Shown here piece after piece: positions 1-64,000 of a stretch of 64,000 bases of DNA. The position numbers and the translations under genes are program-made. The DNA comes from Candidatus Amesbacteria bacterium RIFCSPLOWO2_01_FULL_49_25. GTDB taxonomy: Bacteria; Patescibacteriota; Microgenomatia; CAZETR01; Amesbacteraceae. The stretch spans positions 5,073 to 69,072 of the forward strand of contig MEXP01000009.1 of the NCBI GenBank assembly GCA_001773725.1. The letters run 5' to 3'. Below the pieces are notes generated by a model, which worked only from the letters and a program-made list of their open reading frames with translations, did no database searches and was not told where the DNA came from. Numbering within the stretch: position 1 is the first letter of the stretch; each line of letters opens with the position of its first letter.

Positions 1-111
1 TGTGAGGGGTAAGAATCTCAGTCAGATTTTTGTTTAATTTGAAAAAATGTTTTACAAATGTGTTTTTATCAAGGTATTGAAGCGAGGATATAATTTTCTT
101 TTTAATCTGCT

Positions 112-1335
112 TCATTTAATCAGTTTACTGCCGATCAGAACCAGGGCCATATAATTGGGGAAAGATTTTACCCCGGGCTTTGCGGATCCGATGATATCAA
201 AAGAATAAGCATTTTGTACATAGTCGGAAAGTTGACCGTCTGTAAATAAGCCGACGTTGACCAGACAGGTAAGAGCCGGCAGGTTTATTTCGGATGTTTC
301 AAAAACCAGAGTATTGTCAGAAACTTGACCCGAAGACAGACTCTCGGACTCGACTCTAAAAAGAGCGTTTCCCAGAGTGTCAGAAAAAGCAATTTTGGCC
401 TGCAATGTGGAAAAAGGCTTGATCACTTGAAATCTCAGAGTAATGCGCAGCCGGTCAAATGATTTTATGAGATTGTTATTTTTTATGTCAGCAATGTTTA
501 AATAAACCAGGCGGATGGCGCCATTGCCGTCGCGATCCTTTCTTTGGGAGAGGGAGATTGAAGAAGAAGCTGAACTGGCTTTGAGATATGATTCTATTAC
601 CCGGGAAGGAGTATCGTCCATTTTGATTTCACCTTTTTCCATAAGAATGCATCTGTGACAAAGGTTTTTTATGGCGGTCATGTTGTGGGATACAAACAAT
701 ACGGTGCGACCTTTTTTGGACATTTCTCCCATTTTTCCCAGACTGCGTTTTTGAAACTCAGCATCCCCGACTGCTAAAACCTCGTCTACCAGTAATATTT
801 CCGGTTCCAAATGAGCGGCAACAGCAAAGGCCAAGCGGATGTACATGCCGCTGGAATAATGTTTCACGGGTGTATCCAGGAATTTTTCGATTCCGGAGAA
901 TTCGACTATTTGGGCAAATTTCCGCTTGACTTCCTTGTGGGATAAACCAAGAATATTTCCGCCTAAATAGATATTCTCTCTCCCGGTAAGTTCCATGTGG
1001 AATCCGGTGCCTACTTCCAACAAACTGCCGATACGGCCGCGAATGATAGCTGTGCCGGAGGTGGGAGGAGTAATGCGGCTTAAAACTTTGAGCAGTGTGC
1101 TTTTACCTGCTCCGTTGGCGCCGATAATACCTACAACTTCACTCGGAAATATTTTAAGCGATACGTCTTTTAAAGCCCAAAATTCGTCGCTGATTAACTT
1201 CCGGAATTTGACAAACGGATGCAAAATTTGGGATAGACTGTCTCGGAGAGTGTAATAATGCTGAACAGCTCCGAGGCGGTATTTTTTGGAAAGTTTTCGA
1301 ATTTCAATAATGGGTTGGGGCATATGGTTAGACAA
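112..1335 (-). CDS. Polysaccharide/teichoic-acid-type ABC exporter ATP-binding subunit (Wzt/TagH family) with ~150-aa C-terminal extra domain
   Basis: Translation shows Walker A GANGAGKST, ABC signature YSSGM, Walker B ILLVDEVLAVGD and H-loop VSHN; long C-terminal extension after the NBD as in Wzt; immediately downstream of an ABC-2 permease. Confidence 0.85.
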   Translation of the reverse strand: MSNHMPQPIIEIRKLSKKYRLGAVQHYYTLRDSLSQILHPFVKFRKLISDEFWALKDVSLKIFPSEVVGIIGANGAGKSTLLKVLSRITPPTSGTAIIRGRIGSLLEVGTGFHMELTGRENIYLGGNILGLSHKEVKRKFAQIVEFSGIEKFLDTPVKHYSSGMYIRLAFAVAAHLEPEILLVDEVLAVGDAEFQKRSLGKMGEMSKKGRTVLFVSHNMTAIKNLCHRCILMEKGEIKMDDTPSRVIESYLKASSASSSISLSQRKDRDGNGAIRLVYLNIADIKNNNLIKSFDRLRITLRFQVIKPFSTLQAKIAFSDTLGNALFRVESESLSSGQVSDNTLVFETSEINLPALTCLVNVGLFTDGQLSDYVQNAYSFDIIGSAKPGVKSFPNYMALVLIGSKLIK

Positions 1336-2152
1336 TGTCAGCGAAAAACCGTTCGGTTTTTTTGAAATACCAGAGGCCGAATATAAGGCACGCGACTATA
1401 GATATGAGGGAGATTGATATTAAATTGGTGTCGATAAGCGGGTTGTCGCTAAATACCTGGCGGACTGATTCTATTACCATGGTCATCGGGTTTATAGCCA
1501 TGATGGCTCGTTTTTGGAGACCAACTATACTTAAGGGATAAATTACCGGAGTGAGAAACATGATAACTTGGATAAAAAACGGCAGGATGTATCTGACATC
1601 CCGATATCTAATGTTGAAAGCCGACAGAAAAAGTCCAATACCGCAAGCAGAGAGGGCGGTGACTATAACCGCTATGGGGATGATGACCAAGGTCCAAATT
1701 GACGGATAGTAACCCAAGATAACTGCGTAAATCATGAGAATAGAAAAATTGATAAGAAAGTCTATAAAGCTGACCACGATGGCCGATAGCGGCAGAATGA
1801 CTTTGGGAAAATAGACTTTTTTGATGATGCTTTCGTTGCCTACCAGGCTATCACTGGCGTGAGACAAGGAAGTCGAGAAAAAACCCCAAAAAACCAGGCC
1901 GCAAAGCACAAAAAGTGAGTAGGGAAGATTACCAGAAGGTATTTTGGCCAAGTTTCCAAAAAAAACCGTGAATACGACCATACTGGAGACGGGTTGAAGA
2001 ATAGCCCAGGCTACGCCCAGAACAGTTTGCTTGTAACGGACTTTGATGTCCCGCCAGGCAAATGTTAGAAACAGTTCCCGGTAGCGCCAGATTTCGGACA
2101 GGTTCAGAGCCAAACTAGACTCCGGTTTGATAATGACTGTGTAATTTTTCAT
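1328..2152 (-). CDS. ABC-2 type polysaccharide exporter permease (Wzm/TagG family)
   Basis: 6-TM ABC-2 pattern with typical N-terminus 'LSEIWRYRELFLTFAWRDIKVRYKQTVLGVAWAILQP'; ORF-track N-terminal 80 aa is Arg/Cys-rich low-complexity, so start re-set to internal ATG at 2150-2152 which forms ATGA overlap with stop of upstream acetyltransferase. Confidence 0.8.
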   Translation of the reverse strand: MKNYTVIIKPESSLALNLSEIWRYRELFLTFAWRDIKVRYKQTVLGVAWAILQPVSSMVVFTVFFGNLAKIPSGNLPYSLFVLCGLVFWGFFSTSLSHASDSLVGNESIIKKVYFPKVILPLSAIVVSFIDFLINFSILMIYAVILGYYPSIWTLVIIPIAVIVTALSACGIGLFLSAFNIRYRDVRYILPFFIQVIMFLTPVIYPLSIVGLQKRAIMAINPMTMVIESVRQVFSDNPLIDTNLISISLISIVACLIFGLWYFKKTERFFADIV

Positions 2153-2778
2153 TTGGTTATCACGCGGGCCGGGTTTCCGGCTACAACTGCAGATGCAGGA
2201 ACATCGGAGGCGACTACACTTCTGGCGCCAACTACGGCGTTGTCCCCTATCGTCACTCCTTTGAGAATGATTGAGTGCATGCCGATAAAGACATTGCGGC
2301 CAATACTCACTGGTGAAACCGGCACATTTTGGGTCGAGTAGCGCCGATTGTGAGGATTTAATGGGTGAAAATCTGTGTCTATTATGACGCAATCGGCTCC
2401 AATCAACGTATTGCTACCTATTTCGATTCTTTGGGAGGCGACGATGGATCCCCCGCTGACGCCCACATTGTCACCGATAATTAACTGGGCTTCGGGGCGC
2501 CAGGTGCAAAAAATGGTAGGCCGGGAAACCCCTAACGGGTTGGACCAATGTAAGTTCCGGTTTTCAAAATTGTTTCCGATTTCTATAGAACTACTGCGAG
2601 CACGGAGAAACACCGGGGAACCGTAGAATTTAGGATTGGATCCAATTCGGACACGAATCAATGCCATAGTAAACCGGGTCCATATTGTCGATACAACGGA
2701 CGTGAGTTCTAAAACTGCTTTCCAGGGATAGTTATAGAGTTGGTCCTTTGGGTTCATAAAAATATAAATACCTGCCAA
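2149..2778 (-). CDS. Hexapeptide-repeat (left-handed beta-helix) acetyltransferase, sugar O-acetyltransferase-like
   Basis: Tandem hexapeptide repeats IGDNVGVSGGSIV / IGSNTLIGADCVI / IGRNVFIGMHSII / IGDNAVVGARSVV then AGNPARVI; true start may be internal MNPKDQ (2757). Confidence 0.75.
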   Translation of the reverse strand: MAGIYIFMNPKDQLYNYPWKAVLELTSVVSTIWTRFTMALIRVRIGSNPKFYGSPVFLRARSSSIEIGNNFENRNLHWSNPLGVSRPTIFCTWRPEAQLIIGDNVGVSGGSIVASQRIEIGSNTLIGADCVIIDTDFHPLNPHNRRYSTQNVPVSPVSIGRNVFIGMHSIILKGVTIGDNAVVGARSVVASDVPASAVVAGNPARVITK

Positions 2779-4477
2779 GGGGTTTGGCTTGGCATACGAG
2801 ACGGGTCTCTAAATCGGAGCCCGAGTCACAAGTCCGGTGGCTGGCGAACCACACTGGCTGATCGGCGGTGGCCAATTGACCCGGTTTGGGAAAGATGTAG
2901 CGACAATTGACGACCAGGACGCTCATTGGTTGTTCATCTCGGGTGTATAAAATCCCTTCATCGAGAATGTAAAGATCTTTTTCCCCGGATGTACCGCACC
3001 AGGCAATTATATCGCCATTTTGCTTGTGGCGGTCTTTTAACCAGTGGTAAATGTTGGTTTTGCCGATGGCATAGTAGACTTCCTGCGGAGAAAGATAGTT
3101 CCAAGGGGAGTAAGTGGTTTTGAGAGTGGTGAAGACCAAGAAGACGGCGAGGGCAATAATCGGTAATAAATACAACTTATACCGGACGGCCGGAAGGACC
3201 AGAATAATTATTAAGAGAGTCTGCAAGTGCAGGAAATAACGATCAAAAAAACCGGAGAAGTTTCTGGTAAGAAATAGCTCGATAAAGGCGCCGATTAAAA
3301 GGAATATGACGGTTTTATGAAGTTTTAATAAGAGGAGAGCGACAATGAAGAGAGCAACTACAACCGGATGGCCGTAGGTGAGGCTGGAAATAATCTTGAA
3401 GGAATTGGCGAATTTTATGGGAATTGTCCAGCTGCCAGTATAAACTCCTGAAATGTCATAACACTGGGCGAATTTGCAACCGAACAGGAAGGGGTAAATC
3501 GGATTACCGGTGTAGAGGAGATTTTTTACATACCAATAACCACCAAAGATTAATAAAAGCATCAAAAATTTTGCCAGATTGCGGATATGAAGGTATTTTT
3601 TTCCCTGATACAGGTACCAAGCGCTAAAAATGGTGGTGTAGGCAGTTAACCCCAAAAGGGCGGTATATTTGCCGCCGATACTTAAGCCCCAAAAAATTGA
3701 TCCAGCTAAAAACGAGGCGGGGTTGGCAAATATCATGACGTCGAGAAGGGTAATCACAGCCAGGGTAATAAGAATGGCCATGGAATAGTCGATATAACCT
3801 GATGTGGCGATGATAAGAAGATTTTGGTTTATAAACAGGTACATAAGAGCAAAGAGGGCAGATACGGTAAAACCGAAACGCAATTTGAGCCAGGCGTAAA
3901 TTGCCGTCACTCCGCTATAAAAAAGCAGGAAATGCAGAAGACGCGAGGGTGCATAGGTTTTGGTAAGGGCAAAGGGGAGAACCATCATGGTGTCGATTAA
4001 TTTGGGCAGGTTTTGGTAATAACCGGTGCCAAAATTCCAAACCAACTCGTGTTTGACATCATACGGAGACCAGAAATGATAGGCCATCTCATCGGTCAGA
4101 TATGGGGGAAGCGAGCTTTTGACAAACAAGGCTGGTGACAAAATGAAGAAAATAATTAGCGGGAGGCGATGGGATTTGGCAAATATCCACAATTCCTTCC
4201 ATCGCCGAAAATGAAGGTACGGGGGCAGAGCGATGTAGAGTAGAGGGAGCGTTGAAAACAAAATATAGTCTGCTCTAAACGGAATGAAGAAATGCAAGCC
4301 GAACCAAACGGCCACAAACAATCCCATGCCGTAAAGCCAAACTGCAGGGCGGAGAAAAGCTGGTGATTTGATATAGCGAGAGTCAAACCAAGTTCCTATT
4401 GCATCAAAGAAAAACAAGGTGGCGACCACAAAAAGGACTAAGGCTATGTTTAGGGGATGAAAATATTGGGAGAGCAT
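2732..4477 (-). CDS. Polytopic membrane protein, putative GT-C-fold glycosyltransferase (family C: 'SSLPPYLTDEMAYHFWSPY' loop, Cys-containing C-terminal soluble domain)
   Basis: ~11-13 predicted TM segments, conserved DE-containing first loop, GNPIYPFLFGC motif; paralog of 4506-6296 and 6951-8888. Confidence 0.55.
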   Translation of the reverse strand: MLSQYFHPLNIALVLFVVATLFFFDAIGTWFDSRYIKSPAFLRPAVWLYGMGLFVAVWFGLHFFIPFRADYILFSTLPLLYIALPPYLHFRRWKELWIFAKSHRLPLIIFFILSPALFVKSSLPPYLTDEMAYHFWSPYDVKHELVWNFGTGYYQNLPKLIDTMMVLPFALTKTYAPSRLLHFLLFYSGVTAIYAWLKLRFGFTVSALFALMYLFINQNLLIIATSGYIDYSMAILITLAVITLLDVMIFANPASFLAGSIFWGLSIGGKYTALLGLTAYTTIFSAWYLYQGKKYLHIRNLAKFLMLLLIFGGYWYVKNLLYTGNPIYPFLFGCKFAQCYDISGVYTGSWTIPIKFANSFKIISSLTYGHPVVVALFIVALLLLKLHKTVIFLLIGAFIELFLTRNFSGFFDRYFLHLQTLLIIILVLPAVRYKLYLLPIIALAVFLVFTTLKTTYSPWNYLSPQEVYYAIGKTNIYHWLKDRHKQNGDIIAWCGTSGEKDLYILDEGILYTRDEQPMSVLVVNCRYIFPKPGQLATADQPVWFASHRTCDSGSDLETRLVCQAKPLGRYLYFYEPKGPTL

Positions 4478-4505
4478 GACTTGCTACCTGGATAACAAAC
4501 CTATG

Positions 4506-6296
4506 TTAATTTTGAGCTTTGTAGACATACAGGCCAGGAACTACCGGTTGGGATTTGCAAACCAAATCGTTATTTTGGCGACGTAGGGACAAAATCTGTT
4601 CGTCTTCGAGTGAATGCTTTGAAGTGACTTCAGGAAGGCAGGGTGAAAGAGAGACCAAATAAGACTGACCGGTTTCGGCCAGGCCAGTAAACGAACAGTT
4701 GACAAGGAATATATCAAACCGCCCTTGGGAGTCAAACCAAATTAAGTCCGGATCCATATTTACCAAATATTGAGTTTGGGATTGGTTATTGCACCACTCA
4801 ACTATTTGATGCGTGAGAGGCAGGACTGCGGCAATCCAGCTGGCTACTGTTGACTGCCCCTGTGAAAATTGAATTTCTCTTTGGGAGTCGGGGTTAGTAA
4901 AATAAGCAAGAGTGTTTTTTGAGAAACGAAACAGCTGGAGACTAAGAATAAGCAGCAATGGAATGGTGAAGATTTTCCTGACAGGAAATAAAGACCCCAT
5001 AAGCAGTCCGAAAATAGTCGTTCCCAAAAATAACCAGTGGTAGTAATAACGGGGAATGAAAATGAAAATCCGACTGGAAACCAAGAAGTCTGCTAGCAGG
5101 ATTAGAGCCAGAACAAGAGCGAATCGAGTTTGGGAATGATGTCGGCCGCGCCAAAGTAAAATGATGCCCATAGTTGAAACAGAAATGAGTACAGCCAGAC
5201 GACGAAGGGAAAGCTGATGCCTCAGTGAAATCCAAAGAGAAGAAAAGGTCTCGCCGGTGCCCGCCCAGGCGGCTTTAAAACCTGTGAGAAAGTTTTGACA
5301 TTCCTGATTACTGCAGCCAAATAGAAAGAAAGGGTAAATCGGAGTTTGGTAGACAACTAAATTTTTTATATACCAATAACCTCCCATCAAGACAAGTAGA
5401 GTAAGGCCAAAAAAAAGGGACTTAAATAGCGTCTTGGATTTGGTTATCATAAGAGCAGTTAAGATGATCCCGAAAAAAATTGCGGTAGGGAGAAGGGCAT
5501 TGTATTTGGAACCTAGTGCCAATCCCCACAGAGCAAGGGAGATTGGAAGTAATGTGTGATCCTTTAAAATTGAGTAGATTCCAACCACGCTAGCCAGAGT
5601 AATAAAGGAGGCCGCCGCTACGTCCACATATCCCAGGGTAGCCTCGACCGGGATGGATAGTACATTGAGCAGGGAAATGGCAGTCAAGGCGATGGCTTTT
5701 GATGACCTAAGTGACAAAAGAGAATAAAGGCAAAGCTGGAAAGAGATAAAGATCAGGCTGTGGATAAGACGGGCGGGCATGTACGTTTTAAAAACCGCAA
5801 ACAACCCTATCCACGCTGTTTCTAATGTTCTGGGAAGATTGCCATAAAGCCCGCCAAAGACCCAATGTTGTTCATGATTTAAAACGTAAGGTGAAATATA
5901 ATGATAGGTCATTTCATCCCAGGCGTAAGGAGGAAGGGATGATTTGACAAAAATCAGAGGAGCCAATGGCAATATGATTAATAGAAATAGTTTGTGATTG
6001 TGAAAAAAGTTCAGGAAAGATGATATGCCTGATGATCTCAGGTAGATAGGAAGGAAGAGAAGTGCGATTAAAAAATTCCCAATTGGAATTAAAACTGATG
6101 TGAAGGGGTAAAAAAAATGGATGGAAAAGATGAGAAGGGAATAAATACCCAGCCCTAATAACCAGGTGACGGGTCTTATAAATGGGTGATTCTTGACCGA
6201 TGAAGAAAATAGCCCAAAGCCAATAATGTCCCAACTGACAAGGTATAAAGCAAGCAGAAGGTATTGATTGGGAGTAAGGATGGCAAAATAGTTCAT
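4506..6296 (-). CDS. Polytopic membrane protein, family C paralog (putative GT-C glycosyltransferase)
   Basis: 'SSLPPYAWDEMTYHYISPY', 'TPIYPFFLFGC', C-terminal Cys-containing domain; start moved to MNYFAIL (6296) giving ATGA overlap with the methyltransferase stop. Confidence 0.55.
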   Translation of the reverse strand: MNYFAILTPNQYLLLALYLVSWDIIGFGLFSSSVKNHPFIRPVTWLLGLGIYSLLIFSIHFFYPFTSVLIPIGNFLIALLFLPIYLRSSGISSFLNFFHNHKLFLLIILPLAPLIFVKSSLPPYAWDEMTYHYISPYVLNHEQHWVFGGLYGNLPRTLETAWIGLFAVFKTYMPARLIHSLIFISFQLCLYSLLSLRSSKAIALTAISLLNVLSIPVEATLGYVDVAAASFITLASVVGIYSILKDHTLLPISLALWGLALGSKYNALLPTAIFFGIILTALMITKSKTLFKSLFFGLTLLVLMGGYWYIKNLVVYQTPIYPFFLFGCSNQECQNFLTGFKAAWAGTGETFSSLWISLRHQLSLRRLAVLISVSTMGIILLWRGRHHSQTRFALVLALILLADFLVSSRIFIFIPRYYYHWLFLGTTIFGLLMGSLFPVRKIFTIPLLLILSLQLFRFSKNTLAYFTNPDSQREIQFSQGQSTVASWIAAVLPLTHQIVEWCNNQSQTQYLVNMDPDLIWFDSQGRFDIFLVNCSFTGLAETGQSYLVSLSPCLPEVTSKHSLEDEQILSLRRQNNDLVCKSQPVVPGLYVYKAQN

Positions 6297-7048
6297 TTCC
6301 TGCCGACAACGATAACAGATTGGCCGAAGGGTAAGGTGAACAACTCCTCGAGTCTGGACCACCAGGGAACAATTAATTGGTCGTATAGCGAGATTTGGGC
6401 TTTAACGAGACTATCGGACGGGGTTCTACCGAGAAATTTATTTAACCACCAGCCAAAAAACCCGGGGAGATTAAAATAAGAGGAGGAGACTATTTGTAAG
6501 CCGGCGGTAATAAGTTTTTGCTCCAGACCGGATTTGGAATAGCGACGGAAATGTCCGATTGACCTGTCCCAATTGCCCATTAGAAAATTGAAGGCGGGAA
6601 CAAAGACTATCAGTTTGCCGCCGGGTTTGAGAATTTTGGCAAGCTGGACAATTGCTTGGGAATCTTTTTGGATGTGTTCCAGAGTATTAATGGTCACGAT
6701 AGTGTTTACTCGGGGCAATTTGTGCAGGGCGGTGGGTGAAGATATATCCGCATTTACGACGAGGATATTTTTATGAGTGGCATATTTGCGGCGGAGGTAA
6801 GAAATGTATCGCCTATCATTATCACAGAGAACCAAATGACGGGATCCCGATTCAAGAAGAACGTCGGCAATCGTGCCCAGTCCGGATCCAGCTTCCATAA
6901 CCACTCCCGAAACGTGCGACTTAATGTGCCGCCAAATCCAATGGTTGTAGTTATCTGCTTTTTGGGTTGCTACCAAACCCGCTGTCAGGGGAGAAGTAGT
7001 TAAATTCATAAAGATAAGGGGGAGGCAGGGGGCGTGATTTACAGACAA
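6293..7048 (-). CDS. Class I SAM-dependent methyltransferase
   Basis: Motif I VMEAGSGLGTIADVLL, acidic motif II LVLCDND, motif post-II/III region LKPGGKLIVFV; start could be internal (MNLTT, 7009). Confidence 0.75.
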   Translation of the reverse strand: MSVNHAPCLPLIFMNLTTSPLTAGLVATQKADNYNHWIWRHIKSHVSGVVMEAGSGLGTIADVLLESGSRHLVLCDNDRRYISYLRRKYATHKNILVVNADISSPTALHKLPRVNTIVTINTLEHIQKDSQAIVQLAKILKPGGKLIVFVPAFNFLMGNWDRSIGHFRRYSKSGLEQKLITAGLQIVSSSYFNLPGFFGWWLNKFLGRTPSDSLVKAQISLYDQLIVPWWSRLEELFTLPFGQSVIVVGRK

Positions 7049-8888
7049 TAATATTGTTGATTCGTCTTAAGTGCAACTCGAGTTCCTCTTCGCGAGGATC
7101 CTTGAAGAGAACTTCTGACTCCGGGAGACAAGGATTGAGGCTAATTAACCTGAAATTGGCCCGAGACTTTACTAATGTAGGAATAACATCGGGTAAGGGG
7201 ATGTTGTCTGAAAAGTAATCGGAGCGCGGGTGGATTTGGCAATTGGTCATAAAGATGGCAGCTTTACCATCGTCTTGATACCAAATGACGTCGGGATCAA
7301 TTTTTACAAGTGGAAGGGATGAGCTGGCAGAATTTTTTTCGCACCACTGAATAATCGGCCACATCCGGTCAAATTTGCTTTGGATCCAGTCGTAGACACT
7401 GGCTTTTCCGAGGGCATAGTTTATTTCTTCCCGAGGGAGGACGTCTTGTCGGTAAGTCAATAACAAATGGTAGCGCATGCTGGAAACGAGAATAATGACA
7501 AGTGAGATGAGAAAACCTCCAGAGATTATCCGCCAGCCAGTCCATTTATAGGTGTTGGCCAGCTGAATGCTAATAAAGAGGAACAAGAGAAGTTGGAGAT
7601 GTTGATGGTAACGAATCATGAAACCGGAAAATCGTTTGAGCAATAGCAACTCAATTAAAAATGAAGCTACTAAAAAATTGGAGACCAACCTCGTTCTAGG
7701 ATTGTTATTGGCAAGCATAAGAATTAGTGCTACAGCCAAAATTAAGGACCAGCGGTTGAGTCCCACAAATAACTGAGAAAAAATTTCAGGAAAATTAGCC
7801 CAGGAAACTTGGGTTGTCCAGCTGCCAAAGAATTCCGATTTCACTTGGCACTGATCCTCAAACCTATAACAAGGAAAGAAAAAGGGGTATGTGGGGTTAC
7901 CTGTGTAAATCAAGTTCTTGAGATACCAATATCCACCAAAAACAAGGGCTATAATTAGCAAAAGCGGTGTTTTTTTTAGATACTTTAACGGTTGATAACC
8001 TGACCAATGACGAAGGAAAATAAGTGTTAGAGTAAGCGCAGCGGCCGCCGAGGCCGTGATGGCTGAATATTTGGTGCCAATTGCTAAACTCCAGAAAAGA
8101 GAGGACAGGAGTAGGTTGTCGAAATTGTGAGAAATTAATTGACGAAAGATAAACAGCACGGCTATGGTGATAAACGAGTAAGTTGGGACGTCAACCATCC
8201 CAAGTGTCGAGGTGAGGACTATCTGGTGGGGAACGCTTAAAAAAAGAAAGGGGAAGAAAAAAGCGGTATGAAGATTGAAATTACGTTTGAGAACCAGGAA
8301 GCCGAAGGATAAAGCAGTCAAAAGGACAGTAAAGTTGGTCAAGCGAGCAAACGAGTAGGTTCTAAAAAGTGAAAAGGATAGTGTGTAATAGGTTTCCATT
8401 AAACGGGGGAGGTTTTCATAAATTCCCGAACCAAAACTCCATCGGGATAGAGATTGCAGTTGGGCGGGAGAAATAAAATGGTAAACCATTTCGTCACCGT
8501 AATAAGGAGGAAGAGAAGCTTTGACAAAAACGGCGGGTAAGAAGGGGGCTATCAAAATGACGGGAATCAGTAACTGCTTTAGCAAATTTAAAATCTGCTT
8601 GGGCTGATTTGAGCTGAAATAACGAGGTAGGATGAAAGGCAAAATACCTAATGAGATTACTAAGATCTGAAATCGCTGGGGCGGGATAAAAAATCCCAAC
8701 ACGAACCACCAAAAAACATAAACTCCGAGTCCAATTAACCAATTAACTACCCTACCCTCATTCGGAAGTTTCTCGGGAAAAACCCTATTCCTAACTGAGG
8801 TGCCCAGACAGTCGAGATAAATAACAATTAAGACAAAGATGAAAATTGATACGGGAGAGAGGGGAAAATAATACTCAGAAAGCAACAT
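6951..8888 (-). CDS. Polytopic membrane protein, family C paralog (putative GT-C glycosyltransferase)
   Basis: 'ASLPPYYGDEMVYHFISPA', 'GNPTYPFFFPC', C-terminal domain with WC..NC..PC..VCKS cysteine pattern shared with the two paralogs. Confidence 0.55.
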   Translation of the reverse strand: MLLSEYYFPLSPVSIFIFVLIVIYLDCLGTSVRNRVFPEKLPNEGRVVNWLIGLGVYVFWWFVLGFFIPPQRFQILVISLGILPFILPRYFSSNQPKQILNLLKQLLIPVILIAPFLPAVFVKASLPPYYGDEMVYHFISPAQLQSLSRWSFGSGIYENLPRLMETYYTLSFSLFRTYSFARLTNFTVLLTALSFGFLVLKRNFNLHTAFFFPFLFLSVPHQIVLTSTLGMVDVPTYSFITIAVLFIFRQLISHNFDNLLLSSLFWSLAIGTKYSAITASAAAALTLTLIFLRHWSGYQPLKYLKKTPLLLIIALVFGGYWYLKNLIYTGNPTYPFFFPCYRFEDQCQVKSEFFGSWTTQVSWANFPEIFSQLFVGLNRWSLILAVALILMLANNNPRTRLVSNFLVASFLIELLLLKRFSGFMIRYHQHLQLLLFLFISIQLANTYKWTGWRIISGGFLISLVIILVSSMRYHLLLTYRQDVLPREEINYALGKASVYDWIQSKFDRMWPIIQWCEKNSASSSLPLVKIDPDVIWYQDDGKAAIFMTNCQIHPRSDYFSDNIPLPDVIPTLVKSRANFRLISLNPCLPESEVLFKDPREEELELHLRRINNIIVCKSRPLPPPYLYEFNYFSPDSGFGSNPKSR

Positions 8889-9558
8889 CGCTTATTAAGA
8901 GATGGGTAGGTAACAATCCAAAGATCTTGTAAATTTTAACGAATACGGGCCGGGTAAGTTTCATTTTGTGAATGTCTGTAACAGAGAGCGGGTTAAAATG
9001 GGCTTCTATTCCCCAAAACTGACGGTCTGTTGAGCGACAAATTAGCCGGAACCATGACAAGGGTAGCCAGTGGATAAAGAAAAATGATGTGTGAGGCTCG
9101 TAAATGCAGTAGCGATATGGGGTGGTAACAAAGATGTGTTTACCGACGCGAAGAAGTTCGTTGAGTAATTTTTCCTGCAAGGAATAGCCTCCCACGTGTT
9201 CGAGCGTGGCCCAGGACGTCGCGATCTCAAATTTAAATTTGGGAAACGGGAGGCGTGAGTGGGGAATAATTTTAACGATTTTTATTTCAGGGTATCTTTT
9301 TTTGAGACTCGAGCAATCTTCCACAGAAGCGGCCGTCAACCGGTGAGGATACGGGTAATGCCGCTCAAAAAAGTTCGTGTCGGGCAATTTTTCTAATGGT
9401 GAGAGGCCGACATCCAAAATTAAGTCTCGATTGGAAGGGTGGAATAGGCGAAGCATTACTCCTAACTGGTGAATTCTGACTTTGAGCGATAAGCGGCTGA
9501 GGAGTGATTTCTCAGGAGTAATGCGATTGTTGATGTTGATTGACCAATTAATAGACAT
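8875..9558 (-). CDS. Probable SAM-dependent methyltransferase (Methyltransf_11/23-like)
   Basis: 'LILDVGLSP' glycine-poor motif I variant and 'ATSWATLEHVGG...LLNELLRVGKHIFVTTP' resembling class I MTase core; weaker than the other MTases. Confidence 0.45.
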   Translation of the reverse strand: MSINWSININNRITPEKSLLSRLSLKVRIHQLGVMLRLFHPSNRDLILDVGLSPLEKLPDTNFFERHYPYPHRLTAASVEDCSSLKKRYPEIKIVKIIPHSRLPFPKFKFEIATSWATLEHVGGYSLQEKLLNELLRVGKHIFVTTPYRYCIYEPHTSFFFIHWLPLSWFRLICRSTDRQFWGIEAHFNPLSVTDIHKMKLTRPVFVKIYKIFGLLPTHLLISDVAF

Positions 9559-10376
9559 TAAATGGACTTGACGAGAAATATTTTGGAATAAATGTCAAAC
9601 AGTAGTACGCCGAGTGTGATACCCAGCTCACGACGCATTGTGCTTGAAAGCAAGTCATAGTACTTCTTTTTATCTTGGTGAGCTTGACGGATTTGGACAA
9701 ATGTATTGCTGGATTGGGAATAGCTGTAATTGATCAGACGGCGGGGAAGTATGGCTAAATTTCCATATCTTGTGACTTCGAAAGTAAATTTCCAATCTTC
9801 ACAGAACTTGTATCTGACATCGAAACGCAAATTCCTGAGAAATGAAGCGTTGTATATGGTTTGCGAGACCTGGCAAAGATACACAAAAGATCTGGGAACA
9901 TTACCAGAGTTGAAATAGAAAAAGAGACCTAAGGAAGCTTCTTTCAGCACATTAAAAAGTAAAAGACGGATTTTGGAAAAGAACGACATACCCGGTTCAA
10001 AGACGAGGCGCATGAGAGTCATAACCGCCGCACAGTCCGGGTGGTGGAGCAAAAAGCCGAGGGCTGATGGCAAGAAATCGGGTTGCCAATAGTCGTCTGA
10101 GTCTAAAAAGGCTACAAAGGGGGTGGAGACGAACTTCAATCCGATATTTCGAGCGTTGGCCGGACCGCGACTGTGGGGTAGACGAATTATTTTGATTCGG
10201 TTGGGATGTGTTTTTGACTTGATCGAGAGAGGAATATCTGATCCGTCATCTATAATGACGATCCGAGATAACACTGGTTGTTTCAGAATCGACTCGACTG
10301 ACCGGACAAGCAAGGCCTGCCTATTTTTGGCCGGAATTATGACGGTGACTTGTGCCTCGGGAGGTGTATTTGGCAT
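9558..10376 (-). CDS. GT2 family glycosyltransferase
   Basis: N-terminal 'VTVIIPAKNRQALLVRSVESIL...IVIIDDGSD' and DXD 'FLDSDDYW'. Confidence 0.85.
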   Translation of the reverse strand: MPNTPPEAQVTVIIPAKNRQALLVRSVESILKQPVLSRIVIIDDGSDIPLSIKSKTHPNRIKIIRLPHSRGPANARNIGLKFVSTPFVAFLDSDDYWQPDFLPSALGFLLHHPDCAAVMTLMRLVFEPGMSFFSKIRLLLFNVLKEASLGLFFYFNSGNVPRSFVYLCQVSQTIYNASFLRNLRFDVRYKFCEDWKFTFEVTRYGNLAILPRRLINYSYSQSSNTFVQIRQAHQDKKKYYDLLSSTMRRELGITLGVLLFDIYSKIFLVKSI

Positions 10377-11127
10377 AAATTATTCCAATATCCGTTTCCA
10401 ACGGGTGGGGTTTAATTTTGACAGTGAAGCCCGATGAGCGCAAAAAGTCAACCAATTCGGGGTGGCGATGAGAGCTTAAGCTGTCGTGATATTCGATGAT
10501 AGCATGTCGAATACGAGAGAGTAACCTTTGAGGAAGGGACATGAGGATGTCATATTCTGAGCCTTCACAATCTAACTTTAGAATATCGCAAACGGTGATG
10601 TCGTACTGCTTAAATATTGAAGCGAGGGTGGTTGTACGAACTTTCTCTATCGATGAACCCGGCCTGGCTGGAAAAAGACTGGATAAACCACTGGCGGGCT
10701 GACTATAAAACTGCCGTTCACCATTGTGGTTTGATACCGCTTGCTGAATGGTGAGAACATGGCCTAGTCCATTGAGCTGCACGTTCTTTTGGAGCAGGGA
10801 GTAAGTTTTTCTAGCCGGCTCGAAGGCTAAGACTTTGGACTGGGGATAGGCTTTAGAGGCGACGAAGGAAAAAGTGCCGATGTTGGCACCGACGTCTATA
10901 ATCCAATGTGGACGGGGAATTCGGGGAAGAGGGTAGTGGCCGTCAATGATTATTTCTTTGATAGTGAGAGCGTCCAGAAAGTGGGTTATTTTGAATTGGG
11001 CACCTGAACGAAGTCGAAGCAAAGATTCCGAAATTAAGCCCAAATACAAGAGAACAATTTCATGCCAGTTTGTGATTTCTCTGGCAATGGGAAATATCTG
11101 GAGATAATAGCGGATTTTTTTAAACAT
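10321..11127 (-). CDS. FkbM-family SAM-dependent methyltransferase (sugar O-methyltransferase-like)
   Basis: 'IIDVGANIGTFSFVASKAYPQSKVLAFEPARKTYSLLQKNVQLNG' and 'LKLDCEGSEYDIL' are hallmark FkbM (Methyltransf_21) motifs. Confidence 0.85.
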   Translation of the reverse strand: MFKKIRYYLQIFPIAREITNWHEIVLLYLGLISESLLRLRSGAQFKITHFLDALTIKEIIIDGHYPLPRIPRPHWIIDVGANIGTFSFVASKAYPQSKVLAFEPARKTYSLLQKNVQLNGLGHVLTIQQAVSNHNGERQFYSQPASGLSSLFPARPGSSIEKVRTTTLASIFKQYDITVCDILKLDCEGSEYDILMSLPQRLLSRIRHAIIEYHDSLSSHRHPELVDFLRSSGFTVKIKPHPLETDIGIIYAKYTSRGTSHRHNSGQK

Positions 11128-12178
11128 CTGGCAGTCTATTAACTAAATGGGTCTTGACCGTCTCTACGAAAAAGACCCAGAGGAAGAGGGTGTTGGTTAG
11201 GCTGGCCAGAAAGAGTTTAGTTCCCATGCGGCTGTCCGGCAGCCAAAAGATCAAAAAGGCGAGAGCCGCGGCAAAGATAAGAAAAAAGGGAACTATGATG
11301 AACTTGCTCAGGAAAATTGAAACTCGCGAAGTCTTCTTTTCAATTGCCGATTTCAACAGTTCTAATAGAAGAAGACAGAGTCCAAGGGTAAAGACCAAGT
11401 ACACAAGAAAGAAGAAAACAGCAAAGTTTGACGGGTATATGTAGATAGCAATCAACGGCAAGAGAGCAATAAGGGGGTAAAGAATTTGTGGCTTGAGTAA
11501 AACTATGGCTTTGAGATGCCGCCAGCCGTCGGACCAAGTGGAAAGGTGCGGAGGTTTGTCACGTTGATCTTTTTTAAACGTTATCGGTACTTCCATGTAA
11601 CTCCCATTTTTGAGAGCGGTTTTCAAAAGCAGTTCGCTCGCCCACTCCATGCCGGAATTTCTCATATTTAACGATTTGTAGAAAGACTTCTTTACCAAGC
11701 GCATGCCCGAGTTGCAGTCCGAAGTATGAATTGAATAAATAATTCTAATTAGAGAGGACAGAATGGGTGTTCCCAGATAGCGATGGAGGACGGGCATGGC
11801 TCCGGGTTCGATGTTGCCGGTTAAGCGAGAGCCGAGGACCAAATCTGGGTGTAAGTTGAGAGTTTCTTTAAATTTTTCCAGATTTGAAAAGGGATAGCTA
11901 AGGTCGGCATCTGCATAAAGAACATACTGACCCCTGCTTCTGAGAATCCCTCCGTGCAAGGCTGCGCCATAACCGCGAATTGGTATGTGGACCACGTTTT
12001 CAAATTTGGCTTTATTGAGGGATTCTAGTGTCCCATCCGTGCTACCGTTGTCGGCGACTATTATTTCGAAATCGGAAGGAAAGAATTTCCGACAGTTTTT
12101 TTTGGCATCTGATATTACTTGCAATATTGTGGACGCCTCATTGAGGCAAGGAATAACTATGCTAATGAATGGTCCCAT
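11120..12178 (-). CDS. GtrB/ArnC/DPM1-like GT2 polyprenyl-phosphate sugar synthase with C-terminal TM helices
   Basis: 'ISIVIPCLNEASTI', 'IIVADNGSTDGT', 'YADADLSYP', followed by ~2-3 hydrophobic helices at the C-terminus (architecture of GtrB/CsbB/ArnC). Confidence 0.8.
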   Translation of the reverse strand: MGPFISIVIPCLNEASTILQVISDAKKNCRKFFPSDFEIIVADNGSTDGTLESLNKAKFENVVHIPIRGYGAALHGGILRSRGQYVLYADADLSYPFSNLEKFKETLNLHPDLVLGSRLTGNIEPGAMPVLHRYLGTPILSSLIRIIYSIHTSDCNSGMRLVKKSFYKSLNMRNSGMEWASELLLKTALKNGSYMEVPITFKKDQRDKPPHLSTWSDGWRHLKAIVLLKPQILYPLIALLPLIAIYIYPSNFAVFFFLVYLVFTLGLCLLLLELLKSAIEKKTSRVSIFLSKFIIVPFFLIFAAALAFLIFWLPDSRMGTKLFLASLTNTLFLWVFFVETVKTHLVNRLPDV

Positions 12179-12194
12179 TCTAGTTGTAAATTTT

Positions 12195-13373
12195 ATGTTT
12201 GATCATATAATTTGTCCAATGAAAAGGTATTATTACCGCGATCTGGAAAAATTGATCCAATTTGTCAGGCCGACGACAGTTTGGCAGAACTTGGTGGGAG
12301 AGATGGAAGATATTCAAACCGAATTAGTGAAACTATTAAAAAAGAGTAAGCCAGAGGACAGGTTGTTGATCGTTTATTATAACCATTTATGGGAACCTGT
12401 GCTGAAGTTGGCATCGATATTGGGATGGAGAAAGAAATTGCCGGAGCAGAATTGGCTGGACGATAAAGATTTGGGAAATATTTGTAATCTGGCAGGTTGG
12501 GAGGTAGTTACCAGTCAGAAAAGAATGCTGCTGCCGGTGGAAATTCCTTTGTTATCAGACTTTACTAATAAATGGCTGGCGCACTTGCCGATGTTTAATT
12601 GGCTATGTCTGACGACGTGGCTGGTGGCCCGGCCAAAGCCAACGAATAGAAGAGATTACTCTGTTTCGATTATCGTTCCAGCAAGAAACGAGGAAGGTAA
12701 TATCCCCGGGATACCGAAAAGCATTCCAAAGTTTGGAAAATGGCAGGAAATAATTTTCGTGGAAGGAGGCTCCAAGGATGACACCTGGGGAGCTATTACA
12801 AAGCTCAAGAAGCAAAGTACAAGGTTTAGGATAAAGGCTTATAAGCAAAAAGGCACTGGGAAGGCGGATGCCATGCGTCTGGGTTTAAAAAGAGCTACTG
12901 GGGAAATATTGATGATATTGGATGGGGATGTGACAGTGAATCCTAAAGATCTGCCAAAGTTTTATGAAGTGCTGGCATCTGGATTGGGAGAGTTTGCTAA
13001 CGGAAACCGAATGATGTATCCCCAGGAACGGGAAGCGATGAGAATGTTGAATAAGGTCGGAAATAAGGTATTCGGGTGGCTTTTAACATTAATACTCGGA
13101 CAGACATTCAGAGACACATTATGCGGGACCAAAGCCGTATTCAAACGAGATTATTTGCGGATCGTTAAAAACAGAAAAATGTTTGGTAATTTTGATCCTT
13201 ATGGTGATTTTGACTTGATATTTGGAGCTGTGAAATTGGGTCTGAAATCAGTAGATGTGCCGGTAAAATATAGAGAAAGAACATATGGGTCGACAAATAT
13301 CAGCAGGTTTATGCACGGTTGGTTGTTAGCCAAAATGTCTTGGTTTGGTTTTTTAAAGTTTAAGGCTTGGTAA
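12195..13373 (+). CDS. GT2 family glycosyltransferase with ~200-aa N-terminal extension of unknown function
   Basis: C-terminal half has 'SVSIIVPARNEEGNI', 'IFVEGGSKDDT', 'ILMILDGDVTV'; the ORF track starts at 11985 but that overlaps the divergent gene by ~190 bp; 12159/12165/12195 are candidate starts. Confidence 0.7.
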   Translation: MFDHIICPMKRYYYRDLEKLIQFVRPTTVWQNLVGEMEDIQTELVKLLKKSKPEDRLLIVYYNHLWEPVLKLASILGWRKKLPEQNWLDDKDLGNICNLAGWEVVTSQKRMLLPVEIPLLSDFTNKWLAHLPMFNWLCLTTWLVARPKPTNRRDYSVSIIVPARNEEGNIPGIPKSIPKFGKWQEIIFVEGGSKDDTWGAITKLKKQSTRFRIKAYKQKGTGKADAMRLGLKRATGEILMILDGDVTVNPKDLPKFYEVLASGLGEFANGNRMMYPQEREAMRMLNKVGNKVFGWLLTLILGQTFRDTLCGTKAVFKRDYLRIVKNRKMFGNFDPYGDFDLIFGAVKLGLKSVDVPVKYRERTYGSTNISRFMHGWLLAKMSWFGFLKFKAW

Positions 13374-14848
13374 GACAGTGGTCGGATTCTATTGAGGCGG
13401 ATCCGTTGGTGTTGGGTATGGGAATGTATTTAAACTGACGATCGGGAAAACGGGCAATGAATTGCTGGGCAAGTGTGGTTCGAGTATAAAATCTATCCCA
13501 ACATTCTTTAAATAGATTCTGCTCTTCTATAAGACTGTAATCAATGAGGTCAGGCCGCTTGGCTAATTCATTGGTAAATAATCCCCCTGCCCAGACCCGA
13601 CTCCAGAGGCGGGCGAAATCAACAGCTTCTCCAATTTGCCACATATCGGCTTTTTGAGGAGGGTTTTGCATTACGTAACTACTAAGATTTTTCGCCCATG
13701 AAAGAGTACGATTAAGTGAGGAACCGTACTGAATAAAACTGGTTACAGCCAATGCCAAAAGGAGAGAAACCGGTAATACTTTGACAATTCGAGGTAAATA
13801 CGAAAAATAATAAGAGATTGAAAATATGATCATGAGATAGTTTGCCAGTTGGTAATGGCTGAGCGGATATTTAGAGAATAGTAGAGTACCCGCAATGCCT
13901 GAGAATAATAGTGAAACAAATTCGGGAACAAGTTTACGTTTAAGTGCGGAAACAAAAATAGCGGAAATTACTCCGAAAGTGATAATGTACCCAGCTGCAA
14001 ATTCCCTGTTTATTAAGGTTTTGATTGAATCAAGGTATAGGGGCATATCAAAAAAGGTGTTTTTTCCTCCTCCATGAATTTCGGAGAAAGAAGCTAGTCT
14101 TAACGACCAACTGAATAACGCAAAATACTGGTTATGAATCGGCCAGGTTGCAATGAGGAAGCCGCACAGCGCCAAAAATGATGATATAAGCGTAAGAAAC
14201 GCTCGTTTGGGAAATGAGTACTTGACGTTTAACAATGGCAAGCTGCACGAGAAAGCGACGAGAAACAAGTTGGTAAACTTATTGCCGATAAGAATTCCAG
14301 ATATGAGGGGAAGTAATAACATTAAAAACAGGGGCTTGTTTTGCCGATAGTAAGCAAAAAGAAAGAAAAATGCAGAGATGATAAAGAAGGAAGTTGTTTC
14401 CGGAACGATAGCTGATCCGAAATAAAGAACTGGACTGTAGACGATGATGGCCAGCCATGTAAAAATTGCGCTAATTAATGACTTGGTTATTTTTAAAACC
14501 GAATAAACATAAATAAAGACAGCAGTTGATAGCAATACGCTTTGAAAAAGCCTAAGGTAGACCAGGACAAAACTGTAGTGAATGAATGACCAAGTGACGA
14601 AGGTTGTTTGAGCGAATAATTTAAGGTAAATCCGTAAAGGCCAGAGGAAAAAAGCAAGGAGGCGGATAGTCGGTGTACCGGGATGATCTACGTAATGAAT
14701 TAGGCCAGAGGAAATGTACGAAATTGCGTTCGCAGTATAAACTACATCCGGGTCGAGTAAAAAAACTGCCGATTCACTACCGGCGCGTGTAAGATAGTAT
14801 GTAGAAAAGGCTCCGGTAATGGCGGAAATTACGATAACGACAAAGAGT

Positions 14849-14877
<29 letters not shown>
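13360..14877 (-). CDS. Large polytopic membrane protein of unknown function with C-terminal soluble domain (possible GT-C transferase/polymerase)
   Basis: ~11 hydrophobic segments, 'HYVDHPGTP' loop after TM1, C-terminal ~130 aa hydrophilic; no confident family. Confidence 0.4.
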
Positions 14878-17158
<2,281 letters not shown>

Positions 17159-17160
17159 GG

Positions 17161-18138
17161 TCAGACTCGGGCGCGCCAGTAGTTGAGAGTGTCCAGAAGA
17201 GTTTGCTCGAATTTAATCCGAGGTTTCCAGCCTGTCTTGGACCGAAATTTGGAGCTGTCCCCGACCAACAAAGGAACGTCGGATGGGCGGATCCGGCTTT
17301 GATCTGCCACGATTTTTATTTTTTGGACACGACTATACTCCAGTAATTTGTCCAGCACGTTTTTTATCACCCAGGCTTTGTCTGAGCTGATGTTGTAAAC
17401 GTCCCCCGGGGTACATTTCAGGACTGATAGATAATATCCTCTCACCATGTCTCTGACGTCAGTAAAATCCCTTTGGGCATTTAAGTTTCCCACCATAATT
17501 CGGGAAGACTGGAGTTTTTTCTCTATTAAGGCGATTTGTTTGGCAAAGTTTGATGCGACAAAGACGTCTCCGCGTCGGGGACCTTCGTGATTAAAACCAC
17601 GAGTGCGAACAATTTTTAATCCATAACTTTTAAAGTACTGGTATCCCATAAAGTCCATGGCGGCTTTAGAAACGGCATAGGGAGAGAGGGGCCGCAGGGG
17701 ATTTGTTTCCTTGATGGGTGTCTCATGAGGCAAAACCAGTCCGTATTCTTCACTGGAGCAAGCTATTTGAATGACAGGGTCAATTTGGGCTGTTCTAACA
17801 GCCTCGAATAAATTGCATGAACCTATCACATTAGTTTCCAGTGTGGCTGACGGTGATGTCCAAGACGCTGGAACGTAACTTTGGCCGGCCAAGTGAAAAA
17901 TATAAGTTGGACGAATAAACATCATCACGTCCTGAATAGACCTGAGGTCCAACAAGTCTGCTTCAACCAGATGGATTCGCCCATTTAAGTGTTCTATGTG
18001 TTCTGAGCGGGACCGCCACCTGACGATGCCGTAGACTTCATATCCTTCTTTGAGAAGCAATTCAGCAAGGTGTGATCCGGCGAAGCCTGTTATTCCGGTA
18101 ATCAGGGTTTTCTTATGGTCTTTTTTTTGTTTTGGCAT
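17161..18138 (-). CDS. gmd: GDP-mannose 4,6-dehydratase
   Basis: 'KTLITGITGFAGSHLAELLLKEGYEVYGI', 'SPYAVSKAAMDF', 'GFNHEGPRRGDVFV', 'VGNLNAQRDFTDVRD', 'RPSDVPLLVGDSSKFRSKTGWKP' match Gmd hallmark blocks. Confidence 0.85.
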   Translation of the reverse strand: MPKQKKDHKKTLITGITGFAGSHLAELLLKEGYEVYGIVRWRSRSEHIEHLNGRIHLVEADLLDLRSIQDVMMFIRPTYIFHLAGQSYVPASWTSPSATLETNVIGSCNLFEAVRTAQIDPVIQIACSSEEYGLVLPHETPIKETNPLRPLSPYAVSKAAMDFMGYQYFKSYGLKIVRTRGFNHEGPRRGDVFVASNFAKQIALIEKKLQSSRIMVGNLNAQRDFTDVRDMVRGYYLSVLKCTPGDVYNISSDKAWVIKNVLDKLLEYSRVQKIKIVADQSRIRPSDVPLLVGDSSKFRSKTGWKPRIKFEQTLLDTLNYWRARV

Positions 18139-18466
18139 TTTTATAAGCGATATTTCTGGAAATTTCCTCTATTTGCCGTTGGAGAGATTTTATACCAACA
18201 TGATTCTGAAAACCCAGATATGCCAATATCATGAAGGCTACTATCGATAAAAGATCCATGGCTCGAGTGACAAACAGCCTGGCTAATATGGGATCTAGTA
18301 TCCGGGGGTTAAGAGCAAAATAGGTGAACGACACCCAAACCAATAACCAGTACACAAACTCTCGGCGAGTAATGTTCCCCTGTTTGCGATGGACGAACGC
18401 CACATATAGCATAAATGCGGCAAACATGACGGCAATGATTTGTATTCCTAGGAGAGCCTCCACCAT
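18113..18466 (-). CDS. Small 4-TM membrane protein, DUF2304-like
   Basis: 117 aa, hydrophobic helices with 'GNITRREFVYWLLVW' spacing; such proteins typically flank DPM1/GtrB-like GT2 genes. Confidence 0.5.
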   Translation of the reverse strand: MVEALLGIQIIAVMFAAFMLYVAFVHRKQGNITRREFVYWLLVWVSFTYFALNPRILDPILARLFVTRAMDLLSIVAFMILAYLGFQNHVGIKSLQRQIEEISRNIAYKNAKTKKRP

Positions 18467-19113
18467 ATAGTATTTGCAAGAATTTTTAGTGCGTCTATTA
18501 TGGACGTGCCTTTGTATTTGTCAATGTAGATGGGTTCGATGGGAAATTCAGTATATTTTAATAGGTGTTTATTTTTTCCCAGCTTGGCAATCATTTCCGT
18601 TTCAACACCATACCGAGGTGATGTCCATTTTAAAAGTTGATATGCCCTGAATGAAAGAGCCCTAAATCCGGATATCAAATCTGAAACGTATACGCCAAAG
18701 AGGACATTGATATAAATTGAGGCTAATTTATTGCCGAAGAGCCTGACGAATGGGGTGTGTAAAGACGGACGGCGCGAACCGATGACCACGTCAAACTTTT
18801 GATTGAGCAGATGGATAAACATGCTTATGTCTTGGGGTAAATGTTGGCCGTCTGTATCCATGAAGATTATAGCCTCGGCTTTGTGAGAGAAAGCGTATTC
18901 AGCGCCGGTTTTTAAGGCAGATCCTTTTCCCAGGTTGACAGGGTGACGAAGCAGAGTGACCGTTTTTGACTGGGTAGGGATTTGGACCGGTTGAACCGAA
19001 CCGTCATCGATAACCACAATATTTAAGTGGGGATGGAGTGAGAGGATAGCCGTTAAGACATCTACAAATCTAGCCCCCTCGTTGTAAACCGGCAATATTA
19101 ACCAAATGTTCAT
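18448..19113 (-). CDS. DPM1-like GT2 glycosyltransferase (polyprenyl-phosphate hexose synthase-like, soluble)
   Basis: 'IWLILPVYNEGARF', 'IVVIDDGSVQP', 'FMDTDGQHLPQDI'; start set at MNIWLIL. Confidence 0.8.
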   Translation of the reverse strand: MNIWLILPVYNEGARFVDVLTAILSLHPHLNIVVIDDGSVQPVQIPTQSKTVTLLRHPVNLGKGSALKTGAEYAFSHKAEAIIFMDTDGQHLPQDISMFIHLLNQKFDVVIGSRRPSLHTPFVRLFGNKLASIYINVLFGVYVSDLISGFRALSFRAYQLLKWTSPRYGVETEMIAKLGKNKHLLKYTEFPIEPIYIDKYKGTSIIDALKILANTIWWRLS

Positions 19114-19117
19114 ATTC

Positions 19118-20224
19118 TCATCCAACCCAATAGCCCCGAACAAACAGTGCTACCACCTCAAAAAAGAATAAAGCCAGGATCGCAAAAAAGAAGAGACGGA
19201 AGCGTGGTTTGGCGCTAGCTATCTGACCCAAGATAATAAAAGACGGAAAGCAGGCAAGTACATATCTTGGGAGAGAGACGAAACTGCCGGTAAAAGTGGG
19301 TACTAAGTAAGCTGCCAAATTAAAAATTATGTAAGAAGGGCGAATTTTTTTGAATGCAGATAAAATTGTTGTGAATAAAAACATTAAAGCGGTAACCAAT
19401 TCCAGCCAGAGGGTGTAATAAATAGGGTCGGTTTTGGTTACGGTAACCACCATTCTGGTGTACCGGTAAAAAACCTGAGGAAGAAGGATAATTCGCTCAC
19501 TTCTAAACTGCCCGTAGAGTTTTTGGACGTGAATGAAAGCCAGGGAATCACCGACAGTATTTTGCAAAAAAAGCATATATGAAATCAATCCTAAAGGAAC
19601 TAAAAAAGCTGGTAATAGGCCAATCAGGCTGCGCCTTTGCTGCCAAAACTCTAATAGAAGAGCGGGAAACATAAAAATACCCACGAAGCGAGTGTTGGCC
19701 GCTAAGGCGCCCAGGACGGCCGCAATCCACCAGCGGCGGGCACGAGCATAGTAAAAGGAGGACAATACTAAAAGTATAAATAAACTTTCGGTATATACAG
19801 CGCCAAAATAAAAACTGGTGGGAAATGCGAGCAGGGCTAAAAGCGAATACCTGGCCGCTGCTGAAGAATAATCTAACTCAATCAGACGAACAAAAAAAAT
19901 GCATGCAAATAGAAACGCAACGGAAGAAATTATTACCCCAGTTAGAGTGTCGTTTTTAATCTGGGGAATCAAGAGTTTCATAATATTCGGGTAAAGCGGG
20001 AAGAAGGCCTCTTCGGCATAGCCGTACCCGTTTTTGGCAATCCTGATGTAATGGTTGCCGTCGAAATTGGCCCGGGAGTATAAAAGTGGATTCTGCAAAA
20101 ATGTCTTTGTACCAATGCCCAAATAAGTTTCTCTCAGGGGCAATAGTTTGGGGGCCAATATGGCAATGACTATGATCGCTAGTTGCCAAATCGAGTAGTA
20201 TTTAATTATTGTCTTTGTCTTCAT
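19118..20224 (-). CDS. Polytopic membrane protein resembling PIG-V/Gpi18-type mannosyltransferase (GT76-like)
   Basis: 'ANFDGNHYIRIAKNGYGYAEEAFFPLYP' matches the W/FDxxHYLxIAxxGY...E..AFFPLxP signature of PIG-V family; ~9 TM. Confidence 0.5.
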   Translation of the reverse strand: MKTKTIIKYYSIWQLAIIVIAILAPKLLPLRETYLGIGTKTFLQNPLLYSRANFDGNHYIRIAKNGYGYAEEAFFPLYPNIMKLLIPQIKNDTLTGVIISSVAFLFACIFFVRLIELDYSSAAARYSLLALLAFPTSFYFGAVYTESLFILLVLSSFYYARARRWWIAAVLGALAANTRFVGIFMFPALLLEFWQQRRSLIGLLPAFLVPLGLISYMLFLQNTVGDSLAFIHVQKLYGQFRSERIILLPQVFYRYTRMVVTVTKTDPIYYTLWLELVTALMFLFTTILSAFKKIRPSYIIFNLAAYLVPTFTGSFVSLPRYVLACFPSFIILGQIASAKPRFRLFFFAILALFFFEVVALFVRGYWVG

Positions 20225-21210
20225 AGTAATTCCTCATAAACCATTAAAGTTTGGCTGGCGGTTTTTTCCCAGGAAAAGGTGTTGACGACGACTCTTTTTT
20301 GCTTAATGGCCGCAGATAGGCTTGAGACGATGTTATCTACGCTGTAAGGGTCGAAGTAAACTACTGTGTCGCCGGCGACTTCTGGTAGAGATCCGGACCG
20401 ACTGCAGGCAACGGGCGTGCCACAGGCTTGCGCTTCCAAAACCGGCAAGCCGAAACCTTCGGATAACGACGGCTGGCAGTAAACAGAGGCAAGGTTATAT
20501 ATATCAACCAAGTCGTCAACAAATCCCAGGCGGGTAACTCCGGACCAATTAATATCCCGTAAATGCCGGAGTTCGGGATGGGATAAATTTAATTTCTCCA
20601 TTTCCAAGGCTTGTTTTCCGACTATCACGAGGGGAAGACTTAATTTTTTACATGCCTGAACCAGTAAGGGAATGTTCTTGTTGTAGTTGATGTCGCCGAC
20701 GTAGAGAACAAATTTGGAAGGTAAATTATATTTGTTTGCCGGGTGAGGAATTTTTTTAAACACGGGGTCGGCGGCTAGATGAACAAGGCGGAGCTTGTGC
20801 GGAGGGACACCCAAAAACTTGTTTATATTGGTTAGGGAGTAAAAAGAGTCGGTAATGACCCGGTCGACGTTGGATAAAGATAGTTTCTGAAACTGTAAAT
20901 TTATCCATCCGCGAACGCCCGGAGGGTAATGGTCGGGGAACACCAGGGGTATGACGTCATGGATAGTGACCACTGTTTTAGTACTTTTTATTATGGGTAA
21001 AGAGGCTGTAAACAGATCAAAAAACGGGTAGTGCACAATATCTAAATTTGAATTTCTAAATTCTAAATAACTTCCGATTTCTAATATTTCAAATCCTAAA
21101 TCAGAAGCCATTGGTTTCATGTGATTCAAGAGTCTTTTGGTATAGAAACCGACGCCGCGGACGGCGTGACCTGAAGAAAGTGGGGTAATGACGAAACCAA
21201 CTCGGGTCAT
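20221..21210 (-). CDS. GT4 family (group 1) glycosyltransferase
   Basis: C-terminal 'SLSEGFGLPVLEAQACGTPVACSRSGSLPEV' (EX7E-type GT4 motif); alternative start MTRVGF chosen for ATGA overlap with next gene. Confidence 0.85.
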   Translation of the reverse strand: MTRVGFVITPLSSGHAVRGVGFYTKRLLNHMKPMASDLGFEILEIGSYLEFRNSNLDIVHYPFFDLFTASLPIIKSTKTVVTIHDVIPLVFPDHYPPGVRGWINLQFQKLSLSNVDRVITDSFYSLTNINKFLGVPPHKLRLVHLAADPVFKKIPHPANKYNLPSKFVLYVGDINYNKNIPLLVQACKKLSLPLVIVGKQALEMEKLNLSHPELRHLRDINWSGVTRLGFVDDLVDIYNLASVYCQPSLSEGFGLPVLEAQACGTPVACSRSGSLPEVAGDTVVYFDPYSVDNIVSSLSAAIKQKRVVVNTFSWEKTASQTLMVYEELL

Positions 21211-21986
21211 GATGGATACTTGGTATGCTGCCAATACTTGATATAGGACACGGGGTGGATGAGCCCTGAGAAAACAGCGAAAATAAATCCGGGCGTGCCA
21301 TCGACATAGCCGCGGTGACGAATGTAAATGCCCAGGAAAGTTGATAGGGGTTTGAGAAAGAGATACAGAAAAGTATTTGTTAACCCAAAATTAACTTTTT
21401 TGTTTTCAAGTTGTGAAGAAATGAACGAGCTGTAGCGATTGAAGCCTTCCATATATTTTTCGAAACTGGTATCCCGGTAGTGGAGAAGATCATGCTTGAG
21501 ATGACCGATTGGTGGTTCAACGGTGGCTTGTTCGTGTACATCCTTGGCGGGGAGCCGACCGAGGCCGCGGCGATAAAGACGAAGAGTAGGATCGGGATAC
21601 TGACCTCCCTTGGATAAAAAGCGAGTAAGAAACCAATTACGACGATTGATCCAGTACCCATTGATTGGTGATTGTCCATCTTTGATTGCTATGGTGATTT
21701 CTTGTGCCAACTCCGGGGAAACGACCTCGTCTGCGTCCAACTGCAATATCCATTCACCTTTCGCATTATCGATGGAGACGTTCTTGGTGATATGGAAGTT
21801 GTCCTGATGAGAAACTGGTATCACTCTGGTGCCAAATTTTTTGGCAATTTCTACTGTTTTGTCAGTTGATTTTTCATCGGCTATGACTATCTCATCAGCG
21901 ATTGTTTTGACAGACTCTAAACAGCGGCCAAGTTTTTCTTGTTCGTTACGCGCGGCCAAAACAACTGATAATTTGAGAGTTTTCAT
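21207..21986 (-). CDS. GT2 family glycosyltransferase
   Basis: 'LSVVLAARNEQEKLGRCLESVKTIADEIVIADEKSTDKT', 'ILQLDADEVV'. Confidence 0.85.
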   Translation of the reverse strand: MKTLKLSVVLAARNEQEKLGRCLESVKTIADEIVIADEKSTDKTVEIAKKFGTRVIPVSHQDNFHITKNVSIDNAKGEWILQLDADEVVSPELAQEITIAIKDGQSPINGYWINRRNWFLTRFLSKGGQYPDPTLRLYRRGLGRLPAKDVHEQATVEPPIGHLKHDLLHYRDTSFEKYMEGFNRYSSFISSQLENKKVNFGLTNTFLYLFLKPLSTFLGIYIRHRGYVDGTPGFIFAVFSGLIHPVSYIKYWQHTKYPS

Positions 21987-23653
21987 TAATTTGAGACTAT
22001 TTTAAAGGCGGGCTGGTCATTTGGGAAATAAAAGGTTTTGACGATGTTGACCCCGACAGAAGGTATATCTTCGGGAGCGGCAACTATAAGTGTGGAGTGG
22101 ATATCGCGAACTTTTTCCCAAGGGGCCGATTCGAAGTGAAATTTGTCAAAATCGCGGACGGTGGAAAAATTGAATTTATCTCGGAACGTCAATTGGTGAC
22201 GATCCTGAAATTTTTGGGGTGGATACTGGGAATAAAACAAAAATAAGATATAGGGTTGATCGTATTTATCGGTCACCCATATTTGGGAGTAGCGATTCTG
22301 AACCGATTGGACATAAGATACCAGTTCCTTAAAGCCGTTTTCCCAGGCGGCAGGGTATGTTTGAGGATAATGGACATAGTATTGGTGTAAATACCTTTTA
22401 AATTGCCAAATATAAATAGTAATTAAAATAATTAACAACGAAGAAAAAACAATTTTATTAGAACCTCTCGCCAATTGCAGGAAAAAATATAATCCTGAGG
22501 AAGTAATAATAGTCATGGGAATAACCAGGTTTTGAGCACGCAGGGCATTGGGGGTTTGGAAGGTCATAGCTGAGGCTATGGGAGCTATCAATAGCCATAA
22601 CCAGATGGTAGCTTGTAGCTTATAGCTTTTAGAGTTTAGAACGTAATAGATTCCTAGGGCAAAAAAGATAAAGTCGGTGAGATAAAAGAGGCCGGTTTCG
22701 GGGATGCGATTGCGTTCTATCATGTCGCCGTTTACAAACAGGAAATTGCCATCGAAATGGTCGGTGTAATTTTTGACGAACTGAATAACATAAATAACCG
22801 GGCGGTTGTGAAGCAGACGTGACAGAAGCGAGTTCCAATCGGAATGCTGGCCGCGAAGTTGTTCGACACGACGCAAAGGACCCTCGTCTGCAAGGAGACC
22901 GACACCGGATAGTCGGGAAGAAGCGTCGCTACTTGCAAGTGAAAGTATGAGAGGAGCTAATAACAATAGCAGCAGTAGAAAATTGGTGACTATTTGTTTG
23001 GGATACTTTAGTAATGTTTTGAAGTAAAGAATTGCCAATCCCAAACCAAGAAGTGGGGCTATGACGCGGGTAGATTGGTAAAAGTACATGGACAATACGA
23101 AGTTCAAACTACTTAGGCTTAGAGAAATCAACTCTCTATTTTTTAGCCATTTGACGAAAAAGAGGATGCCCAGAAGTAATAGGGTGGTGGAGACATTGAC
23201 TTCCCAAGCGCCTCGAGAGAAGTGCAAGTGCCATGGCGAGATAGCTAACATAAATGCGACGATTTCTTCAATCCTCAAATTCTGAATCCCAAATCTCAAA
23301 TAATTTTCAAAATTCAAATTTGCGAAGATTTCTTTGGTGAGCATATACACTAGAAATACAGCAGTTACTCCGAATAGTGCTGAAGGCAGGCGGATGGCGA
23401 ATTCTGTGAGGCCGAAAACTTTAACAAAAGGGATAAGGAGATATGAGTACCCGGCGGGTTTGAAGTCACCGAAAGATTCCAGATTGACGGGCAAGATGTG
23501 GCCATGTTCGTCCTTGCCGGTTAAAAGAAGTGAGTAGGCGTTGTAGCCTAAGGCGGCTTCGTCTGCATTTAACCCCGATGGAAAAAACGAAATTTTATGC
23601 AGCCGCAGAATTGCGGCCAGAATTAATAATAAAACGAGTAAATATTTTTTCAT
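21986..23653 (-). CDS. GT-C-fold membrane glycosyltransferase, PMT_2/ArnT-like (family A)
   Basis: N-terminal TM then 'GLNADEAALGYNAYSLLLTGKDEHGHILPV...FGLTEFAIRLPSALFG' (DE loop motif of GT39/GT83 enzymes), ~11-13 TM, C-terminal soluble domain. Confidence 0.8.
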   Translation of the reverse strand: MKKYLLVLLLILAAILRLHKISFFPSGLNADEAALGYNAYSLLLTGKDEHGHILPVNLESFGDFKPAGYSYLLIPFVKVFGLTEFAIRLPSALFGVTAVFLVYMLTKEIFANLNFENYLRFGIQNLRIEEIVAFMLAISPWHLHFSRGAWEVNVSTTLLLLGILFFVKWLKNRELISLSLSSLNFVLSMYFYQSTRVIAPLLGLGLAILYFKTLLKYPKQIVTNFLLLLLLLAPLILSLASSDASSRLSGVGLLADEGPLRRVEQLRGQHSDWNSLLSRLLHNRPVIYVIQFVKNYTDHFDGNFLFVNGDMIERNRIPETGLFYLTDFIFFALGIYYVLNSKSYKLQATIWLWLLIAPIASAMTFQTPNALRAQNLVIPMTIITSSGLYFFLQLARGSNKIVFSSLLIILITIYIWQFKRYLHQYYVHYPQTYPAAWENGFKELVSYVQSVQNRYSQIWVTDKYDQPYILFLFYSQYPPQKFQDRHQLTFRDKFNFSTVRDFDKFHFESAPWEKVRDIHSTLIVAAPEDIPSVGVNIVKTFYFPNDQPAFKIVSN

Positions 23654-25233
23654 CGAAGTCCGACCGCACGCAAGGCGATTTGGCCATTGGGAAAATTAAT
23701 ATCGGCAAATCTTTCTATGCCTGGAATGTTTAAATCCTTCTCTGGCAGTTCGTACTGGCCACCGATAAAAAGAGTTGAGGTAAGCCCCCGGTCGGAAGGC
23801 CAATAAATGGGGCGGAATTCAAATCTGTCCAAGCGACTGACACTTCCGACGTCTCTTTGAGGATTGGCTTGAAACTTATTTTGAGATTGATATATTTTCG
23901 GGTCGATGCGCAGGTAGAAAAGAGTAAAAATATACGGTTGACCATATTGGGAAGTAAAAATGATTTTTTGATAGCGGGAATAATTATCGGCTGCCAACTT
24001 GAGCGCGGGTTTATAAGGAGATAGCCAGTCTGAGGCAAAGTAGTGGGGATAATGGACGAAGTAAAGGTCGAGGAGGTAAAGAAGAAAGAATAAAAGAACG
24101 GGAAAGTATAAGAATATAAGCAGTTTTTTTGACAATATCTTAGAGAGACCAAGTCCAGAGATGATGATTAATGGGATTATCATGGGTAAAGAGCGGACGC
24201 CGGAGACTATGTCCCGGGAAAGGGCGGAGGGAAGCGGAGCCAGGAGCAACCAGGCTAAGATGAGCCTGGAAAGAGGTGACTGAGATTTGAGAAGAAGAAT
24301 TATACCTATGAAGAGGGTTATTACTTCGGGAAGGTGGAGATAACCGTAATAAGGAGTGGAATGTCGTGGATTGGACCAGTCACCATTGATAAATAAAAAT
24401 TGGGACGAAAAGTGATTTAGATAACGTTGGGCTATTCCCCTGCCCTGATCCAGTAGTTCCGAATGAAATAAATAGTAGGAAAGATTTTTGGTGGGAGAGT
24501 TGTCTTGACGCATTATTTCGCTGACAACCGCATCGGGGCGAGTATAACCGAAGACGCTGAAAACCTTGAGGCGGCCAGACTCGGTCCCGATTTTTAGCAA
24601 TATTGGAAGCAGGATGAAAAGTATAACTAGAAAAGGTTTAATTAAGTTTTTCAATATCGGTCTGTAAATGAAAAGAAGGCTAATTATTAAAAGTGGGGTA
24701 AAAAGTTTGGCTCCCTGATAGGCCCAAAATGTCAAACCAAAAAACAATGACGAGGAGTAATTTTTTTTCTTTAGAAATAAAAGCACTGCCAGGGAGGTGA
24801 GAAGTAAGGATAAGTTTGCTTCCCAAGCCCCACGGGAAAAATGAATGGCCCAGGGGTTAATGGCTATCATCAGCGCTGATGAAAGAGAAAATGCCTTACC
24901 TTTCTGGATTTTAACAAGCAAGTAAATAACAGGGATTAGCAATGTTCCAAAAATAGCCGAGGGGAGGCGGGTGGCAAATTCGGTAAGACCTAAAACTTTT
25001 ATAATTGGGGTGGTAAAGTAAATGTATAAGCCCGGCTTATAATCACCGAACGATTTGAAGACGATAGGCATCACTTGGGAGTGTTCATCCCGTCCAGTCT
25101 TGAGTATTGAATATGCGTTGTATCCCAGGGCGGCTTCGTCCCAGGTAAATCCCAGTGGTCTGGAGTCCAGCCTGTGAATCCGCAAAAAAAGTCCAAAAAT
25201 TATAATGGGCAATAATATGATCAGCGGCTTCAT
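23650..25233 (-). CDS. GT-C-fold membrane glycosyltransferase, PMT_2/ArnT-like (family A)
   Basis: 'GFTWDEAALGYNAYSILKTGRDEHSQVMPI...FGLTEFATRLPSAIFG'; ATGA overlap with both neighbours. Confidence 0.8.
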   Translation of the reverse strand: MKPLIILLPIIIFGLFLRIHRLDSRPLGFTWDEAALGYNAYSILKTGRDEHSQVMPIVFKSFGDYKPGLYIYFTTPIIKVLGLTEFATRLPSAIFGTLLIPVIYLLVKIQKGKAFSLSSALMIAINPWAIHFSRGAWEANLSLLLTSLAVLLFLKKKNYSSSLFFGLTFWAYQGAKLFTPLLIISLLFIYRPILKNLIKPFLVILFILLPILLKIGTESGRLKVFSVFGYTRPDAVVSEIMRQDNSPTKNLSYYLFHSELLDQGRGIAQRYLNHFSSQFLFINGDWSNPRHSTPYYGYLHLPEVITLFIGIILLLKSQSPLSRLILAWLLLAPLPSALSRDIVSGVRSLPMIIPLIIISGLGLSKILSKKLLIFLYFPVLLFFLLYLLDLYFVHYPHYFASDWLSPYKPALKLAADNYSRYQKIIFTSQYGQPYIFTLFYLRIDPKIYQSQNKFQANPQRDVGSVSRLDRFEFRPIYWPSDRGLTSTLFIGGQYELPEKDLNIPGIERFADINFPNGQIALRAVGLR

Positions 25234-26777
25234 AGTTCCTTAATAATGAATGCGGGTTTGGAGTCAAGGAAATTGATGCGGGTAAGGACGGTGCCGGGAG
25301 TTTCGTTGTCGGGGCTGGAAATTACCAGATACTTAGGCCCTATCGGTAAAGATGCCACTGCTTGGGACATTTCCCAATCATTGACGAATTTTATTTTGTC
25401 CAGTTTATTAACCCAATACCAGTTGTCGTGAAAATCCCAATTTTTTGATTTGGAGAAATTAGCGGGTTCCCATGGCCAATAGAAAGCAACAAACTCATGG
25501 GGTTCTCCATAGCGCTTAGTGAAAACGATTTGGTCGTATTGACTATAGTGATCTTTGACAAATTGAACGGCCTCTTTGTAGCCATACTGCCAGGCCCATG
25601 AATAGCGGGTTTGGTAGTTTGCAGATACGGGATTGATGTAATACTCGAGGCTAAGCAACAGAATAACTGGAAGAGCTATTTGCAAAACGTTGAATTTTTT
25701 GGCCGCTGTCCAAATTCCCATCGAGGTTACCACTATGGTGGCGGGAAGCATGGTTATGGCGCGAAGAACATGGGGCGAATCGCGAGTGAGAGAGCCGGGA
25801 ATGGGGGCTAAGAGAAGCCACACGATTATCAATTTGAAATTTGATTTTTTAAATTTGAAAAGCAGTGCGATTAAGCCCAGGTAAAAAAAGGGTAGGGCAA
25901 CCAAGTAAAGCAGACCATAGTTGGGAATGCTGAATTGGTAGTGAGAACCGCCGGAAATAAATAAGAATTTAGGGTTGAAATGATTTAGATAATTAACAGA
26001 GAAACGATAGGCCAAATAGGTAGCTTTGTTGTAAAGAAGGCGACCCCCGGGTCGACTTCGCAGCTGATTAATTTGGACGGTTGCTCCTTCATCCAAAAGA
26101 GTCAGCCACTTAAACCTAGCTTGGCCGGACGGGGAAAGAAGCTGAATGAAAACCGGGATGAATAGTAAAAGTGTAACTGCGACCGTAAGAAAGTTAATTT
26201 TGACATTTTTTCGATTAAGCAATAAATAAGAAAACAAGAATAAGGGTGTAAAAATGCGAAAACTATTGTAGGTCCAGGCAGAGAGACCTAAAAGGAAAAT
26301 CCCTAAAAACAAGCGGCGATAAAGAAGCAGGGTGGCCCCGAGGGTAAATAGAAGTATAGCTAAATTTGCCTCAACGGCAACACGAGACAAAAACAGCGGC
26401 CAAGGGGAAATTGCGACGAGCAGGGCAGTAAGGATAGCCATAAAACGAGAAGAGACCCGGCGAGAAAGAAGGTAAACTGCGGCTATCATAAGAATGCCGG
26501 AAACTATGGATGGGAAGCGAACTCCGAGTGGGTTGAGACCGAATATTGAAATGGAGGGAATGGCAGAATAAATATATCCAGGGAGTTTGAAGTCTCCGTA
26601 GGCACGAAAAATTGTGGGCAGAATAGACCCCCACTCGTCCCGGCCTGTTTTGAGAAGAGAATAAGCGTTGTAGCCTAAAGAGACCTCGTCCCAATTAAGA
26701 CTGGGGGGGAACTGGTAAATATAAATGAGACGAAAAAACGCTCCCAGTAAAATCAACAGGATTAAGTGCCTAGGCAC
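25230..26777 (-). CDS. GT-C-fold membrane glycosyltransferase, PMT_2/ArnT-like (family A)
   Basis: 'SLNWDEVSLGYNAYSLLKTGRDEWGSILPT...FGLNPLGVRFPSIVSG'. Confidence 0.8.
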   Translation of the reverse strand: MPRHLILLILLGAFFRLIYIYQFPPSLNWDEVSLGYNAYSLLKTGRDEWGSILPTIFRAYGDFKLPGYIYSAIPSISIFGLNPLGVRFPSIVSGILMIAAVYLLSRRVSSRFMAILTALLVAISPWPLFLSRVAVEANLAILLFTLGATLLLYRRLFLGIFLLGLSAWTYNSFRIFTPLFLFSYLLLNRKNVKINFLTVAVTLLLFIPVFIQLLSPSGQARFKWLTLLDEGATVQINQLRSRPGGRLLYNKATYLAYRFSVNYLNHFNPKFLFISGGSHYQFSIPNYGLLYLVALPFFYLGLIALLFKFKKSNFKLIIVWLLLAPIPGSLTRDSPHVLRAITMLPATIVVTSMGIWTAAKKFNVLQIALPVILLLSLEYYINPVSANYQTRYSWAWQYGYKEAVQFVKDHYSQYDQIVFTKRYGEPHEFVAFYWPWEPANFSKSKNWDFHDNWYWVNKLDKIKFVNDWEMSQAVASLPIGPKYLVISSPDNETPGTVLTRINFLDSKPAFIIKEL

Positions 26778-28365
26778 GGTATTTTTTTTTGGCGAGAATT
26801 AACCAAGAACCTGCGCTTAGTAATGTAAGTGAAGATACCAGATTGCCCATGAGCCTGACAAAGGAATCTTTAAATTCCAGTCGGATATCGTGCCAGCCTT
26901 GAGGCACGTCTAATGCAATTAGGCCAGTCTCAGGCTGGATGAGGACTTTTTGTTCTATTCCGTCGACTATTGATGTCCAACCCGGGAAAAAAACTTGAGG
27001 GAATATAGTAAGAGCAGACTGTGATTGAATGAACAAACGGTAGTTTCCACTGTGAGCTGAAAAGTGAGCTATAGATACAAAACCATCTCCCGCACTTATG
27101 GAGGGGAGCGATGGGGCAAAGGATTGGGGAAGACGAGGGGCGGATTTGGGCCAAAAGTCTGAAAGGGCAGATGACCGCTGTTCATCCCAAAGTTTGCCTG
27201 AGAAGTACTGGGTGTCGTTGAGATTCAGCCAAATATCTGGGCCAAAAAAATTGGCGCTGAGTAACAACAGAAAAGTAGATGAGAAGATAAGTGTAAGTTT
27301 GGGAGAGAAAAGTTTGGTGAGAACACCGGCTGTAAGAGATAAAAAGAAGGTTGACATGGAGAGAAACCGCCAGGGAAATTGGACAAAAGGCAGGCCAGGT
27401 ATAATTTTCCAAAACACCTCAGATTTACCGTGGGTGAGAAATAACGCGATCAGGGCCAGAATAACGAATAATGAAGTGGGAATTATGTGTTTTTTTGACT
27501 TTTTGACGAGAAAAGCGAAGGGTACCACTACTAGAGCAATTATCCAGTGGAGGTGGCCAATTGAGAAACTCATGGTGTCGTTGGGCCCCCAGTTGGAGCC
27601 GCCGTAGCCCCAGAAGCGGGAAAGAAAAAGCTGACTTAAAGTCGTCCAATGAAGACTATAATCGTAATAACCGGCGGTAGTTTGGGTGAGAGTTACCAAG
27701 TTACTTTCAAAAATTACCGGTAAAAGATAAAAAGAACTCAAGACCAGAGATAATAAGCCGGCAGGGATAAATTTCCAGTCCCAGCTTCTAACCAGCCACC
27801 ATATACCCATAAATGGCAGAAACATAAATAATGAGAGGTTGTGGGTGATAAGGAGAAGAAATAGAGAGAAGGAAAAGAGAAGGTATTTTTTCTTTTCGAT
27901 AAATAACAGAATGAGAGGGAAAAATACGAAGGACAACGCTTCCGGGAGAGCACCTCTTACCCAGACGTCGACTGCCCGGTATGGGGCGTATGTGTAAAAC
28001 AAAGCGCTAACAAGGGCTCCATCACTCCCCCAGAATTCTTTTGCCAATAAGTACATGGAGATGCCTGACAAGACTAATGAAAGAATGAAAACTGATTTGA
28101 CACTGTCTAGGACGGGGAAACCGGAAAGGCGGAAGATTGTTCCCAGCCAATAGGGGAGTTGGCCATAGTAGTTGAAGAGGGGCTCGCCGTAGCCTAGACC
28201 TGCGTCCGGAGCCCAGCGGCAAGGAAAAATACCTTCGGCAGTACATTTATCGAATTCGTACTGGCGAAAGACATGAAAGTCATGCATGGTATAAATCCCC
28301 GGCCGGAGCATGAGCGCGAACGCCGGAATTGTGAGAATGATCAGGAGGAGGATTTTTTTGGCCAT
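26770..28365 (-). CDS. Polytopic membrane protein family D (YfhO/PTPS-related-like GT-C candidate)
   Basis: 'MHDFHVFRQYEFDKCTAEGIFPCRWAPDAGLGYGEPLFNYYGQLPY', 13+ TM; paralog of 52415-54061; start re-set to MAKKILL (28365). Confidence 0.5.
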   Translation of the reverse strand: MAKKILLLIILTIPAFALMLRPGIYTMHDFHVFRQYEFDKCTAEGIFPCRWAPDAGLGYGEPLFNYYGQLPYWLGTIFRLSGFPVLDSVKSVFILSLVLSGISMYLLAKEFWGSDGALVSALFYTYAPYRAVDVWVRGALPEALSFVFFPLILLFIEKKKYLLFSFSLFLLLITHNLSLFMFLPFMGIWWLVRSWDWKFIPAGLLSLVLSSFYLLPVIFESNLVTLTQTTAGYYDYSLHWTTLSQLFLSRFWGYGGSNWGPNDTMSFSIGHLHWIIALVVVPFAFLVKKSKKHIIPTSLFVILALIALFLTHGKSEVFWKIIPGLPFVQFPWRFLSMSTFFLSLTAGVLTKLFSPKLTLIFSSTFLLLLSANFFGPDIWLNLNDTQYFSGKLWDEQRSSALSDFWPKSAPRLPQSFAPSLPSISAGDGFVSIAHFSAHSGNYRLFIQSQSALTIFPQVFFPGWTSIVDGIEQKVLIQPETGLIALDVPQGWHDIRLEFKDSFVRLMGNLVSSLTLLSAGSWLILAKKKYRA

Positions 28366-29573
28366 AGGGTGAACCAGGTAAATAAATTGATGACGCTTAG
28401 GGCTTTGGTGAAAATGGGAGTGTAAAGGGCGATGGCGAAGGGCATGGTTGGAGCGAACCACATGTTGTATTGATTGGCCAAAAAGGTAAAGGACAGAACG
28501 GCGTATTGAATCCAGATTTTGCGGCCGATAACTATTAGCCAGGACATAAGGGGAAACAGGGGGTACATGTAGCGCTCGTGCATACGAACGGAAAAGAGAA
28601 AGAAACCAAAGTAGACGATCAGTAATTGACTGACTAAATTATGCTCAGAGGGGTTTTTCCAAATGGATCGAAGAGTAACTGCAAATATCAATAACAATAG
28701 GAACACTGAAATTATATTGGCGGGGATGGTGAGAAAGAGCGAGGTGTCAGGAACTAGATCTATAGGGAAGAAGACGTGCCAGAAATTGAAGGCGTTGACG
28801 GTGATAAATGGTGATTCTCCCGGCAAGATCCGATTCAAATAGAGTTTGGTTAGCCAAAACGGAAGATCGAGTCTGGGATGGAAGGGAAAAAATAACAGTA
28901 ACGAGGACGCGCCGACCGACGCCAGATAAGTCCAGAAGTTTTTAGGAAATTTCCTGATTGCATAAATTGTGAATACTATTAAGGCTGGAGACCATGAAGC
29001 TTTGGTGACGAGTGAAGTCCCCAACAGAAATCCGGAAAGGACCAGGCGTTTTTCGAAGAGAAAGATCAGGCTCCAAACGGCCAAGGCGGCGACGATACAA
29101 TCGTTTTGCCCCCAAAGAGCGGAGTTGTACCACAAAGGAGGGTTAAGCAAATAGACTAAGCCGACTAGCTGGGAAACCTTGCTGGATTTACCAATTTTGA
29201 TAATAGCGGCAAAAAGAGCTATGTCCCCTAAAACGGAGGGCAGCTTGAGGCTGACTACGTCACCCCATCTTTGCCACCACCAAACTAATGTCGAGGGGAA
29301 AAAGGGGATTTTCAAATTGAGCTGCCAGAATAATTTGTTACCAAAGTCGTTGAGCTGATATGAAAGTGTATAAAGATAAACACTGCCGGCTGGTTGGTTG
29401 GGGCGGCTCTGAGGCCAGAAAACGGATCGCGGTAAATCATAAAAATCGACAAGGCCGAGTTTGGAGGCATTCCCGGCCCAATTCCAGCCGTTATGCAAAT
29501 CACCGTGTTTAGTGAATGTCGACACCCACAATCGCCAAGCAATTAACAAGACAATGAGAATTTTATATTTCAT
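28341..29573 (-). CDS. Polytopic membrane protein family E (unknown; possible GT-C)
   Basis: 'FTKHGDLHNGWNWAGNAS' loop after TM1, ~10 TM; shares 'FT[SK]H[PG]D' loop with 40769-41932. Confidence 0.4.
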   Translation of the reverse strand: MKYKILIVLLIAWRLWVSTFTKHGDLHNGWNWAGNASKLGLVDFYDLPRSVFWPQSRPNQPAGSVYLYTLSYQLNDFGNKLFWQLNLKIPFFPSTLVWWWQRWGDVVSLKLPSVLGDIALFAAIIKIGKSSKVSQLVGLVYLLNPPLWYNSALWGQNDCIVAALAVWSLIFLFEKRLVLSGFLLGTSLVTKASWSPALIVFTIYAIRKFPKNFWTYLASVGASSLLLFFPFHPRLDLPFWLTKLYLNRILPGESPFITVNAFNFWHVFFPIDLVPDTSLFLTIPANIISVFLLLLIFAVTLRSIWKNPSEHNLVSQLLIVYFGFFLFSVRMHERYMYPLFPLMSWLIVIGRKIWIQYAVLSFTFLANQYNMWFAPTMPFAIALYTPIFTKALSVINLFTWFTLWPKKSSS

Positions 29574-31072
29574 CTGGGATTGATGACAGCAAAGCGATAA
29601 TCGGCCAAGTCAAATAAGATATGCTGGCTGGCGGGAAAATCTCCAAAACTACTGACTAACAAGGCGTTTTGTAACTTACCTTCCCGTTCCCAATGAAAAT
29701 CGTGAAACTCATATTTGCCCAAATTCCAGCTTTCCAACTGGTCGACGTATAATTTGTCTGCTTTTTCGTAACGTCTCCAGTCCTGTGAGTACTTTTGAAA
29801 ATCGGCCGGATCCCATTTGCTGTAAAAAGCTACAAAGATATGGGGAACAGTAAAGACGCGGGAAAAGTGAACGGAGTCGTATTTATCGGCCAGAGAAATG
29901 GCCTTGGTGAAGGCTTCTTTATAATTTACCCTTTGACTGTAGATCGGGTTTTTGGGGAGTTTGATCAGATATGTGTGGAGATAAAAACCAAATGAAGCCG
30001 CCAAAGCGAGCAGGAAGAGTTTTTGAAAGCGCAGGTTTGACAGGCCATAAGCAGACAGGAAGATGGGTAGAGGAAAGATTGCAATGGCCCGTTGGGCGTT
30101 TGAACTTTCGGTCAAGGCGGCGGGGACCGGGGCCAGCAGCGCCCAAAGCAAAAGGTAAGGCGATGGTTTGCCGCGGAGTATTAAAACGAGGCCCAATAAA
30201 ATGAATATTATTTCCAGGGGAAAGTGTAAGGGCATTCCGGGAAAGTTGAGGTGGGAAAAATCAGGCCGGTGACCGGTAAAGTAGAAGATGGGGGAAAAGT
30301 AAGATAGATAGTTGGTAAAAAACTGATCGGCATAAAAAACGTATTTATTGTCAAATAAAGTTGGAGGGGAATTTCGGTTGGTCAGATAATTTAAAGTGTT
30401 GGCTGAAGAAAAGATACCGACGTCGCTGGCGCGTACAAGAACTGCTTTGAGGTTAATGACTAAAGGTAGCAAGGCTAAAACAAATATCAAAAAAGCCGGT
30501 TTGAGTTGTCTGAGATAGACGATTATGCTTGCGACAAAAAAGACAGTAAAAATACGCCAGGAATGGTAAGTATACAGATTGATGCCCCAAACTAAAAAGG
30601 CCGGCCAGTAGCGTTTTTTTATAAACAAGTATAGACCGAGGGGGAAAAGTAATACCCCCAGTCCGCCTTCCCAGGCATTTCGGGATAGTTGGACATGCCA
30701 GGGGGAAATACTCATAAGCAGAGCGGCCAAAAAGGCCGTTTTTTGAGAAAATAATTCTTTGGCCAGAAGATAAACGACCAATATTGATAAGGTTCCCGCT
30801 ATCGCGGCCGGGAGGCGGACGGCGAACTCGTTTAACCCGAAGACGGCAACTGAAGGAATAGCGGCGTACATGTATAGAGGGGGTTTGAAATCACCAAATC
30901 CGCGAGGGAAGAGGGGGAAAAACTGACTCCAACTATCCCGTCCAGTTTTGAGGATCGAGTAGGCATCGTAGCCCTGACCGGCCTCATCGGCGGTGAATCC
31001 AGCCGGAAACTTATCCAACCAAAAAACTCTGAGAATTAGGCCTAAAAGGAGAACGAGAAGAAGGCGTTTCAT
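29570..31072 (-). CDS. GT-C-fold membrane glycosyltransferase, PMT_2/ArnT-like (family A)
   Basis: 'GFTADEAGQGYDAYSILKTGRDSWSQFFPL...FGLNEFAVRLPAAIAG'. Confidence 0.8.
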   Translation of the reverse strand: MKRLLLVLLLGLILRVFWLDKFPAGFTADEAGQGYDAYSILKTGRDSWSQFFPLFPRGFGDFKPPLYMYAAIPSVAVFGLNEFAVRLPAAIAGTLSILVVYLLAKELFSQKTAFLAALLMSISPWHVQLSRNAWEGGLGVLLFPLGLYLFIKKRYWPAFLVWGINLYTYHSWRIFTVFFVASIIVYLRQLKPAFLIFVLALLPLVINLKAVLVRASDVGIFSSANTLNYLTNRNSPPTLFDNKYVFYADQFFTNYLSYFSPIFYFTGHRPDFSHLNFPGMPLHFPLEIIFILLGLVLILRGKPSPYLLLWALLAPVPAALTESSNAQRAIAIFPLPIFLSAYGLSNLRFQKLFLLALAASFGFYLHTYLIKLPKNPIYSQRVNYKEAFTKAISLADKYDSVHFSRVFTVPHIFVAFYSKWDPADFQKYSQDWRRYEKADKLYVDQLESWNLGKYEFHDFHWEREGKLQNALLVSSFGDFPASQHILFDLADYRFAVINPR

Positions 31073-32649
31073 TTTTTGGTAAGAATATAGTAGAGAGGTA
31101 AGCCGGTGGGTGAAGTAATAATTTGGTCGACAGTTACTCCCCCAATGGTGCCAGTGCCAATTTCATCACGAACGCTGGCTAAATATGCTTCCCCGGGCTG
31201 AAGCAACTGAGAAAAGCCAGTTTCGGCTACACGATTTTTGAGGGTTCCAAAGTAATATTTGCCAATATTGTAGCCATCGAAGGCCGAGGTGGGATTTGAG
31301 TCTCTGAGAGGATATTCACTTTGGAACAGGGCCGGATCGTAGGCGAACCAGAAAAGAAAGCGGGATAAGGTAAATTCGTAAGTGTTATTGAGATAAACCC
31401 GTGAAAAATTGGAATCCTGGGACTTGAGATAAGTGAGGGCAGTTTTGAAGCCGGGTTGCCAGAATCGCCAAGCGTCGTGGGTCCACTCGATATAGTAACG
31501 GTATAAGTAAAAGCTGAAATTGAAAACGGCAAAGGCGCCCAATGCAAAAAAGAGCAGTTTTTTGGGTCGCAGATAGTTCAGGCCGGCGGCAGAGAGGAGG
31601 ATGAGGGGGGGGAGCATAACGATAAGCCGGCCGGCGTGATTACCGCCATCCTTGGTCATGGCCGAAGCAATTGGAGCAATTAATAGCCATCCCAAAATTA
31701 GTTTGTTTCTGAAAAAGAATAGGCCGAGAGCGACAGTGGCAACTTCAAAAAAATAAAGCATGCCCATGCCGCCGACAGCGTGGCGTAAGATGGGGTCACC
31801 TGAGAAAAACAGAAATTCCGTGGAAAAAGAACGGAGATAATTATTGAGGATTTCCTGGGGATAATAAATCAGGCGGTTACGAAAGACGGGGGTAAGCGGA
31901 GAGGAACTTTCTACCCGACGGCGAATGATATCTTCGCGCAGCGTAGAGTCGGAAAAGACGGAGATTTGAGAGAAGCGCCGGGAGGTAATTTGCTGGGATA
32001 AGCCGTAGATATAGGGTGTAAGTAAAACCAGACCAAAAATAATAGGCACGATGAGTTTGCCGGTTAAGGTTCGGAGAGAGATTAACAAAATCAAGATCAG
32101 GAGGGGGACGAAAACTGCCGCCACGGAATAAGCGTAAAAGGAAAGAGCAAGAAACAGGGCGGCCAGAGTATAACGACGACGCAAGAAAAGAGAAACTCCT
32201 AAAACTGAGAGAAGCATGACGGCCAAGTTATCGTTTGACCAGCGGGAAAACTGAATATGCCAGGGAGATATAGTTGTAAGTAACATGGCGGTGAAACCCA
32301 GGCGCTGACTTACAATCTGACTGCCTAAGACGAAAATAGCCAGGATGGAGAAAAGAGAAAGAATAACCATGGGTAAACGAACGGTCCACTCAGTGAGTCC
32401 AAAAACAGCCACGAAGGGAATTGTCAGATAGTGAAGAAGGGGAAGGCGATATTCGGAAAAGGATTGGAGAAATATGGGGAGAGGATGGCCAAGATAATCT
32501 TTGCCGGTTCTGAGGAGAGAATGGGCTTGGATGCCGACGTCAATTTCGTCACCCGTGAGCTCAACTGGCAGGTTATCCAGCTGATAGACACGAATCACTA
32601 CTGAAAATAACAAAATGAGACAGAAGAGAACCCACGAAAGGCGGGACAT
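31069..32649 (-). CDS. GT-C-fold membrane glycosyltransferase, PMT_2/ArnT-like (family A, divergent)
   Basis: 'LTGDEIDVGIQAHSLLRTGKDYLGHPLPI...FGLTEWTVRLPMVILS'. Confidence 0.75.
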   Translation of the reverse strand: MSRLSWVLFCLILLFSVVIRVYQLDNLPVELTGDEIDVGIQAHSLLRTGKDYLGHPLPIFLQSFSEYRLPLLHYLTIPFVAVFGLTEWTVRLPMVILSLFSILAIFVLGSQIVSQRLGFTAMLLTTISPWHIQFSRWSNDNLAVMLLSVLGVSLFLRRRYTLAALFLALSFYAYSVAAVFVPLLILILLISLRTLTGKLIVPIIFGLVLLTPYIYGLSQQITSRRFSQISVFSDSTLREDIIRRRVESSSPLTPVFRNRLIYYPQEILNNYLRSFSTEFLFFSGDPILRHAVGGMGMLYFFEVATVALGLFFFRNKLILGWLLIAPIASAMTKDGGNHAGRLIVMLPPLILLSAAGLNYLRPKKLLFFALGAFAVFNFSFYLYRYYIEWTHDAWRFWQPGFKTALTYLKSQDSNFSRVYLNNTYEFTLSRFLFWFAYDPALFQSEYPLRDSNPTSAFDGYNIGKYYFGTLKNRVAETGFSQLLQPGEAYLASVRDEIGTGTIGGVTVDQIITSPTGLPLYYILTKK

Positions 32650-32651
32650 GG

Positions 32652-34472
32652 TTATATTCTACCTTTTGCCCATTGCTCTTGCCAAACACTAAAGGCAAAA
32701 ACCATCCAAAGAGTCCGCAGGTGGTTTTGAGACCAAGCCGCATCCACAAACACCCGAGGGAAGGCGTCTGAAATATCGCGACGATAAACGTAATCGGATA
32801 CTATGGTTTTGAGCGGACCAGAAATCCAGTCCGAAAGGGGTAGACCGAAGCCTTTTTTTGGTCGGTTACGGATGTTTTCGGGAAGTTTGCCTTTGAGTAA
32901 ATTGCGTAAAGGCAATTTGGTGCTAAAAAGGCTAGTGAAAGGAGAAGTTTGGGAAAAAGCAAAGCTGATAATTTCCCGGTCAAGATAGGGTACGCGAACT
33001 TCCAGGCCATTAAACATGGAGGCTCGATCTGACTTGAGAAGCATGGCGTCGCGCAAATACGTTTGAAAATCCAGAAGTTGAGCGGTTTTGACCTGGTCTT
33101 GGGGGTATGGAAGTGAGAAAAGCTCTTTAATTGGAGAGGTTTTAAATAACGCCTCTGGTGCAATTTGGCCTGTGGTGAAAAAAACCATCCACTGGAGTTG
33201 ACGGTGAAGTACCGGCAGACCAAGTCCAGAAAAAAAATTGGCAAGCGTGTCTCCAAATTTATAACTGGATGAAAAGAGGGGGAATTTTACAGCAGGTATA
33301 TTTTGAGCCAGATTGACCAACAAGGATTTAAAACTAGATGGAAACCAGGGCAGAAGGTTGGCAAAGCGGTGGCCCAAATATGTAGGGTAACCGGCGAATA
33401 CTTCGTCCCCCCCGTCTCCGGATAGGGCAACTTTGACATGAGAGCTGGCCAGGCGGCAGACGTGGTAGGTGGGAAACAGTGACGGATCGGCAAAAGGTTG
33501 ATCCATGAGTTTTTGGATGACGGGAAAATCGGTGAGTAGATCGGAAGCGGAATACGGCTGGTCAAAATGGCGAGTACCCAAAATCTTGGCTACTTGGGCT
33601 GCATGAGAACCTTCATTGAAGTCCTGATGAGCGAAGGAGATGGAAAAACTTTTAACTTCGTGTTTTTGCCGCGTAAGGTAATAGGCCAGGATTGAGGAAT
33701 CCAGGCCGCCGGAAAGAAGCAGACCAACGGGCACGTCGGCGATGGCTTGGCGCGAGACGACGGTATCCAACATAGAATCCAGATCTGCGGGCTCCGGGTT
33801 GGGCTGGGAAAAAAGGTCGTAATATTGATGTATTTTCAGGCCAGATTGGGAAAACGTAAGAGTGCTGCCCGGGGGAAGCTGGAAGATGTCCTGGTAAATA
33901 GTTCTAGGAGTTGGGACATAACCTAAGAAGGTGTATAAAAAAAGAGAGTCGGGATCGATTTTTGGGGTCTGAATAACAGACAAAATAGTTTTAATCTCGG
34001 AGCCGAAGATTAATTTGCTGCCTTTATGGTGATAAAACAGGGGTTTGATGCCGGCGTGATCACGGGCCAAGAGCAAGCTTTGTTTCTTCTCATCCCATAG
34101 AGCAAAAGTAAACATTCCGTTTAATTTTTGGAGAAAGTCCTTGCCCGAATCTTCATATAGGTGAACCAAGGTTTCGGTATCCGAAGTAGTTTTTAGCTTA
34201 TGACCATTTTTTATAAGCTGCTCCCGAATCAATTTGTAGTTGTAAATTTCGCCATTGAATACGACAGTTAATGAGCCGTCCTCGTTGCTGATAGGCTGAT
34301 CGCCGGTTTTTAAATCGATGATTTTCAGACGGCGGATGCCCAGACCCACGTGGTTTTTTACAAAACTGCCGCCAGAGTCCGGCCCGCGGTGAACAATTGT
34401 TTTAGCTATTTTCCCGATTTGGGAAGAAATGACTGGGGATGAAAAATCAACAATGCCAGCAATTCCACACAT
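32652..34472 (-). CDS. Asparagine synthetase (glutamine-hydrolysing) family amidotransferase (AsnB/WbpS-like)
   Basis: N-terminal 'MCGIAGIV' Ntn-glutaminase nucleophile, 'LLSGGLDSS' PP-loop ATP pyrophosphatase motif. Confidence 0.85.
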   Translation of the reverse strand: MCGIAGIVDFSSPVISSQIGKIAKTIVHRGPDSGGSFVKNHVGLGIRRLKIIDLKTGDQPISNEDGSLTVVFNGEIYNYKLIREQLIKNGHKLKTTSDTETLVHLYEDSGKDFLQKLNGMFTFALWDEKKQSLLLARDHAGIKPLFYHHKGSKLIFGSEIKTILSVIQTPKIDPDSLFLYTFLGYVPTPRTIYQDIFQLPPGSTLTFSQSGLKIHQYYDLFSQPNPEPADLDSMLDTVVSRQAIADVPVGLLLSGGLDSSILAYYLTRQKHEVKSFSISFAHQDFNEGSHAAQVAKILGTRHFDQPYSASDLLTDFPVIQKLMDQPFADPSLFPTYHVCRLASSHVKVALSGDGGDEVFAGYPTYLGHRFANLLPWFPSSFKSLLVNLAQNIPAVKFPLFSSSYKFGDTLANFFSGLGLPVLHRQLQWMVFFTTGQIAPEALFKTSPIKELFSLPYPQDQVKTAQLLDFQTYLRDAMLLKSDRASMFNGLEVRVPYLDREIISFAFSQTSPFTSLFSTKLPLRNLLKGKLPENIRNRPKKGFGLPLSDWISGPLKTIVSDYVYRRDISDAFPRVFVDAAWSQNHLRTLWMVFAFSVWQEQWAKGRI

Positions 34473-34474
34473 TG

Positions 34475-35416
34475 TTACAAATTCTTAATCTCTTTAATTT
34501 CGTAAATGGGCTTTTGGCGAGATTCGAAGTAAACACGAACCATGAGTTCGGACATAAGACCCAACAGAATAAATGACACACCAATAAAAACTAGAAACAT
34601 GGCAATGATAAACATGGGGTTGTTGTGAACGAAGACGCCTAGAAATAATTTACGGTAGACAACTTGGACAAAGGCGGGGACAGAGAGGGCCAGGGAAACT
34701 AGACCGCCGGTGCCAAAGATGTAGGCTGGCTTGGTAGAGTAGGAGTCCAGAAATTTGGTGGTGATAATGTCGATAATAGTTTTGACCGACCGGGAATAAC
34801 CGTATTTGGAACGGCCGTGGGTACGGGGACGGTGACTGACTTCAATTTCTTTGAAGCGGGCTCCGCGCAGAACCACGAGTAGTGAAAGAAGGCGATGGTT
34901 TTCACCATACAAACGCATGTTGGCAAAAATCTCCCGACGAACAATACGTGTCGTACAGCCTAAATCCTTAATGGTGACATGAAAAATTGAACGGATGAGC
35001 CAGTTGGCTATTTTGGAAACAGCAACACGGATCAAGTCGTCGTGGCGGTGTTTGCGCCACCCAAAGATGGCGTCGGTATTGGAATCTAACATATCTAACA
35101 TTTTGAGCAAGTCGGGGGGAGGGTTTTGACCGTCGGCATCGAGAAAAGCGATAAAGTTTCCGCGGCTGTGGTCAATGCCGGCTGAAGTTGCTGCTGTTTG
35201 GCCGTGATTGTGCCAGAAATGAATCATCTTGACGGTAATATTGGGGTGGGGTGCCTGAGGAATAGAGGGGTTATCAGTACTACCGTCGTCTATGTAAATA
35301 ATTTCGGTAGTACCTCGGATCTGGGAGAGGGTGTGAACCAATTCCGAATGCAACTGGGTTAAATTTTCTTGTTCATTGTAAAAGGGAACGATAACGGAAA
35401 GTTTGGGATTGGCCAT
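34475..35416 (-). CDS. GtrB/ArnC/DPM1-like GT2 polyprenyl-phosphate sugar synthase with C-terminal TM helices
   Basis: 'LSVIVPFYNEQENL', 'IIYIDDGSTDN', 'FLDADGQNPP', two C-terminal hydrophobic helices ('LVSLALSVPAFVQVV', 'FIIAMFLVFIGVSFILLGL'). Confidence 0.8.
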   Translation of the reverse strand: MANPKLSVIVPFYNEQENLTQLHSELVHTLSQIRGTTEIIYIDDGSTDNPSIPQAPHPNITVKMIHFWHNHGQTAATSAGIDHSRGNFIAFLDADGQNPPPDLLKMLDMLDSNTDAIFGWRKHRHDDLIRVAVSKIANWLIRSIFHVTIKDLGCTTRIVRREIFANMRLYGENHRLLSLLVVLRGARFKEIEVSHRPRTHGRSKYGYSRSVKTIIDIITTKFLDSYSTKPAYIFGTGGLVSLALSVPAFVQVVYRKLFLGVFVHNNPMFIIAMFLVFIGVSFILLGLMSELMVRVYFESRQKPIYEIKEIKNL

Positions 35417-35439
35417 GACTTTTTGATATTATACCCCCA

Positions 35440-36312
35440 GTGCTATCCGTAATCATCGTCTCGTACAATACCCGGGGAGTTACACTGGAATGCTTGAGAA
35501 AAGTACTGGCCTCGAAAAATATAGATCTGGAAGTAATGGTGGTGGATAATGCGTCGAGTGACGGAACGGTGGAAGCGATAGAAAAGCAATATAAGGATAT
35601 TGGAATATTAAGAAATAAAACTAACCTAGGGTTTGCCGGGGCAAACAACCAGGGTATGAAAATAGCCAAGGGTGAAAAGTTTTTACTTTTGAATAGCGAC
35701 TGTTTTGTTGAGCCCGTAACATTGGCCAAAATTTATAAATTGGATTTAGACGTGGTGGGATGCAAACTACTCAATAAAGACGGATCGGTCCAACCATCGT
35801 GGGGATACTTTCCTACTCTGCGACGAATATTGCAATTAATGCTATTTGTTGATAATTTTCCAGTGATTCGGAAGTTTATAGATTCGATTCATGTGCGGGA
35901 TGTGTCTCGATACGAAAGCCAGTTGGAAGTGGATTGGGTGACTGGGGCGTTTGTAATGGTTAAACGTGACGTTTTTGAAAAAGTAGGTGGAATTGATGAG
36001 AAATACTTTATGTACGGAGAGGAAATGGAGTGGATGTATCGAATTAAAAGGGCCGGATTTAAGGTATGGTACTCCCCCGTTGCTACGGCAATTCATTTAC
36101 TTGGGGCTAGTTCGTCAAACCGCGCGCCTGCAGTCACGGGAGAAATGAAAGGTTGGATTTATTGGTTTTCTAAACATAATTCTGGATTTGAACAAAAAAT
36201 TTTGCCTTGGGTGATTTTGAAAGGATGTATTTTGCGAATATTTCTCAAGCCGAAGTTGTCCAGCTACTACGCTCAGGCAATTTCTGAAATTATTGGCCGG
36301 AGGACGGGATAA
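35440..36312 (+). CDS. GT2 family glycosyltransferase
   Basis: 'MLSVIIVSYNTRGVTLECL', 'VMVVDNASSDGT', 'LLLNSDCFV'; one of only three convincing plus-strand genes. Confidence 0.85.
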   Translation: MLSVIIVSYNTRGVTLECLRKVLASKNIDLEVMVVDNASSDGTVEAIEKQYKDIGILRNKTNLGFAGANNQGMKIAKGEKFLLLNSDCFVEPVTLAKIYKLDLDVVGCKLLNKDGSVQPSWGYFPTLRRILQLMLFVDNFPVIRKFIDSIHVRDVSRYESQLEVDWVTGAFVMVKRDVFEKVGGIDEKYFMYGEEMEWMYRIKRAGFKVWYSPVATAIHLLGASSSNRAPAVTGEMKGWIYWFSKHNSGFEQKILPWVILKGCILRIFLKPKLSSYYAQAISEIIGRRTG

Positions 36313-36319
36313 ACCCGTA

Positions 36320-37066
36320 TTATTTTTTCCGGAAAACAAATATATGAGGGCGGAGGCCATGAATAAATAGAGGAAGATCTTTAACAAGTGTAAATTTTGA
36401 TGAAAGGGTGTGGTGAATGAGGTTGGTTTCTTGGGATAAAATAACCATTAACCCTTCAGGCTTGAGCCACTTAAGTGCGTTGTTAGCAAACGATGAATAA
36501 ACTCTCTCATTATCTACATGTTTTCCCGATCGGATGCCAAATGGTAGATTGGTAATTATTTTATCGATGCTAGTTACTCCAAGCTTTAGATCTTTAACGT
36601 CTGAGTGAATTACAATCAGCTTATCGGGACTAATATTTGCGGCGATTGCGTTTTTTCTAACGCAAGCAGTCGAGTAACTACTAATGTCTGATGCGATAGC
36701 AAGCCGTGCTTGATAATAGAGAAGTGCACTTATGGGAATTGTCCCCCCACCGCAAAAGGGATCCAAAACAGAATCGGCGGGGGTGATTTGGGCAAGCTCA
36801 CACATGACACAAGCCAGAGACGGGTTTATTCCTGCTGCGAGCATGCACACTCGCCAGTTACGCTGATAGAGTTTAATTGAGACGTGTTGATCGGTAACTG
36901 AAAGCGCAGTTTTGAGGAACTGGAAATCGGCCGGTGACCTGTCTGATTCAAAGGAGATAATGCTAACCTTGGTATGAAGCTCAACACTGGGAGAAAGCCT
37001 TGGAGAAAGTTGTTTTAATACTATTTCCTCTGTACCTTGAATTATAGTAATATCAATTTTTGACAT
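36320..37066 (-). CDS. UPF0020/RlmL-Trm14-like SAM-dependent methyltransferase (putative RNA N2-G/N6-A type, with N-terminal THUMP-like region)
   Basis: 'VLDPFCGGGTIPISAL' (motif I) and 'ITNLPFG' ([DN]PP[YF]-type motif IV); start re-set to MSKIDI (37066). Confidence 0.55.
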   Translation of the reverse strand: MSKIDITIIQGTEEIVLKQLSPRLSPSVELHTKVSIISFESDRSPADFQFLKTALSVTDQHVSIKLYQRNWRVCMLAAGINPSLACVMCELAQITPADSVLDPFCGGGTIPISALLYYQARLAIASDISSYSTACVRKNAIAANISPDKLIVIHSDVKDLKLGVTSIDKIITNLPFGIRSGKHVDNERVYSSFANNALKWLKPEGLMVILSQETNLIHHTLSSKFTLVKDLPLFIHGLRPHIFVFRKK

Positions 37067-37976
37067 CTTGACCCAAGAATCGATGTGATGTCCAAATAAT
37101 AACTGCCAGAATGGCGGCTTTAAACCAACCGTTGTACCAAATCCCCGATTCAGTTCGATAACGTTCCATTGAAGGAGTTGTATTGGGGAGGTGCAACATT
37201 TTTCTACACGGATAGACAACTGTTTCAATGAGGTTCCGATATTTTAGATTGGATAATTTTTTAGAACTTTGACCATGTTCGTGAATGATGGTAATTTGAG
37301 GATTGTAGTAGACTTTTAATTTTGCACGCCGAATTCGGCGACAATAATCCATATCTTCAAAATACATAAAAACTTCCTCTGTAAATTTCCCCACTTTAAC
37401 GATCGTAGTTTTAGGGAAAAACATGCAGGCACCAGAGACTGAAGAGACTTCAGCAATACCAGGTGGAGAATATTTAGCTGTCAGGCCTTTTTGGCCAAGC
37501 CAGTATTCGCGAAAAGTAGTGATTATCGATGGTTCGAGAAAAACTGAGCCCTGGGGCGTGCCGTCGGGATTGATAAATTTTGGTCCCATGACGCCCAAAT
37601 CGGAATGCGAATAGACAAACTCCAAGGATCGGGTAAAGAAATCTTTGGGCAGACGGGTGTCTGGATTGAGGAGAAGTATGTAGTCTCCCCTACTCTGGCG
37701 CAATCCAATATTAACGCTTTTGGGGAAACCCAGGTTTTTGGTATTGGCAATGACATTGGTTTGGGAAAAAGATTTGGCAATTTTTAATGAGTTGTCTGTC
37801 GAAGCGTTATCGATGACAATTATTTCCAAGTTTGAATATTTGGTAGTAAATACTGAATCGAGACAGCGTTTCAATGAATCGGCTACATTCCAGCTGACTA
37901 TAATTACGGATATGAGCGGAGTGCTGTCAGGCATAAAGATTTGGCAAAACTTGGGCATATATTTTGATTTTTTCAT
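37053..37976 (-). CDS. GT2 family glycosyltransferase
   Basis: 'LISVIIVSWNVADSLKRCL', 'IIVIDNASTDNS', 'LLLNPDTRL'. Confidence 0.85.
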   Translation of the reverse strand: MKKSKYMPKFCQIFMPDSTPLISVIIVSWNVADSLKRCLDSVFTTKYSNLEIIVIDNASTDNSLKIAKSFSQTNVIANTKNLGFPKSVNIGLRQSRGDYILLLNPDTRLPKDFFTRSLEFVYSHSDLGVMGPKFINPDGTPQGSVFLEPSIITTFREYWLGQKGLTAKYSPPGIAEVSSVSGACMFFPKTTIVKVGKFTEEVFMYFEDMDYCRRIRRAKLKVYYNPQITIIHEHGQSSKKLSNLKYRNLIETVVYPCRKMLHLPNTTPSMERYRTESGIWYNGWFKAAILAVIIWTSHRFLGQDVKN

Positions 37977-38439
37977 TCAAACTCAGCGCGGCGTAACGAG
38001 GCGACGGCGAAGGAAGAGTGACGTAAACAATTGCGGGAAATTTTTCTATGATGTTTTTGAACAACAACCTGAATTTCTGTTCGACGAATCGGCTAGAGAA
38101 ATAAACCGTGTGTATGTTATGAGTTTCGAATATTTTTTGGATGGGGATAATGTTATAAACAATATTTGTCAGATTCGTATCAAGATTGTTTCCTTTAATC
38201 CTTTCGCATTGGTAGATAATGTCTGCAATAGCTAGACGGAGTTGAGTAAAAAGCTGCTGCTGCGGTTTTTTGTCGGTTAGTTTAGTTTGGTAGACAGTTT
38301 CGAGAATCGGCCAGAATTGATTTCTCTTGGTCCCATAAAACCAATTATAAATGCCCTTTCCGGTAAAACTGCCGAGAAGGAGGTATTTAGCTTGCGGGGG
38401 AATGAAAACGCCAAAGGGGTGGGTTTCTATCATAGCCAT
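37927..38439 (-). CDS. UDG-superfamily DNA glycosylase-like protein (hypoxanthine/deoxyinosine-DNA glycosylase-type)
   Basis: 'HPFGVFIPPQAKYLLLGSFTGKG...FYGTKRNQFWPIL' resembles the HPF..P..LILGSFPS...YY..P.N.FW signature of family-6 UDG/HDG proteins. Confidence 0.45.
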   Translation of the reverse strand: MAMIETHPFGVFIPPQAKYLLLGSFTGKGIYNWFYGTKRNQFWPILETVYQTKLTDKKPQQQLFTQLRLAIADIIYQCERIKGNNLDTNLTNIVYNIIPIQKIFETHNIHTVYFSSRFVEQKFRLLFKNIIEKFPAIVYVTLPSPSPRYAALSLNEKIKIYAQVLPNLYA

Positions 38440-39206
38440 TTGGCCAAGGCCATAAGGGTGGGAATAAAGTAACCGGGATGGCGAAAGATTTTTGATATCA
38501 GATGATAGATGTGAGATGGGTAATATTTCGAATCAAGATTTTTCCAGTGACAGAGTAAATAGTTGCGTTCTTTGATTAGCTGAAGTGATTTTCTGAGAAA
38601 TGTTTTATTGAAGGTGGATTCTGGAGCGGTGTGAGTTACTCTGGCCTTTGGTTCCCAAACAATCCCGTATCCTCTTTTCCGAGCCCGCCAGCTAATGTCG
38701 AGGTCTTCATAGTAACCAGGGGTAAATTTGGAGTCGAAGCCACCAAGTTCATCCCAAATTGACTTGCGGATGGCGCTGCTTCCACCGGAAGCCCAGAATG
38801 AAGAGTGAATTTTGTTATCCAAAGGGCCGTTGGTAAATTGTAAGAATCCGTCTTGGACTTCGGCTTTGGCCCAGGAACGATTTTGTTCATTGAAGGTGAC
38901 GGCGAAGGTTTTGGGATCTGCAAAATGAGGCAAAGTGTATTTGAGCAGGTCTTTATCCGGTTTGACATCCTGATTTAAGAGAATAACTATGTCGCCAGAG
39001 GTGGCGGAAAAGCCATCGTTAACTGATACGGGGAAACCCAGGTTTTTGGGGTGGCGGATTACTTTAGTGCCGGGTGCGCTTACTGGTTCTGAGGAGGCAT
39101 CATCAACGATAATTATTTCGTCGGCCCCCAGTTTCATGACCGCTGGCAGGTTGGCGACAAGAAACTTGGCCCCGTTGAAGGCGGGAATGACGACGGAGAT
39201 AGTCAT
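38430..39206 (-). CDS. GT2 family glycosyltransferase
   Basis: 'MTISVVIPAFNGAKFL', 'IIIVDDASSEP', 'ILLNQDVKP'. Confidence 0.85.
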   Translation of the reverse strand: MTISVVIPAFNGAKFLVANLPAVMKLGADEIIIVDDASSEPVSAPGTKVIRHPKNLGFPVSVNDGFSATSGDIVILLNQDVKPDKDLLKYTLPHFADPKTFAVTFNEQNRSWAKAEVQDGFLQFTNGPLDNKIHSSFWASGGSSAIRKSIWDELGGFDSKFTPGYYEDLDISWRARKRGYGIVWEPKARVTHTAPESTFNKTFLRKSLQLIKERNYLLCHWKNLDSKYYPSHIYHLISKIFRHPGYFIPTLMALAKWL

Positions 39207-39285
39207 GATGCCATTTTACGAGCTTTGACCAAAAGAAACATCCCCAGCAAAAACCGGTGGGTATCAATCAGAATTACCTGTTTAT
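39207..39285 (-). promoter_or_regulatory. Candidate internal promoter/UTR region (one of only two intergenic gaps >50 bp on the minus-strand block)
   Basis: 79-bp non-coding gap upstream of the GT2 gene at 38430-39206; AT-rich TAAAAT element near the start on the minus strand; no clear SD. Confidence 0.2.
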
Positions 39286-40782
39286 TTATGACCTGCGGGT
39301 GCGGTTCTGGATGGTAATCTCCCCAAACTGCTGTTGATGGTTGAATGTGGAGAAGTACTTTTCTTTGTCTAATATCTTGTCGACTAAGTCAACCGGGATT
39401 CCCTGGGACGGCTCGATGATGACAAAGACTAGAGGTATGGACGGCGAGAAAGAAAGATTATTTCCCAATTGGCCAATCTGGTTCTCTCCATGCCAGTAAG
39501 GTAAATAGCCGTATTTGGTTTTACCGTACCAGTTGAATAGATACGACCAGGTGGTGTTGATATAAAGCGGGGAGGTGACGGAATTGAAAGTAAACGGCCT
39601 TCCCTGGGCCTGACTGTACATATAATCGATGGCATCAAGTTCATGGTGCAAGGTCATGGTCTTTTGAATGGCAAATTCGGTCAGGCCTTGAGAATTTTTT
39701 TGTTTGATATAAGACAGGTTGGACAAGACTATAAAAACAATGATTGTGGCTTTTACCCACGAAGATTTGAGCCGAGACAGAAAATAAACCGTAAAAAGGA
39801 TGACTAACATGCCAAGTCCAGTGTGAATATATGGGGTGCTGATTCCGCCAAATATGAGAGGCGGGGCAAATGAAATTAAACCCAAAGAAAATGTGGCCCA
39901 CCAAGACGGATGGGGCTTAACAAAGACAAAAGCTATCACGAAGCCAAGTACAGCGAGTGTGGGTTGAGTGGGGAAAGTATTGAGACTTATCAGACGTTTA
40001 AATTGGTAAAGGGAGGTGTTTATAAGAGTAAGAGGATTAACTTTGAGTTGTGAATAAGTTGTACGGTTAAATAATAAATTCGCAGGGCCGGAGCGACTGG
40101 GAAAACCGAATTTTATTTCCGAAATTAACATAGTTGATATTGAGAGAGTAAAAAATGATAGTAAAAGTAAGAGTTTTTTTGAGGTAATAGACAATTTTTT
40201 GAGTAAGATCAAAATTAATATGACAGCTGAGTGATAGATAAAAATAAAATTGGATTGGAAGCTCAGGCCCAGTCCAAGACCGGCAAGAATCGGGCCGATG
40301 GTTGAGCGGCGTTGCCATTGCCAAAGACCGTAATATAAAAGAGGCACGAAGAGGATGGCTAAAGCGGTGTTGGTCAGATAGATAGCGTGCTGGGTTTGTT
40401 CGTAAGAGACGGCCGTTAAAAGTGAAGCCAAGGTTGCTAATGACTTGGATTGGAAAAGCCGAAGGCCGATAAAATATGCCAGAAAGATGGCGAGTGAGTT
40501 AATAAAAGACAGCCAGCCGGCTGCTACTGCCGGACTTCCCCGTCCCAACCAATAACCCGGGGCAATAACATAGTAATAGAGAACGCCGTGAAAAAAGTCC
40601 CGAGTGGAAGTAGGTGGTCCCTGAATTTTTATGTCCCCGTGAAGAAGCTCTTGAATGGTATAAGCGTCACGTGCCTGGTCGTAACTGAACATTAAATCTC
40701 CCCCGGGTAGGTAGCGGATCCGGATCAAAAACCCCAGGAAAAAAATAGTTAATACTAACCAATATCGCTTAAGAAAGCTCAT
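39286..40782 (-). CDS. GT-C-fold membrane glycosyltransferase, ArnT-like (family B, 'D[EQ]xRDA' loop)
   Basis: 'FSYDQARDAYTIQELLHG' loop after TM1, 'YYYVIAPGYWLG', ~12 TM; paralog of 57745-62071 genes. Confidence 0.7.
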   Translation of the reverse strand: MSFLKRYWLVLTIFFLGFLIRIRYLPGGDLMFSYDQARDAYTIQELLHGDIKIQGPPTSTRDFFHGVLYYYVIAPGYWLGRGSPAVAAGWLSFINSLAIFLAYFIGLRLFQSKSLATLASLLTAVSYEQTQHAIYLTNTALAILFVPLLYYGLWQWQRRSTIGPILAGLGLGLSFQSNFIFIYHSAVILILILLKKLSITSKKLLLLLSFFTLSISTMLISEIKFGFPSRSGPANLLFNRTTYSQLKVNPLTLINTSLYQFKRLISLNTFPTQPTLAVLGFVIAFVFVKPHPSWWATFSLGLISFAPPLIFGGISTPYIHTGLGMLVILFTVYFLSRLKSSWVKATIIVFIVLSNLSYIKQKNSQGLTEFAIQKTMTLHHELDAIDYMYSQAQGRPFTFNSVTSPLYINTTWSYLFNWYGKTKYGYLPYWHGENQIGQLGNNLSFSPSIPLVFVIIEPSQGIPVDLVDKILDKEKYFSTFNHQQQFGEITIQNRTRRS

Positions 40783-41932
40783 GGTTTTTGGAGGAAAGAT
40801 GAAGCACTAAAGCCAGACTTGTAGCGGCCAGAACGCCGCGGGCAAAAGAAACCATTTGATCGGTCAGGGGCAAACGAAAGTTGATGCCGAATAGACCGAA
40901 ATTGAGTGAAGAATCGAAGGATAGGACAATAACTAAGTGACAGAGCAACAGAGTTAAAAGCTGCGGAAGAGTTTTTCGGAAGTGAATGAAAGTCAAAATA
41001 AAAAATGGAGTGACCCAGGAAAACCATTGAGGATGGTAGTGAGTGACTGAGTAAAAAAGCAGAAGAACGGACATGGGCCAGGCCCAATACGGCAGGCGCT
41101 TGGAAAAAAAATACTGCAGCCAGAAGAGGAGGACGAATCCAACCATAAACAAGGGTAGATATTGGGAGCCGGCGACCATGATTTTGGCATACCACATCTT
41201 GTCTGATTGCTGGGCGAGAAGCGCGTATTGTTTAAAACCAGGAGAAGATAGGTAAGGAAGAATTATGAGAAAGTAGGTAATTGCTCCAAGGCTTATGTTT
41301 TTGATCTTGGAGCCGGGGAGAAAGGGGAGTAAAAATAGCGGAAAAGGTTTAAATCCGGCTCCAATAGCCAGACTGAATGCGGCTATAATAGGACGACGTG
41401 AAGAAAAATACATAGCGACTACAAAAGCTAGGACTAGGAAGATATCAAATTGGCCCATTAAAAATGCCGAATAAATAAGAGGTAGATTGAATGCCCAAAG
41501 ACCGGTAGCCAGTAGTTTGTGTTTGACGTCTACAAGTTTGAGTAATAGCCAGAGAATGATTAAATCTACAAAAAGATAAGGCAATTTGAGTAAGAATAAG
41601 ACTTGGGAGTATTGGGGATTTTGGGAGGCTTGACCCATATCCAACAAGAGTTGTTCGAATAGACTTTTCTGAATTGGAAGAAGTTTTAAAAACGCTGCAT
41701 GAGTTAAATAAGTCAGAGGTGAGTAAACTAAAAAATCATCGCCGTAAAGCTTGACCAGAGGGTCGGTCCGAGGCAAACGACTGATGTAATCGTACACGCC
41801 CAAAAGGCTGTTTTTCTGAGAGATAAAATACCCCCCCAAATAGTGCCCACGGATGTCGGGATGGGAAGTGAAAGGCATCAAGGCCAACCTGAAAATGATT
41901 CCCAACAGAATAAATACCCAAGCTTTTTTCAT
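40769..41932 (-). CDS. Polytopic membrane protein family E (unknown; possible GT-C)
   Basis: 'FTSHPDIRGHYLGGYF' loop after TM1, ~10 TM. Confidence 0.4.
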   Translation of the reverse strand: MKKAWVFILLGIIFRLALMPFTSHPDIRGHYLGGYFISQKNSLLGVYDYISRLPRTDPLVKLYGDDFLVYSPLTYLTHAAFLKLLPIQKSLFEQLLLDMGQASQNPQYSQVLFLLKLPYLFVDLIILWLLLKLVDVKHKLLATGLWAFNLPLIYSAFLMGQFDIFLVLAFVVAMYFSSRRPIIAAFSLAIGAGFKPFPLFLLPFLPGSKIKNISLGAITYFLIILPYLSSPGFKQYALLAQQSDKMWYAKIMVAGSQYLPLFMVGFVLLFWLQYFFSKRLPYWAWPMSVLLLFYSVTHYHPQWFSWVTPFFILTFIHFRKTLPQLLTLLLCHLVIVLSFDSSLNFGLFGINFRLPLTDQMVSFARGVLAATSLALVLHLSSKNHELS

Positions 41933-42942
41933 ATCAGTTTTAGGAATTTGCGGTTGAATTCGCTGGTATCAAATATTTTACTCTTAACGACGGCAGCTTG
42001 TGAAACAGCTTGTAGTTTGGAGCTTTTCGCTTTTATCAGCTCCAAAGTAATTCTCTCGAGCTGGGAAGGGGTATCCCACAAAAAGCCGTTTTGGGAATGA
42101 TCTACTATTTCTTTGTGGCCACCCAGGTTGGTTATAATGGGGACAACTCCCGCGGCCATGGCTTCGACGACCGTGATGCCGAAATGTTCAGTTTGAATCG
42201 CCTTGTCCGCCGAATAGCCGCTGGCTGACCAAAATATATTGGCGGTTGAACATAAATCCTGAATCTTTTTAAATGACGGGTTGGTAATGATCTCGATCGG
42301 CAATTTTTCAGAAGATTTACGAAGTTTGTCGATGGTGGATTGAGTAGCACCCACTGTAGTTCCTCCGGCTAAAACCAATTTCCACCCCGGGAGTTGTTTG
42401 TGTATGTGTTTAAATGAGTTGATGAGGACGGAGTGACCTTTGAGTTGGGTGAGATGAGAAAAGCGCCCGATATATAAAATGATGCTTTGTTTTGTTCCGG
42501 GACTAAAAAGGGATGTGTCAATGGGGGGATAGATCACAGTGCTTTCGATATTGAACTCTTTATCGATCGTAGTTTTGGTAAATTGTGAATTGACGACAAA
42601 TTTGTAAAAACGGGACTTAATAATATTTGACATTGATTGACCGGAAACGTTTTGAAAAGGAAATTGGAAGTGAATAATGGTTTTGGGGGCTAATGAAGTG
42701 GGAAGAGAGCCATCGGAAAGCCAAAAAAGTAGTTTATAGTTCATGGTCCGCAGTTGCCGGACATAATTTGCTTGAGAAATATCTAATCCAAAACGATTAT
42801 TAATATCCTGGGATATGTCATGAGACCACTGGATATCTATTTGCCAACCGTGGTTGAGAAGAAGTTTAGTAAAAGCCGCAGTATAGCGCTCCCCACCTCC
42901 TAGGGAGTCCCAATAAGGGTTATAAATTCCGGCCTTTGGCAT
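41929..42942 (-). CDS. GT4 family (group 1) glycosyltransferase
   Basis: 'GIYNPYWDSLGGGERY' N-terminus, 'LVLAGGTT', 'HFGITVVEAMAAGVVPIITNLGGHKEIV'; start set at MPKAGIY. Confidence 0.85.
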   Translation of the reverse strand: MPKAGIYNPYWDSLGGGERYTAAFTKLLLNHGWQIDIQWSHDISQDINNRFGLDISQANYVRQLRTMNYKLLFWLSDGSLPTSLAPKTIIHFQFPFQNVSGQSMSNIIKSRFYKFVVNSQFTKTTIDKEFNIESTVIYPPIDTSLFSPGTKQSIILYIGRFSHLTQLKGHSVLINSFKHIHKQLPGWKLVLAGGTTVGATQSTIDKLRKSSEKLPIEIITNPSFKKIQDLCSTANIFWSASGYSADKAIQTEHFGITVVEAMAAGVVPIITNLGGHKEIVDHSQNGFLWDTPSQLERITLELIKAKSSKLQAVSQAAVVKSKIFDTSEFNRKFLKLI

Positions 42943-43669
42943 TTTGCATCTCCCAAACCCTGGCATAAATAACAAACGTATTAAATACTTGGAACAAGCC
43001 GTCGATTATACCTTTGGGGCCATCGCGCCAGGCAGATAACTTGACAAAACGCAGCCAGAACTCGGTGGCCATGACTCGCAAAAACCGCCACCAGACGACT
43101 AGGGGGTGATTTGCTTCTAATCTCAACCGAGCTTCGTAGTGAGTAAATTCTATAGTTTTATTTAGCATGGAAGATAAGTCACGATGGGAATGGTGTATGA
43201 GTTCATGGTTCGTAGTTGATAGTTGGCCCGAGTATGTTGGCTGTTCATGGAGTTCCCCTGAATATTTTTTAAGTAGTGATTTGTGAAACAAACGGATGAC
43301 TTTATCGTTACCCCAGCCGCCGTAGTGCATTTCTTTATCAAGATAGATGTTGCGACGGGGGATTTGATAGACACCTGGCTTGATAATAGATTTGACTTCG
43401 AGTCGAAGTTGGGGAGAAACGCGCTCATCGGCGTCGACGTAAAAAATCCAATCGCCCGTGGTATTTTTCAGGCCGGCATTCCTGAATTGGGAGTAGTCTG
43501 AGCCATTGGACTTGATTATTTTGGCACCATAAGACTTGGCTATTTCGTTGGTTTGGTCGGTGTTTCCGGTGTCAACGAGAATAATTTCATCAGCCAAATC
43601 TTTAACCGATACCAAGCAATCCCCTATCATGGCCTCTTCGTTTTTGGTGATGATGATTACACTAAGCAT
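42920..43669 (-). CDS. GT2 family glycosyltransferase
   Basis: 'MLSVIIITKNEEAMIGDCLVSVKDLADEIILVDTGNTDQT', 'IFYVDADERV'; same subtype as 21207-21986 and 44555-45451. Confidence 0.85.
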   Translation of the reverse strand: MLSVIIITKNEEAMIGDCLVSVKDLADEIILVDTGNTDQTNEIAKSYGAKIIKSNGSDYSQFRNAGLKNTTGDWIFYVDADERVSPQLRLEVKSIIKPGVYQIPRRNIYLDKEMHYGGWGNDKVIRLFHKSLLKKYSGELHEQPTYSGQLSTTNHELIHHSHRDLSSMLNKTIEFTHYEARLRLEANHPLVVWWRFLRVMATEFWLRFVKLSAWRDGPKGIIDGLFQVFNTFVIYARVWEMQNAKGRNL

Positions 43670-44558
43670 ATGAGCCTGGGCCCAAGTTCATCAGATAAAA
43701 GTCGAGGACTCCCCTTTTTTGCCATTGACGGCCTGAAAATAATAATTTGAGTGATTCTTTCATTAAGGCGACTTTGGTGCGCACAGGAGCCCAGCGCAGG
43801 CCAAAAAGCAGGCGGTTTCGAGTGATGTAATAATCCTGAAGGGGTGAGCCTATGCCTGCAGCTTGAGCGTTGGCGTGCCAAGCAAGGCTGTCGGCCACAT
43901 ACATAATGGAGTATCCGATCCGTTTGGCACGTTGGCAGAAGTCGTTTTCCTCAAAATATAAATAGTACTTCGGATCGATTAGACCGGTTTTGTCAAAAAC
44001 TTCCCTGCGAACAAAAATTGACGCGCCGGTAGCAAATTCGGTCAAAGCGTCTGAATTGTATTGACCAATGTCTAGCTCATCGACTCCGCGATGCGAGGAA
44101 ATGAGATTGGCCCAATCTATCAGACCACCTGCCGACCAGATAACCTTGCCCCGGTCTGATTTGGAATAACGATCTTTGTGAAACTCGAAACCTGGGGAAA
44201 AATATATTTTTGGAGTGAAGATTCCGGCTCGGGGATACTTTTGGGCGGCGCTAAGGAAGGCGGATAAAGAATCGGGGGCAACGGTGACGTCGGGGTTGAC
44301 GATCCAAATAAAATCCGCTTCGTGGTCGAGGGCATACTTAATTCCAGCGTTGTTACCGGCGGCGTAACCGAGGTTAGCAGGATTTTTGATGAAGATGAAC
44401 TTGGGGTATTTTTTTTTAACAAAATCCGCTGTACCATCCGTAGATTGGTTATCTATTACTAGAACTTCTGATGGGGTGTCAAGTTTTTTTAGAGAATCGA
44501 GACAGTGGGAAATGTACTTTTTGGAGTTCCACGAAAGAACAATAATATGAACTTTCAT
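43662..44558 (-). CDS. GT2 family glycosyltransferase
   Basis: 'MKVHIIVLSWNSKKYISHCL', 'VLVIDNQSTDGT', 'IWIVNPDVTV'. Confidence 0.85.
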   Translation of the reverse strand: MKVHIIVLSWNSKKYISHCLDSLKKLDTPSEVLVIDNQSTDGTADFVKKKYPKFIFIKNPANLGYAAGNNAGIKYALDHEADFIWIVNPDVTVAPDSLSAFLSAAQKYPRAGIFTPKIYFSPGFEFHKDRYSKSDRGKVIWSAGGLIDWANLISSHRGVDELDIGQYNSDALTEFATGASIFVRREVFDKTGLIDPKYYLYFEENDFCQRAKRIGYSIMYVADSLAWHANAQAAGIGSPLQDYYITRNRLLFGLRWAPVRTKVALMKESLKLLFSGRQWQKRGVLDFYLMNLGPGSYA

Positions 44559-45451
44559 GATAACTTACGCATGAGCTTTAAAAGCGGTTTTGTAAGAAAA
44601 CCTGCTTGATCGATTTTGGTTTGATATTTCCACCAATTTAACTTTGAGTGGATAGCTTTTAGTTGATAGTCAAATTGGGTAGGAGTAACGGACTCGGAGA
44701 CGAAACCGGATTTTTCCCAGAGTTTCAAGTACAAAACTAACATGGAAAAGGCCTGGAGAAGGGAGAGGGTCAGGCCGTGCAGACCTTCTTTGTAGCCTTT
44801 ACGGGCAAAATACTGGGTAAGAAATTCCTCAGCAGGTTGGGTAACCAAGTCGGTCCAGGAAAAATTGTGGCCTCGAGCAATAACTTGTTCCAGTTGGTGA
44901 CTCGTGTAGCGATCCATCCGGTTGATAAATTGGGAGATTGAGTTGTAGTTGTGGTGGATGAGGGCGTGAGATTCGTCGGCGGGAAAATCACGGCCGGTGC
45001 CACGGGTAAAAGGAACACTGTGGATGACTGGATCCCAAGTAACGGCGCCTTTTTTGAATAATCTGTAAACATAATCCGGCCACCAATGGGAACTTTTGAT
45101 CCATTGACCAAAAATAATATTACGACGAGGGATACGGTAATAATCCGCACTGGTTTCCGTAATTGCGGAACGAATATGGCCGGCCAAATCTTGGGAGATT
45201 TCCTCGTCGGCGTCGAGGAGGAGGATCCAGTCGCCTCGGGCTTTGGAAATCGAGAAATTACGGACGGGTTCCACGATGCCGGTGTTTTTGTGGTGATAGA
45301 CTTTTGCGCCTAACTTCTTGGCGACTTCGGCCGTCTTATCGGTACTTTCTGTATCTACGACTATGATTTCTCCGGCGATAGGTTTGGCGGAAGAAATTGC
45401 CCGGGCGATGTTTTTCTCCTCATTCCAGGCGGTGATAACAACCGAGAGCAT
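44555..45451 (-). CDS. GT2 family glycosyltransferase
   Basis: 'MLSVVITAWNEEKNIARAISSAKPIAGEIIVVDTESTDKT', 'ILLLDADEEI'. Confidence 0.85.
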   Translation of the reverse strand: MLSVVITAWNEEKNIARAISSAKPIAGEIIVVDTESTDKTAEVAKKLGAKVYHHKNTGIVEPVRNFSISKARGDWILLLDADEEISQDLAGHIRSAITETSADYYRIPRRNIIFGQWIKSSHWWPDYVYRLFKKGAVTWDPVIHSVPFTRGTGRDFPADESHALIHHNYNSISQFINRMDRYTSHQLEQVIARGHNFSWTDLVTQPAEEFLTQYFARKGYKEGLHGLTLSLLQAFSMLVLYLKLWEKSGFVSESVTPTQFDYQLKAIHSKLNWWKYQTKIDQAGFLTKPLLKLMRKLS

Positions 45452-45463
45452 AGCGAAAGATAA

Positions 45464-46993
45464 TTATATGCTATCTCTTTGAGTCGCGCTAATTTTTAGC
45501 GCTGGGTGGGTTTGATAAACATATAACGCAGGTTGGGCGTTGATATCAGGAATAATGGTGACAAGGGTCAGAAAATGTTCGTCAGCCTGAGATGCGGAAA
45601 TGCCCAAGGAATCGGATATGAGTATTTGGTCGGTAAGAGCATCTGACTTCCAAAATATTGGTCTTATTTGGACGTTGTCGATTGTTTTATTGAGATCGAA
45701 CTCGACGTGATTATAGTAATCTTTGAGCCACTCAGTGTCGACCATTGACTGAAGTTTTTGCGGAGGGTAGTGATTGTAGAGAGCTAACCAAATATAAATT
45801 GGGCCTGACCTGGCGTTGTCGATTACTATAGTTTCGTCCGAATGGCTCCTGACGAAGTTCGCCAGGGCTTGGTATTGATACCCCCAAGCGGTTGAGCCTT
45901 CATGCTTTAATAAAACCAAATTTGAATATATCTCAAAAGAGGAGATTAGCAACATAAAAAAATAAACCATTTTACTTTTGCCCAGACCCATGGAGATGAT
46001 CCAGGCAAGAGTTAAAAACATCGGCAACGCCCGCCAGGTGGAGAAGTAATCCGGAGTAGCGGCGGCAATGGCCGGAGAAACAATTACTGATACAACTAAA
46101 GACTTGCCAAACAGGGATTTATAACTTTTAGAGGAAATAAACTTTTTTATTCCCATGATAAACGGAATTATCATCCACCAATAGAAGACGCTGACTTGGG
46201 GAAAAGATTTTCTGGGAGCTGGATCGGGGCGGCTAAAAAGATTAGACGGAGAGAAATATGTTAGAAATAAGAAGGGGTAATTGCCCCGCCCGGCTAAAGT
46301 AGAAATCCTGGAGTTGGCACCGGGGGTAAAACTGATAAACATAATTGGAATTTGGATAAGCAGAGCCAATAACAAAGATAAAATGACGATCTTTTTTCGC
46401 GTTTTCCAATAATAAACAGCTATGAGGGAAATTAATATAACTGAGAGAACTCTTTCGACCTGATAGGCGTAAGCGGAAAGCGATAAAAAGAGAAATGATA
46501 GCGGAAGCATTTTGGGCCGTGAGGCGGCTCTAACTGCCAATACTATCCCCAAAAATAGTAAGGTCAGAGCTAAGTTGGTCTCAAATGCTGCTCGGGAGTA
46601 GAAGATAAAAACGGGAGAAATAGCGACTACGAATCCGGCGGCAGGACCCAAAGCGGCTATAACTAAAACCACAAAAATAAGCCCGGAAACTAAGGATGGA
46701 AGACGAATGCTGACTGGATTGAGCCCGAATAATTTGACTGGTAAAATTGTCATATAAGTATATAAACTCGAAGAGTAAGTTCCGAACGACCGGTTTAATA
46801 TGGGCCAGGTTTTGCCGTATTCATCCCGACCGGTAAGTAAAAGAGAGTAGGCATTGTAGCCGTGGGAAGATTCGTCATCAGTTATACCAGCCGGAGTTTT
46901 GCCAAAATCTACGCCTCGGGAAATCATGGCTAAAATCAGGATTAAGCCCATGGCAAGATGCCGGTTATTCATAGCCGAGAGTTCTGAATACAT
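45464..46993 (-). CDS. GT-C-fold membrane glycosyltransferase, PMT_2/ArnT-like (family A)
   Basis: 'GITDDESSHGYNAYSLLLTGRDEYGKTWPI...FGLNPVSIRLPSLVSG'. Confidence 0.8.
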   Translation of the reverse strand: MYSELSAMNNRHLAMGLILILAMISRGVDFGKTPAGITDDESSHGYNAYSLLLTGRDEYGKTWPILNRSFGTYSSSLYTYMTILPVKLFGLNPVSIRLPSLVSGLIFVVLVIAALGPAAGFVVAISPVFIFYSRAAFETNLALTLLFLGIVLAVRAASRPKMLPLSFLFLSLSAYAYQVERVLSVILISLIAVYYWKTRKKIVILSLLLALLIQIPIMFISFTPGANSRISTLAGRGNYPFLFLTYFSPSNLFSRPDPAPRKSFPQVSVFYWWMIIPFIMGIKKFISSKSYKSLFGKSLVVSVIVSPAIAAATPDYFSTWRALPMFLTLAWIISMGLGKSKMVYFFMLLISSFEIYSNLVLLKHEGSTAWGYQYQALANFVRSHSDETIVIDNARSGPIYIWLALYNHYPPQKLQSMVDTEWLKDYYNHVEFDLNKTIDNVQIRPIFWKSDALTDQILISDSLGISASQADEHFLTLVTIIPDINAQPALYVYQTHPALKISATQRDSI

Positions 46994-47198
46994 AATCGAA
47001 AGATAAAAGAGAAAAGACTTGGGTTCTGGCCTGATAAAAACCGGTAGTTAATTTGTTTTGAAATATCCTGGAGATAGGCGGTGGGTAATAGCTTCTGCGA
47101 ACAGAGATGGCGTAGATATCAAGATTCGTCAAGGAAAGAAGGCGAAGGTACGTTGATATTGTGAGTACCAAAGCGAGCACAATCCCGAATACTTTCAT
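46965..47198 (-). CDS. Hypothetical small protein (77 aa) with N-terminal hydrophobic segment
   Basis: ATG at 47196-47198 overlaps the TGA stop of the upstream family A gene (ATGA); 'MKVFGIVLALVLTISTYL' looks like a signal/TM helix; no homology recognised; occupies the largest intergenic gap. Confidence 0.25.
   Translation of the reverse strand: MKVFGIVLALVLTISTYLRLLSLTNLDIYAISVRRSYYPPPISRIFQNKLTTGFYQARTQVFSLLSFDYVFRTLGYE
46994..47194 (-). promoter_or_regulatory. Largest non-annotated gap in the minus-strand block (candidate internal promoter / small-ORF region)
   Basis: ~200 bp without a long ORF in the main gene frames between two family A genes; overlapped by the 77-aa ORF. Confidence 0.2.
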
Positions 47199-48799
47199 GG
47201 TAAGGAGGTGTCGACGAAGAGGAAACCCGGTTGGCCATTGAGAAAATCTACCTGGTGAACGACTTTGGAATAGGGTATGTCAAAACCAACATAATCCCAG
47301 GGAGCGGAGATGAGCAGGGCCTTTGCCCTCTTGGAGTCTTGTTTCCAGTCCACTCGGCGGAAAATAAACTTGGGAATTTGACGGGTGAGATAAAACTCGC
47401 GAGGATCGGGAGGGCAGTAATAGAGAACATAGGCGTAGGGTATGCCGGTAATGAGCGGGCCCAGACTGCCAAAAGTTTCAGAGATAAGGATATTGTCGTA
47501 GCGGTCTTTGTTTTGACAGGCATATTGAGCCGCTTGTTTGTAACCATACTGCCAGTATTCTGAATAAAACCTGGGAAAATGAACGAAGTAAATATCGGCA
47601 AATATAGCCAGAGAAATTGCTGAAATGGCAAGATACCCGATGGGTAAGAGTTTGCGAAAGCGGGGATACAAAAATTGAAAACCCGAAGCGATTACCAAAC
47701 CGAAGAACGGCAGCCAGACCAGAGAGCGCTGGACGTGCTGCTCGTTCATAGTGAAAGAGGCGGCTAAGGGGCCGGCGAAAAACCAAAACAAGATAAGATG
47801 ACGCAAAAAACGACCGCGGAAGAGAAGAAGGGCAAAGACACCGGCTATGAAAACTGGAAGGTCGGTTAAATACATCAGGCCAATATCGGGATATCCGGGG
47901 AGAGTCAATCCCTGGGCTTTCCAAAACCAGAAGCGAAGATCAAAATAATTGAGATACTTGGCCGCCCAATGATGGAAGATGCGATATAGGTCGTGATCGA
48001 AGATTTTTTGAGTCAGAGATGTGTAGGAGCCGCGATGAAGATAGGGACTTAGACCGGGGTCGCGTAAAATGGATGTGGCGGCGGCGCGAGTAGTGATGGC
48101 CGGGGTAGTAAAAAGAAGGTAAAAGAAAGGAATGGCAAAAATAAATAAGGGGAGGGTGGAAAGCAAGAGTTTTTTGGGGTGAGAGAAGAGAAACTTGAGG
48201 CGATCCCTGCTAAGCCAGAGTAACACTATAAAGAGCAGGGGGGAGAAGAGCCTATCGAAGTAAGACCAGACCGAGAGAGAAAAGAAGGTCAGACACCAGG
48301 AGAAATCGAGAAATGAAGACCGGCGAAGGGATTTGAGAAAAAACGCCAGCCCCAAAAGCAAAAAGGTAGAGGCGGCTATCGCCTCGTGTCCGTAGCGAGA
48401 CATGTGGATGTGCCAAGGCAGGACAGCCAGCCAAAGAGCCGCCAAGAGACTGGCCGGAGAGCTAAAATGGAGATGGCGAAGGATGTAATACCAGACAAAA
48501 ATGGCCAATGATCCAATAACAGCTAACGGCAAACGGGCCGCTAATTCAGTATTGCCAAAGATGGCAATGCTTGGAACCATAGAGTAAATAACTGTCGGGG
48601 GCGTGTAATCACCAATGGTTTTGAATATTAGAGGAAGGGCTATTCCCCATTCGTCGCGACCAGTATGCAATAGCGAATAGGCGTTGTAGGCATGATCCGC
48701 CTCGTCGATAGTTAGACTGACGGGATAGGAGCCGACTGAAAATGTCCGGGTAAAAATGGCTACCAGTAGGACTGAGATGGTTAGCGAAAACCGAACCAT
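47195..48799 (-). CDS. GT-C-fold membrane glycosyltransferase, PMT_2/ArnT-like (family A)
   Basis: 'LTIDEADHAYNAYSLLHTGRDEWGIALPL...FGNTELAARLPLAVIG'. Confidence 0.8.
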   Translation of the reverse strand: MVRFSLTISVLLVAIFTRTFSVGSYPVSLTIDEADHAYNAYSLLHTGRDEWGIALPLIFKTIGDYTPPTVIYSMVPSIAIFGNTELAARLPLAVIGSLAIFVWYYILRHLHFSSPASLLAALWLAVLPWHIHMSRYGHEAIAASTFLLLGLAFFLKSLRRSSFLDFSWCLTFFSLSVWSYFDRLFSPLLFIVLLWLSRDRLKFLFSHPKKLLLSTLPLFIFAIPFFYLLFTTPAITTRAAATSILRDPGLSPYLHRGSYTSLTQKIFDHDLYRIFHHWAAKYLNYFDLRFWFWKAQGLTLPGYPDIGLMYLTDLPVFIAGVFALLLFRGRFLRHLILFWFFAGPLAASFTMNEQHVQRSLVWLPFFGLVIASGFQFLYPRFRKLLPIGYLAISAISLAIFADIYFVHFPRFYSEYWQYGYKQAAQYACQNKDRYDNILISETFGSLGPLITGIPYAYVLYYCPPDPREFYLTRQIPKFIFRRVDWKQDSKRAKALLISAPWDYVGFDIPYSKVVHQVDFLNGQPGFLFVDTSLP

Positions 48800-49401
48800 A
48801 CACTGCCAAGAGCGGCATAGAGTGAATAAAAGGAAACGGCCGCGGTTGCAATATTTTTATGAGTGGACAGACTATCGAGGCCTTGTGAGGCCCAACGCAA
48901 ATAGATGACGAGGACCGGTAGGAGAAAGGCAAGGTTCTTTTGACCAATGAGATAGGCGATTGATGTAAAGATAAACAGAAGGACGAATTCGGACCAGTGT
49001 TTGGTTTTAATGTGATTGAGAAGACCGATAAACCAGAAGGGAAAGAGGACTACGGGTATGGGTTGGAGGGAGGGGGGAGAAAAGTTGCTGCCGTCGCCGG
49101 TGACAAAGAACATACGCGGCTGGGCAAATTCAACCAATTCGATAAATTCGTTGATGAGCAGCATGGGATAGCTGTACACTAGCTTGGGGAGGAGAGAGTT
49201 GCGATGGATTAACCATCCCCCCCATTGCATGTCCCGCAGACGATCCAGGTATGGACCATTTATGCGATTGGCGAACGAACTTCTGAAATATGCGGGTGAC
49301 TGAACCCACTCTTTGACTAAATTTCCCGGTTGGGTAACCGGCCACCAGAAACCAGGGGAAATTACTAACAGCCATATCAACAGCCGAATCCGATGAGACA
49401 C
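48781..49401 (-). CDS. Membrane protein of unknown function (206 aa), GTG start
   Basis: ORF begins with GTG 5 bp after the stop of 49406-50992; hydrophilic N-terminal ~90 aa then 3-4 hydrophobic helices; no family recognised. Confidence 0.35.
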   Translation of the reverse strand: MSHRIRLLIWLLVISPGFWWPVTQPGNLVKEWVQSPAYFRSSFANRINGPYLDRLRDMQWGGWLIHRNSLLPKLVYSYPMLLINEFIELVEFAQPRMFFVTGDGSNFSPPSLQPIPVVLFPFWFIGLLNHIKTKHWSEFVLLFIFTSIAYLIGQKNLAFLLPVLVIYLRWASQGLDSLSTHKNIATAAVSFYSLYAALGSVWFGFR

Positions 49402-49405
49402 TGTT

Positions 49406-50992
49406 TTATTCTATCATCCTGCCCCAGATTGCTGTCTGAGAGTTTTCGAAAAGCTTTGTCATGCCTAGTTGTGATTCATTGAGAAATGGTCGGTTGCGAT
49501 CAAGGTCGGCTAAGTATATGTAGGAAATTTTATTGGCAGCCAAGAACTGGCGAGCTGAAGCTGGATCGGAGCTAGTGAAAAAATCGTTGACAGTTTGCAA
49601 ACGATCGCGCCAGGGAAATCTCGTGATATCCAGGTTTACCGTATCTTCCAAAAAGGTGGGGTGCTGGGAAAACGCGGCTACGTAGGCAGTGGACTCGTAT
49701 TTGTAGAGCGGCCTGGGAGCTGGGGCATAGGTGTCGGGTTGGGCGGGATATGTCAGAACCGCACCGGGTGGTTGGGTGGATAAAAAGTTGAGAGCGGTAA
49801 GTTCTTCCTGAGATATTTTGGCGGGAGGCTGAGACGGCAGGTAGTGAGGTGAGGTTTGAAAAACAGTCGGAATGGTTAAAAGAGCGATGAATAATGAAGC
49901 AGGAACCGTGGTCTTTGAGACGACTGTTCCCGCCATAATGCCGAGGAAGAATTGGGTATAGTAAAAGAATTGGAGAGTGTTCCATGGGGTTCCCGATTGG
50001 AGAAAAAACATAGGGATTACTAAACCAAGGAGCGAGGCTGAAATGTAAAATATTTTGTCAGGATGATTGCGGAATGAGAGTAACCCGATGGTCCTAGTTC
50101 CAAGATTCCCGACTAGGAAAATCAGCAAAGCGACGATGTAAGCTACTGGCAGCTTGATAAGATTGAGGGTTGATTTGTAGGCCAGCATGGCTTGATAAAA
50201 CCTAGACCAGTCGAGACGGTCTGATAAGCCCATCATTGTTTCCAGGTACCAGCCGGGCTGCCAAACCAGCAGCTTAGAGCTGTTTGCTAATAGCTGATAG
50301 TTTATGGGCAGATATATCAGCAGCCCTATTATTAATGAGATAAAAAATTTCTTATTTTTAAAGGCTGAAAAAAATATTCCTGAAAATGCCAGTAATCCGG
50401 CGTAGATTTTGACTTCAGGAAGAAGACCCAAAATAATACCCGCGAGGATGTAGCGATGACTACGAAGTAATAGTAATAATAATAGCAATAGGATAAGAGA
50501 CAGCGCGTAGGGGGGGTTTAGAAGAGTGGAGATGGCTTGCTGGGACCAAAAGGTTGATTCTCCCTTGCCCAATACCCAACCCAGACTGCCACCAAAGTAG
50601 GTAAAAAAAACCGACCAATTATTGGTGGTTAGTTTGAAAACCAGATAGCCGGTTAAAAAGGCCATAATTGGTGGAAGAATTTGAAAGTAAAGGTTGACCG
50701 TGGGAATTCGAGTGAGAACGTGCAGACTGGCGACTAAAAGATCAAAGCCGAGGTGATAATTTTGGATTTTCTCCCCAACAAAAATGGGCATTTCGAAAGT
50801 TCCTCGCGATAGGCCTTCGATGATAGCTAGGTGCCAAACTCCGTCGTGACCATTGGGACCCCAAAAACCCATGCCAAAGTCATAAACCAGCCCGCTTTTG
50901 ATCATGGTGGCTGACCAAATAATCGTGCCTATAGTTATCAATAACCAGTGCTTATTTCTTAGAATCCAGGGCATGGTAAAAATGACGGACAT
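49406..50992 (-). CDS. Large polytopic membrane protein with C-terminal soluble domain (unknown; glycan polymerase/GT-C candidate)
   Basis: 'GMGFWGPNGHDGVWHLAIIEG' loop, poly-Leu segment, ~12 TM, ~130-aa hydrophilic C-terminus. Confidence 0.4.
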   Translation of the reverse strand: MSVIFTMPWILRNKHWLLITIGTIIWSATMIKSGLVYDFGMGFWGPNGHDGVWHLAIIEGLSRGTFEMPIFVGEKIQNYHLGFDLLVASLHVLTRIPTVNLYFQILPPIMAFLTGYLVFKLTTNNWSVFFTYFGGSLGWVLGKGESTFWSQQAISTLLNPPYALSLILLLLLLLLLRSHRYILAGIILGLLPEVKIYAGLLAFSGIFFSAFKNKKFFISLIIGLLIYLPINYQLLANSSKLLVWQPGWYLETMMGLSDRLDWSRFYQAMLAYKSTLNLIKLPVAYIVALLIFLVGNLGTRTIGLLSFRNHPDKIFYISASLLGLVIPMFFLQSGTPWNTLQFFYYTQFFLGIMAGTVVSKTTVPASLFIALLTIPTVFQTSPHYLPSQPPAKISQEELTALNFLSTQPPGAVLTYPAQPDTYAPAPRPLYKYESTAYVAAFSQHPTFLEDTVNLDITRFPWRDRLQTVNDFFTSSDPASARQFLAANKISYIYLADLDRNRPFLNESQLGMTKLFENSQTAIWGRMIE

Positions 50993-52430
50993 CAGCTATT
51001 AATGCCGGACCGACTAAAATAAAAATGGCTATAGAAAATACCAATGCCGAGGTGGTGATGTTGACAGCAAGAAAATAAATGTTTGCGGGTAAAAGCCGGG
51101 CTAGAGTTTGGGTTACCGGCAGCATACAAATGGTGGCGATAAGCGGTTTGAGGACGCTTGAGGAAAGATCAAACTTGGTAATTTTCTTGACTATATATAT
51201 GGGGATGATCGACGTAAATGAAATGATTGCAGTTGCCCAGGCGACTCCATCGAATCCGTAACGAATGGCCATTAAGGGCGATAAGATCCAGGCTAATGCC
51301 GTCCACATGATCATGAGATACGTATTTATTTTGACTTTTCCTAAAGCATTGAGGACATTGGTGAGAGGGGTAGAAATAGCGGCCCAGGCACTATTGAAAC
51401 AATATAGCGCAAGTGCCAAAAGGGCAGGTTGCCATTTGGCATAGCGGGGATAAATCTGGATTATGACGGGCACCAAAAGAGTAATCCCGGCGAGGATGGG
51501 GAATGTAGCCAGGGAAACGAAGAATAGGGTTTTTTCGACGGCTTTTTTCAATTCGACGGGGTGATCCTGAAGACGGGAAAAGCCGGGAAAGGTAACTTTG
51601 GTAACGTTGTCCATGATAAAGCGCAAAGGTTTTTGAGAAAGAGTCTGGGCGGAGCCAATGAGACCAACGCCACTGGCGCCGATTATTTTCCACAGAAAAA
51701 CTATTAATAAACGGTCTTTAATAACCGCTATAAAAGTGTTTAATTGGAACGGAATTCCGAAGGTGAGTAATCGTTTTAACGAGGGGCGAGAAAAACTAAA
51801 GCCCATTTGCCATGGGGACAGAAGATAAATCATGGCGGTGCCAACTAGTCCGCGTAAAAGCACTGCCCAAACATATGAGAGAATCCCCTGCCCTTTTACG
51901 GCCAAAAAGATTAAGGAACCATAAAAAACTAAGGTCTCGACTATTTCGACGCCAGCTAGAATCTCGAATCGCAGGCGTCTTTCCAACACAATTGAAGGGA
52001 TGCTTTTGAGTGAAGCCAAAAAAAACCCTGCCAATAGGCTGTACAAAAGCAGAACTCCGTGGGGGGACAGGTCGTAGTACGAAATAAGTCTGGGAGAAAG
52101 AATGAGAGTGACAACTATGAGCAGTGACACAAGGACTTGCTGGATAGTAAATGTGGTACGCAGGTCCGAAAGTGTGATTTCATCCTTCTTCTGAATGAGA
52201 GAGGCGGCTAAGCCGATGTCTGAAAAGTAGCTCAAAATGGCGACTAATTCATTGATGACTACAAAGAGACCAAACTCGGCTGGGCCTAGATAGCCCCAGA
52301 GGATGGCTAGACCGACAGTGGAGATAATTTGGATAAGAAATGATCGACTAATGAGGGTGACAACTCCAGTTAGAGATCTCGCCTTGACCGTAGCCAAATC
52401 TACATCCCCGAGTGTTACTTCCGCATCCAT
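50952..52430 (-). CDS. Wzx-like oligosaccharide flippase (MOP/PST superfamily, polysaccharide biosynthesis protein)
   Basis: ~14 TM, N-terminal 'KARSLTGVVTLISRSFLIQIISTVGLAILWGYLGPAEFGLFVV' and mid-protein 'LKRLLTFGIPFQLNTFIAVIKDRL' typical of PST-family flippases. Confidence 0.75.
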   Translation of the reverse strand: MDAEVTLGDVDLATVKARSLTGVVTLISRSFLIQIISTVGLAILWGYLGPAEFGLFVVINELVAILSYFSDIGLAASLIQKKDEITLSDLRTTFTIQQVLVSLLIVVTLILSPRLISYYDLSPHGVLLLYSLLAGFFLASLKSIPSIVLERRLRFEILAGVEIVETLVFYGSLIFLAVKGQGILSYVWAVLLRGLVGTAMIYLLSPWQMGFSFSRPSLKRLLTFGIPFQLNTFIAVIKDRLLIVFLWKIIGASGVGLIGSAQTLSQKPLRFIMDNVTKVTFPGFSRLQDHPVELKKAVEKTLFFVSLATFPILAGITLLVPVIIQIYPRYAKWQPALLALALYCFNSAWAAISTPLTNVLNALGKVKINTYLMIMWTALAWILSPLMAIRYGFDGVAWATAIISFTSIIPIYIVKKITKFDLSSSVLKPLIATICMLPVTQTLARLLPANIYFLAVNITTSALVFSIAIFILVGPALIADVRHFYHALDSKK

Positions 52431-54061
52431 ATGGATATTTTACGGTTAAAGGACAATAAAAGTAGAGACCAGGATATTAGAGAAAGCGTGTTGCCCAGGG
52501 TGCGGATGGGGGTGTTGGTGAATTTGGCCACAATTTCATGACGCCCGGTGGGAAGTGATAACTGCGGACGGCCCAGTAGTGGATCTAGATTATAGTTTTT
52601 CACTTCTGCACCGTCTATCCAGTATCTCCAGCCGGGAAAATAATAAGTTTGCAGTTCGACCAAGGATTGGGGAGAAGTAATGTCAAGAGAATATTTTTGT
52701 AAGTTGGAGGTTTTGATAATTCGGATGAAAGTTCCCAACCCTTGGCTAATATTGAGGTCTGCTCCGACCGGATCGGCTGGAGGAGCGGGAGCATAAATTG
52801 GGAGATAATCGAAGATGCCGGAAGTTACTAATAACTGCCAGGACTTACCGGAAAATTTTTGGGCATCGGTCATGGACGGGTACCATTCTCTGGGACGAAA
52901 ATAGTTCCCATTCATAAATATTAATAAGCTTATTATTAAGGGGACAAAGATTTTTTTGTTGGTGGCCATCATGATAGCTCCGGAGAGAAATGAGGCGGTG
53001 AAGACGGCCAGAGTGAGGAAGCGCCAGGGGAATTGGAGAAATTCGAGCGGTTTTAGCACGAGCCATATGGGAGTGGATTTGGAATGGCTCATGAATAATG
53101 CACCGAGGGTTATAAGAACCAGAATTATGATTAATGATTTATGGTTTACGAATTTTTTGGAGAAAATAAACAACAGGACTAGGATTGGAACTATCCAATA
53201 TAAAAAACCTAGGGCGAAGGACATAGTGTCGGCAGGGCCCAAGATGGATGATCCGTAGCCCCAATTGATGTTGAGAAAGATCTGCTTTAAGTCCAGAAAA
53301 TGGGCCAGGTAGTTAAAATAACCGGAAGTAAGAGTCCAGACAGATACGTATTTAGTTTCGAAAATAACAGGTAAGGTAAAGAAGGCGGCAAGACCCAGGG
53401 ACCACAGAACTGCCAAAAACAAATTTCTAATTGACCTAACTGACCTAAACTTTGCAAGCCAGAAAAGGCACCAGAGAATAAGAACGGGGGTGAAGATCAT
53501 GAGCATGGGATTGTGAGAAAGCATGAGGGCGGCAACGGAGAGGGAGACGAATGGGATCCATTTGGTTTTTTGGTCTTTTATGAGCCGATAAGTGGTCCAA
53601 AAAATGAGCGGATAGAAAGCCATGGCCCAAAATTCGTTGACGGCTGCCCGGACCCAAAAATCCACGGAGTGATATGGCGCGTAAGTGTAAAAAGCTGCAG
53701 AAACGAATCCTCCCCAGCGACCCCAAAATTCCCGAGCCAGCAGGTACATGTTCAAGGCAGTGACTATAAATCCAAAAATCCCGACGACCTTTACTACGTC
53801 GATGTATTGAAACCCGAGCCACACAAATGGCTGGCCGATTAAGTATGGTAAGGGCGGATAATAGTTGAACAGTGGATAGCCGAAACCATAGCCCATATCC
53901 GGAACCCAGCGGCAGGGAATCTGACCGTCTTGAAAACATTTGTTCAGTTCAAGTTGACGAAAAGCTTGCAAATCGTCGTGCATGGAAAAATAGCCCTTTT
54001 GAAATAAAAGAGCAAATGAGGGAAGAATTAAAATTAATAAAATTAGTAAATCTTTTTTCAT
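52415..54061 (-). CDS. Polytopic membrane protein family D (YfhO/PTPS-related-like GT-C candidate)
   Basis: 'MHDDLQAFRQLELNKCFQDGQIPCRWVPDMGYGFGYPLFNYYPPLPY'; paralog of 26770-28365. Confidence 0.5.
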   Translation of the reverse strand: MKKDLLILLILILPSFALLFQKGYFSMHDDLQAFRQLELNKCFQDGQIPCRWVPDMGYGFGYPLFNYYPPLPYLIGQPFVWLGFQYIDVVKVVGIFGFIVTALNMYLLAREFWGRWGGFVSAAFYTYAPYHSVDFWVRAAVNEFWAMAFYPLIFWTTYRLIKDQKTKWIPFVSLSVAALMLSHNPMLMIFTPVLILWCLFWLAKFRSVRSIRNLFLAVLWSLGLAAFFTLPVIFETKYVSVWTLTSGYFNYLAHFLDLKQIFLNINWGYGSSILGPADTMSFALGFLYWIVPILVLLFIFSKKFVNHKSLIIILVLITLGALFMSHSKSTPIWLVLKPLEFLQFPWRFLTLAVFTASFLSGAIMMATNKKIFVPLIISLLIFMNGNYFRPREWYPSMTDAQKFSGKSWQLLVTSGIFDYLPIYAPAPPADPVGADLNISQGLGTFIRIIKTSNLQKYSLDITSPQSLVELQTYYFPGWRYWIDGAEVKNYNLDPLLGRPQLSLPTGRHEIVAKFTNTPIRTLGNTLSLISWSLLLLSFNRKISIWMRK

Positions 54062-54069
54062 AATGACTT

Positions 54070-55575
54070 CTATTTAACTGGAATGACCTGGAAAAATAGC
54101 AGGTATTCACGGGTGGTGTCGGGGCGAGCACTTTTGGGGTAACTGGCTATTAACTTAAGGCCTATGGATTCGGGGTCGAAAACATGGAAACGACTGGAAT
54201 TGACGACCAAAAAAACCTGGTTATCGACTAGTGAGTTGGTGAGTTTCTCGTCGACGGAATCGATCCAGACACCGACACCAATAATCCGGGCGTTGGGAAC
54301 GTCGTTGAGGTACATCTGAAGGGCGGAAAAAGGGGTACCAAAAAAGCCTTCGGAGCCGACTAGAACCGATCCGGACTTGGCGGCTTGGCGAAGATAGGCG
54401 GAAACCTCACGAATCCCCTGCCCCGCCGTCCATTCCTCCAAATACCCCGAGCGCTCTATGCGGGAAAGAGGAGCATCTTCGGGGCGGCTGAGTAATTGAT
54501 AATCGATGGCAAGTGAGGGGAAAAAAATCAGAGCCGAGGCGACATAAACTAAAAGATGTTTCTGGGTCTTTTGACTGATGTGTTCAATAGCGTGGGCGAT
54601 AAGGATTACTGCGAAAGGAACGGTAAATAACAAATAACGAGCGGTGAATGACTTGGCGATAAAGGATTGGGCGACAACCGGAATAAGCCACCAGGCGGCC
54701 AGGACTAGACGAGAGCGCCAATGGGTTAAACGACCCTCGATAAGGCCCCAAAATGCAAATAATAGACCTATGGGAGTCAACAGATACAAGTAAAAGCTGA
54801 AAGAATCTTTGAGATGCGGAATCAGTGGATCTAAGGGATGACGCAAAACTTCTGTCAACGAATAAACATAATCTTGATTGCGAAGGGCAATTTGGTGAAA
54901 TTCGGGACCGAGACGCAGTATGTTGTACATCCCAAAAGAAATGCAAAAAGTAATAGTCAAAAGGCAAAATGATTTAAAAATAGTTTTGAATTGAAAGTTG
55001 GGTAAGAAAATCAGAAGAGTTGGAGACATGACTACCGCAAAGATGGCCGGGGATTTTGTCAGCCAGGCAAACCCAAGGGCGAAACCGGCTAACTGGGACA
55101 TGTCCAGACGAAGGTGAGAGACGGAAAGATAAGATAAGATAAAGGCCCAAAGTACAAACATGGTCAGCAAACTATCCGCCAATGCCATTCGGTCAAAAAA
55201 GACCAGGTAAGGCAGGGCGGCCGATAAAACTGTCGCAACTGAAGTGAGACGCCAGTTTTTAAAAAGAAGATAAGAAGCTAGCGCTATCCCGACCACAGTG
55301 CCTAAGCCGGCAATAGCCGAAAGTGTGCGAGCGGCTACTAGAGGATCGAAAATTATTTTTAGGAAGGGAATAGTGAGCCACATAAAAAGGGGTTGTTTGC
55401 CGTCGGATAAGGGTAAGAACCGAAGGGAGGCTTCGGCTCGCATAACCTGACTCCAGCGGATGTAGATCGATTCATCGGCAAAAACCGGCAAGGAGTTGAG
55501 GTTCCAAAAGCGAAGGAGAGCAGCTAGAAGAAGAACAGCCAGACTGAAGATAATCAGCCGCTTATGATTACTCAT
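54070..55575 (-). CDS. GT-C-fold membrane glycosyltransferase, ArnT-like (family A variant, 'FADESIYIRW' loop)
   Basis: 'LPVFADESIYIRWSQVM' mirrors the ArnT DExRYA loop; ~12 TM; C-terminal soluble domain. Confidence 0.7.
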   Translation of the reverse strand: MSNHKRLIIFSLAVLLLAALLRFWNLNSLPVFADESIYIRWSQVMRAEASLRFLPLSDGKQPLFMWLTIPFLKIIFDPLVAARTLSAIAGLGTVVGIALASYLLFKNWRLTSVATVLSAALPYLVFFDRMALADSLLTMFVLWAFILSYLSVSHLRLDMSQLAGFALGFAWLTKSPAIFAVVMSPTLLIFLPNFQFKTIFKSFCLLTITFCISFGMYNILRLGPEFHQIALRNQDYVYSLTEVLRHPLDPLIPHLKDSFSFYLYLLTPIGLLFAFWGLIEGRLTHWRSRLVLAAWWLIPVVAQSFIAKSFTARYLLFTVPFAVILIAHAIEHISQKTQKHLLVYVASALIFFPSLAIDYQLLSRPEDAPLSRIERSGYLEEWTAGQGIREVSAYLRQAAKSGSVLVGSEGFFGTPFSALQMYLNDVPNARIIGVGVWIDSVDEKLTNSLVDNQVFLVVNSSRFHVFDPESIGLKLIASYPKSARPDTTREYLLFFQVIPVK

Positions 55576-56314
55576 ATTTACCCAGTATACCGTAGAGGCG
55601 GATCTTGAAGGTATCGAGGGCCATCTGGAACGGCTCTTTCCAAATATTTAACCTGTCGGACCAGTATTTGATCCAACTGACCGGAACTTGGGCTATGGCA
55701 TAGCCGTATTTCTGGGCTAAAAACAGCACTTCCACATCGAAGGCTCCCATATAGCCACCGGCAATTTCCCCTTGGGGTAGACACACTTTAAGTTTGGAGA
55801 ATATCTTTCGGGCGGCAGTATGAGTAAATGACTTGAAGCCGCATTGGGAATCCATAATGCCGGGCAGGGCAACAACTTGAACTAGTGTCACAAAAGCCCA
55901 ACTGCGGATTTTGCGAACCAGGGTATCTTTGGCGGTTTGAGTTCGCACACCGATAACCACGTCGGCTCCGGATTTGTGAGCGGAAATGAATTCGGCTACT
56001 TGATGCAGGGGGGTAGACTGGTCGAAATCAGTAAACAAGATATATCTCCCTTTCGCGGCCAACATCCCGGCTGTGACTGCCGCCGCTTTGCCGCCATGGG
56101 GAATTTGTAAAACTTTGATATTCCGGTTCATTACTTTCGAGAGCAAGTTATGCGTGTCGTCCGTTGACCCGTCGTCTACGAATATAAGTTCCCAAGGGTA
56201 TTTTTGCTGTTTTAAGTACTTCAAGGGTAGATCCAAAACCCCAGCTTGAAAATTAGACGATTCGTTGTAAGCCGGGACAACTACAGAAAGATAAATCGGA
56301 TTATTTTTGTTCAT
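55568..56314 (-). CDS. DPM1-like GT2 glycosyltransferase (polyprenyl-phosphate sugar synthase-like, soluble)
   Basis: 'IYLSVVVPAYNESSN', 'LIFVDDGSTDDT', 'ILFTDFDQSTP'. Confidence 0.8.
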   Translation of the reverse strand: MNKNNPIYLSVVVPAYNESSNFQAGVLDLPLKYLKQQKYPWELIFVDDGSTDDTHNLLSKVMNRNIKVLQIPHGGKAAAVTAGMLAAKGRYILFTDFDQSTPLHQVAEFISAHKSGADVVIGVRTQTAKDTLVRKIRSWAFVTLVQVVALPGIMDSQCGFKSFTHTAARKIFSKLKVCLPQGEIAGGYMGAFDVEVLFLAQKYGYAIAQVPVSWIKYWSDRLNIWKEPFQMALDTFKIRLYGILGKYE

Positions 56315-57006
56315 GATTCATGCTCCGCTAATTGTTTGGCAAATTTTAGTTGGTTAATAAAGTTTATTAATCCAAGAAATTGGGGGTAAGAGACAATCAT
56401 TTTTATGTCTTCCATGAGACCTGATAATCCTTTCTTCCATATTTTGTTGACTTGGCCAACTCCATTCAATGATACAGACGCAACATTGTATTTGGCAAAG
56501 AAGACGGTATTCATTGCCGGTTCAATGAGATACTTGGGCTGGGAAAAGATTTCCGGATGAAGGTGAAGTATTCTTTTTTTGATGACCCTTTCGCCGGTAT
56601 AGGCCAAGTTGAATCCGATCCAGTCCATCCATATAACGTCGTGGGTTCGATGGCCTAAAACTAAGTCATTATTTCCCTCGAAAAATTTGTTGGCTAATTT
56701 ATTCAAATGATAAGTTTTGAAACCTGTTAGATCTGCGTCTACGAAGGCTATAAATTCCCGGTGGGTGTTTTCCAGTCCGGTTTTAAGAGCCGCTGCTTTA
56801 CCTAAATTTTTGACATGATTAATTAGTGTGATTCCTGAAATTTTGGCCAAGAGTCGCCTTGAATTGTCAGTGGAACCATCATTGACGACGATGATTTCTT
56901 TGACATATTGTGATTTTTTGACCTGGGAGATTATTTCTGATACTCGAGTGCTTTCGTTATAGGTTGGAATGACAACAGAAAGAAGCGGACTAAATTTTGT
57001 AGGCAT
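56311..57006 (-). CDS. DPM1-like GT2 glycosyltransferase
   Basis: 'LLSVVIPTYNESTRV', 'IIVVNDGSTDNS', 'IAFVDADLTGF'; start set at MPTKF. Confidence 0.8.
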   Translation of the reverse strand: MPTKFSPLLSVVIPTYNESTRVSEIISQVKKSQYVKEIIVVNDGSTDNSRRLLAKISGITLINHVKNLGKAAALKTGLENTHREFIAFVDADLTGFKTYHLNKLANKFFEGNNDLVLGHRTHDVIWMDWIGFNLAYTGERVIKKRILHLHPEIFSQPKYLIEPAMNTVFFAKYNVASVSLNGVGQVNKIWKKGLSGLMEDIKMIVSYPQFLGLINFINQLKFAKQLAEHES

Positions 57007-57742
57007 GGGTGAGGGAACGGAAGCGGACAAGAAGAAGCCCTGTGAGTCCTGCGATTGCATCTTTGACAAAGCTCACTCGGCGAGACTCCTGGTGACGCCA
57101 GGAGACGGGAACTTCGACAATCTTGTAGCCCATTTTCCTGCCTAAGTAAAGCATTTCTACATCAAAACCAGGGTTAACTGCTGGCCCCGAAATTACGCGG
57201 GGGGGAGTAATTTTGTTCATGATCTGGAAGATCCTTTTGCCAGCTTCCGCTGTAAAGGCCTTGAAGCCGCATTGTGTATCTTTAATTGGCAGCTGGAGAA
57301 TGAGAGCTCGCATAATTACGTTTCCGTAAGCAAGAACTTTCCTAAATAAAGGGGCGTTGGGACGACCGGAGCGTGAACCGATAACTATGGAGTAGCCAGA
57401 TCTAAGTTTTGGTAAAAATTTATCCAGCTCAGTTATGGGCGTGGCTTGATCCATATCAGAAAATAAAATAATTTCGCCTTTGGCGGAAAAAACACCGGTG
57501 GCTATACCAGCGGCTTTGCCCATATGAGGATTGTCTATAATGGTGAGTTCGCTGTGGCGATTTGCCAGCTCATGTAAGAGCGAAGATGTGTTATCGGAGG
57601 AACCGTCGTTGACTATTATTACTTCCCAAGTGAAATTCTGTTCCTTGAGGTAATCAATGACAACATTAAGCGACCCGCGATGAAGGTTATCAGCTTCGTT
57701 ATAAGCAGAAATGACGACTGATAGGTATGGTTGATCGTTCAT
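56990..57742 (-). CDS. DPM1-like GT2 glycosyltransferase
   Basis: 'PYLSVVISAYNEADNL', 'VIIVNDGSSDNT', 'ILFSDMDQATP'. Confidence 0.8.
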   Translation of the reverse strand: MNDQPYLSVVISAYNEADNLHRGSLNVVIDYLKEQNFTWEVIIVNDGSSDNTSSLLHELANRHSELTIIDNPHMGKAAGIATGVFSAKGEIILFSDMDQATPITELDKFLPKLRSGYSIVIGSRSGRPNAPLFRKVLAYGNVIMRALILQLPIKDTQCGFKAFTAEAGKRIFQIMNKITPPRVISGPAVNPGFDVEMLYLGRKMGYKIVEVPVSWRHQESRRVSFVKDAIAGLTGLLLVRFRSLTHAYKI

Positions 57743-57744
57743 TG

Positions 57745-59187
57745 TTACTTAGTAAAACCGAACATGGGATCAGTTAAATTGGAGTCTGCCCCAGAACAGC
57801 TGATTTTAACATTTGGGGCTGTATAACGCCAATAATCCGGGAATACTATTCCTAAAGCGCCAAAAGTGAGGTCCAATCGATTGGCTCGGGGGTGGGGAAA
57901 GACGACAGTATAAACTGGAGCCAGACTATTAACCGGGGCGGTTTTGACTTTGGCCAACCAGAAAAGATAGCGGTAGCCTAATTGGTAACCCTCGTCGGTC
58001 ATATAGGAAACGGAAACGCAGGGATAGTCATGTAATTTGGAGTCGGCGAATATTGCGGCAACCGCGGCTTTGCGCTCAATATAACCGCTGTGATTGACGG
58101 GGAGATCAACTAATCGAATAATGTTATGAACTACAAAAAAAGGTAAGATTAGGAAAGATAATTTTGGATATCGACTGAGAAATAGGGCTGCGATAATAAT
58201 AAATATAATATTCAGGCTATTGAGATAGTATTCGGAAAGGTTGATGGGGTGGAGAGAGAAAAAAAGAACGAATAATACAAACCAGCTTACAAAGACAAAA
58301 ACTTGGTAAGAAGTGAGAATTTTCTTCCTAATTAAATAAACAAACGCGATTAAGACAATGATGGGCAAAAACCAAAAGTTGAGTGCGTTGGGTTTGTTCC
58401 AAAAAATATAGTTTATATTTCTGGCGGCGTATTCAACGACGTGCCAGATTTTTTCGAAGAGCGGACGGGAAATTTGAGAAGTTTTGTCGAAAGAAAAAAA
58501 CAGGGCTTTAGTTTGGCTGAAACCGTGACGAAATTCAAAAACAATGAGAGGCAGGGAAAGAAGAACAAATATAACTCCCGGTTTTAGGAAATCTGAAAAT
58601 TTATGGTGTTTGCGGACGGCCAAAAAAGCCAGAACGGTGAGAATCCCAAGAGCCAAATGGATATGCCAGACGAGCGAGAAAAGGAAGGCAAAATAGATCA
58701 GTGACCGACGATGGAGGGCAAAAAGAAACCAGATTGACCACAAAAATACTAACGTGGTGGGAACAACCTCGCGCTCAGTGGCGGAAATACCAAAAGAAGC
58801 GGCATAGATTAGGGTAGAAATAATGGCGACCTTTTTGCCCCATATTTTTTGTGTCACATAAAAGAGGCTTATTATTGAGATAAACCCAATTAGCCACGGC
58901 AAAGCTACAGTACCAATGGGATCCATACGGGTGGCCAAATAGAAGGGGATTAGGGCGTAGTAAAAATAAGGGCCGATGAAGATTCCCTGGGCCGTGGTTT
59001 GCTGGCCGATGAGGCGGAGGTGTTTATCGACGACGATATCTTTAACTATCCAGGCAGAAAGATCATTATCATGGTTGTAGTTGAAGCGCTCTTTATACTG
59101 GTAAACCCTCACAAACATTCCGATAGCCAATATTGCCAACAAGGGAATTATGCTGATTGTTTTAAATGAATTAATTAACTTATGCAT
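57745..59187 (-). CDS. GT-C-fold membrane glycosyltransferase, ArnT-like (family B)
   Basis: 'NYNHDNDLSAWIVKDIVVD...GIFIGPYFYYALIPFYL', ~12 TM. Confidence 0.65.
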   Translation of the reverse strand: MHKLINSFKTISIIPLLAILAIGMFVRVYQYKERFNYNHDNDLSAWIVKDIVVDKHLRLIGQQTTAQGIFIGPYFYYALIPFYLATRMDPIGTVALPWLIGFISIISLFYVTQKIWGKKVAIISTLIYAASFGISATEREVVPTTLVFLWSIWFLFALHRRSLIYFAFLFSLVWHIHLALGILTVLAFLAVRKHHKFSDFLKPGVIFVLLSLPLIVFEFRHGFSQTKALFFSFDKTSQISRPLFEKIWHVVEYAARNINYIFWNKPNALNFWFLPIIVLIAFVYLIRKKILTSYQVFVFVSWFVLFVLFFSLHPINLSEYYLNSLNIIFIIIAALFLSRYPKLSFLILPFFVVHNIIRLVDLPVNHSGYIERKAAVAAIFADSKLHDYPCVSVSYMTDEGYQLGYRYLFWLAKVKTAPVNSLAPVYTVVFPHPRANRLDLTFGALGIVFPDYWRYTAPNVKISCSGADSNLTDPMFGFTK

Positions 59188-59189
59188 AA

Positions 59190-60620
59190 TTATTCAAATT
59201 TATGACGGAAGCGGCGCTGAACTAAGAGGGGACCGATTTGATGTTCTTCTTCGACAGATGAGAAAAAGCTTTGACGGACGAGCCAGGTGTATCTAAGCTG
59301 AGGATGCTCATCGTCGGGTTCTACTATAGTGTAAAGGCGAGTGACCAGCCCGGTATCGGGAAAACGACGGTACCAGGTGGTACCGCGCCAGAGAAAGACA
59401 TAATCATAGGCGTGGGGAATAATCGGCGGCACATAGGCATCCGTATTAAAAGCCCGGTCTTTGGCATCTGTGTAGACCCAGTCTACTGCCTGGAGAATGG
59501 GGGAAAGGGAAATATAACCCGGAAAAGGACGGGAGAGCAGTGCAAAAGTCTGGGAAATGTTCTGGTAGAGAAAGACTGCTAAAAAGGAGACTAAAACCAA
59601 GCGATTTAAGCGAATGGCCAAGACGGAAAAAATGATAACAAAAACTAAATAAAACCCAGTGAAATAATAGTCATAAACGTTACCCTCATTGCCATGAAAA
59701 AAGAGCATGCCGACTAATGGTGTGAAAAACAGCACTAAAAGGAGTTGGAAGTGATTTGAGAATTTGCGAAATAAGGAAAGCCCACAAAGGGGGAGAAATA
59801 TATAAGCCGGAAGAAGACTGGAGGGGAACAATTTGGATCCGAAGGTTTGGAGATAAAAAGGCAGACGTACTATAAGAGTGTCCAAAAAAGAGAGTTGGAA
59901 ACTTTTGTCGGCAACAAAAAATTTGAGCAAATTTTGACTAATAATTCCCTGATGCCGGATATCAAAAAGAATCTGGGGAGCGAAACTGAGAAAGATGGCG
60001 GACAGGGAGAGAAGAAAAATTTTAAAACCGGGGAAAAGTGATCTATTGAAAGCTAAAAAAATAATAATGGCGGGTAGGATAAAAATTTCCGTGGCACTAC
60101 CGAACTGCATGGATTGGCCAAAAAGAAAACCGACCCCTATCCAGGCCCATTTCTTTCCGTCTATGACTTTAAATAAGAAGTAGACCAGAAGCATGTTGAT
60201 AAGAAACATGGGGGTAGGATTGCTTAGCCAGCGGGAAGCGTGCATCAGAGGATATGATATGGCCGTGATGAATACGGCGAGCAGGCCGGCACGGGAACCG
60301 GCGATTTTAGTGGTGAGGTGGCAAACCAAAAAAGCTGCCAGGACAGTGGTTGAGCTTAAGAAAACGGCTGGCCAGACGGGGTTCCCGTTTCCCAACCAAT
60401 AAGCCGGGGTGATCAGCCAATAGTACCAGGGACCGCGGAATATACCGGAGATGCCGGTGACCGGGCCCACCAGAAAGAATTTGCCGTTGTGGATAAAGTC
60501 CCAAATAACCTTTGCGTCGCGACCCTGGTCGTACCAGAAACCCAAGAAATCCTGCGTCCGATAGACACGAAGAAAAAGAGCCAAACCCAAAATAGCTGCC
60601 AAAATTATTTTATGTTTCAT
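59190..60620 (-). CDS. GT-C-fold membrane glycosyltransferase, ArnT-like (family B)
   Basis: 'FWYDQGRDAKVIWDFIHNG...GIFRGPWYYWLITPAYWLG'; start set at MKHKIIL giving ATGA overlap with next gene. Confidence 0.7.
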   Translation of the reverse strand: MKHKIILAAILGLALFLRVYRTQDFLGFWYDQGRDAKVIWDFIHNGKFFLVGPVTGISGIFRGPWYYWLITPAYWLGNGNPVWPAVFLSSTTVLAAFLVCHLTTKIAGSRAGLLAVFITAISYPLMHASRWLSNPTPMFLINMLLVYFLFKVIDGKKWAWIGVGFLFGQSMQFGSATEIFILPAIIIFLAFNRSLFPGFKIFLLSLSAIFLSFAPQILFDIRHQGIISQNLLKFFVADKSFQLSFLDTLIVRLPFYLQTFGSKLFPSSLLPAYIFLPLCGLSLFRKFSNHFQLLLVLFFTPLVGMLFFHGNEGNVYDYYFTGFYLVFVIIFSVLAIRLNRLVLVSFLAVFLYQNISQTFALLSRPFPGYISLSPILQAVDWVYTDAKDRAFNTDAYVPPIIPHAYDYVFLWRGTTWYRRFPDTGLVTRLYTIVEPDDEHPQLRYTWLVRQSFFSSVEEEHQIGPLLVQRRFRHKFE

Positions 60621-62071
60621 ATATTGTGAACCAAACGCAGAACTTTTACACCCCAGGGGAAAGTCCATTCCTGGTCAATTTTGGACCAACCGAAGGCGGC
60701 GATTTCCCATAACGGGTTGTTAATTGGTTCACAGTCACTTTGTTCACAAATGACGAATAGTTGATCGGTCAATTTGTCATGGATGGTGTAATAAGGGGCA
60801 TCATTCAATTGCATAAAGTAGCGATAACTGGCGTCGTAGTTGTTTTTGGCGAGCAAGGCTAAGTTGAAAGGGGAATTTTGGGACTGCGATTTGATGAAGT
60901 TTGCTATTTCTATGGTGCGTGCCAGCTGATTGTTCGGTGAATTGCGGAAAGGGTTATTTTGAAGGGAGACAAAGAACAACGGTAGAACCAGCAGGATTCC
61001 CATAAACGCCAGTTTGGTTTTTTGGAACAGCTGGTTCAGAACGAAACCTAAAAGAAGAAAAATTGCCGGAAAAATAAAACCGTAATAATGATCATAGATG
61101 TGTTGTTTGTACAAACCGAGACCAATCAGGCCAAATCCCAACCAAGAAATAACGAACCAGGCGGCGGGTGATAAGCGGCGGCGAATGGCGTAAAGGATGG
61201 CCAAATCAAACAAACCGAAGGCCGCCCACTTGCCCACTAAGGAATTTTTGCCGGCGAGAAGACTCGTTGCCATGTCTTGCCAAATAGGCCAGAGATTGGG
61301 AACGGCTTTATATACTTTGAAATTGACAGTGGTTTGACGGTCTGTAAAAAAGGTTTTCATGGAGGAATAATTTTGCCAGCCGTGGCGTAAATCAAAGATG
61401 ACCAAGGGCGACATGAGTAATATCAAAATCCCAAACCCCATGAGCCAATATTTTTTGTTTGACTTCTTATCCGAGCTTAAGAATAAAAATAAAAGAATTG
61501 TGGGAAGTAGGAGAAAGCCTAAATAGTGAGAGTTGAGGACAAACGCAAAAGAAACTGCTGAGATGATTAGCCAGCGCCAGCGGCTGAAACGCCAGATATT
61601 CCAAACTCCATACATGGTTAAAAGAGCAAAAAAGGCCATGATATTGGGATTCCACGAAGAACGGGAGTAAATAATAACAGTGGGTGAAAGAGCGTACAAA
61701 GCTGAAACGGTCAATCCCGGCCAGCGTCCAAACCACGAGCGGCTGATCCACCATAAGAGCGCTACGGTTAACAACCCGAGTAAGGCCACAAAAACTGCAG
61801 GGCCAACGGGAGATAGGTTGAATAAAGCCAGAGAGGGGGCGGCTAAATAATAATAGAGAGGACCGAGATACATGTTGCCGATGGAAGTACCTGGACCAAT
61901 GGCGGGAAAGTGTTTGAGAGCGACAATGCCCTTCATAACAAGGGCGTCACGGCCTTCGTCGCCCAGAAAAGTCATGTATTGGTCTATTTTGTAAAGACGC
62001 AAGAAGGCTCCGAGGAGCAAAATGGAAATGATTGCGATTTTTTCTAGTCTCGTTATCGAAGTTTTTTCCAT
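60617..62071 (-). CDS. GT-C-fold membrane glycosyltransferase, ArnT-like (family B)
   Basis: 'TFLGDEGRDALVMKGIVAL...NMYLGPLYYYLAAPSLALF'. Confidence 0.7.
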   Translation of the reverse strand: MEKTSITRLEKIAIISILLLGAFLRLYKIDQYMTFLGDEGRDALVMKGIVALKHFPAIGPGTSIGNMYLGPLYYYLAAPSLALFNLSPVGPAVFVALLGLLTVALLWWISRSWFGRWPGLTVSALYALSPTVIIYSRSSWNPNIMAFFALLTMYGVWNIWRFSRWRWLIISAVSFAFVLNSHYLGFLLLPTILLFLFLSSDKKSNKKYWLMGFGILILLMSPLVIFDLRHGWQNYSSMKTFFTDRQTTVNFKVYKAVPNLWPIWQDMATSLLAGKNSLVGKWAAFGLFDLAILYAIRRRLSPAAWFVISWLGFGLIGLGLYKQHIYDHYYGFIFPAIFLLLGFVLNQLFQKTKLAFMGILLVLPLFFVSLQNNPFRNSPNNQLARTIEIANFIKSQSQNSPFNLALLAKNNYDASYRYFMQLNDAPYYTIHDKLTDQLFVICEQSDCEPINNPLWEIAAFGWSKIDQEWTFPWGVKVLRLVHNI

Positions 62072-62754
62072 AGCCGAAATAGGTCGACAAAACTTTTGAT
62101 AATGACATTCAAGTTGGCCCCAGTGCCGGAACCTGTTTTTCGGGGATAATGATGGACTCCAATTTCGATTATTTTGAATCCTGATTTTTTGGCTTTAATA
62201 AGGAACTCGCTAGAAATAAAGGCTCCCCGCGATGATTCCAGTTTGGGGATAGTGTCAATAACTTTTTTGGAAATAAGTTTAAATCCGCAGTCGATGTCCC
62301 GGATATTTAAACCAAAGAGTAAATTTACTGCTGTTTGCCAAAGTAGAGTATTAGCTTTTCGGTAAAAAGGGACTTGCCTTTTTAAGTAATAGCCAACAAC
62401 TAAGTCAGCCCCAGTTTGCTTTTGATTGTGAATAAAATTTGTAATTTCGGAAAAATCAAATTGGCCATCGGAGTCTGTAAAAGCTATCCAGGGAAATTTG
62501 GCGGCGTATAGTCCGCTTCTTAGGGACGCGCCGTAACCTTGATTGGGATTATGAGTGACGACTTTGATTCGTGCATCCTGGCGGACTAGTTTGGCGGCAA
62601 TTTCAGCTGTCCGGTCTTTGGATCCGTCGTTGACGATTATTATCTCCCAGTTTTTGACGACTTTTTCCAAAATTGATTTGGCCTTAACAACGGTATTTTC
62701 TATTTGTTCTTGTTCGTTGAAGGCCGGAAAAAAGACCGATAGCTCATCAAGCAT
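62053..62754 (-). CDS. DPM1-like GT2 glycosyltransferase
   Basis: 'LSVFFPAFNEQEQI', 'IIIVNDGSKDRT', 'IAFTDSDGQFD'. Confidence 0.8.
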   Translation of the reverse strand: MLDELSVFFPAFNEQEQIENTVVKAKSILEKVVKNWEIIIVNDGSKDRTAEIAAKLVRQDARIKVVTHNPNQGYGASLRSGLYAAKFPWIAFTDSDGQFDFSEITNFIHNQKQTGADLVVGYYLKRQVPFYRKANTLLWQTAVNLLFGLNIRDIDCGFKLISKKVIDTIPKLESSRGAFISSEFLIKAKKSGFKIIEIGVHHYPRKTGSGTGANLNVIIKSFVDLFRLWKKLR

Positions 62755-62787
62755 GCCTTAATAATATCAAAATGGTAATATTTAAGA

Positions 62788-63828
62788 GTGACCAGAGTGG
62801 TAAGAGATTTACTGATCTTGGCGGGTGTGGCTGTGGGATCGACAGTGATTTTGTGGATTACGACAGGGATGAAGGTGGTATATCAAAATTTTGACGGGCC
62901 ATATTACACGGCCGTTGCCAAGTGCTTTTATAACAAAGATTGCCTGGGTAAAAGTTTTGATTTTCCTTTGAAACTGGAATATTACCCGGCGCATTTCCCG
63001 TTGTACCCTACATTCATTAAGTTGATGGAGCCACTTGGGTTGATAAGGGCGGGGTTAATAATAAATATATTGGCCACAGTGGCGGCGGCAATTGTAATAT
63101 ATGAAGTAACAAAGAGGAATTTGTGGATAGCGATGACCTGGTTATTCTTCTGGCCAAGGATGTGGGTGGTGAGATCGATTGCTAGTCCAGAAACTTTATT
63201 TATTTTGTTTGTAGTTTTATCTTTATATCTTTTTGAAAAGAAAAGCTATTGGATGTCTGCATTGGCTGGATCGGCGGCGGTTTTGACAAAAAGCCCGGGA
63301 GTATTGTTGTTCGCGGTTTATGCATTGATGTTTGCAAGAAAACCGGACTCCAAAATATGGCCGGTTTTATTGATCCCCATAACATTGCTAGGGCTGTTTT
63401 ACTTTTTCAAAGTGCAGACAGGTGATTTCTTCGCCTACTTCCATTCGGGGGACAATATTCATTTACAATACTTGCCGTTTAAGGTGTTTGACAGCGGTCA
63501 ACCGTGGGTGGGGACGTTTTGGCTGGAGGATGTGTTGTGGATATACCTAATTGGAGCGATTGGAGTAATTAAAACTATGAGAAAAAATCAGGTGTGGGGC
63601 TACTTCGGAGTGGTGTTCTACGCGACTATTTTGTTCGTGTCACACCGGGATATTGCCCGGTATAGTCTGCCATTGGTGCCGGTAGTTTTGATCGGATTAT
63701 CTGAAATTTTTGAACGACGCGAAGTCAGATGGGCAATGGCGCTGCTTGTCGTACCGATGTTTTTTTACAGTGTGAATTTTCTGCTTCATAACCAATTGTC
63801 AATAGCCGACTGGGCTCCGTTTTTGTAG
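62788..63828 (+). CDS. Polytopic membrane protein resembling PIG-V/Gpi18-type mannosyltransferase (paralog of 19118-20224)
   Basis: 'QNFDGPYYTAVAKCFYN...YYPAHFPLYP' aligns with 'ANFDGNHYIRIAKNGYGYAEEAFFPLYP' of the other copy; ~8 TM. Confidence 0.45.
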   Translation: MTRVVRDLLILAGVAVGSTVILWITTGMKVVYQNFDGPYYTAVAKCFYNKDCLGKSFDFPLKLEYYPAHFPLYPTFIKLMEPLGLIRAGLIINILATVAAAIVIYEVTKRNLWIAMTWLFFWPRMWVVRSIASPETLFILFVVLSLYLFEKKSYWMSALAGSAAVLTKSPGVLLFAVYALMFARKPDSKIWPVLLIPITLLGLFYFFKVQTGDFFAYFHSGDNIHLQYLPFKVFDSGQPWVGTFWLEDVLWIYLIGAIGVIKTMRKNQVWGYFGVVFYATILFVSHRDIARYSLPLVPVVLIGLSEIFERREVRWAMALLVVPMFFYSVNFLLHNQLSIADWAPFL

Positions 63829-63837
63829 CCCTTCGAC

Positions 63838-64000
63838 TCAGGACTTCGGGGCATTGGTCTTCGTTTTCCAAATGAATTTGTTGTAGATGTAGTAGTTGAC
63901 GATGAGAACGATAAAGATGGCGCCGAAGTAGAAAAATTGGATAATGACGGCACTGCCGCGGGCAAAAAACTCGCCGATACGCAGGATGACAAACTGAATG
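63838..64000 (-). CDS. GtrA-family small membrane protein, 3'-partial (runs off window end)
   Basis: Minus-strand frame ending in TGA at 63838-63840 translates '...FVILRIGEFFARGSAVIIQFFYFGAIFIVLIVNYYIYNKFIWKTKTNAPKS*', matching the GtrA C-terminal VNYxxNxxWxF pattern; replaces the low-complexity ORF-track call 63786-63992. Confidence 0.5.
   Translation of the reverse strand, partial: IQFVILRIGEFFARGSAVIIQFFYFGAIFIVLIVNYYIYNKFIWKTKTNAPKS

Follow-up and report, generated by a model that had tools for sequence, protein, structure and literature searches.

Two paralogous GT-C-fold membrane proteins from a Candidatus Amesbacteria locus as candidate extracytoplasmic glycosyltransferases of an uncharacterised CPR family

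Introduction

The genome of Candidatus Amesbacteria bacterium RIFCSPLOWO2_01_FULL_49_25, an ultra-small member of the CPR (Patescibacteriota; Microgenomatia), carries two related genes for polytopic membrane proteins that begin with the same motif, and one of them overlaps a flippase gene. What kind of proteins are these, and does the flippase work with them? We address this question in a window of 64,000 nt (contig MEXP01000009.1 positions 5,073-69,072, forward strand; assembly GCA_001773725.1). An initial annotation had proposed that the pair are GT-C membrane proteins resembling YfhO or PTPS-related proteins, and that one of them forms a flippase plus transferase arrangement with its neighbour.

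The window is rich in genes of the polysaccharide type, namely a Wzm/Wzt ABC exporter, a GDP-mannose dehydratase, ~17 GT2 and 2 GT4 genes, and about 20 GT-C enzymes are encoded in the 64-kb locus. A scan of window ORFs revealed no GtrA-type gene. Nearly all genes abut or overlap a neighbour, with intergenic gaps of at most 309 bp. Elsewhere in the window, a GT2 gene is followed by one for a small DUF2304 membrane protein, an arrangement like that of GacI/GacJ.

Results

Copy A (26770..28365; 531 aa) and copy B (52415..54061; 548 aa) are both real ORFs at the coordinates first given for them; the strand had been left unstated, and both lie on the minus strand. The longest ORF of A extends to a GTG at 28461, and a start at the ATG at 28365 ('MAKKILLL') is backed by the N-termini of its homologues. 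A protein identical to A is found in public data (P0121), and relatives of A frequently carry PF10131 or PF09586. BLASTP gives 40% identity between A and B over 527 aa (E 1e-111), a likeness far above chance, so that the proposed paralogy stands but the ~45% identity estimated by eye was too high. We assign B to the GT-C-fold membrane glycosyltransferases from its ORF, AF2 model and Foldseek matches, and A, from its ORF and its homology to B, to the same PTPS_related/YfhO-like CPR family.

Neither protein reaches any curated Pfam or NCBIfam cut-off. In the Pfam scan A had no match (PTPS_related: none at E <= 0.1), B remained below threshold on PTPS_related (21.5 bits, cut-off 26.4) and PMT_2 (23.5 bits, cut-off 26.1), and the YfhO profile (PF09586) matched neither. 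The suggested affiliation with PTPS_related and YfhO is therefore carried by the relatives, not by A and B themselves: 31 of 40 aligned family members match PF10131 PTPS_related at E <= 0.01 (best E 1.2e-13) and 11 match PF09586 YfhO (best E 1e-11). PMT_2 is matched by 14/40. Many relatives have a precomputed PF10131 assignment, and fusion members reach 53 bits on this profile. Weak matches to the NCBIfam PgfM1 model were seen in 2/40 relatives, and a marginal match to the archaeo_STT3 model in 1/40 (E 0.0019).

An hhalign comparison links the family to the PMT_2-type paralogues of the window with 94% probability (E 1.5e-7) over 191 columns, from TM1 to about TM6. In this alignment the column of R138 of B corresponds to the invariant Arg of the PMT_2 paralogues, and the His-Asp of the family sits two columns off their invariant DE, so that the equivalence of the two motifs is positional and not exact. 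The family comprises ~20,000 clusters at 50% identity and is centred in the Microgenomates/CPR. It is a very large, uncharacterised branch that is captured in part by Pfam PTPS_related and YfhO; judged from the profile matches, its relation to YfhO is at the level of a superfamily or sister family.

The AlphaFold (AF2) model of B (pLDDT 90.7, pTM 0.91) consists of 12 TM helices, an external beta-sandwich and a C-terminal anchor. Together with the charge distribution, the model corrects the initial count of 13 or more TM helices to 12. B thus has the architecture by which the GT-C fold is defined, being polytopic with 7-13 TM helices and a GT-C helical core (PMC11127046), and the acidic residue that this definition requires in the first external loop after TM1 is present as a His-Asp. 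When the model was searched against the PDB by Foldseek, all 14 matches at E <= 1e-3 were GT-C enzymes (STT3, AglB, AftD). Weaker matches (E up to ~0.03) were ArnT, AftA, ALG12, PglB, Pmt4, Emb and DPY19, and the TM-scores of B against solved GT-C enzymes were just 0.35-0.45. A sequence search from the family detected no solved structure. The GT-C identity first proposed is upheld by the PDB fold matches, the profile link to the PMT_2 paralogues and the Pfam matches of relatives.

The K+R fraction over 40 sequences is 0.296 in seven cytoplasmic segments versus 0.079 in six external ones. On the basis of the positive-inside rule, the co-occurrence of cysteines and the N-terminal GT2 fusions described below, the conserved module is predicted to face the outside. 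Both of the points on which the initial annotation had made its GT-C reading depend, matches to GT-C families and a module outside the cytoplasm, are thus borne out, the second as a prediction.

This module fills the first external loop. In B (residues 27-73; 53843..53983, minus strand) it has the pattern 'MHDD..FRQ..KC..PCRW.PD..GYG.PLFNYY..LPY', its sequence being GYGFGYPLFNYY; translation and alignment place the equivalent module of A at residues 27-72 (28150..28287, minus strand), with the sequence MHDFHVFRQYEFDKCTAEGIFPCRWAPDAGLGYGEPLFNYYGQLPY. The N-terminal motif reported earlier is therefore present in both with minor deviations only, B having one residue more between MHD and FRQ. A and B are 61% identical over residues 27-73 against 40% overall, a level equalled only by the second external loop (62%). 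The 'C..PCRW' pattern is found in 119/120 and 114/120 proteins among close relatives. The invariant columns of the module in B are H28, D30, R35, C42, C50, R51 and W52, and in the aligned domains of the census His is kept in 346/376, Asp in 358/378 and R35 in 378/383. The candidate catalytic His-Asp of B (residues 28-30; 53972-53980) starts 5 to 8 residues past TM1, the distance varying with the end assigned to this helix.

Cys42 and Cys50 are both present in 334 sequences and both missing in 48, with no mixed case (counts without correction for phylogeny), and the pair was lost jointly at least once inside the clade of A (P0139). Such perfect co-variation is consistent with a disulfide formed in an oxidising compartment outside the cytoplasm, and a Cys42-Cys50 disulfide probably braces the first external loop. 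The second external loop (B residues 128-143; 53633..53680, minus strand), APYHSVDFWVRAAVNE, is more conserved than any other part of the family (column conservation 0.81) and contains the near-invariant R138 (390/393 in the census) and E143 (389/393). Every invariant polar residue sits at the end of a TM helix or in an external loop.

Close to the C-terminus, the model of B shows the external beta-sandwich at residues 420-515 (52517..52804, minus strand), followed by the TM anchor at residues 518-547 (52421-52510, minus strand); DSSP assigns strands within 436-514 and a helix at 518-547. The sandwich has weak, non-significant Foldseek matches to glycoside hydrolase beta-sandwich domains (ranks 38-50) and, judged from the model, may be an acceptor-binding domain.

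The two copies differ in their neighbourhoods. A lies in a conserved array of consecutive GT-C genes where a flippase is absent and GT2 genes occur. On the same minus strand, the gene directly upstream (28341..29573; 25-nt overlap) encodes a GT87/Alg6-like GT-C (GT87 28.7 bits) that is also found in locus L081, and the gene directly downstream (25230..26777; 8-nt overlap) encodes a PMT_2-type GT-C (PMT_2 28.4 bits). The gene order of A and the 25230-26777 homologue is repeated in loci L081-L083. No flippase was seen within 8 kb at three A-related loci.

B, in contrast, belongs to a conserved five-gene cassette on the minus strand, comprising a GtrB-like GT2, a PMT_2-type GT-C, B, a Wzx and an OST-shaped GT-C. 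The first gene (55568..56314) encodes a soluble GT2 of the polyprenyl-phosphate sugar synthase type (GtrB/ArnC/DPMS-like; Glycos_transf_2 1.9e-23), with GtrB (1.1e-12), ArnC (4e-11) and DPMS (6e-8) as its best PDB matches; 60/80 species have a homologue of it no more than 2.6 kb upstream of B, and by these similarities the protein is a candidate maker of a lipid-P-sugar donor. The second gene (54070..55575), directly upstream of B with an 8-nt spacer at the junction, encodes a PMT/PMT_2-type GT-C that exceeds both Pfam cut-offs (PMT_2 27.0 bits, PMT 24.3 bits) and has the classical 'DE' motif following TM1; its homologue lies immediately upstream of B in 54/80 species. After B comes the Wzx-type (MOP) flippase (50952..52430; Polysacc_synt_3 E 1.6e-45). 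The fifth gene (49406..50992) encodes a 528-aa GT-C without a Pfam match, and none of its 120 best homologues has any Pfam domain. Its model (pLDDT 89.3) has an STT3/DPY19/AglB-like fold, with Foldseek matches to DPY19 (5e-8) and STT3 (TMq up to 0.52), and the protein has a weak match to the C-terminal domain of AglB.

Five independent 50%-cluster representatives have a nucleotide-sugar-type GT2 domain fused at the N-terminus of a family GT-C. One of them, P0246, joins a GtrB-like GT2 to a B-like GT-C, and the cassette GT2 is 49% identical to this GT2 domain over its full length (E 1e-81). The other four carry a chain-elongating GT2 type, closest not to GtrB but to the protein encoded at 37053-37976, with chondroitin and heparosan synthase and GalT1 as PDB neighbours. 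Since four of the five are of this type, the fusions prove a shared pathway and not a donor-synthase relation.

Discussion

We infer, with somewhat more confidence than doubt, that A and B are active extracytoplasmic, lipid-phosphate-sugar-dependent glycosyltransferases of a multi-component surface-glycosylation system. Transmembrane glycosylation systems of several components have been described, among them GacI/J/K/L with a Wzx-type flippase (PMC8035078). Each protein would span the membrane 12 times with both termini in the cytoplasm. The His-Asp right after TM1 would stand where solved GT-C enzymes have their catalytic acid/base and could have a catalytic role, a catalytic Asp after TM1 having a precedent (PMC11127046); the first loop together with R138 and E143 of the second would form an active site at the outer face of the membrane. 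As donor, a sugar linked to polyprenyl phosphate is the most likely; a GtrB/ArnC-like GT2 (for B, the product of 55568-56314) would make it on the cytoplasmic side, in the way that the YfhO-family proteins PgtC2 and PgfM1 work with GtrB-type GT2 enzymes (PMC12041528). It would then be moved to the outer face by a flippase, which may be the adjacent Wzx-type protein, as a MOP-family flippase is described for undecaprenyl-P-ribofuranose (PMC11127046). The sugar would be passed on outside the cytoplasm, to a surface glycan or to a Ser/Thr-rich protein, and the external beta-sandwich ahead of the C-terminal anchor may help to hold this acceptor. B would act inside its five-gene cassette and A inside the GT-C array.

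How far does the flippase belong to this scheme? The 16 bp overlap of B and Wzx noted initially is exact (Wzx ATG at 52430-52428, B TAA at 52417-52415) and suggests translational coupling of the two genes in the source genome. In 59 of the 73 informative species, Wzx follows B on the same strand. This linkage crosses several candidate phyla, from Amesbacteria to Woese-, Collier- and Shapirobacteria, and is kept as protein identity falls from 76% to 40%. The proposed flippase and transferase arrangement is to this extent a conserved cassette, but Wzx is tied more tightly to another GT-C: it adjoins the homologue of 49406-50992, its most constant neighbour, in 40/52 loci versus B in 26/52, and in 20 loci it stays beside the 49406-like gene with other genes between B and itself. 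Moreover, at 13 B-type loci no Wzx lies within 7 kb, and none is near A. Wzx may therefore serve the 49406-like GT-C or the main polymer pathway, its adjacency to B reflecting operon packing and inheritance in a window where almost all genes overlap or abut. We think this unlikely while giving it some weight; the depth of the linkage and the overlap argue against it, as does the window, in which no other flippase candidate was found.

The preferred reading leaves two kinds of acceptor. That A and B, with the same chemistry, are O-glycosyltransferases of Ser/Thr-rich regions in surface or membrane proteins and not modifiers of polysaccharide is suggested by PgtC2 and PgfM1, which O-glycosylate Ser/Thr-rich disordered regions (PMC12041528), by the PgfM1 and YfhO matches among relatives, and by the structural neighbours Pmt4, STT3 and DPY19, all of them protein glycosyltransferases. 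The polysaccharide-type genes of the locus speak against it, no gene for a Ser/Thr-rich candidate substrate was noticed in the window, and the beta-sandwich resembles, weakly, accessory domains of carbohydrate enzymes. We regard a protein target as rather doubtful.

The donor could also be larger. B, and A, might use a Wzx-flipped polyprenyl-diphosphate oligosaccharide in the manner of an OST, ligase or polymerase, instead of single monophosphate-linked sugars. STT3 and AglB are the best structural matches of B, Wzx, whose gene overlaps that of B, classically flips Und-PP-repeat units (PMC11127046), and the GT2 types in four of the five fusions are builders of lipid-linked oligosaccharides. 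Yet A and B have neither a WWDxG-type motif nor an STT3-like C-terminal domain, with the beta-sandwich in its place; their Pfam and profile relatives PMT_2 and YfhO take monophosphate donors (PMC8035078), and one fusion does carry a GtrB-like GT2. Scanning of the window ORFs brought up neither an initiating phosphoglycosyltransferase (PF00953 or PF02397) nor a Wzy match, and the OST-shaped 49406-like protein, as the tighter partner of Wzx, is the better candidate for transfer en bloc. We consider such a role of A and B improbable. A non-catalytic role, for example as an acceptor-binding or scaffold subunit of adjoining GT-C enzymes, is very improbable: other GT-C enzymes do flank B, and a review speculates that some systems divide catalysis and acceptor binding among proteins (PMC8035078), but H28, D30, R35, R51, R138 and E143 are almost invariant over hundreds of sequences, as in an enzyme and not a scaffold, and A and B possess an external domain of their own.

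A wider reading of A and B as glycosyltransferases is speculative, and we hold it with more doubt than belief. The family may be one station of a CPR-specific line that assembles a complex surface glycan or glycoprotein mostly outside the membrane. If so, several GtrB-like GT2, one Wzx and an OST-shaped GT-C without a Pfam match would supply about 20 GT-C enzymes, making a bacterial counterpart of the ALG/OST pathway of the ER lumen or of mycobacterial arabinan assembly in genomes of ~1 Mb, and A and B would found a new and biochemically distinct GT family.

Compared with known systems, A and B belong to an uncharacterised branch of the well-known GT-C type and are not a new kind of system. 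Their best Pfam match is PTPS_related (PF10131, GT-C clan CL0111), with which the family shares a multi-TM core from the juxtamembrane helix onward. Matches span only profile positions 1 to ~310 of 621; in B, positions 1-303 match residues 65-384, so that TM1 and the His-Asp/Cys-Cys part fall outside. The name of the profile is historical: one relative is called '6-pyruvoyl-tetrahydropterin synthase-related protein' by NCBI, and the Pfam scan of A and B found no PTPS enzyme domain. In the literature we found no biochemically characterised member of PF10131, which is described as 'function unknown' in PMC7801869.

In the YfhO family, a GT-C with a large external domain has a GT2 of the GtrB/CsbB type and a flippase as its partners (PMC8035078, PMC12041528). 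YfhO itself acts in GlcNAc transfer to teichoic acid in B. subtilis, S. aureus and L. monocytogenes, and the streptococcal PgtC2 and PgfM1 act in protein O-glycosylation. In one relative the match is to positions 756-822, at the C-terminal end of the YfhO profile. This profile has 835 positions, whereas A and B have about 530-550 aa; they carry a C-terminal TM anchor after the beta-sandwich, and their hosts are CPR and not Firmicutes.

With STT3, AglB and PglB (GT66), A and B share the GT-C core (best Foldseek E 7e-5 to 7e-4, TMq 0.35-0.43) at 10-15% sequence identity, and their neighbour 49406-50992 is more OST-like than they are. With the PMT_2/PMT enzymes (ArnT and protein O-mannosyltransferases; GT83/GT39), they share homology from TM1 to about TM6, the acidic residue after TM1 and the Arg of the second loop. 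They differ from these in having His-Asp instead of Asp-Glu, in the added Cys pair and 'CRW..PD..GYG.PLFNYY', and in the C-terminal half, where the beta-sandwich domain is found.

Closest in gene content is the GacI/GacJ/GacK/GacL system of Streptococcus pyogenes, whose operon likewise unites a GT-C with a flippase of the Wzx type and a soluble GT2 that lacks TM helices (PMC8035078). GacL is of the PMT_2 type, and the GT2 of the B cassette has no small helper protein next to it. As known from its genes, the B cassette differs from the Gac system in combining three different GT-C enzymes and two or three GtrB-like GT2 with a single Wzx.

Results

Genes, family and domain matches

The two reading frames paired in the initial annotation are both present on the minus strand: A at 26770-28365 (531 residues, counted from the ATG) and B at 52415-54061 (548 residues). 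For A, an alternative longer frame runs up to a GTG at 28461; the N-termini of homologues favour the ATG. Since BLASTP aligns A with B at 40% identity across 527 residues (E 1e-111), their paralogy is real, at an identity slightly lower than the ~45% estimated by eye. The conserved N-terminal motif was found in both proteins, and the module that holds it (residues 27-73 in the numbering of B, used throughout) is 61% identical compared with 40% overall. The sole stretch that is equally conserved, at 62%, is the second external loop, 'APY..VD.WVRGA..E'. The 16-nt overlap of B with its neighbour was also confirmed: the TAA of B (52417-52415) lies inside a gene (50952-52430) that starts with an ATG at 52430 and encodes a Wzx-type MOP protein (Polysacc_synt_3, E 1.6e-45). 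Public data already include an identical copy of each, listed as hypothetical (P0121 for A, P0001 for B).

A alone has no Pfam match, and B alone stays below the cut-offs for PMT_2 (23.5 bits; cut-off 26.1) and PTPS_related (21.5 bits; cut-off 26.4). An NCBIfam scan gave nothing for either protein, and its PgfM1 model matched weakly in 2 of 40 relatives. Among 40 aligned members of the family, 31 match PTPS_related (best E 1.2e-13), 14 match PMT_2 and 11 match YfhO (best E 1e-11), so that the suggested resemblance to YfhO and PTPS-related proteins holds for the relatives but not, at the cut-offs, for A and B themselves. By curated thresholds, A and B lie outside PF10131 and PF09586, but their family plainly overlaps PF10131. 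Both PTPS_related and PMT_2 belong to the GT-C clan of Pfam (PMC7801869). A genuine relation to 6-pyruvoyl-tetrahydropterin synthase was dropped, as there was no PTPS domain match.

By word-indexed search, B has at least 2,804 relatives and A at least 1,524, the named ones from Candidatus Amesbacteria, Microgenomates and Patescibacteria. An exhaustive profile search reached 20,403 representatives of 50%-identity clusters at E <= 1e-3, of which 6,716 pass E <= 1e-30. PDB sequences searched with the family profile gave nothing relevant, annotated plasmids, searched in translation, yielded no more than partial matches of 22-26%, mostly unannotated, and a literature search for GT-C enzymes or glycosylation in CPR or Microgenomates found no relevant paper.

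Fold, topology and candidate active site

When an AlphaFold2 model of B, built from the family alignment (pLDDT 90.7, pTM 0.91), was compared with the PDB by Foldseek, all 14 matches at E <= 1e-3 were GT-C enzymes (STT3, AglB, AftD); weaker matches, at E up to ~0.03, were ArnT, AftA, ALG12, PglB, Pmt4, Emb and DPY19. The TM-scores of B against solved GT-C enzymes are only 0.35-0.45 which, together with the empty PDB profile search, shows that no close structure has been solved. In a profile-profile comparison with ten PMT_2-type paralogues of the window, the A/B family aligned over 191 columns with 94% probability (E 1.5e-7); its His-Asp lies two columns away from the invariant Asp-Glu of these paralogues, and its invariant R138 falls on their invariant Arg. 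Fold and profile matches thus support the GT-C reading of the initial annotation, and A and B are very probably GT-C-fold enzymes.

The model helices of B give 12 TM segments rather than the 13 or more first counted. A crude hydropathy predictor undercounts the TM helices (8) and was replaced by the model helix map and a charge-bias test. In the model, TM1 (residues ~2-20) leads into the first external loop (residues 23-85), which contains two or three short helices as well as the module; after this loop come ten more TM helices, an external beta-sandwich (residues ~420-515) and a final TM helix (residues 518-547). Across 40 sequences, the K+R fraction is 0.296 in the seven segments assigned as cytoplasmic and 0.079 in the six external ones, and all invariant polar residues are in external loops or at TM ends. 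Of the 382 aligned family domains in which both positions are occupied, 334 have the two module cysteines, C42 and C50, 48 have neither and none has just one, in a count that takes no account of phylogeny; P0139 has lost both inside the A-type clade. This both-or-neither pattern fits a disulfide and independently argues for an external location. Charge bias and cysteine pair therefore both predict that the module lies outside the cytoplasm. Of the two outcomes that would have counted against the initial annotation, a lack of GT-C matches and a cytoplasmic module, neither was obtained.

The proposed catalytic Asp of solved GT-C enzymes comes after TM1 (PMC11127046), which makes the His-Asp of the A/B family a natural candidate catalytic site. 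In the aligned family domains, residue 28 is H in 346 and Q in 24, and residue 30 is D in 358, N in 11 and E in 4. Similarly, R35 is kept in 378/383, R51 in 383/386, R138 in 390/393 and E143 in 389/393.

Partners and fusions

B belongs to a cassette with the order GtrB-like GT2 (55568-56314), PMT_2-type GT-C (54070-55575), B, Wzx and OST-shaped GT-C (49406-50992). The GT2 has no TM segment, and its closest PDB matches are the polyprenyl-phosphate sugar synthases GtrB (E 1.1e-12), ArnC (4e-11) and dolichol-P-mannose synthase (6e-8). GT2-GT-C fusions of 821-832 residues were found in five independent cluster representatives (P0245, P0246, P0253, P0263, P0273). In P0246, a B-like GT-C part is joined to a GT2 domain that shares 49% identity with 55568-56314 along its entire length (E 1e-81). 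In the four others the GT2 is of another type, most similar to the window gene 37053-37976, and its PDB neighbours are chain-elongating enzymes (chondroitin/heparosan synthases, GalT1). The fusions thus establish that the N-terminus is cytoplasmic and that the two activities share a pathway, but just one of the five points specifically to partnership with a donor synthase.

Multi-unit chains were also seen (P0241, 1093 residues; P0242, 1116 residues; P0272; P0285; P0248, 3329 residues with six matched stretches; P0282). These predicted proteins hold at least two GT-C units of the A/B family, or this family together with a PMT_2 unit; they could be genuine fusions in tandem, or could result from gene calls that ran through overlapping genes.

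Conservation of the B cassette and the A block

One genome per species was scanned, which gave 465 stretches encoding relatives; the best 80 loci are all B-type and come from Ames-, Davies-, Woese-, Blackburn-, Shapiro- and Collierbacteria and other Microgenomates. In 59 of the 73 informative loci, a Wzx homologue is encoded downstream of B in the same orientation, as its immediate neighbour in 27 of these 59. Upstream of B, a homologue of the 54070 PMT_2 GT-C is directly adjacent in 54/80 loci, and a GtrB-like GT2 lies within 2.6 kb in 60/80. As Wzx adjoins the homologue of 49406-50992 in 40/52 loci and B in only 26/52, B is not its most constant partner. The proposed pairing of flippase and transferase thus stands in so far as the flippase belongs to the cassette, but the tightest partner of Wzx is a protein other than B.

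Many of the loci (among them L003-L005, L007, L010, L012, L069 and L073) are in genomes titled 'uncultured Gammaproteobacteria bacterium'. These genomes (ERP119705, binchicken and SRP co-assemblies) include complete chromosomes of 0.6-0.8 Mb. The titles are probably placeholder mislabels, as gene content and chromosome size look like Patescibacteria.

The A block differs from the B cassette. Its order (AsnB-like, two PMT_2, GT87/Alg6-like, A, three further large membrane proteins, GT2, GT4, PIG-V-like) is found again on a contig from Microgenomates and, in part, on one from Amesbacteria; neither has a flippase near the A-type block. An asparagine-synthase-type glutamine amidotransferase (32652-34472, minus strand; Asn_synthase E 1e-73) heads the GT-C array with A, as it does in the homologous locus L081; its role may be to amidate the glycan on a sugar or a peptide moiety.

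Five Davies-/Blackburnbacteria loci (L024, L025, L027, L029, L031) carry genes of both types on one strand: a B-like gene (46-50% identity to B) and, 0.1-5 kb downstream of it, an A-like gene (40-45% identity to A). This proximity, with direct adjacency in L024 and L029, hints that A and B may have arisen by tandem duplication. A GtrB-like GT2 is directly upstream and there is no Wzx within 7 kb, which suggests that linkage to Wzx is confined to a single lineage within the family.

The OST-shaped protein next to Wzx

The 528-residue membrane protein encoded at 49406-50992 (minus strand) has at least 1,267 relatives, in CPR; neither it nor any of its 120 best homologues has a Pfam match. Its AlphaFold model (pLDDT 89.3) is GT-C and most resembles DPY19, STT3, AglB and PglB in fold (lowest E 5e-8, highest TMq 0.52), and its C-terminal globular domain is weakly similar to that of AglB. 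Sequence and profile comparison with two GT-C alignments gave probabilities of 0.5-34%, so that its GT-C identity came only from structure prediction. It has an invariant 'GPNGHDGxWH' after TM1 and no WWDxG motif. It may be a CPR enzyme of the oligosaccharyltransferase-like kind, and its novelty arguably exceeds that of A and B.

The window as a glycan locus

The window is a single glycan locus, nearly all on the minus strand with intergenic gaps of at most 309 bp, and encodes a Wzm/Wzt ABC exporter, ~17 GT2 and 2 GT4 genes, a GDP-mannose dehydratase, an epimerase, methyltransferases, an AsnB-like amidotransferase and one copy of Wzx. It therefore holds both a Wzx-type flippase (50952-52430) and an ABC-type polysaccharide exporter (112-2392, minus strand; Wzm-like ABC2_membrane protein and Wzt-like ATPase with a weak Wzt_C domain).

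About 20 of the ~57 genes, spanning 2732-62071, are of GT-C type, several below curated thresholds. They form paralogue groups starting at 2732, 4506 and 6951; at 21986, 23650, 25230, 29570, 31069, 45464 and 47195; and at 39286, 57745, 59190 and 60617; A and B are a pair of their own, and the single types start at 54070, 49406, 28341 (GT87/Alg6-like) and 19118 (PIG-V-like). This density is unusual given the 0.6-0.9 Mb complete chromosomes of relatives.

No initiating phosphoglycosyltransferase (PF00953, PF02397) or Wzy was found among the window ORFs scanned. Three membrane proteins, at 13360-14877 (minus strand, 505 residues), 40769-41932 (minus strand, 387 residues) and 62788-63828 (plus strand, 346 residues), were not identifiable as candidates for either. 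They match neither Pfam nor PDB sequences, and profile comparison does not connect them with the GT-C alignments; among them could be a polymerase, a ligase or additional GT-C enzymes. The gene at 62788-63828 is among the few on the plus strand, and its sequence resembles a small GT87/PIG-V-style protein. Another plus-strand ORF (11985-13373) overlaps a minus-strand GT2 (11120-12178) by ~190 nt; its own GT2 domain begins only at residue 228, so the first start codon probably lies well upstream of the real one.

A GtrA-type flippase concealed in a gap was considered and dropped, since the sole small membrane ORF found (18113-18466, minus strand, 117 residues with several hydrophobic segments), which had fallen below the 150-residue ORF cut-off, is DUF2304 (E 5e-16). 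It directly follows a GT2 (18448-19143, minus strand, 231 residues) with a 19-nt overlap.

Discussion

Lipid-linked-sugar systems in which a GT-C enzyme works with a GT2 partner and a flippase are well established in Firmicutes, Enterobacteria and mycobacteria. In these systems, the GT2 attaches a sugar to polyprenyl phosphate, the lipid-linked sugar is exported by a flippase of the GtrA or Wzx type, and the GT-C enzyme then transfers the sugar outside the cell. The nearest characterised relatives of A and B are the YfhO family, which modifies teichoic acids or O-glycosylates Ser/Thr-rich protein regions using GtrB-made donors (PMC8035078, PMC12041528). A soluble GT2 and the Wzx-type GacK are combined in GacI/J/K/L of S. 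pyogenes (PMC8035078), and a MOP-family flippase has been proposed for undecaprenyl-P-ribofuranose (PMC11127046). We think it fairly likely that A and B combine a monophosphate-linked donor, external transfer and membership of a GT2/flippase/GT-C system; they are predicted to work like YfhO, PMT_2 or Gtr-type GT-C enzymes, with a polymer or a protein as candidate acceptor. That the cassette Wzx flips the donor of B is a more tentative suggestion, which we lean slightly against.

As the main alternative, B or A could act en bloc, with a diphosphate-linked oligosaccharide flipped by Wzx. We regard this as unlikely: A and B have no OST motifs, no initiating phosphoglycosyltransferase or Wzy was recognisable among the window ORFs scanned, and the OST-shaped candidate adjoining Wzx (49406-50992) fits an en-bloc role better. 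An STT3-type oligosaccharyltransferase was dropped for A and B, which lack the WWDxG motif.

CPR/Patescibacteria are abundant, mostly uncultured and reliant on contact with other cells and, to our knowledge, their surface chemistry is almost unknown. For a family of ~20,000 50%-identity clusters, which most sources call 'hypothetical' or, misleadingly, 'PTPS-related', the present analysis offers a fold and a topology, together with conserved partners and candidates for the catalytic residues. The cassette of GT2, two GT-C enzymes, Wzx and OST-shaped GT-C is a concrete, testable basis for reconstituting CPR surface glycosylation. The richer questions concern the whole locus with its ~20 GT-C genes, and the OST-shaped, Pfam-less GT-C coupled to Wzx.

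The monophosphate-donor system that we favour is of a kind already known, within which the A/B family is a distinctive branch. Elsewhere in the window, the soluble GT2 (18448-19143) and its small membrane helper (18113-18466) resemble GacI/GacJ. The A/B family itself has His-Asp where known GT-C enzymes have Asp-Glu or DxD, and its co-varying cysteine pair and 'CRW..PD..GYG.PLFNYY' are N-terminal to the start of the PF10131 match (residue 65 of B). It also differs in its beta-sandwich followed by a C-terminal TM anchor and in its hosts, which, among the named ones seen, are CPR lineages only, almost all of the Microgenomates group.

Follow-up and report, generated by a model that had tools for sequence, protein, structure and literature searches.

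The window analysed here, a stretch of 64,000 nucleotides from a Candidatus Amesbacteria genome, contains three tandem open reading frames, A, B and C, that a preliminary description made from the sequence had picked out. All three are present on the minus strand, every motif quoted for them is found in the sequence, and Pfam search matches each to the GT2 profile PF00535 (A, E 2e-23; B, 9e-27; C, 6e-21). In the outline below, PI-GT is the name used in the GtrB paper for the GtrB/ArnC/DPM1 class (PMC4728340).

55568..56314, minus strand: GT2-A, 248 aa, DXD at D96/D98, candidate PI-GT without transmembrane (TM) segments
56311..57006, minus strand: GT2-B, 231 aa from its ATG, DXD at D90/D92, atypical small GT2
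56990..57742, minus strand: GT2-C, 250 aa, DXD at D96/D98, candidate TM-less PI-GT and paralog of A

The genes are tightly packed: A and B overlap by 4 nt and B and C by 17 nt, A overlaps the downstream gene GT-C4 by 8 nt, and a gap of 2 nt separates C from GT-C3. GenBank gene calls for the trio are identical in three Amesbacteria MAGs, each under the name 'hypothetical protein'; a TTG start at 57069 in place of the ATG would extend B by 21 aa. TM prediction finds no TM segments in A, B or C, and neither a small partner gene (DPM3- or GacJ-like) nor a TM anchor adjoins the trio. The three genes are not equivalent, the outer pair A and C differing from the middle gene B. The original reading of three diverged, DPM1-like paralogs holds for A and C, which share 39% identity (phmmer E 4e-56) and have GtrB, ArnC and DPMS as solved relatives, but fails for B, which is 24% identical to A. 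The GC content of B is 0.385, versus 0.46-0.47 in A and C.

The trio is embedded in a run of genes for GT-C enzymes and other polytopic proteins:

50952..52430, minus strand: Wzx-type flippase, PF13440 E 1.6e-45, candidate translocator of lipid-linked sugar
52415..54061, minus strand: GT-C5, polytopic, weak PTPS_related and PMT_2 matches
54070..55575, minus strand: GT-C4, PMT/PMT_2-type GT-C directly downstream of A, PF13231 and PF02366
57745..59187, minus strand: GT-C3, directly upstream of C, about 11 hydrophobic segments, paralogous to both GT-C2 and GT-C1
59190..60668, minus strand: GT-C2, PMT_2 GT-C, PF13231 E 7.6e-10
60617..62071, minus strand: GT-C1, PMT_2 GT-C, PF13231 E 4.5e-15, overlapping the end of GT2-D by 19 nt
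62053..62754, minus strand: GT2-D, TM-less PI-GT candidate, ArnC 2.3e-16 over residues 4-213, followed by GtrB and DPMS as solved relatives

The order GT-C3, C, A, GT-C4, GT-C5, Wzx is repeated in three other Microgenomates loci (L001, L002 and L003) at 42-75% identity, and B is missing from this block in all three. Orthologs at the same syntenic position are 69-74% identical for A, 48-73% for GT-C3 and 65-74% for GT-C4; the values are 62-70% for GT-C5, 57-61% for Wzx and 42-46% for GT-C2, also in synteny and a member of the block. In L001 and L002 the C ortholog is 70% identical and lies immediately upstream of that of A. In the same two loci the ortholog of D and the PMT_2 GT-C downstream of it form a single fused protein (732 aa in L001, 710 aa in L002), whose C-terminal portion is 54-73% identical to GT-C1; the best 120 homologs of D are standalone proteins. 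The fusion links the PI-GT and GT-C enzyme classes, and together with the conserved synteny it backs the proposed coupling of GT2s to GT-C enzymes. Farther afield in Patescibacteria, about 12 loci have an A/C-type gene next to same-strand genes for GT-C or polytopic proteins, in about 10 of them on either side, and most patescibacterial loci outside the block hold a single A/C-type copy beside GT-C genes. GT-C flanking is absent around the non-CPR homologs examined, and those from Acidobacteriota and further phyla, 30-37% identical, do not adjoin GT-C genes; the family is thus not tied to GT-C partners everywhere, which weakens the PI-GT reading of A and C. With 17 GT2s among about 56 genes, about one run of three GT2s is estimated to arise by chance, and a second trio lies at 42920-45451. 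The trio is nonetheless meaningful, since C and A keep their syntenic position in relatives.

Nine of the 17 GT2s in the window cluster with conventional GT2s and eight are of the polyprenyl-phosphate type by sequence (seven without B), with a ninth of that type cut by the right edge. Beyond A to D, these are:

11120..12178, minus strand: DPMS/AglJ-like PI-GT, about 4 C-terminal TM segments
12219..13373, plus strand: eighth PI-GT-like GT2, PF00535 at residues 228-391 of a long ORF
18448..19113, minus strand: PpgS-like TM-less PI-GT candidate, NCBIfam PpgS 2.8e-28
34475..35416, minus strand: TM-anchored ArnC/GtrB-type PI-GT, about 2 C-terminal TM segments
63841..64000, minus strand: last 53 codons of a GT2-GtrA_DPMS_TM fusion gene truncated by the right edge

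The preliminary description had counted seven such GT2s, missing the eighth and the truncated ninth. Six of its seven belong to the class by their solved relatives or the PpgS profile and do not cluster with glycan-extending GT2s; the exception is B. ArnC, GtrB or DPMS are the best solved relatives of A, C, D and the genes at 11120-12178 (PfDPMS 1.6e-7 over residues 5-207; AglJ 5.9e-24) and 34475-35416 (ArnC 4.3e-40 over residues 5-310, GtrB 9e-31; NCBIfam ArnC 1.7e-46, under the equivalog cutoff). TM prediction bears out the C-terminal anchors proposed for these last two, and no GtrA Pfam match is found in the C-terminal part of 11120-12178. The gene at 18448-19113 covers positions 2-220 of 226 of the PpgS profile, essentially its full length, though below cutoff, and has no PDB sequence match at 1e-6 or better. 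The ORF of the eighth gene opens at 11985 but overlaps an opposite-strand gene, so translation probably begins near 12219; it matches AglJ (2.7e-25) and ArnC (over 7-211 of 316), with DPMS and ArnC as top PDB matches, and its N-terminal extension is weakly similar to the methyltransferase at 14849-15565 (E 3.6e-6). The fragment at 63841-64000 is 66% identical to residues 329-381 of a GT2+PF04138 protein of L001 and represents the end of a ninth PI-GT with a GtrA-like module. The earlier figure of about 20 GT-C enzymes agrees with 20 genes that either have Pfam support themselves or are paralogs of a gene that has it; three more polytopic proteins are left unassigned. Two GT4s and a Wzm/Wzt ABC exporter are also encoded.

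The best PDB sequence matches of A are GtrB, ArnC and DPMS, and C matches PfDPMS best (1.9e-13), ahead of GtrB and ArnC, in an alignment that passes through the GSR, FRK and D..GF motifs. NCBIfam profiles of lipid-phosphate transferases (PgfS, ArnC, AglJ, PpgS and a halophile Dol-P hexose transferase) reach residues 165-215, whereas those of conventional GT2s mostly end near residue 100-125 (PgaC extends to 147 in A); no NCBIfam equivalog cutoff is reached, which weakens the PI-GT reading. In Foldseek searches with the AF2 model of A (pLDDT 93.5), the top 23 matches are all ArnC, GtrB or DPMS over about 250 columns, with TMq of 0.58-0.75 and an identity of just 19-25%. ArnC, DPMS and newer cryo-EM GtrB entries score 0.69-0.75 and older GtrB crystal chains 0.58-0.64; WrtF and other glycan-extending GT2s come next at 0.57-0.63, overlapping the GtrB crystal values. 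GpgS, with a TM-score of 0.62-0.65, is not far under the PI-GTs, a further point against the assignment.

Residues R124, R134 and S138 of A are the equivalents of R117, R131 and S135 of PfDPMS, D155 is that of GtrB D157, and the equivalent of GtrB R122 is also present; the acceptor roles of such residues are described for PfDPMS and GtrB (PMC5526996, PMC4728340). C retains R124, R134 and D155 and has Ala at the position of PfDPMS S135, which tells somewhat against it. All 65 homologs compared keep R124 and D155 unchanged, and the family motif D[ST]QCGFK is likewise invariant in homologs of A. Interface helices are predicted in A at 132-148 and 226-243, with a modest hydrophobic moment of 0.24-0.29 that also weakens the reading; the helix of C around residues 130-147 is amphipathic, with a moment of 0.53. 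The lack of a TM anchor and of a partner gene beside the trio weighs in the same direction. PfDPMS without its TM domain remains active and membrane-bound (PMC5526996), and GacI functions with a separate small membrane protein, GacJ (PMC8035078).

Gene B had been taken for a third synthase, so that A, B and C would make three different lipid-linked monosaccharides, a reading we consider unlikely. B keeps the DXD, a 'GHR' motif and C-terminal helices, is translationally coupled within the operon, and its model finds GtrB as top Foldseek match by E-value; its distant homologs carry a full Dpm1-like consensus (QDADLEYDP...GSR...LTD..TGYK), some of them named dolichol-phosphate mannosyltransferase by JGI. 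However, about 17 residues at the site of interface helix 1 are deleted in the B subclade, 'AYTGER' replaces 'D..CGFK' so that the Asp equivalent to GtrB D157 is missing, and the 'GHR' arginine varies within the subclade. Pfam and NCBIfam GT2 profiles match only the N-terminal half of B, and the subclade profile aligns with solved structures essentially in the nucleotide-binding half. GpgS (GT81), whose acceptor is soluble, gives the B model its highest TM-scores (TMq 0.59-0.68; best 0.68, rmsd about 4-5 Å), versus 0.55-0.60 for GtrB. Homologs above 40% identity number only about 5 among 5.8 billion clusters; B homologs occur in housekeeping contexts, the closest with no GT-C nearby. A DPM1-like assignment of B is thus unsupported, its fold fitting GpgS as well as GtrB. 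B also resembles GpgS in the short link between strand 5 and the 'GE(R/Y)' motif and in a weak NCBIfam match in its N-terminal half, but the sequence similarity is limited to the nucleotide-binding half and B lies in a glycan operon; nothing in the sequence or fold comparison points to a 3-phosphoglycerate acceptor. B appears to be an atypical, divergent GT2 inserted later between C and A in the operon.

It is more doubtful still that A and C are subunits of one hetero-oligomeric enzyme making a single donor. GtrB forms a tetramer (PMC4728340), A and C invariably occur side by side and are both kept across genera, and their nucleotide- and metal-binding motifs are closely alike; yet the catalytic residue set is complete in each, and the single copies beside GT-C genes in most other patescibacterial loci indicate that a lone copy suffices. 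Least probable is a role of A and C as conventional GT2s of the cytoplasm, lengthening an oligosaccharide carried on lipid pyrophosphate or adding sugar to a polymer (teichoic acid, for instance): the nine conventional GT2s, two GT4s, Wzx and Wzm/Wzt exporter do form a classical machinery for cytoplasmic repeat-unit assembly, A and C are TM-less, and WrtF, RmlT and chondroitin polymerase are among the structural matches of A (TMq about 0.55-0.64), but the uniformly PI-GT top matches, the retained arginines and both interface helices, the gene order tying A and C to GT-C genes rather than to conventional GT2 clusters, and the fusion of the sister gene D to a GT-C all argue against it.

We consider it probable that A and C are TM-less PI-GTs that make lipid-linked sugar donors for the flanking GT-Cs, with B a later arrival. 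Both would be peripheral-membrane enzymes at the cytoplasmic face, each loading polyprenyl phosphate, probably undecaprenyl phosphate, with a single sugar taken from a nucleotide sugar. Catalysis would proceed via a metal bound at the DXD, the acceptor phosphate being gripped by R124 and R134 (in A also S138) and the lipid positioned between the two interface helices. The lipid-linked monosaccharide would then be flipped, with the Wzx of the block or the GtrA-like domain at the right edge of the window as candidates; Wzx-type flippases have been proposed for systems with TM-less enzymes such as GacI (PMC8035078). On the outer face the donor would be used by GT-C3 and GT-C4, and probably by others of the GT-Cs in the window, on a surface glycan, protein or lipid as final acceptor.

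Known systems offer partial parallels. With GtrB, ArnC and CsbB, A and C share a GT-A GT2 domain, DXD, acceptor-phosphate arginines and two juxtamembrane helices (PMC4728340, PMC8035078), and in such three-component systems too the genes adjoin GT-C users of the lipid-linked sugar, with a flippase near. Unlike A and C, those enzymes have two TM helices each, an architecture found in the window only at 34475-35416; they form one-to-one pairs, whereas the window holds 8-9 such GT2s and about 20 GT-Cs and no standalone GtrA gene. The TM-less synthases (human-type DPM1, the catalytic domain of mycobacterial Ppm1, PpgS and streptococcal GacI) share a domain of about 240-260 aa, interface helices and the want of an anchor of their own, but no counterpart of DPM2/DPM3 or GacJ is found beside A or C; the likeness to DPM1 and Ppm1 is presumed from general features of those proteins. 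Several homologs of A (50-65% identity) carry the KEGG-derived JGI name 'dolichyl-phosphate beta-glucosyltransferase', as for ALG5; eukaryotic ALG5 is membrane-anchored, unlike A and C, and, the name being automatic, glucose specificity is no more than a lead. In the mycobacterial envelope, many GT-Cs use polyprenyl-phosphate mannose and decaprenyl-phosphate arabinose, and GT-C paralogs likewise cluster with polyprenyl-phosphate sugar synthases, which by analogy suggests polymer building outside the membrane. Ppm1 of M. tuberculosis, a synthase fused to a membrane partner, recalls the GT2::PMT_2 fusion, although its partner is no GT-C; mycobacteria also belong to another phylum and have other GT-C families, those of the window being mostly PMT_2-like. 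More than a dozen mycobacterial GT-C enzymes are served by two polyprenyl-phosphate donors, so the earlier argument that about 20 GT-Cs need many donors is not compelling, and the sequence does not separate the proposed heteropolymeric extracytoplasmic glycan from glycosylated proteins or lipids.

The A/C pair would be an old tandem duplication retained in related genera, so a difference between the two enzymes in the sugar or the GT-C partner is probable. Taken as a whole, the locus represents an enlarged multi-component transmembrane glycosylation system, of a kind already known but with new members.

The window, from a Candidatus Amesbacteria genome (Microgenomates, Patescibacteria), has a GC content of 0.44, and its genes are nearly all on the minus strand, among them a tandem trio of GT2 genes termed A, B and C:

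55568-56314, minus strand, gene A, 248 aa
56311-57006, minus strand, gene B, 231 aa
56990-57742, minus strand, gene C, 250 aa

The three open reading frames and all the motifs quoted for them in the preliminary description are present, and each protein matches PF00535 (E = 2e-23 for A, 9e-27 for B and 6e-21 for C). B begins at an ATG at 57006, the start also used by GenBank, and its frame is open as far as a TTG at 57069. The genes are packed as in an operon: a gap of 2 nt separates C from a GT-C gene at 57745-59187 (GT-C3), C and B overlap by 17 nt, B and A by 4 nt, and A shares 8 nt with a second GT-C gene at 54070-55575 (GT-C4). No hydrophobic or transmembrane (TM) segment was found in A, B or C, and the gene listing of the window has no small partner gene beside the trio. 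Three Amesbacteria MAGs in GenBank carry all three under consecutive locus tags, with no other names than 'hypothetical protein' or 'Glycosyltransferase 2-like domain-containing protein'. The paralogy of A and C is clear (39% identity, phmmer E = 4e-56), whereas B matches both at E of about 1e-13 and is 24% identical to A; the initial view of the trio as diverged paralogs holds for the A/C pair and not for B.

Sequence, together with the predicted structure of A, places A and C in the polyprenyl-phosphate glycosyltransferase (PI-GT) class of GtrB, ArnC and DPMS (DPM1). The nearest solved sequences are GtrB (1e-12), then ArnC and PfDPMS for A, and PfDPMS (1.9e-13), then GtrB and ArnC for C; PfDPMS is the solved DPMS used here for residue roles. 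The AlphaFold2 model of A adopts a GT-A fold (pLDDT 93.5), and its top 23 Foldseek matches are all ArnC, GtrB or DPMS, with around 250 aligned columns. The TMq values are 0.69-0.75 for ArnC, DPMS and the newer cryo-EM GtrB, 0.58-0.64 for older GtrB crystal chains, 0.62-0.65 for GpgS and 0.57-0.63 for glycan-extending GT2s such as WrtF. PI-GTs feature a DXD metal site (D94/D96 in GtrB, DAD in PfDPMS), an acceptor-phosphate Arg after strand 5 (R122 in GtrB, R117 in PfDPMS) a conserved Asp (D157 in GtrB) and two interface helices, the first of which carries R131 and S135 in PfDPMS (PMC4728340, PMC5526996). The DXD site reads D96-F-D98 in A and D96-M-D98 in C, and both Asp residues are invariant in 65 homologs. 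In alignments, the acceptor-phosphate residues correspond to R124, R134 and S138 in A and to R124, R134 and an Ala at the Ser position in C; R124 is invariant in the 65 homologs of A and C. The equivalent of GtrB D157 is D155, found in 'DSQCGFK' in A and 'DTQCGFK' in C, and it is invariant in the same homologs together with C158, G159, F160 and K161; the 'D..GF' region of C aligns with 'KDPVSGF' of PfDPMS. In the A model, helices 132-148 and 226-243 lie where ArnC, GtrB and DPMS have their interface helices, and helix amphipathicity, expressed as hydrophobic moment, is strong in C (0.53) and modest in A (0.24-0.29). The TM-less state of A and C has precedents in PfDPMS, which without its TM domain is still membrane-bound and active (PMC5526996), and in GacI, which works with a separate membrane protein (PMC8035078). 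The class assignment draws on structure ranking, profile coverage and residue checks.

The surroundings of the trio are conserved in loci of two other Microgenomates, namely L001 from GCA_964633995.1 and L002 and L003 from Microgenomates Gr01-1014_16. The shared block (42-75% identity) runs in the order: the GT2 gene D (62053-62754), GT-C1 (60617-62071), GT-C2 (59190-60668), GT-C3, C, A, GT-C4, GT-C5 (52415-54061), Wzx and a membrane protein without family. B is absent from this block in L001, where the C and A orthologs are adjacent, and its slot in L002 and L003 holds a toxin-antitoxin pair instead. Gp49/HTH toxin-antitoxin-like pairs occur inside the glycosylation operon of Microgenomates Gr01-1014_16 at 8994-9979 and 13918-14435 of L002 and at 4959-5944 of L003, and one such pair sits exactly between the C and A orthologs, in the place taken by B in the window. 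The C/A junction looks like a recurrent insertion point. The GC content of B (0.385 overall, GC3 0.397) is lower than that of A and C (0.46-0.47). Only about five homologs of B with more than 40% identity were found among 5.8 billion clusters, and the two that were located lie among housekeeping genes with no GT-C nearby.

B is a real and probably active GT2 whose DXD site is intact, and constitutes an insertion of uncertain function. GT2 profiles match it in the N-terminal, nucleotide-binding half only. Relative to Dpm1-like homologs, about 17 residues at interface helix 1 are missing from B and its subclade, which carry 'AYTGER' in place of 'LTD..TGYK', with the loss of the GtrB D157 equivalent; the B model (pLDDT 94.6) has just two short helices at the deletion (125-129 and 132-135). 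The Arg after strand 5 is present in B as 'GHR' (R120) but varies in the subclade (GYP, GEV, GQF), where G138, R140 and E162 are invariant. By TM-score the B model is closest to glucosyl-3-phosphoglycerate synthase (GpgS; best 0.68, range 0.59-0.68), with GtrB giving 0.55-0.60 and ArnC and DPMS 0.57-0.64. A search of PDB sequences with a B-subclade profile was non-discriminating and matched essentially the nucleotide-binding half alone. It is unlikely that B is a PI-GT like its neighbours: GtrB is its top Foldseek match by E-value and its distant homologs have the full Dpm1-like consensus, but the loss of the helix and Asp, taken with the subclade, structure and context data, leaves a DPM1-like label for B unsupported.

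The C orthologs in the related loci are 70% identical to C and just 38-40% to A, and the converse applies to the A orthologs; the A/C duplication is therefore older than these genera, in which both paralogs persist. Joint retention of adjacent copies is what subunits of a single hetero-oligomeric enzyme might display, while A and C each possess a DXD site and R124 of their own, and we regard such an enzyme as improbable. An A/C-type gene has same-strand GT-C or polytopic neighbours in about 12 more distant patescibacterial loci, and in about 10 of these it has them on both sides. Flanking GT-C genes were not seen at the loci examined in Acidobacteriota and other phyla. The Acidobacteriota homologs of A and C (L016-L025 and others; 30-37% identity) have an internally conserved neighbourhood of their own with no adjacent GT-C, consisting of a gene of ~350-390 aa upstream and minus-strand genes of ~370 and ~450 aa downstream. 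That A and C are conventional glycan-extending GT2s is improbable. NCBIfam profiles of lipid-phosphate transferases (PgfS, ArnC, AglJ, PpgS and the halophile Dol-P hexose transferase) reach residues 165-215 in A and C, while conventional GT2 profiles mostly end near residue 100-125, with the exception of PgaC (147 in A).

The window holds 17 GT2 genes, nine of which are conventional, matching only families such as TuaG, WcaA, rhamnosyltransferase, MftF and EpsD. In addition to A, C and D, which matches ArnC across its full length (2e-16), the following resemble PI-GTs:

34475-35416, minus strand, TM-anchored PI-GT type (ArnC 4e-40, two TM helices included)
11120-12178, minus strand, PI-GT type with about 4 TM (PfDPMS 1.6e-7)
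18448-19113, minus strand, PI-GT type (PpgS profile 2.8e-28, full length)
11985-13373, start likely near 12219, plus strand, eighth PI-GT-like GT2 (DPMS/ArnC/AglJ-like GT2 domain)
63841-64000, minus strand, ninth, a GT2-GtrA_DPMS_TM fusion cut by the right edge (last 160 nt, the C-terminal 53 residues; 66% identical to the L001 ortholog)

The polyprenyl-phosphate synthase reading proposed at the outset applies to A, C and the four other GT2s then named, and is not supported for B, which lacks the helix 1 segment and the conserved Asp; the count of seven such genes had included B and overlooked the eighth and the edge-cut ninth. The latter carries the sole GtrA-like module seen at the locus, and a Pfam search found no GtrA match in the C-terminal TM region of 11120-12178. 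The 18448-19113 protein has no PDB sequence match at 1e-6 or better. The eighth gene has an N-terminal extension of ~150-220 aa, weakly similar to the methyltransferase at 14849-15565, and the long open reading frame from 11985 overlaps the opposite-strand gene 11120-12178 at its 5′ end by ~190 nt. No protein reached a curated NCBIfam equivalog cutoff (ArnC, PgfS, PpgS, AglJ, halophile Dol-P hexose transferase), the best bit scores being 64 for A (PgfS, cutoff 500), 63 for C, 99 for the 18448 gene (PpgS, cutoff 370) and 159 for the 34475 gene (ArnC, cutoff 529). No sugar specificity can therefore be derived from NCBIfam, and none of the genes is an ortholog of a named enzyme. The automatic JGI name of several A homologs, 'dolichyl-phosphate beta-glucosyltransferase', is taken as no more than a lead on sugar specificity.

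A direct link between this GT2 class and GT-C enzymes is provided by D, whose protein is 100% identical to one from Candidatus Amesbacteria bacterium RIFCSPHIGHO2_02_FULL_47_9. In two of the related loci, its ortholog and that of GT-C1, a PMT_2 GT-C, are joined in frame:

L001 3957-6155, fused GT2::PMT_2 gene, 732 aa
L002 3271-5403, fused GT2::PMT_2 gene, 710 aa

Such fusions are direct evidence that the GT2 class of D works with GT-C; they tie a donor synthase straight to its GT-C user, and so aid enzyme pairing in loci of this kind. In the window the two genes are separate and overlap by 19 nt (62053-62071) at a run of six A residues, where one added A would give the fusion. An assembly error, with one A missing, was rejected as the default explanation, since every one of the best 120 D homologs is a standalone protein; a programmed -1 frameshift at the A6 run was considered, with nothing in its favour. 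A divergently transcribed PIG-V-like gene (62788-63828, plus strand) is conserved beside D and GT-C1 in the relatives, with 63-72% identity.

About 20 GT-C genes had been noted in the preliminary description, and 20 are indeed supported by Pfam or paralogy: paralog groups of 7, 3, 2 and 4, the gene at 54070-55575, one GT87/ALG6-like gene and two PIG-V-like genes. Three further polytopic proteins have no family assignment. The group of seven is PMT_2-like (21986-32649 and 45464-48799, minus strand; pairwise E 1e-19 to 1e-83) and includes tandem runs of three, then two, interrupted by a PTPS_related-like gene (26770-28461) and the GT87/ALG6-like gene (28341-29573); one member (29570-31072) also has a weak STT3 N-terminal match. 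The PIG-V-like (GT76-type mannosyltransferase) membrane proteins, at 19118-20224 (minus strand) and 62788-63828, are distant paralogs of one another. A second tandem GT2 trio of the same layout (42920-45451, minus strand) is entirely conventional, with the close paralogs 42920-43669 and 44555-45451 (E = 4e-38, related to 21207-21986) flanking a different GT2 (43662-44558). Also encoded are Wzx, a Wzm/Wzt ABC exporter, two GT4s, two sugar epimerase/dehydratase-type enzymes, four or five methyltransferases, one acetyltransferase and one AsnB-type amidotransferase. The Wzm/Wzt-type ABC-2 pair (112-2392, minus strand) includes a weak match to the Wzt C-terminal carbohydrate-binding domain; the locus thus has an ABC-transporter route as well as Wzx. 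The AsnB-type glutamine amidotransferase of the asparagine synthase family (32652-34472, minus strand, 606 aa) is encoded by the next gene downstream of the TM-anchored ArnC/GtrB-type gene 34475-35416, an arrangement that hints at an amidated sugar or other modification step.

The best-supported reading of the locus, to which enzyme class, residue conservation, synteny and gene fusion contribute, is an expanded version of multi-component transmembrane glycosylation, in which a lipid-sugar synthase, a flippase and a GT-C act together (PMC8035078). PI-GT and GT-C genes are adjacent at both ends of the trio, in an order conserved in the three related loci, and flippase candidates are the Wzx at 50952-52430 in the conserved block and the GtrA_DPMS_TM module of the edge-cut gene. 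We infer the lipid, sugars, flippase and acceptor of this scheme: cytoplasmic PI-GTs would load single sugars onto polyprenyl phosphate, the lipid-linked sugars would be carried across the membrane by a flippase, and GT-C enzymes would pass them to an outside acceptor. It had been argued that about 20 GT-C enzymes would need many donors. This does not follow. Many GT-C enzymes of mycobacteria share a few donors; still, seven to nine synthases could plausibly reflect either several donors or several dedicated pairs.

The mechanism is established biology and the trio is no new type of system, with one of its three members misfitting the label; A, C and their kin add uncharacterised members to a known enzyme class and a known system type. 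No description of such a class assignment or locus in Patescibacteria or CPR was found in the literature searched (GT-C, ArnT, dolichyl-phosphate). The TM-less synthases, which are small and soluble-looking, should be easy to express and test. What is unusual is how large an array of GT-C genes surrounds the trio in a bacterium with a small genome, rather than the trio itself. Placing A, C and five or six other GT2s among the polyprenyl-phosphate sugar synthases offers a working model of this very GT-C-rich CPR locus of 64 kb. Tentatively, it is possible that Microgenomates like this Amesbacteria lineage assemble a complex surface heteroglycan, or glycosylate their surface proteins heavily, for the most part outside the membrane, with ~20 GT-C enzymes drawing on 7-9 different polyprenyl-phosphate monosaccharides made mostly by TM-less synthases; A and C would differ in sugar, and B would represent a GT2 subclade that is new, acts on a non-lipid acceptor and was recruited into the operon. 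Such a reading would amount to a strategy like that of mycobacteria in a bacterium with an ultra-small genome, where synthase and GT-C are sometimes joined in one polypeptide.

What the first reader, a model, noticed from the sequence alone, without database searches (positions are those of the whole stretch)
57745..62071. Family B ArnT-like triple in tandem plus a fourth copy at 39286-40782
Three consecutive large membrane proteins (57745-59187, 59190-60620, 60617-62071) and 39286-40782 share a distinct loop 'xxD[EQ]xRDAxxI' ('YDQGRDAKVI', 'GDEGRDALVM', 'YDQARDAYTI', 'HDNDLSAWIV'), followed by 'G(P)xYYYxxAP'. This loop is reminiscent of the ArnT 'DExRYA' motif. The tandem triple is directly followed by a DPM1-like GT2 (62053-62754) that could supply its lipid-linked donor.
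Basis: partly seen in the sequence, partly recalled or inferred. Interest (0 to 1): 0.6.

Follow-up and report, generated by a model that had tools for sequence, protein, structure and literature searches.

The report
Tandem membrane glycosyltransferases with donor synthase
Three neighbouring genes and a fourth copy in an uncultivated Amesbacteria genome encode related membrane sugar-transferases of the ArnT/PMT/STT3 fold, next to the enzyme that most likely makes their lipid-linked sugar donor; this is a sound but fairly ordinary annotation of an uncharacterised enzyme family.

Summary
Four minus-strand ORFs (60617-62071, 59190-60620, 57745-59187, 39286-40782) are real paralogues (23-33% identity, BLASTP E 1e-4 to 1e-26) and carry the quoted loop motifs. 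The window comes from Candidatus Amesbacteria (Microgenomates, candidate phyla radiation).

AlphaFold models of two copies (pLDDT 92) match only GT-C-fold glycosyltransferases. ArnT is the top hit for the first copy. The loop Asp is invariant in 118 of 118 divergent homologues.

These are not ArnT or PMT orthologues. The ArnT-essential Tyr (RYA) and Lys (YFEKP) align to an invariant Asp and to Gly (116 of 118). Profile searches do not recover ArnT. The window has no other arn genes.

The adjacent GT2 (62053-62754) resembles ArnC, GtrB and DPMS and has no membrane helix. In all 80 related genomes where upstream sequence is available, it is fused to the first GT-C (13) or sits directly upstream (64). 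A second copy follows in 65 of 70 loci, and a third in 38 of 65.

Best reading: an extracytoplasmic glycosylation module in the style of three-component systems, with unknown sugar and acceptor. It is a new, uncharacterised member family of a known kind. Public records already label it "ArnT-like" or "GT39". Interest is modest.

The parts
62053..62754 (-). GT2a: soluble polyprenyl-phosphate-sugar-synthase-like GT2 (233 aa, no TM helix). It overlaps the start of GT-C1 by 19 nt.
   Evidence: Pfam Glycos_transf_2 at 102 bits. The best PDB sequence hits are ArnC 2e-16 (residues 4-213), GtrB 7e-12 and P. furiosus DPMS 3e-10. Maximum KD19 hydropathy is 0.94, so no TM segment. It is fused to the GT-C1 orthologue in about two thirds of the closest relatives.
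60617..62071 (-). GT-C1: GT-C fold glycosyltransferase (484 aa). Loop motif FLGDEGRDA...YLGPLYYY. C-terminal alpha/beta domain of about 100 aa with a conserved Cys pair.
   Evidence: PMT_2 at 56.7 bits. AF2 pLDDT 92, pTM 0.91. Foldseek top hit ArnT at 4e-8. It is 100% identical to a hypothetical protein of Candidatus Amesbacteria RIFCSPHIGHO2_02_FULL_47_9.
59190..60620 (-). GT-C2: paralogue (476 aa) with loop FWYDQGRDA...FRGPWYYW. Its start overlaps the GT-C1 stop by 4 nt.
   Evidence: PMT_2 at 39.8 bits. BLASTP against GT-C1 gives 1e-19 to 9e-26. Orthologues in L001, L003 and L008 keep [WY]YDQGRDA. It lies downstream of GT-C1 in 65 of 70 loci.
57745..59187 (-). GT-C3: divergent paralogue (480 aa) with loop YNHDNDLSAW...FIGPYFYY.
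   Evidence: No Pfam hit for the window protein itself, but about half of the listed orthologues carry PF13231. AF2 pLDDT 92.3. Foldseek hits are all GT-C: ALG12 3e-6, ALG9, ArnT 4e-5. The orthologue group has invariant H39 D40 D42 L43 W46 D50. It follows GT-C2 in 38 of 65 loci.
39286..40782 (-). GT-C4: dispersed fourth paralogue (498 aa) with loop FSYDQARDA...FHGVLYYY. It is closest to GT-C2.
   Evidence: BLASTP against GT-C2 gives 27% over 499 aa, E 5e-23. PMT_2 is below threshold at 17 bits. It has 293 homologues in Amesbacteria, Woesebacteria and Microgenomates, some carrying PF13231 or PF02366.
55568..57742 (-). Three further soluble GT2 genes of the same operon (56990-57742, 56311-57069, 55568-56314). 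A GT2 at this position is conserved in related loci.
   Evidence: Pfam Glycos_transf_2. The best NCBIfam similarities are PgfS, ArnC, PpgS and Dol-P-hexose transferase, all far below the equivalog cut-offs. No TM segment. A GT2 follows GT-C2 or GT-C3 in the related loci.
54070..55575 (-). PMT-like GT-C of a different subfamily (501 aa, loop ADESIY). It is the next conserved member of the operon.
   Evidence: Pfam PMT at 24.3 bits (cut-off 22.7) and PMT_2 at 27.0. An orthologous position is seen in L001, L003 and L008.
62788..63828 (+). Divergently transcribed polytopic membrane protein that is conserved upstream of the module.
   Evidence: NCBIfam AZOBR_p60025 'cell surface glycopolymer formation protein' at E 3e-12, below cut-off. 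Its paralogue at 19118-20224 hits PIG-V Mannosyl_trans2. An orthologue sits at the same position in L001, L003, L005-L008 and L049.

Best explanation
The locus encodes an extracytoplasmic glycosylation module of the three-component type.

Proposed mechanism:
1. GT2a is a membrane-helix-less relative of ArnC, GtrB and DPMS. It transfers a sugar from a nucleotide sugar to polyprenyl phosphate at the cytoplasmic face. It is held at the membrane by GT-C1, through 1:1 co-expression from overlapping genes here and through covalent fusion in many relatives.
2. The polyprenyl-phosphate-sugar is flipped across the membrane.
3. GT-C1, and probably GT-C2 and GT-C3, then use it on the outer face to glycosylate an acceptor. 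The invariant Asp of the first external loop would act as in other GT-C enzymes.
4. The three tandem paralogues are ancient, each has its own conserved loop variant, and they keep a fixed gene order. I therefore expect them to carry out distinct steps or act on distinct acceptors, or to form a hetero-oligomer.

What is shown: the GT-C fold, homology to the GT-C superfamily, motif conservation, the type of GT2, and the synteny and fusion.

What is inferred: the donor-acceptor flow, the topology, and catalytic competence.

What is unknown: the sugar, the acceptor and the flippase. The acceptor is most likely a surface glycopolymer or envelope protein, because the surrounding 64 kb is a polysaccharide island with Wzm/Wzt, a Wzx-like protein, GT2, GT4 and sugar-nucleotide enzymes.
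For: - Paralogy is shown.
- PMT_2 hits are above the gathering score.
- The AF2 models are confident, and their significant PDB matches are exclusively GT-C enzymes.
- A broad family profile weakly hits STT3B (5e-4), Pmt2 (8e-3) and AglB (0.03) by sequence.
- D38, R41 and D42 are invariant in 118 divergent homologues. The GT-C3 group has its own invariant HDxDL..W motif.
- GT2a is most similar to the three structurally characterised polyprenyl-phosphate glycosyltransferases and lacks a TM segment.
- Rosetta-stone evidence: about two thirds of the top 120 orthologues are fusions of about 720 aa with GT2 at the N-terminus and PMT_2 after it. Among 80 species-level genomes, 13 are fused and 64 have the GT2 directly upstream, with no exception where upstream sequence exists.
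- An N-terminal cytoplasmic GT2 followed by TM1 places the D[EQ]GRDA loop outside the cell, as required for a GT-C active site (inference from the fusion).
- A GT2 fused to a GtrA_DPMS_TM domain lies two genes upstream in identical and related contigs.
- Three-component systems are an established pathway (PMC11127046, PMC8035078).
Against: - There is no biochemical evidence of any kind, and the organism is uncultivated.
- The sugar and the acceptor cannot be deduced.
- Sequence similarity of the GT-C part to any solved enzyme is marginal. Single-sequence and narrow-profile PDB searches found nothing, and hhalign against ArnT gives E 0.01 with probability 4%.
- TM-scores to known GT-C structures are only 0.55-0.61, and ArnT is not clearly separated from AglB, PglB, ALG12 or STT3.
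- The remote NCBIfam similarity of GT-C1 to Agl23 leaves open a flippase-like role.
- It is not shown that GT-C2 and GT-C3 use the same donor as GT-C1. Three more GT2 genes follow in the operon.
Confidence: 0.75

Rival explanations
1. GT-C1 is not a transferase. It is an Agl23-like translocator for the lipid-linked sugar made by GT2a. GT2a plus GT-C1 would then form a synthase-flippase unit, fused in relatives, that feeds the true transferases GT-C2 and GT-C3.
For: NCBIfam TIGR03663 'flippase activity-associated protein Agl23' matches GT-C1 residues 12-204 at E 4e-12. In Haloarcula hispanica the Agl22/Agl23 pair makes and uses hexose-P-dolichol, and purified Agl23 translocates a lipid-linked oligosaccharide in liposomes (PMC11182771). 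Only GT-C1 is ever fused to the GT2, and the order GT2, GT-C1, GT-C2, GT-C3 is fixed. No dedicated small flippase gene lies inside the operon.
Against: The Agl23 score (45.7 bits) is far below the family cut-off of 126, so it reflects general GT-C/PMT_2 similarity. GT-C1 keeps an invariant external-loop Asp and a conserved external C-terminal domain with a Cys pair, both typical of catalytic GT-C enzymes. A GT2 fused to a GtrA-like domain and a Wzx-like protein are available nearby as flippase candidates.
Confidence: 0.12
2. The proteins are PMT-type (GT39) protein O-glycosyltransferases that modify Ser/Thr-rich envelope proteins such as S-layer proteins, pili or sortase substrates.
For: Public annotation calls several orthologues 'glycosyltransferase family 39 protein'. 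Some orthologues carry a precomputed PF02366 hit. Pmt2 is a weak profile hit at 8e-3 and Pmt4 is a structural hit. GT2 similarity to PgfS of the streptococcal protein-glycosylation system is seen. A sortase and fn3/CAP proteins lie near the locus in a relative.
Against: None of the four window proteins reaches the PF02366 threshold, and no PMT_4TMC domain is found. The family signature D[EQ]GRDA differs from the loop of the true PMT-like gene at 54070 (ADESIY). TM-scores to Pmt1, Pmt2 and Pmt4 are no better than to other GT-C enzymes.
Confidence: 0.15
3. The tandem GT-C enzymes are processive or sequential polymer builders like mycobacterial EmbCAB, Aft and Mpt. They would assemble a glycan chain outside the membrane from polyprenyl-phosphate-sugar donors, rather than adding single side-chain sugars.
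For: The window holds at least 17 GT-C-like ORFs alongside many TM-less GT2 genes. The paralogues form a tandem array in a fixed order, as in embCAB. Emb, AftA, AftB and AftD appear among the structural hits.
Against: The proteins are small (about 480 aa) and lack the large carbohydrate-binding C-terminal domains of Emb and AftD. The structural matches to Emb and Aft are weaker than those to ArnT, OST and ALG enzymes.
Confidence: 0.15
4. They are true ArnT (GT83) enzymes that add aminoarabinose to lipid A.
For: ArnT is the top structural hit. The best PDB hit of the GT2 is ArnC. JGI names several orthologues '4-amino-4-deoxy-L-arabinose transferase-like'.
Against: The ArnT-essential Tyr of RYA and Lys of YFEKP (PMC5377068) align to D42 (118/118) and G70 (116/118). 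ArnT is not found by any profile search of the PDB. No ArnA, ArnB, ArnD, ArnE or ArnF homologue appears among the 50 window ORFs scanned. From established knowledge rather than a test here, Patescibacteria are monoderm-like and lack lipid A synthesis.
Confidence: 0.01

Closest known systems
ArnC/ArnT pair of the lipid A aminoarabinose pathway (GT2 plus GT83)
   Same: An ArnC-like GT2 sits next to a GT-C enzyme. ArnT is the best structural match of GT-C1. The first external loop begins D-E-x-R-x-A, and an aromatic-x-x-P motif follows about 27-30 residues later, aligning in register with ArnT DETRYA...YFEKP. Both have a small C-terminal external domain.
   Different: The RYA Tyr is replaced by an invariant Asp. 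The YFEKP Lys is replaced by Gly (116 of 118). There is no detectable sequence-profile hit to ArnT. The GT2 lacks the two C-terminal TM helices of ArnC. No ArnA, ArnB, ArnD, ArnE or ArnF is present. The host has no lipid A acceptor.
Three-component glycosylation systems (GtrA/GtrB/GtrC, CsbB/GtcA/YfhO, GacI/GacJ/GacL, and the Ribf system with GT136)
   Same: The logic is the same: a polyprenyl-phosphate GT2, a flippase, and a GT-C transferase that acts outside the membrane on a glycopolymer. The genes are clustered.
   Different: Here the GT2 has no membrane anchor and is fused or translationally coupled to the GT-C. Up to three paralogous GT-C genes follow one GT2. The GtrA-like element is a domain of a separate GT2 gene two genes upstream. 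The papers I read on these systems do not mention such a fusion.
Agl22/Agl23 of Haloarcula hispanica (TIGR03663)
   Same: A Dol-P-hexose synthase GT2 is paired with a PMT_2-like polytopic membrane protein. GT-C1 gives its only NCBIfam hit to this family (E 4e-12).
   Different: The score is far below the family cut-off. Agl23 is described as a flippase, not a transferase. The two come from different domains of life and use different lipid carriers.
Protein O-mannosyltransferases (PMT, GT39) with Ppm1/DPM1
   Same: GT-C fold, an acidic motif in loop 1, and a polyprenyl-phosphate-sugar donor from a DPM1-type GT2. TM-less DPM1 and Ppm1 catalytic domains also depend on a membrane partner.
   Different: No PF02366 hit passes threshold and there is no PMT_4TMC or MIR domain. 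The loop signature is distinct. The true PMT-like gene of the operon is a different ORF (54070-55575).
EmbC-EmbA-EmbB tandem GT-C arabinosyltransferases
   Same: Tandem paralogous GT-C genes with a conserved order. Hetero-oligomers are known (EmbA-EmbB).
   Different: The Emb proteins are more than 1000 aa with carbohydrate-binding domains, belong to GT53 and use a DPA donor. Their structural match here is weaker.

Membership tests
GT-C fold superfamily (Pfam clan containing PMT_2 PF13231) | Significant match to a GT-C family HMM | tested here: met
   PMT_2 scores 56.7 bits (GT-C1) and 39.8 bits (GT-C2) against a cut-off of 26.1. GT-C4 scores 17.0, below the cut-off, and GT-C3 has no hit, but many orthologues of both carry PF13231.
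GT-C fold superfamily (Pfam clan containing PMT_2 PF13231) | Polytopic membrane fold with a long first external loop, structurally matching solved GT-C enzymes | tested here: met
   AF2 pLDDT is 92 for GT-C1 and GT-C3. All Foldseek PDB hits with E<=1e-3 are GT-C enzymes: ArnT, AglB, PglB, STT3, ALG3/9/12, PMT, AftD and Emb.
GT-C fold superfamily (Pfam clan containing PMT_2 PF13231) | Conserved acidic residue in the first external loop just after TM1 | tested here: met
   D38 is present in 118/118 homologues and in all four window paralogues.
ArnT / GT83 | RYA motif with the essential Tyr (Y43 of B. cenocepacia ArnT; PMC5377068) | tested here: not met
   It aligns to R41-D42-A43, and D42 is invariant at 118/118. 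GT-C3 has L-S-A at this position.
ArnT / GT83 | YFEKP motif with the essential Lys (K69 of B. cenocepacia ArnT) | tested here: not met
   It aligns to M-Y-L-G70-P71, and G70 is present in 116/118.
ArnT / GT83 | Detectable sequence homology to ArnT itself | tested here: not met
   No ArnT chain appears at E<=10 in phmmer or profile searches of the PDB. hhalign against E. coli ArnT gives E 0.01 and probability 4%.
ArnT / GT83 | arn operon context and a lipid A acceptor | tested here: not met
   No ArnA, ArnB, ArnD, ArnE or ArnF-like domain was found in the 50 window ORFs scanned. The absence of lipid A in Patescibacteria is established knowledge and was not tested here.
ArnT / GT83 | CAZy/dbCAN GT83 HMM assignment | not testable with these tools
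   No dbCAN library is available.
PMT / GT39 | PF02366 (PMT) plus the PF16192 (PMT_4TMC) domains | tested here: not met
   None of the four proteins hits either domain at E<=1. Only the neighbouring ORF 54070-55575 passes PF02366.
PMT / GT39 | Asp-Glu motif in loop 1 | tested here: met
   D-E in GT-C1, D-Q in GT-C2 and GT-C4, D-N in GT-C3. This feature is shared with most GT-C enzymes, so it does not discriminate.
Three-component (GtrABC-type) glycosylation system | Polyprenyl-phosphate glycosyltransferase of the GtrB/ArnC/DPMS type | tested here: met
   The top PDB hits of GT2a are ArnC 2e-16, GtrB 7e-12 and DPMS 3e-10. All NCBIfam hits are below the equivalog cut-offs.
Three-component (GtrABC-type) glycosylation system | GT-C transferase genetically linked to that GT2 | tested here: met
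   13 loci are fused and 64 have the GT2 directly adjacent, out of 80 loci. There is no exception where upstream sequence exists.
Three-component (GtrABC-type) glycosylation system | Dedicated small flippase (GtrA, GtcA or ArnEF) | tested here: inconclusive
   There is no stand-alone GtrA in the window. A GT2 fused to a GtrA_DPMS_TM domain lies just beyond the window end in identical contigs (L005-L006). A Wzx-like protein is at 50952-52430.
Agl23 (TIGR03663) | Score above the NCBIfam cut-off (126.25 bits) | tested here: not met
   45.7 bits, covering only the N-terminal half.

The most novel reading that the evidence does not exclude
GT2a and GT-C1 form an obligate unit that makes and then hands over its own lipid-linked sugar. 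In many Microgenomates this unit is a single polypeptide. It would couple synthesis of a polyprenyl-phosphate-sugar on the inside to its translocation, with GT-C1 acting as an Agl23-like flippase that feeds GT-C2 and GT-C3. If so, the natural fusions are a ready-made system for seeing how monophosphate-linked sugars cross the membrane. For most such pathways that step is still unresolved.
Probability: 0.12. Interest if true: 0.7.

Novelty: new member of a known kind. Interest (0 to 1): 0.33.

Why it matters
Candidate phyla radiation bacteria have tiny genomes, yet this one spends a contiguous 64 kb on glycosyltransferases, including at least 17 GT-C-fold enzymes. The module studied here is conserved across Amesbacteria, Woesebacteria, Shapirobacteria and other Microgenomates, in at least 506 species-level genomes. 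It therefore probably builds a core envelope glycan of an uncultivated lineage.

The natural GT2-GT-C fusions give unusually direct genomic evidence for which donor synthase serves which GT-C enzyme. They would also be attractive single-chain targets for structural work on donor hand-over.

The family signature (F-L-G-D-[EQ]-G-R-D-A ... Y-L-G-P-x-Y-Y-Y) separates it cleanly from ArnT and PMT, and should stop automatic 'ArnT' or 'GT39' names from being read as function. Beyond that, this is a careful annotation, not a surprise.

Tried and rejected
- **Frameshift or assembly error at the GT2a/GT-C1 junction: rejected.** One extra A in the A6 run at about 62065-62070 would fuse the frames, giving ...FRLWKKTSITRLEKI..., collinear with the fused relative P0002. 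However, the identical split junction occurs in independent JGI, ENA and Logan assemblies. A Woesebacteria genome has the same ...LW[RK]KLR* GT2 end with an overlapping GT-C1 start. Another lineage has a clean ATGA split. Programmed -1 frameshifting on the A-run cannot be excluded, but nothing requires it.

- **GT-C3 as a decayed pseudo-enzyme: rejected.** Its loop reads HDNDLSAW and lacks R-D, but its orthologue group has its own invariant H-D-x-D-L-x-x-W motif and a confident GT-C model.

- **PDB sequence searches with a single sequence and with the narrow profile** found nothing for the GT-C part. The A2 profile found only GT2 structures, because most of its rows are fusions.

- **Cluster look-up of ten distant representatives** gave no organism names.

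- **Literature searches** for candidate phyla radiation, Patescibacteria or Microgenomates GT-C enzymes, or for GT2-GT-C fusions, found nothing relevant in the held library. The ArnT structure paper PMC4963604 is not held, so residue-level comparison with C. metallidurans ArnT was not possible.

Full report
**Source and context**

The 60617-62071 product is 100% identical to a hypothetical protein of Candidatus Amesbacteria bacterium RIFCSPHIGHO2_02_FULL_47_9. This organism belongs to the Microgenomates within the Patescibacteria (candidate phyla radiation). Almost the whole 64-kb window is one minus-strand glycan-biosynthesis island. Pfam scans of 50 ORFs find:
- at least 17 GT-C-like membrane proteins (PMT_2, PMT, PTPS_related, GT87/ALG6-like, PIG-V-like);
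- about 20 GT2 or GT4 enzymes;
- a Wzm/Wzt ABC exporter (112-2392);
- a Wzx-like protein (50952-52430);
- GDP-mannose dehydratase plus an epimerase (17161-18138, 15480-16403);
- methyltransferases and an AsnB-like amidotransferase.

**Checking the observation**

The five ORFs exist as stated, all on the minus strand. For the middle gene the start at 60620 is preferred over the mechanical 60668. It gives a 4-nt overlap with the upstream stop, as in orthologous loci.

The four proteins are true paralogues. They share 23-33% identity, with BLASTP E 1e-15 to 1e-26 within the triple and 5e-23 between 39286 and 59190. They form a group distinct from the window's seven-copy PMT_2 family, whose loop reads DEAxxGYNAYSLLxTGRDE, and from the PMT-like 54070 gene (ADESIY).

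**What the proteins are**

- Pfam PMT_2 passes its curated threshold for GT-C1 (56.7 bits) and GT-C2 (39.8 bits). It is sub-threshold for GT-C4 and absent for GT-C3.
- Many orthologues of GT-C3 and GT-C4 carry PF13231 in precomputed annotation.
- AlphaFold2 models built on orthologue alignments are confident: GT-C1 has pLDDT 92.0 and pTM 0.91, and GT-C3 has pLDDT 92.3 and pTM 0.91.
- Both models show an N-terminal TM helix, a loop of about 60 residues with short helices, a bundle of further TM helices, and a C-terminal alpha/beta domain of about 100 residues.
- For GT-C1, Foldseek against the PDB returns only GT-C glycosyltransferases at E<=1e-3. ArnT (5F15/5EZM) is first (E 4e-8, TM 0.61), followed by AglB, PglB, ALG12, STT3 and Pmt4.
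- For GT-C3 the order is ALG12, ALG9, ArnT and STT3.
- TM-scores are 0.55-0.61 throughout, so the fold class is certain but the nearest family is not sharply resolved.
- By sequence, a broad family profile hits STT3B (5e-4), Pmt2 (8e-3) and AglB (0.03), but not ArnT. Narrower queries hit nothing.

**The loop**

I aligned 118 representatives, each from a different 50%-identity cluster and 26-55% identical to GT-C1. The signature is F35-L-G-D38-[E/Q]-G40-R41-D42-[A/V] ... G59-P ... S63-x-G65 ... Y68-L-G70-P71-x-Y-Y-Y. D38, R41 and D42 are each present in 118/118.

Each tandem paralogue has its own conserved version in orthologues:
- GT-C1: FLGDEGRD
- GT-C2: [WY]YDQGRDA
- GT-C3: HD[NG]DL[AS]SW, with H39, D40, D42, L43, W46 and D50 invariant in 56 sequences.

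GT-C3 is therefore diverged, not decayed.

hhalign against E. coli ArnT is statistically weak (E 0.01, probability 4%). It nevertheless aligns GDEGRDA with PDETRYA and MYLGP with YFEKP in register.

In ArnT, however, the Tyr of RYA and the Lys of YFEKP are required for function (PMC5377068). In this family those positions are an invariant Asp and a Gly (116 of 118). This, the absence of arn genes, and the lack of any profile hit to ArnT mean the proteins are not ArnT orthologues. They also lack the PMT and PMT_4TMC domains of GT39.

**The GT2 and the genomic linkage**

GT2a (62053-62754) is most similar to ArnC (2e-16 over residues 4-213), GtrB (7e-12) and archaeal DPMS (3e-10). These are the three structurally characterised polyprenyl-phosphate glycosyltransferases (also for the fused profile). 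Unlike them it has no TM segment.

About two thirds of the 120 closest GT-C1 orthologues are proteins of about 720 aa with GT2 at the N-terminus followed by PMT_2.

A scan of species-representative genomes found at least 506 genomes with a relative. The named ones are Amesbacteria, Woesebacteria, Shapirobacteria and other Microgenomates. I classified ORFs in the best 80 loci with paralogue-specific HMMs:
- GT-C1 is fused to the GT2 in 13 loci and directly preceded by it in 64. There is no exception where upstream sequence exists.
- GT-C2 follows within 2.6 kb in 65 of 70 loci.
- GT-C3 follows GT-C2 in 38 of 65 loci. In 25 of the remaining loci a GT2 follows GT-C2 directly.

The wider order is also conserved: trmD, a GT2 fused to a GtrA_DPMS_TM domain, a divergent membrane protein (62788-63828 in the window), GT2a, GT-C1, GT-C2, sometimes GT-C3, one or more GT2 genes, a PMT-like GT-C, a PTPS_related protein and a Wzx-like protein.

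A whole-library HMM search gives 11,663 cluster representatives at E<=1e-3 and 1,056 at E<=1e-30. Only about 8 of the 118 aligned representatives are fusions.

**The junction**

In the window, GT2a ends ...FRLWKKLR* and GT-C1 starts at an ATG 19 nt upstream of that stop, in the -1 frame. One extra A in an A6 run would fuse the two genes. The split state is real:
- the identical junction occurs in independent assemblies;
- Woesebacteria share the ...LW[RK]KLR* GT2 end;
- a third lineage has an ATGA overlap.

**Mechanism**

The most economical reading is a three-component-type pathway (PMC11127046, PMC8035078).
1. GT2a charges polyprenyl phosphate in the cytoplasm, anchored by fusion or coupling to GT-C1.
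2. The lipid-linked sugar is flipped across the membrane.
3. The GT-C enzymes transfer it to an external acceptor using the invariant loop Asp.

The N-terminal position of the GT2 in the fusions fixes TM1 as running from inside to outside. This puts the signature loop outside the cell. The conserved Cys pair (C442/C447) in the C-terminal domain fits an external location.

The acceptor and the sugar are unknown. The polysaccharide-island context favours a surface glycopolymer, but a protein acceptor is possible.

One alternative deserves mention. GT-C1 might act like Haloarcula Agl23, a PMT_2-like protein reported to translocate lipid-linked glycans (PMC11182771). GT-C1 has a remote NCBIfam similarity to that family. 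I rate this at about 0.12.

**Verdict**

The finding is a well-supported annotation of an uncharacterised, Microgenomates-wide GT-C subfamily and its cognate donor synthase. It is a new member family of a known kind. It is already loosely labelled in public databases, it has an informative Rosetta-stone fusion, and it has no unexpected biology so far.

Noticed in passing
window 62053-62071 (A6 run at about 62065-62070, minus strand): GT2a and GT-C1 overlap by 19 nt in the -1 frame. One extra A in the A6 run would produce a GT2-GT-C fusion of about 717 aa, like those found in most close relatives. The split is reproducible across assemblies and lineages. A low level of -1 frameshifting or transcriptional slippage that yields some fused protein is not excluded.
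   Followed up: partly
window 21986-32649, 45464-46993, 47195-48799 (minus strand): A second, larger GT-C paralogue family has seven copies of 500-555 aa. Five are in one run, interrupted by 26770-29573. They are 26-38% identical to each other. Their loop motif is DEAxxGYNAYSLLxTGRDE...FGD[FY]KP, and several copies pass the PMT_2 threshold.
   Followed up: partly
window 2732-4477, 4506-6362, 6951-8888 (minus strand): Three tandem paralogous membrane proteins of 581-645 aa (29-34% identical, E down to 1e-84). Two have no Pfam hit and one has a sub-threshold PMT_2 match that starts at residue 169. This may be another uncharacterised GT-C-like family.
   Followed up: no
window 26770-28461 and 52415-54061 (minus strand): A pair of 40%-identical membrane proteins (E 1e-110) with an MHDD/MHDF motif near the N-terminus and weak PTPS_related and PMT_2 similarity. 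The 52415 copy occupies a conserved position downstream of the module in related genomes.
   Followed up: partly
window 112-2392, 10321-11127, 15480-18138 (minus strand): Wzm/Wzt-type ABC exporter with a Wzt_C carbohydrate-binding domain, an FkbM-family methyltransferase, and GDP-mannose 4,6-dehydratase plus an epimerase/reductase. These are the hallmarks of an ABC-transporter-dependent polysaccharide containing a 6-deoxyhexose. That polysaccharide is a plausible acceptor for the GT-C enzymes.
   Followed up: no
window 62788-63828 (+) and 19118-20224 (-): Paralogous membrane proteins (27% identity, E 1e-11). The first is conserved and divergently transcribed upstream of the GT2a/GT-C1 module in all related loci inspected. 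It weakly matches the NCBIfam 'AZOBR_p60025 cell surface glycopolymer formation protein'. The second hits Pfam PIG-V mannosyltransferase.
   Followed up: partly
window 40769-41932 (minus strand): A 387-aa polytopic membrane protein with no Pfam or NCBIfam hit overlaps the start of the fourth copy (39286-40782) by 14 nt, so the two are probably co-translated.
   Followed up: no
L049 7452-8447 and equivalent gaps of about 1 kb in most Woesebacteria-like loci (L025-L088): In Woesebacteria-type loci an unrelated gene of about 330 aa sits between GT-C1 and GT-C2. By eye it contains a DHH-type motif and looks like an NrnA-like phosphoesterase. I did not run it against Pfam.
   Followed up: no
L001 15007-15699 (minus strand): In an Amesbacteria relative that lacks GT-C3, an IS200-like Y1 transposase gene (PF01797) lies within the operon, between the GT2 genes and the PMT-like GT-C.
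   Followed up: no
L014-L089 record titles: Many MAG records that carry this Microgenomates-type locus are titled 'uncultured Gammaproteobacteria bacterium' or 'Pseudomonadales', and one 'Bdellovibrionales'. These are probably placeholder or erroneous taxonomy labels, or mis-binned contigs.
   Followed up: no
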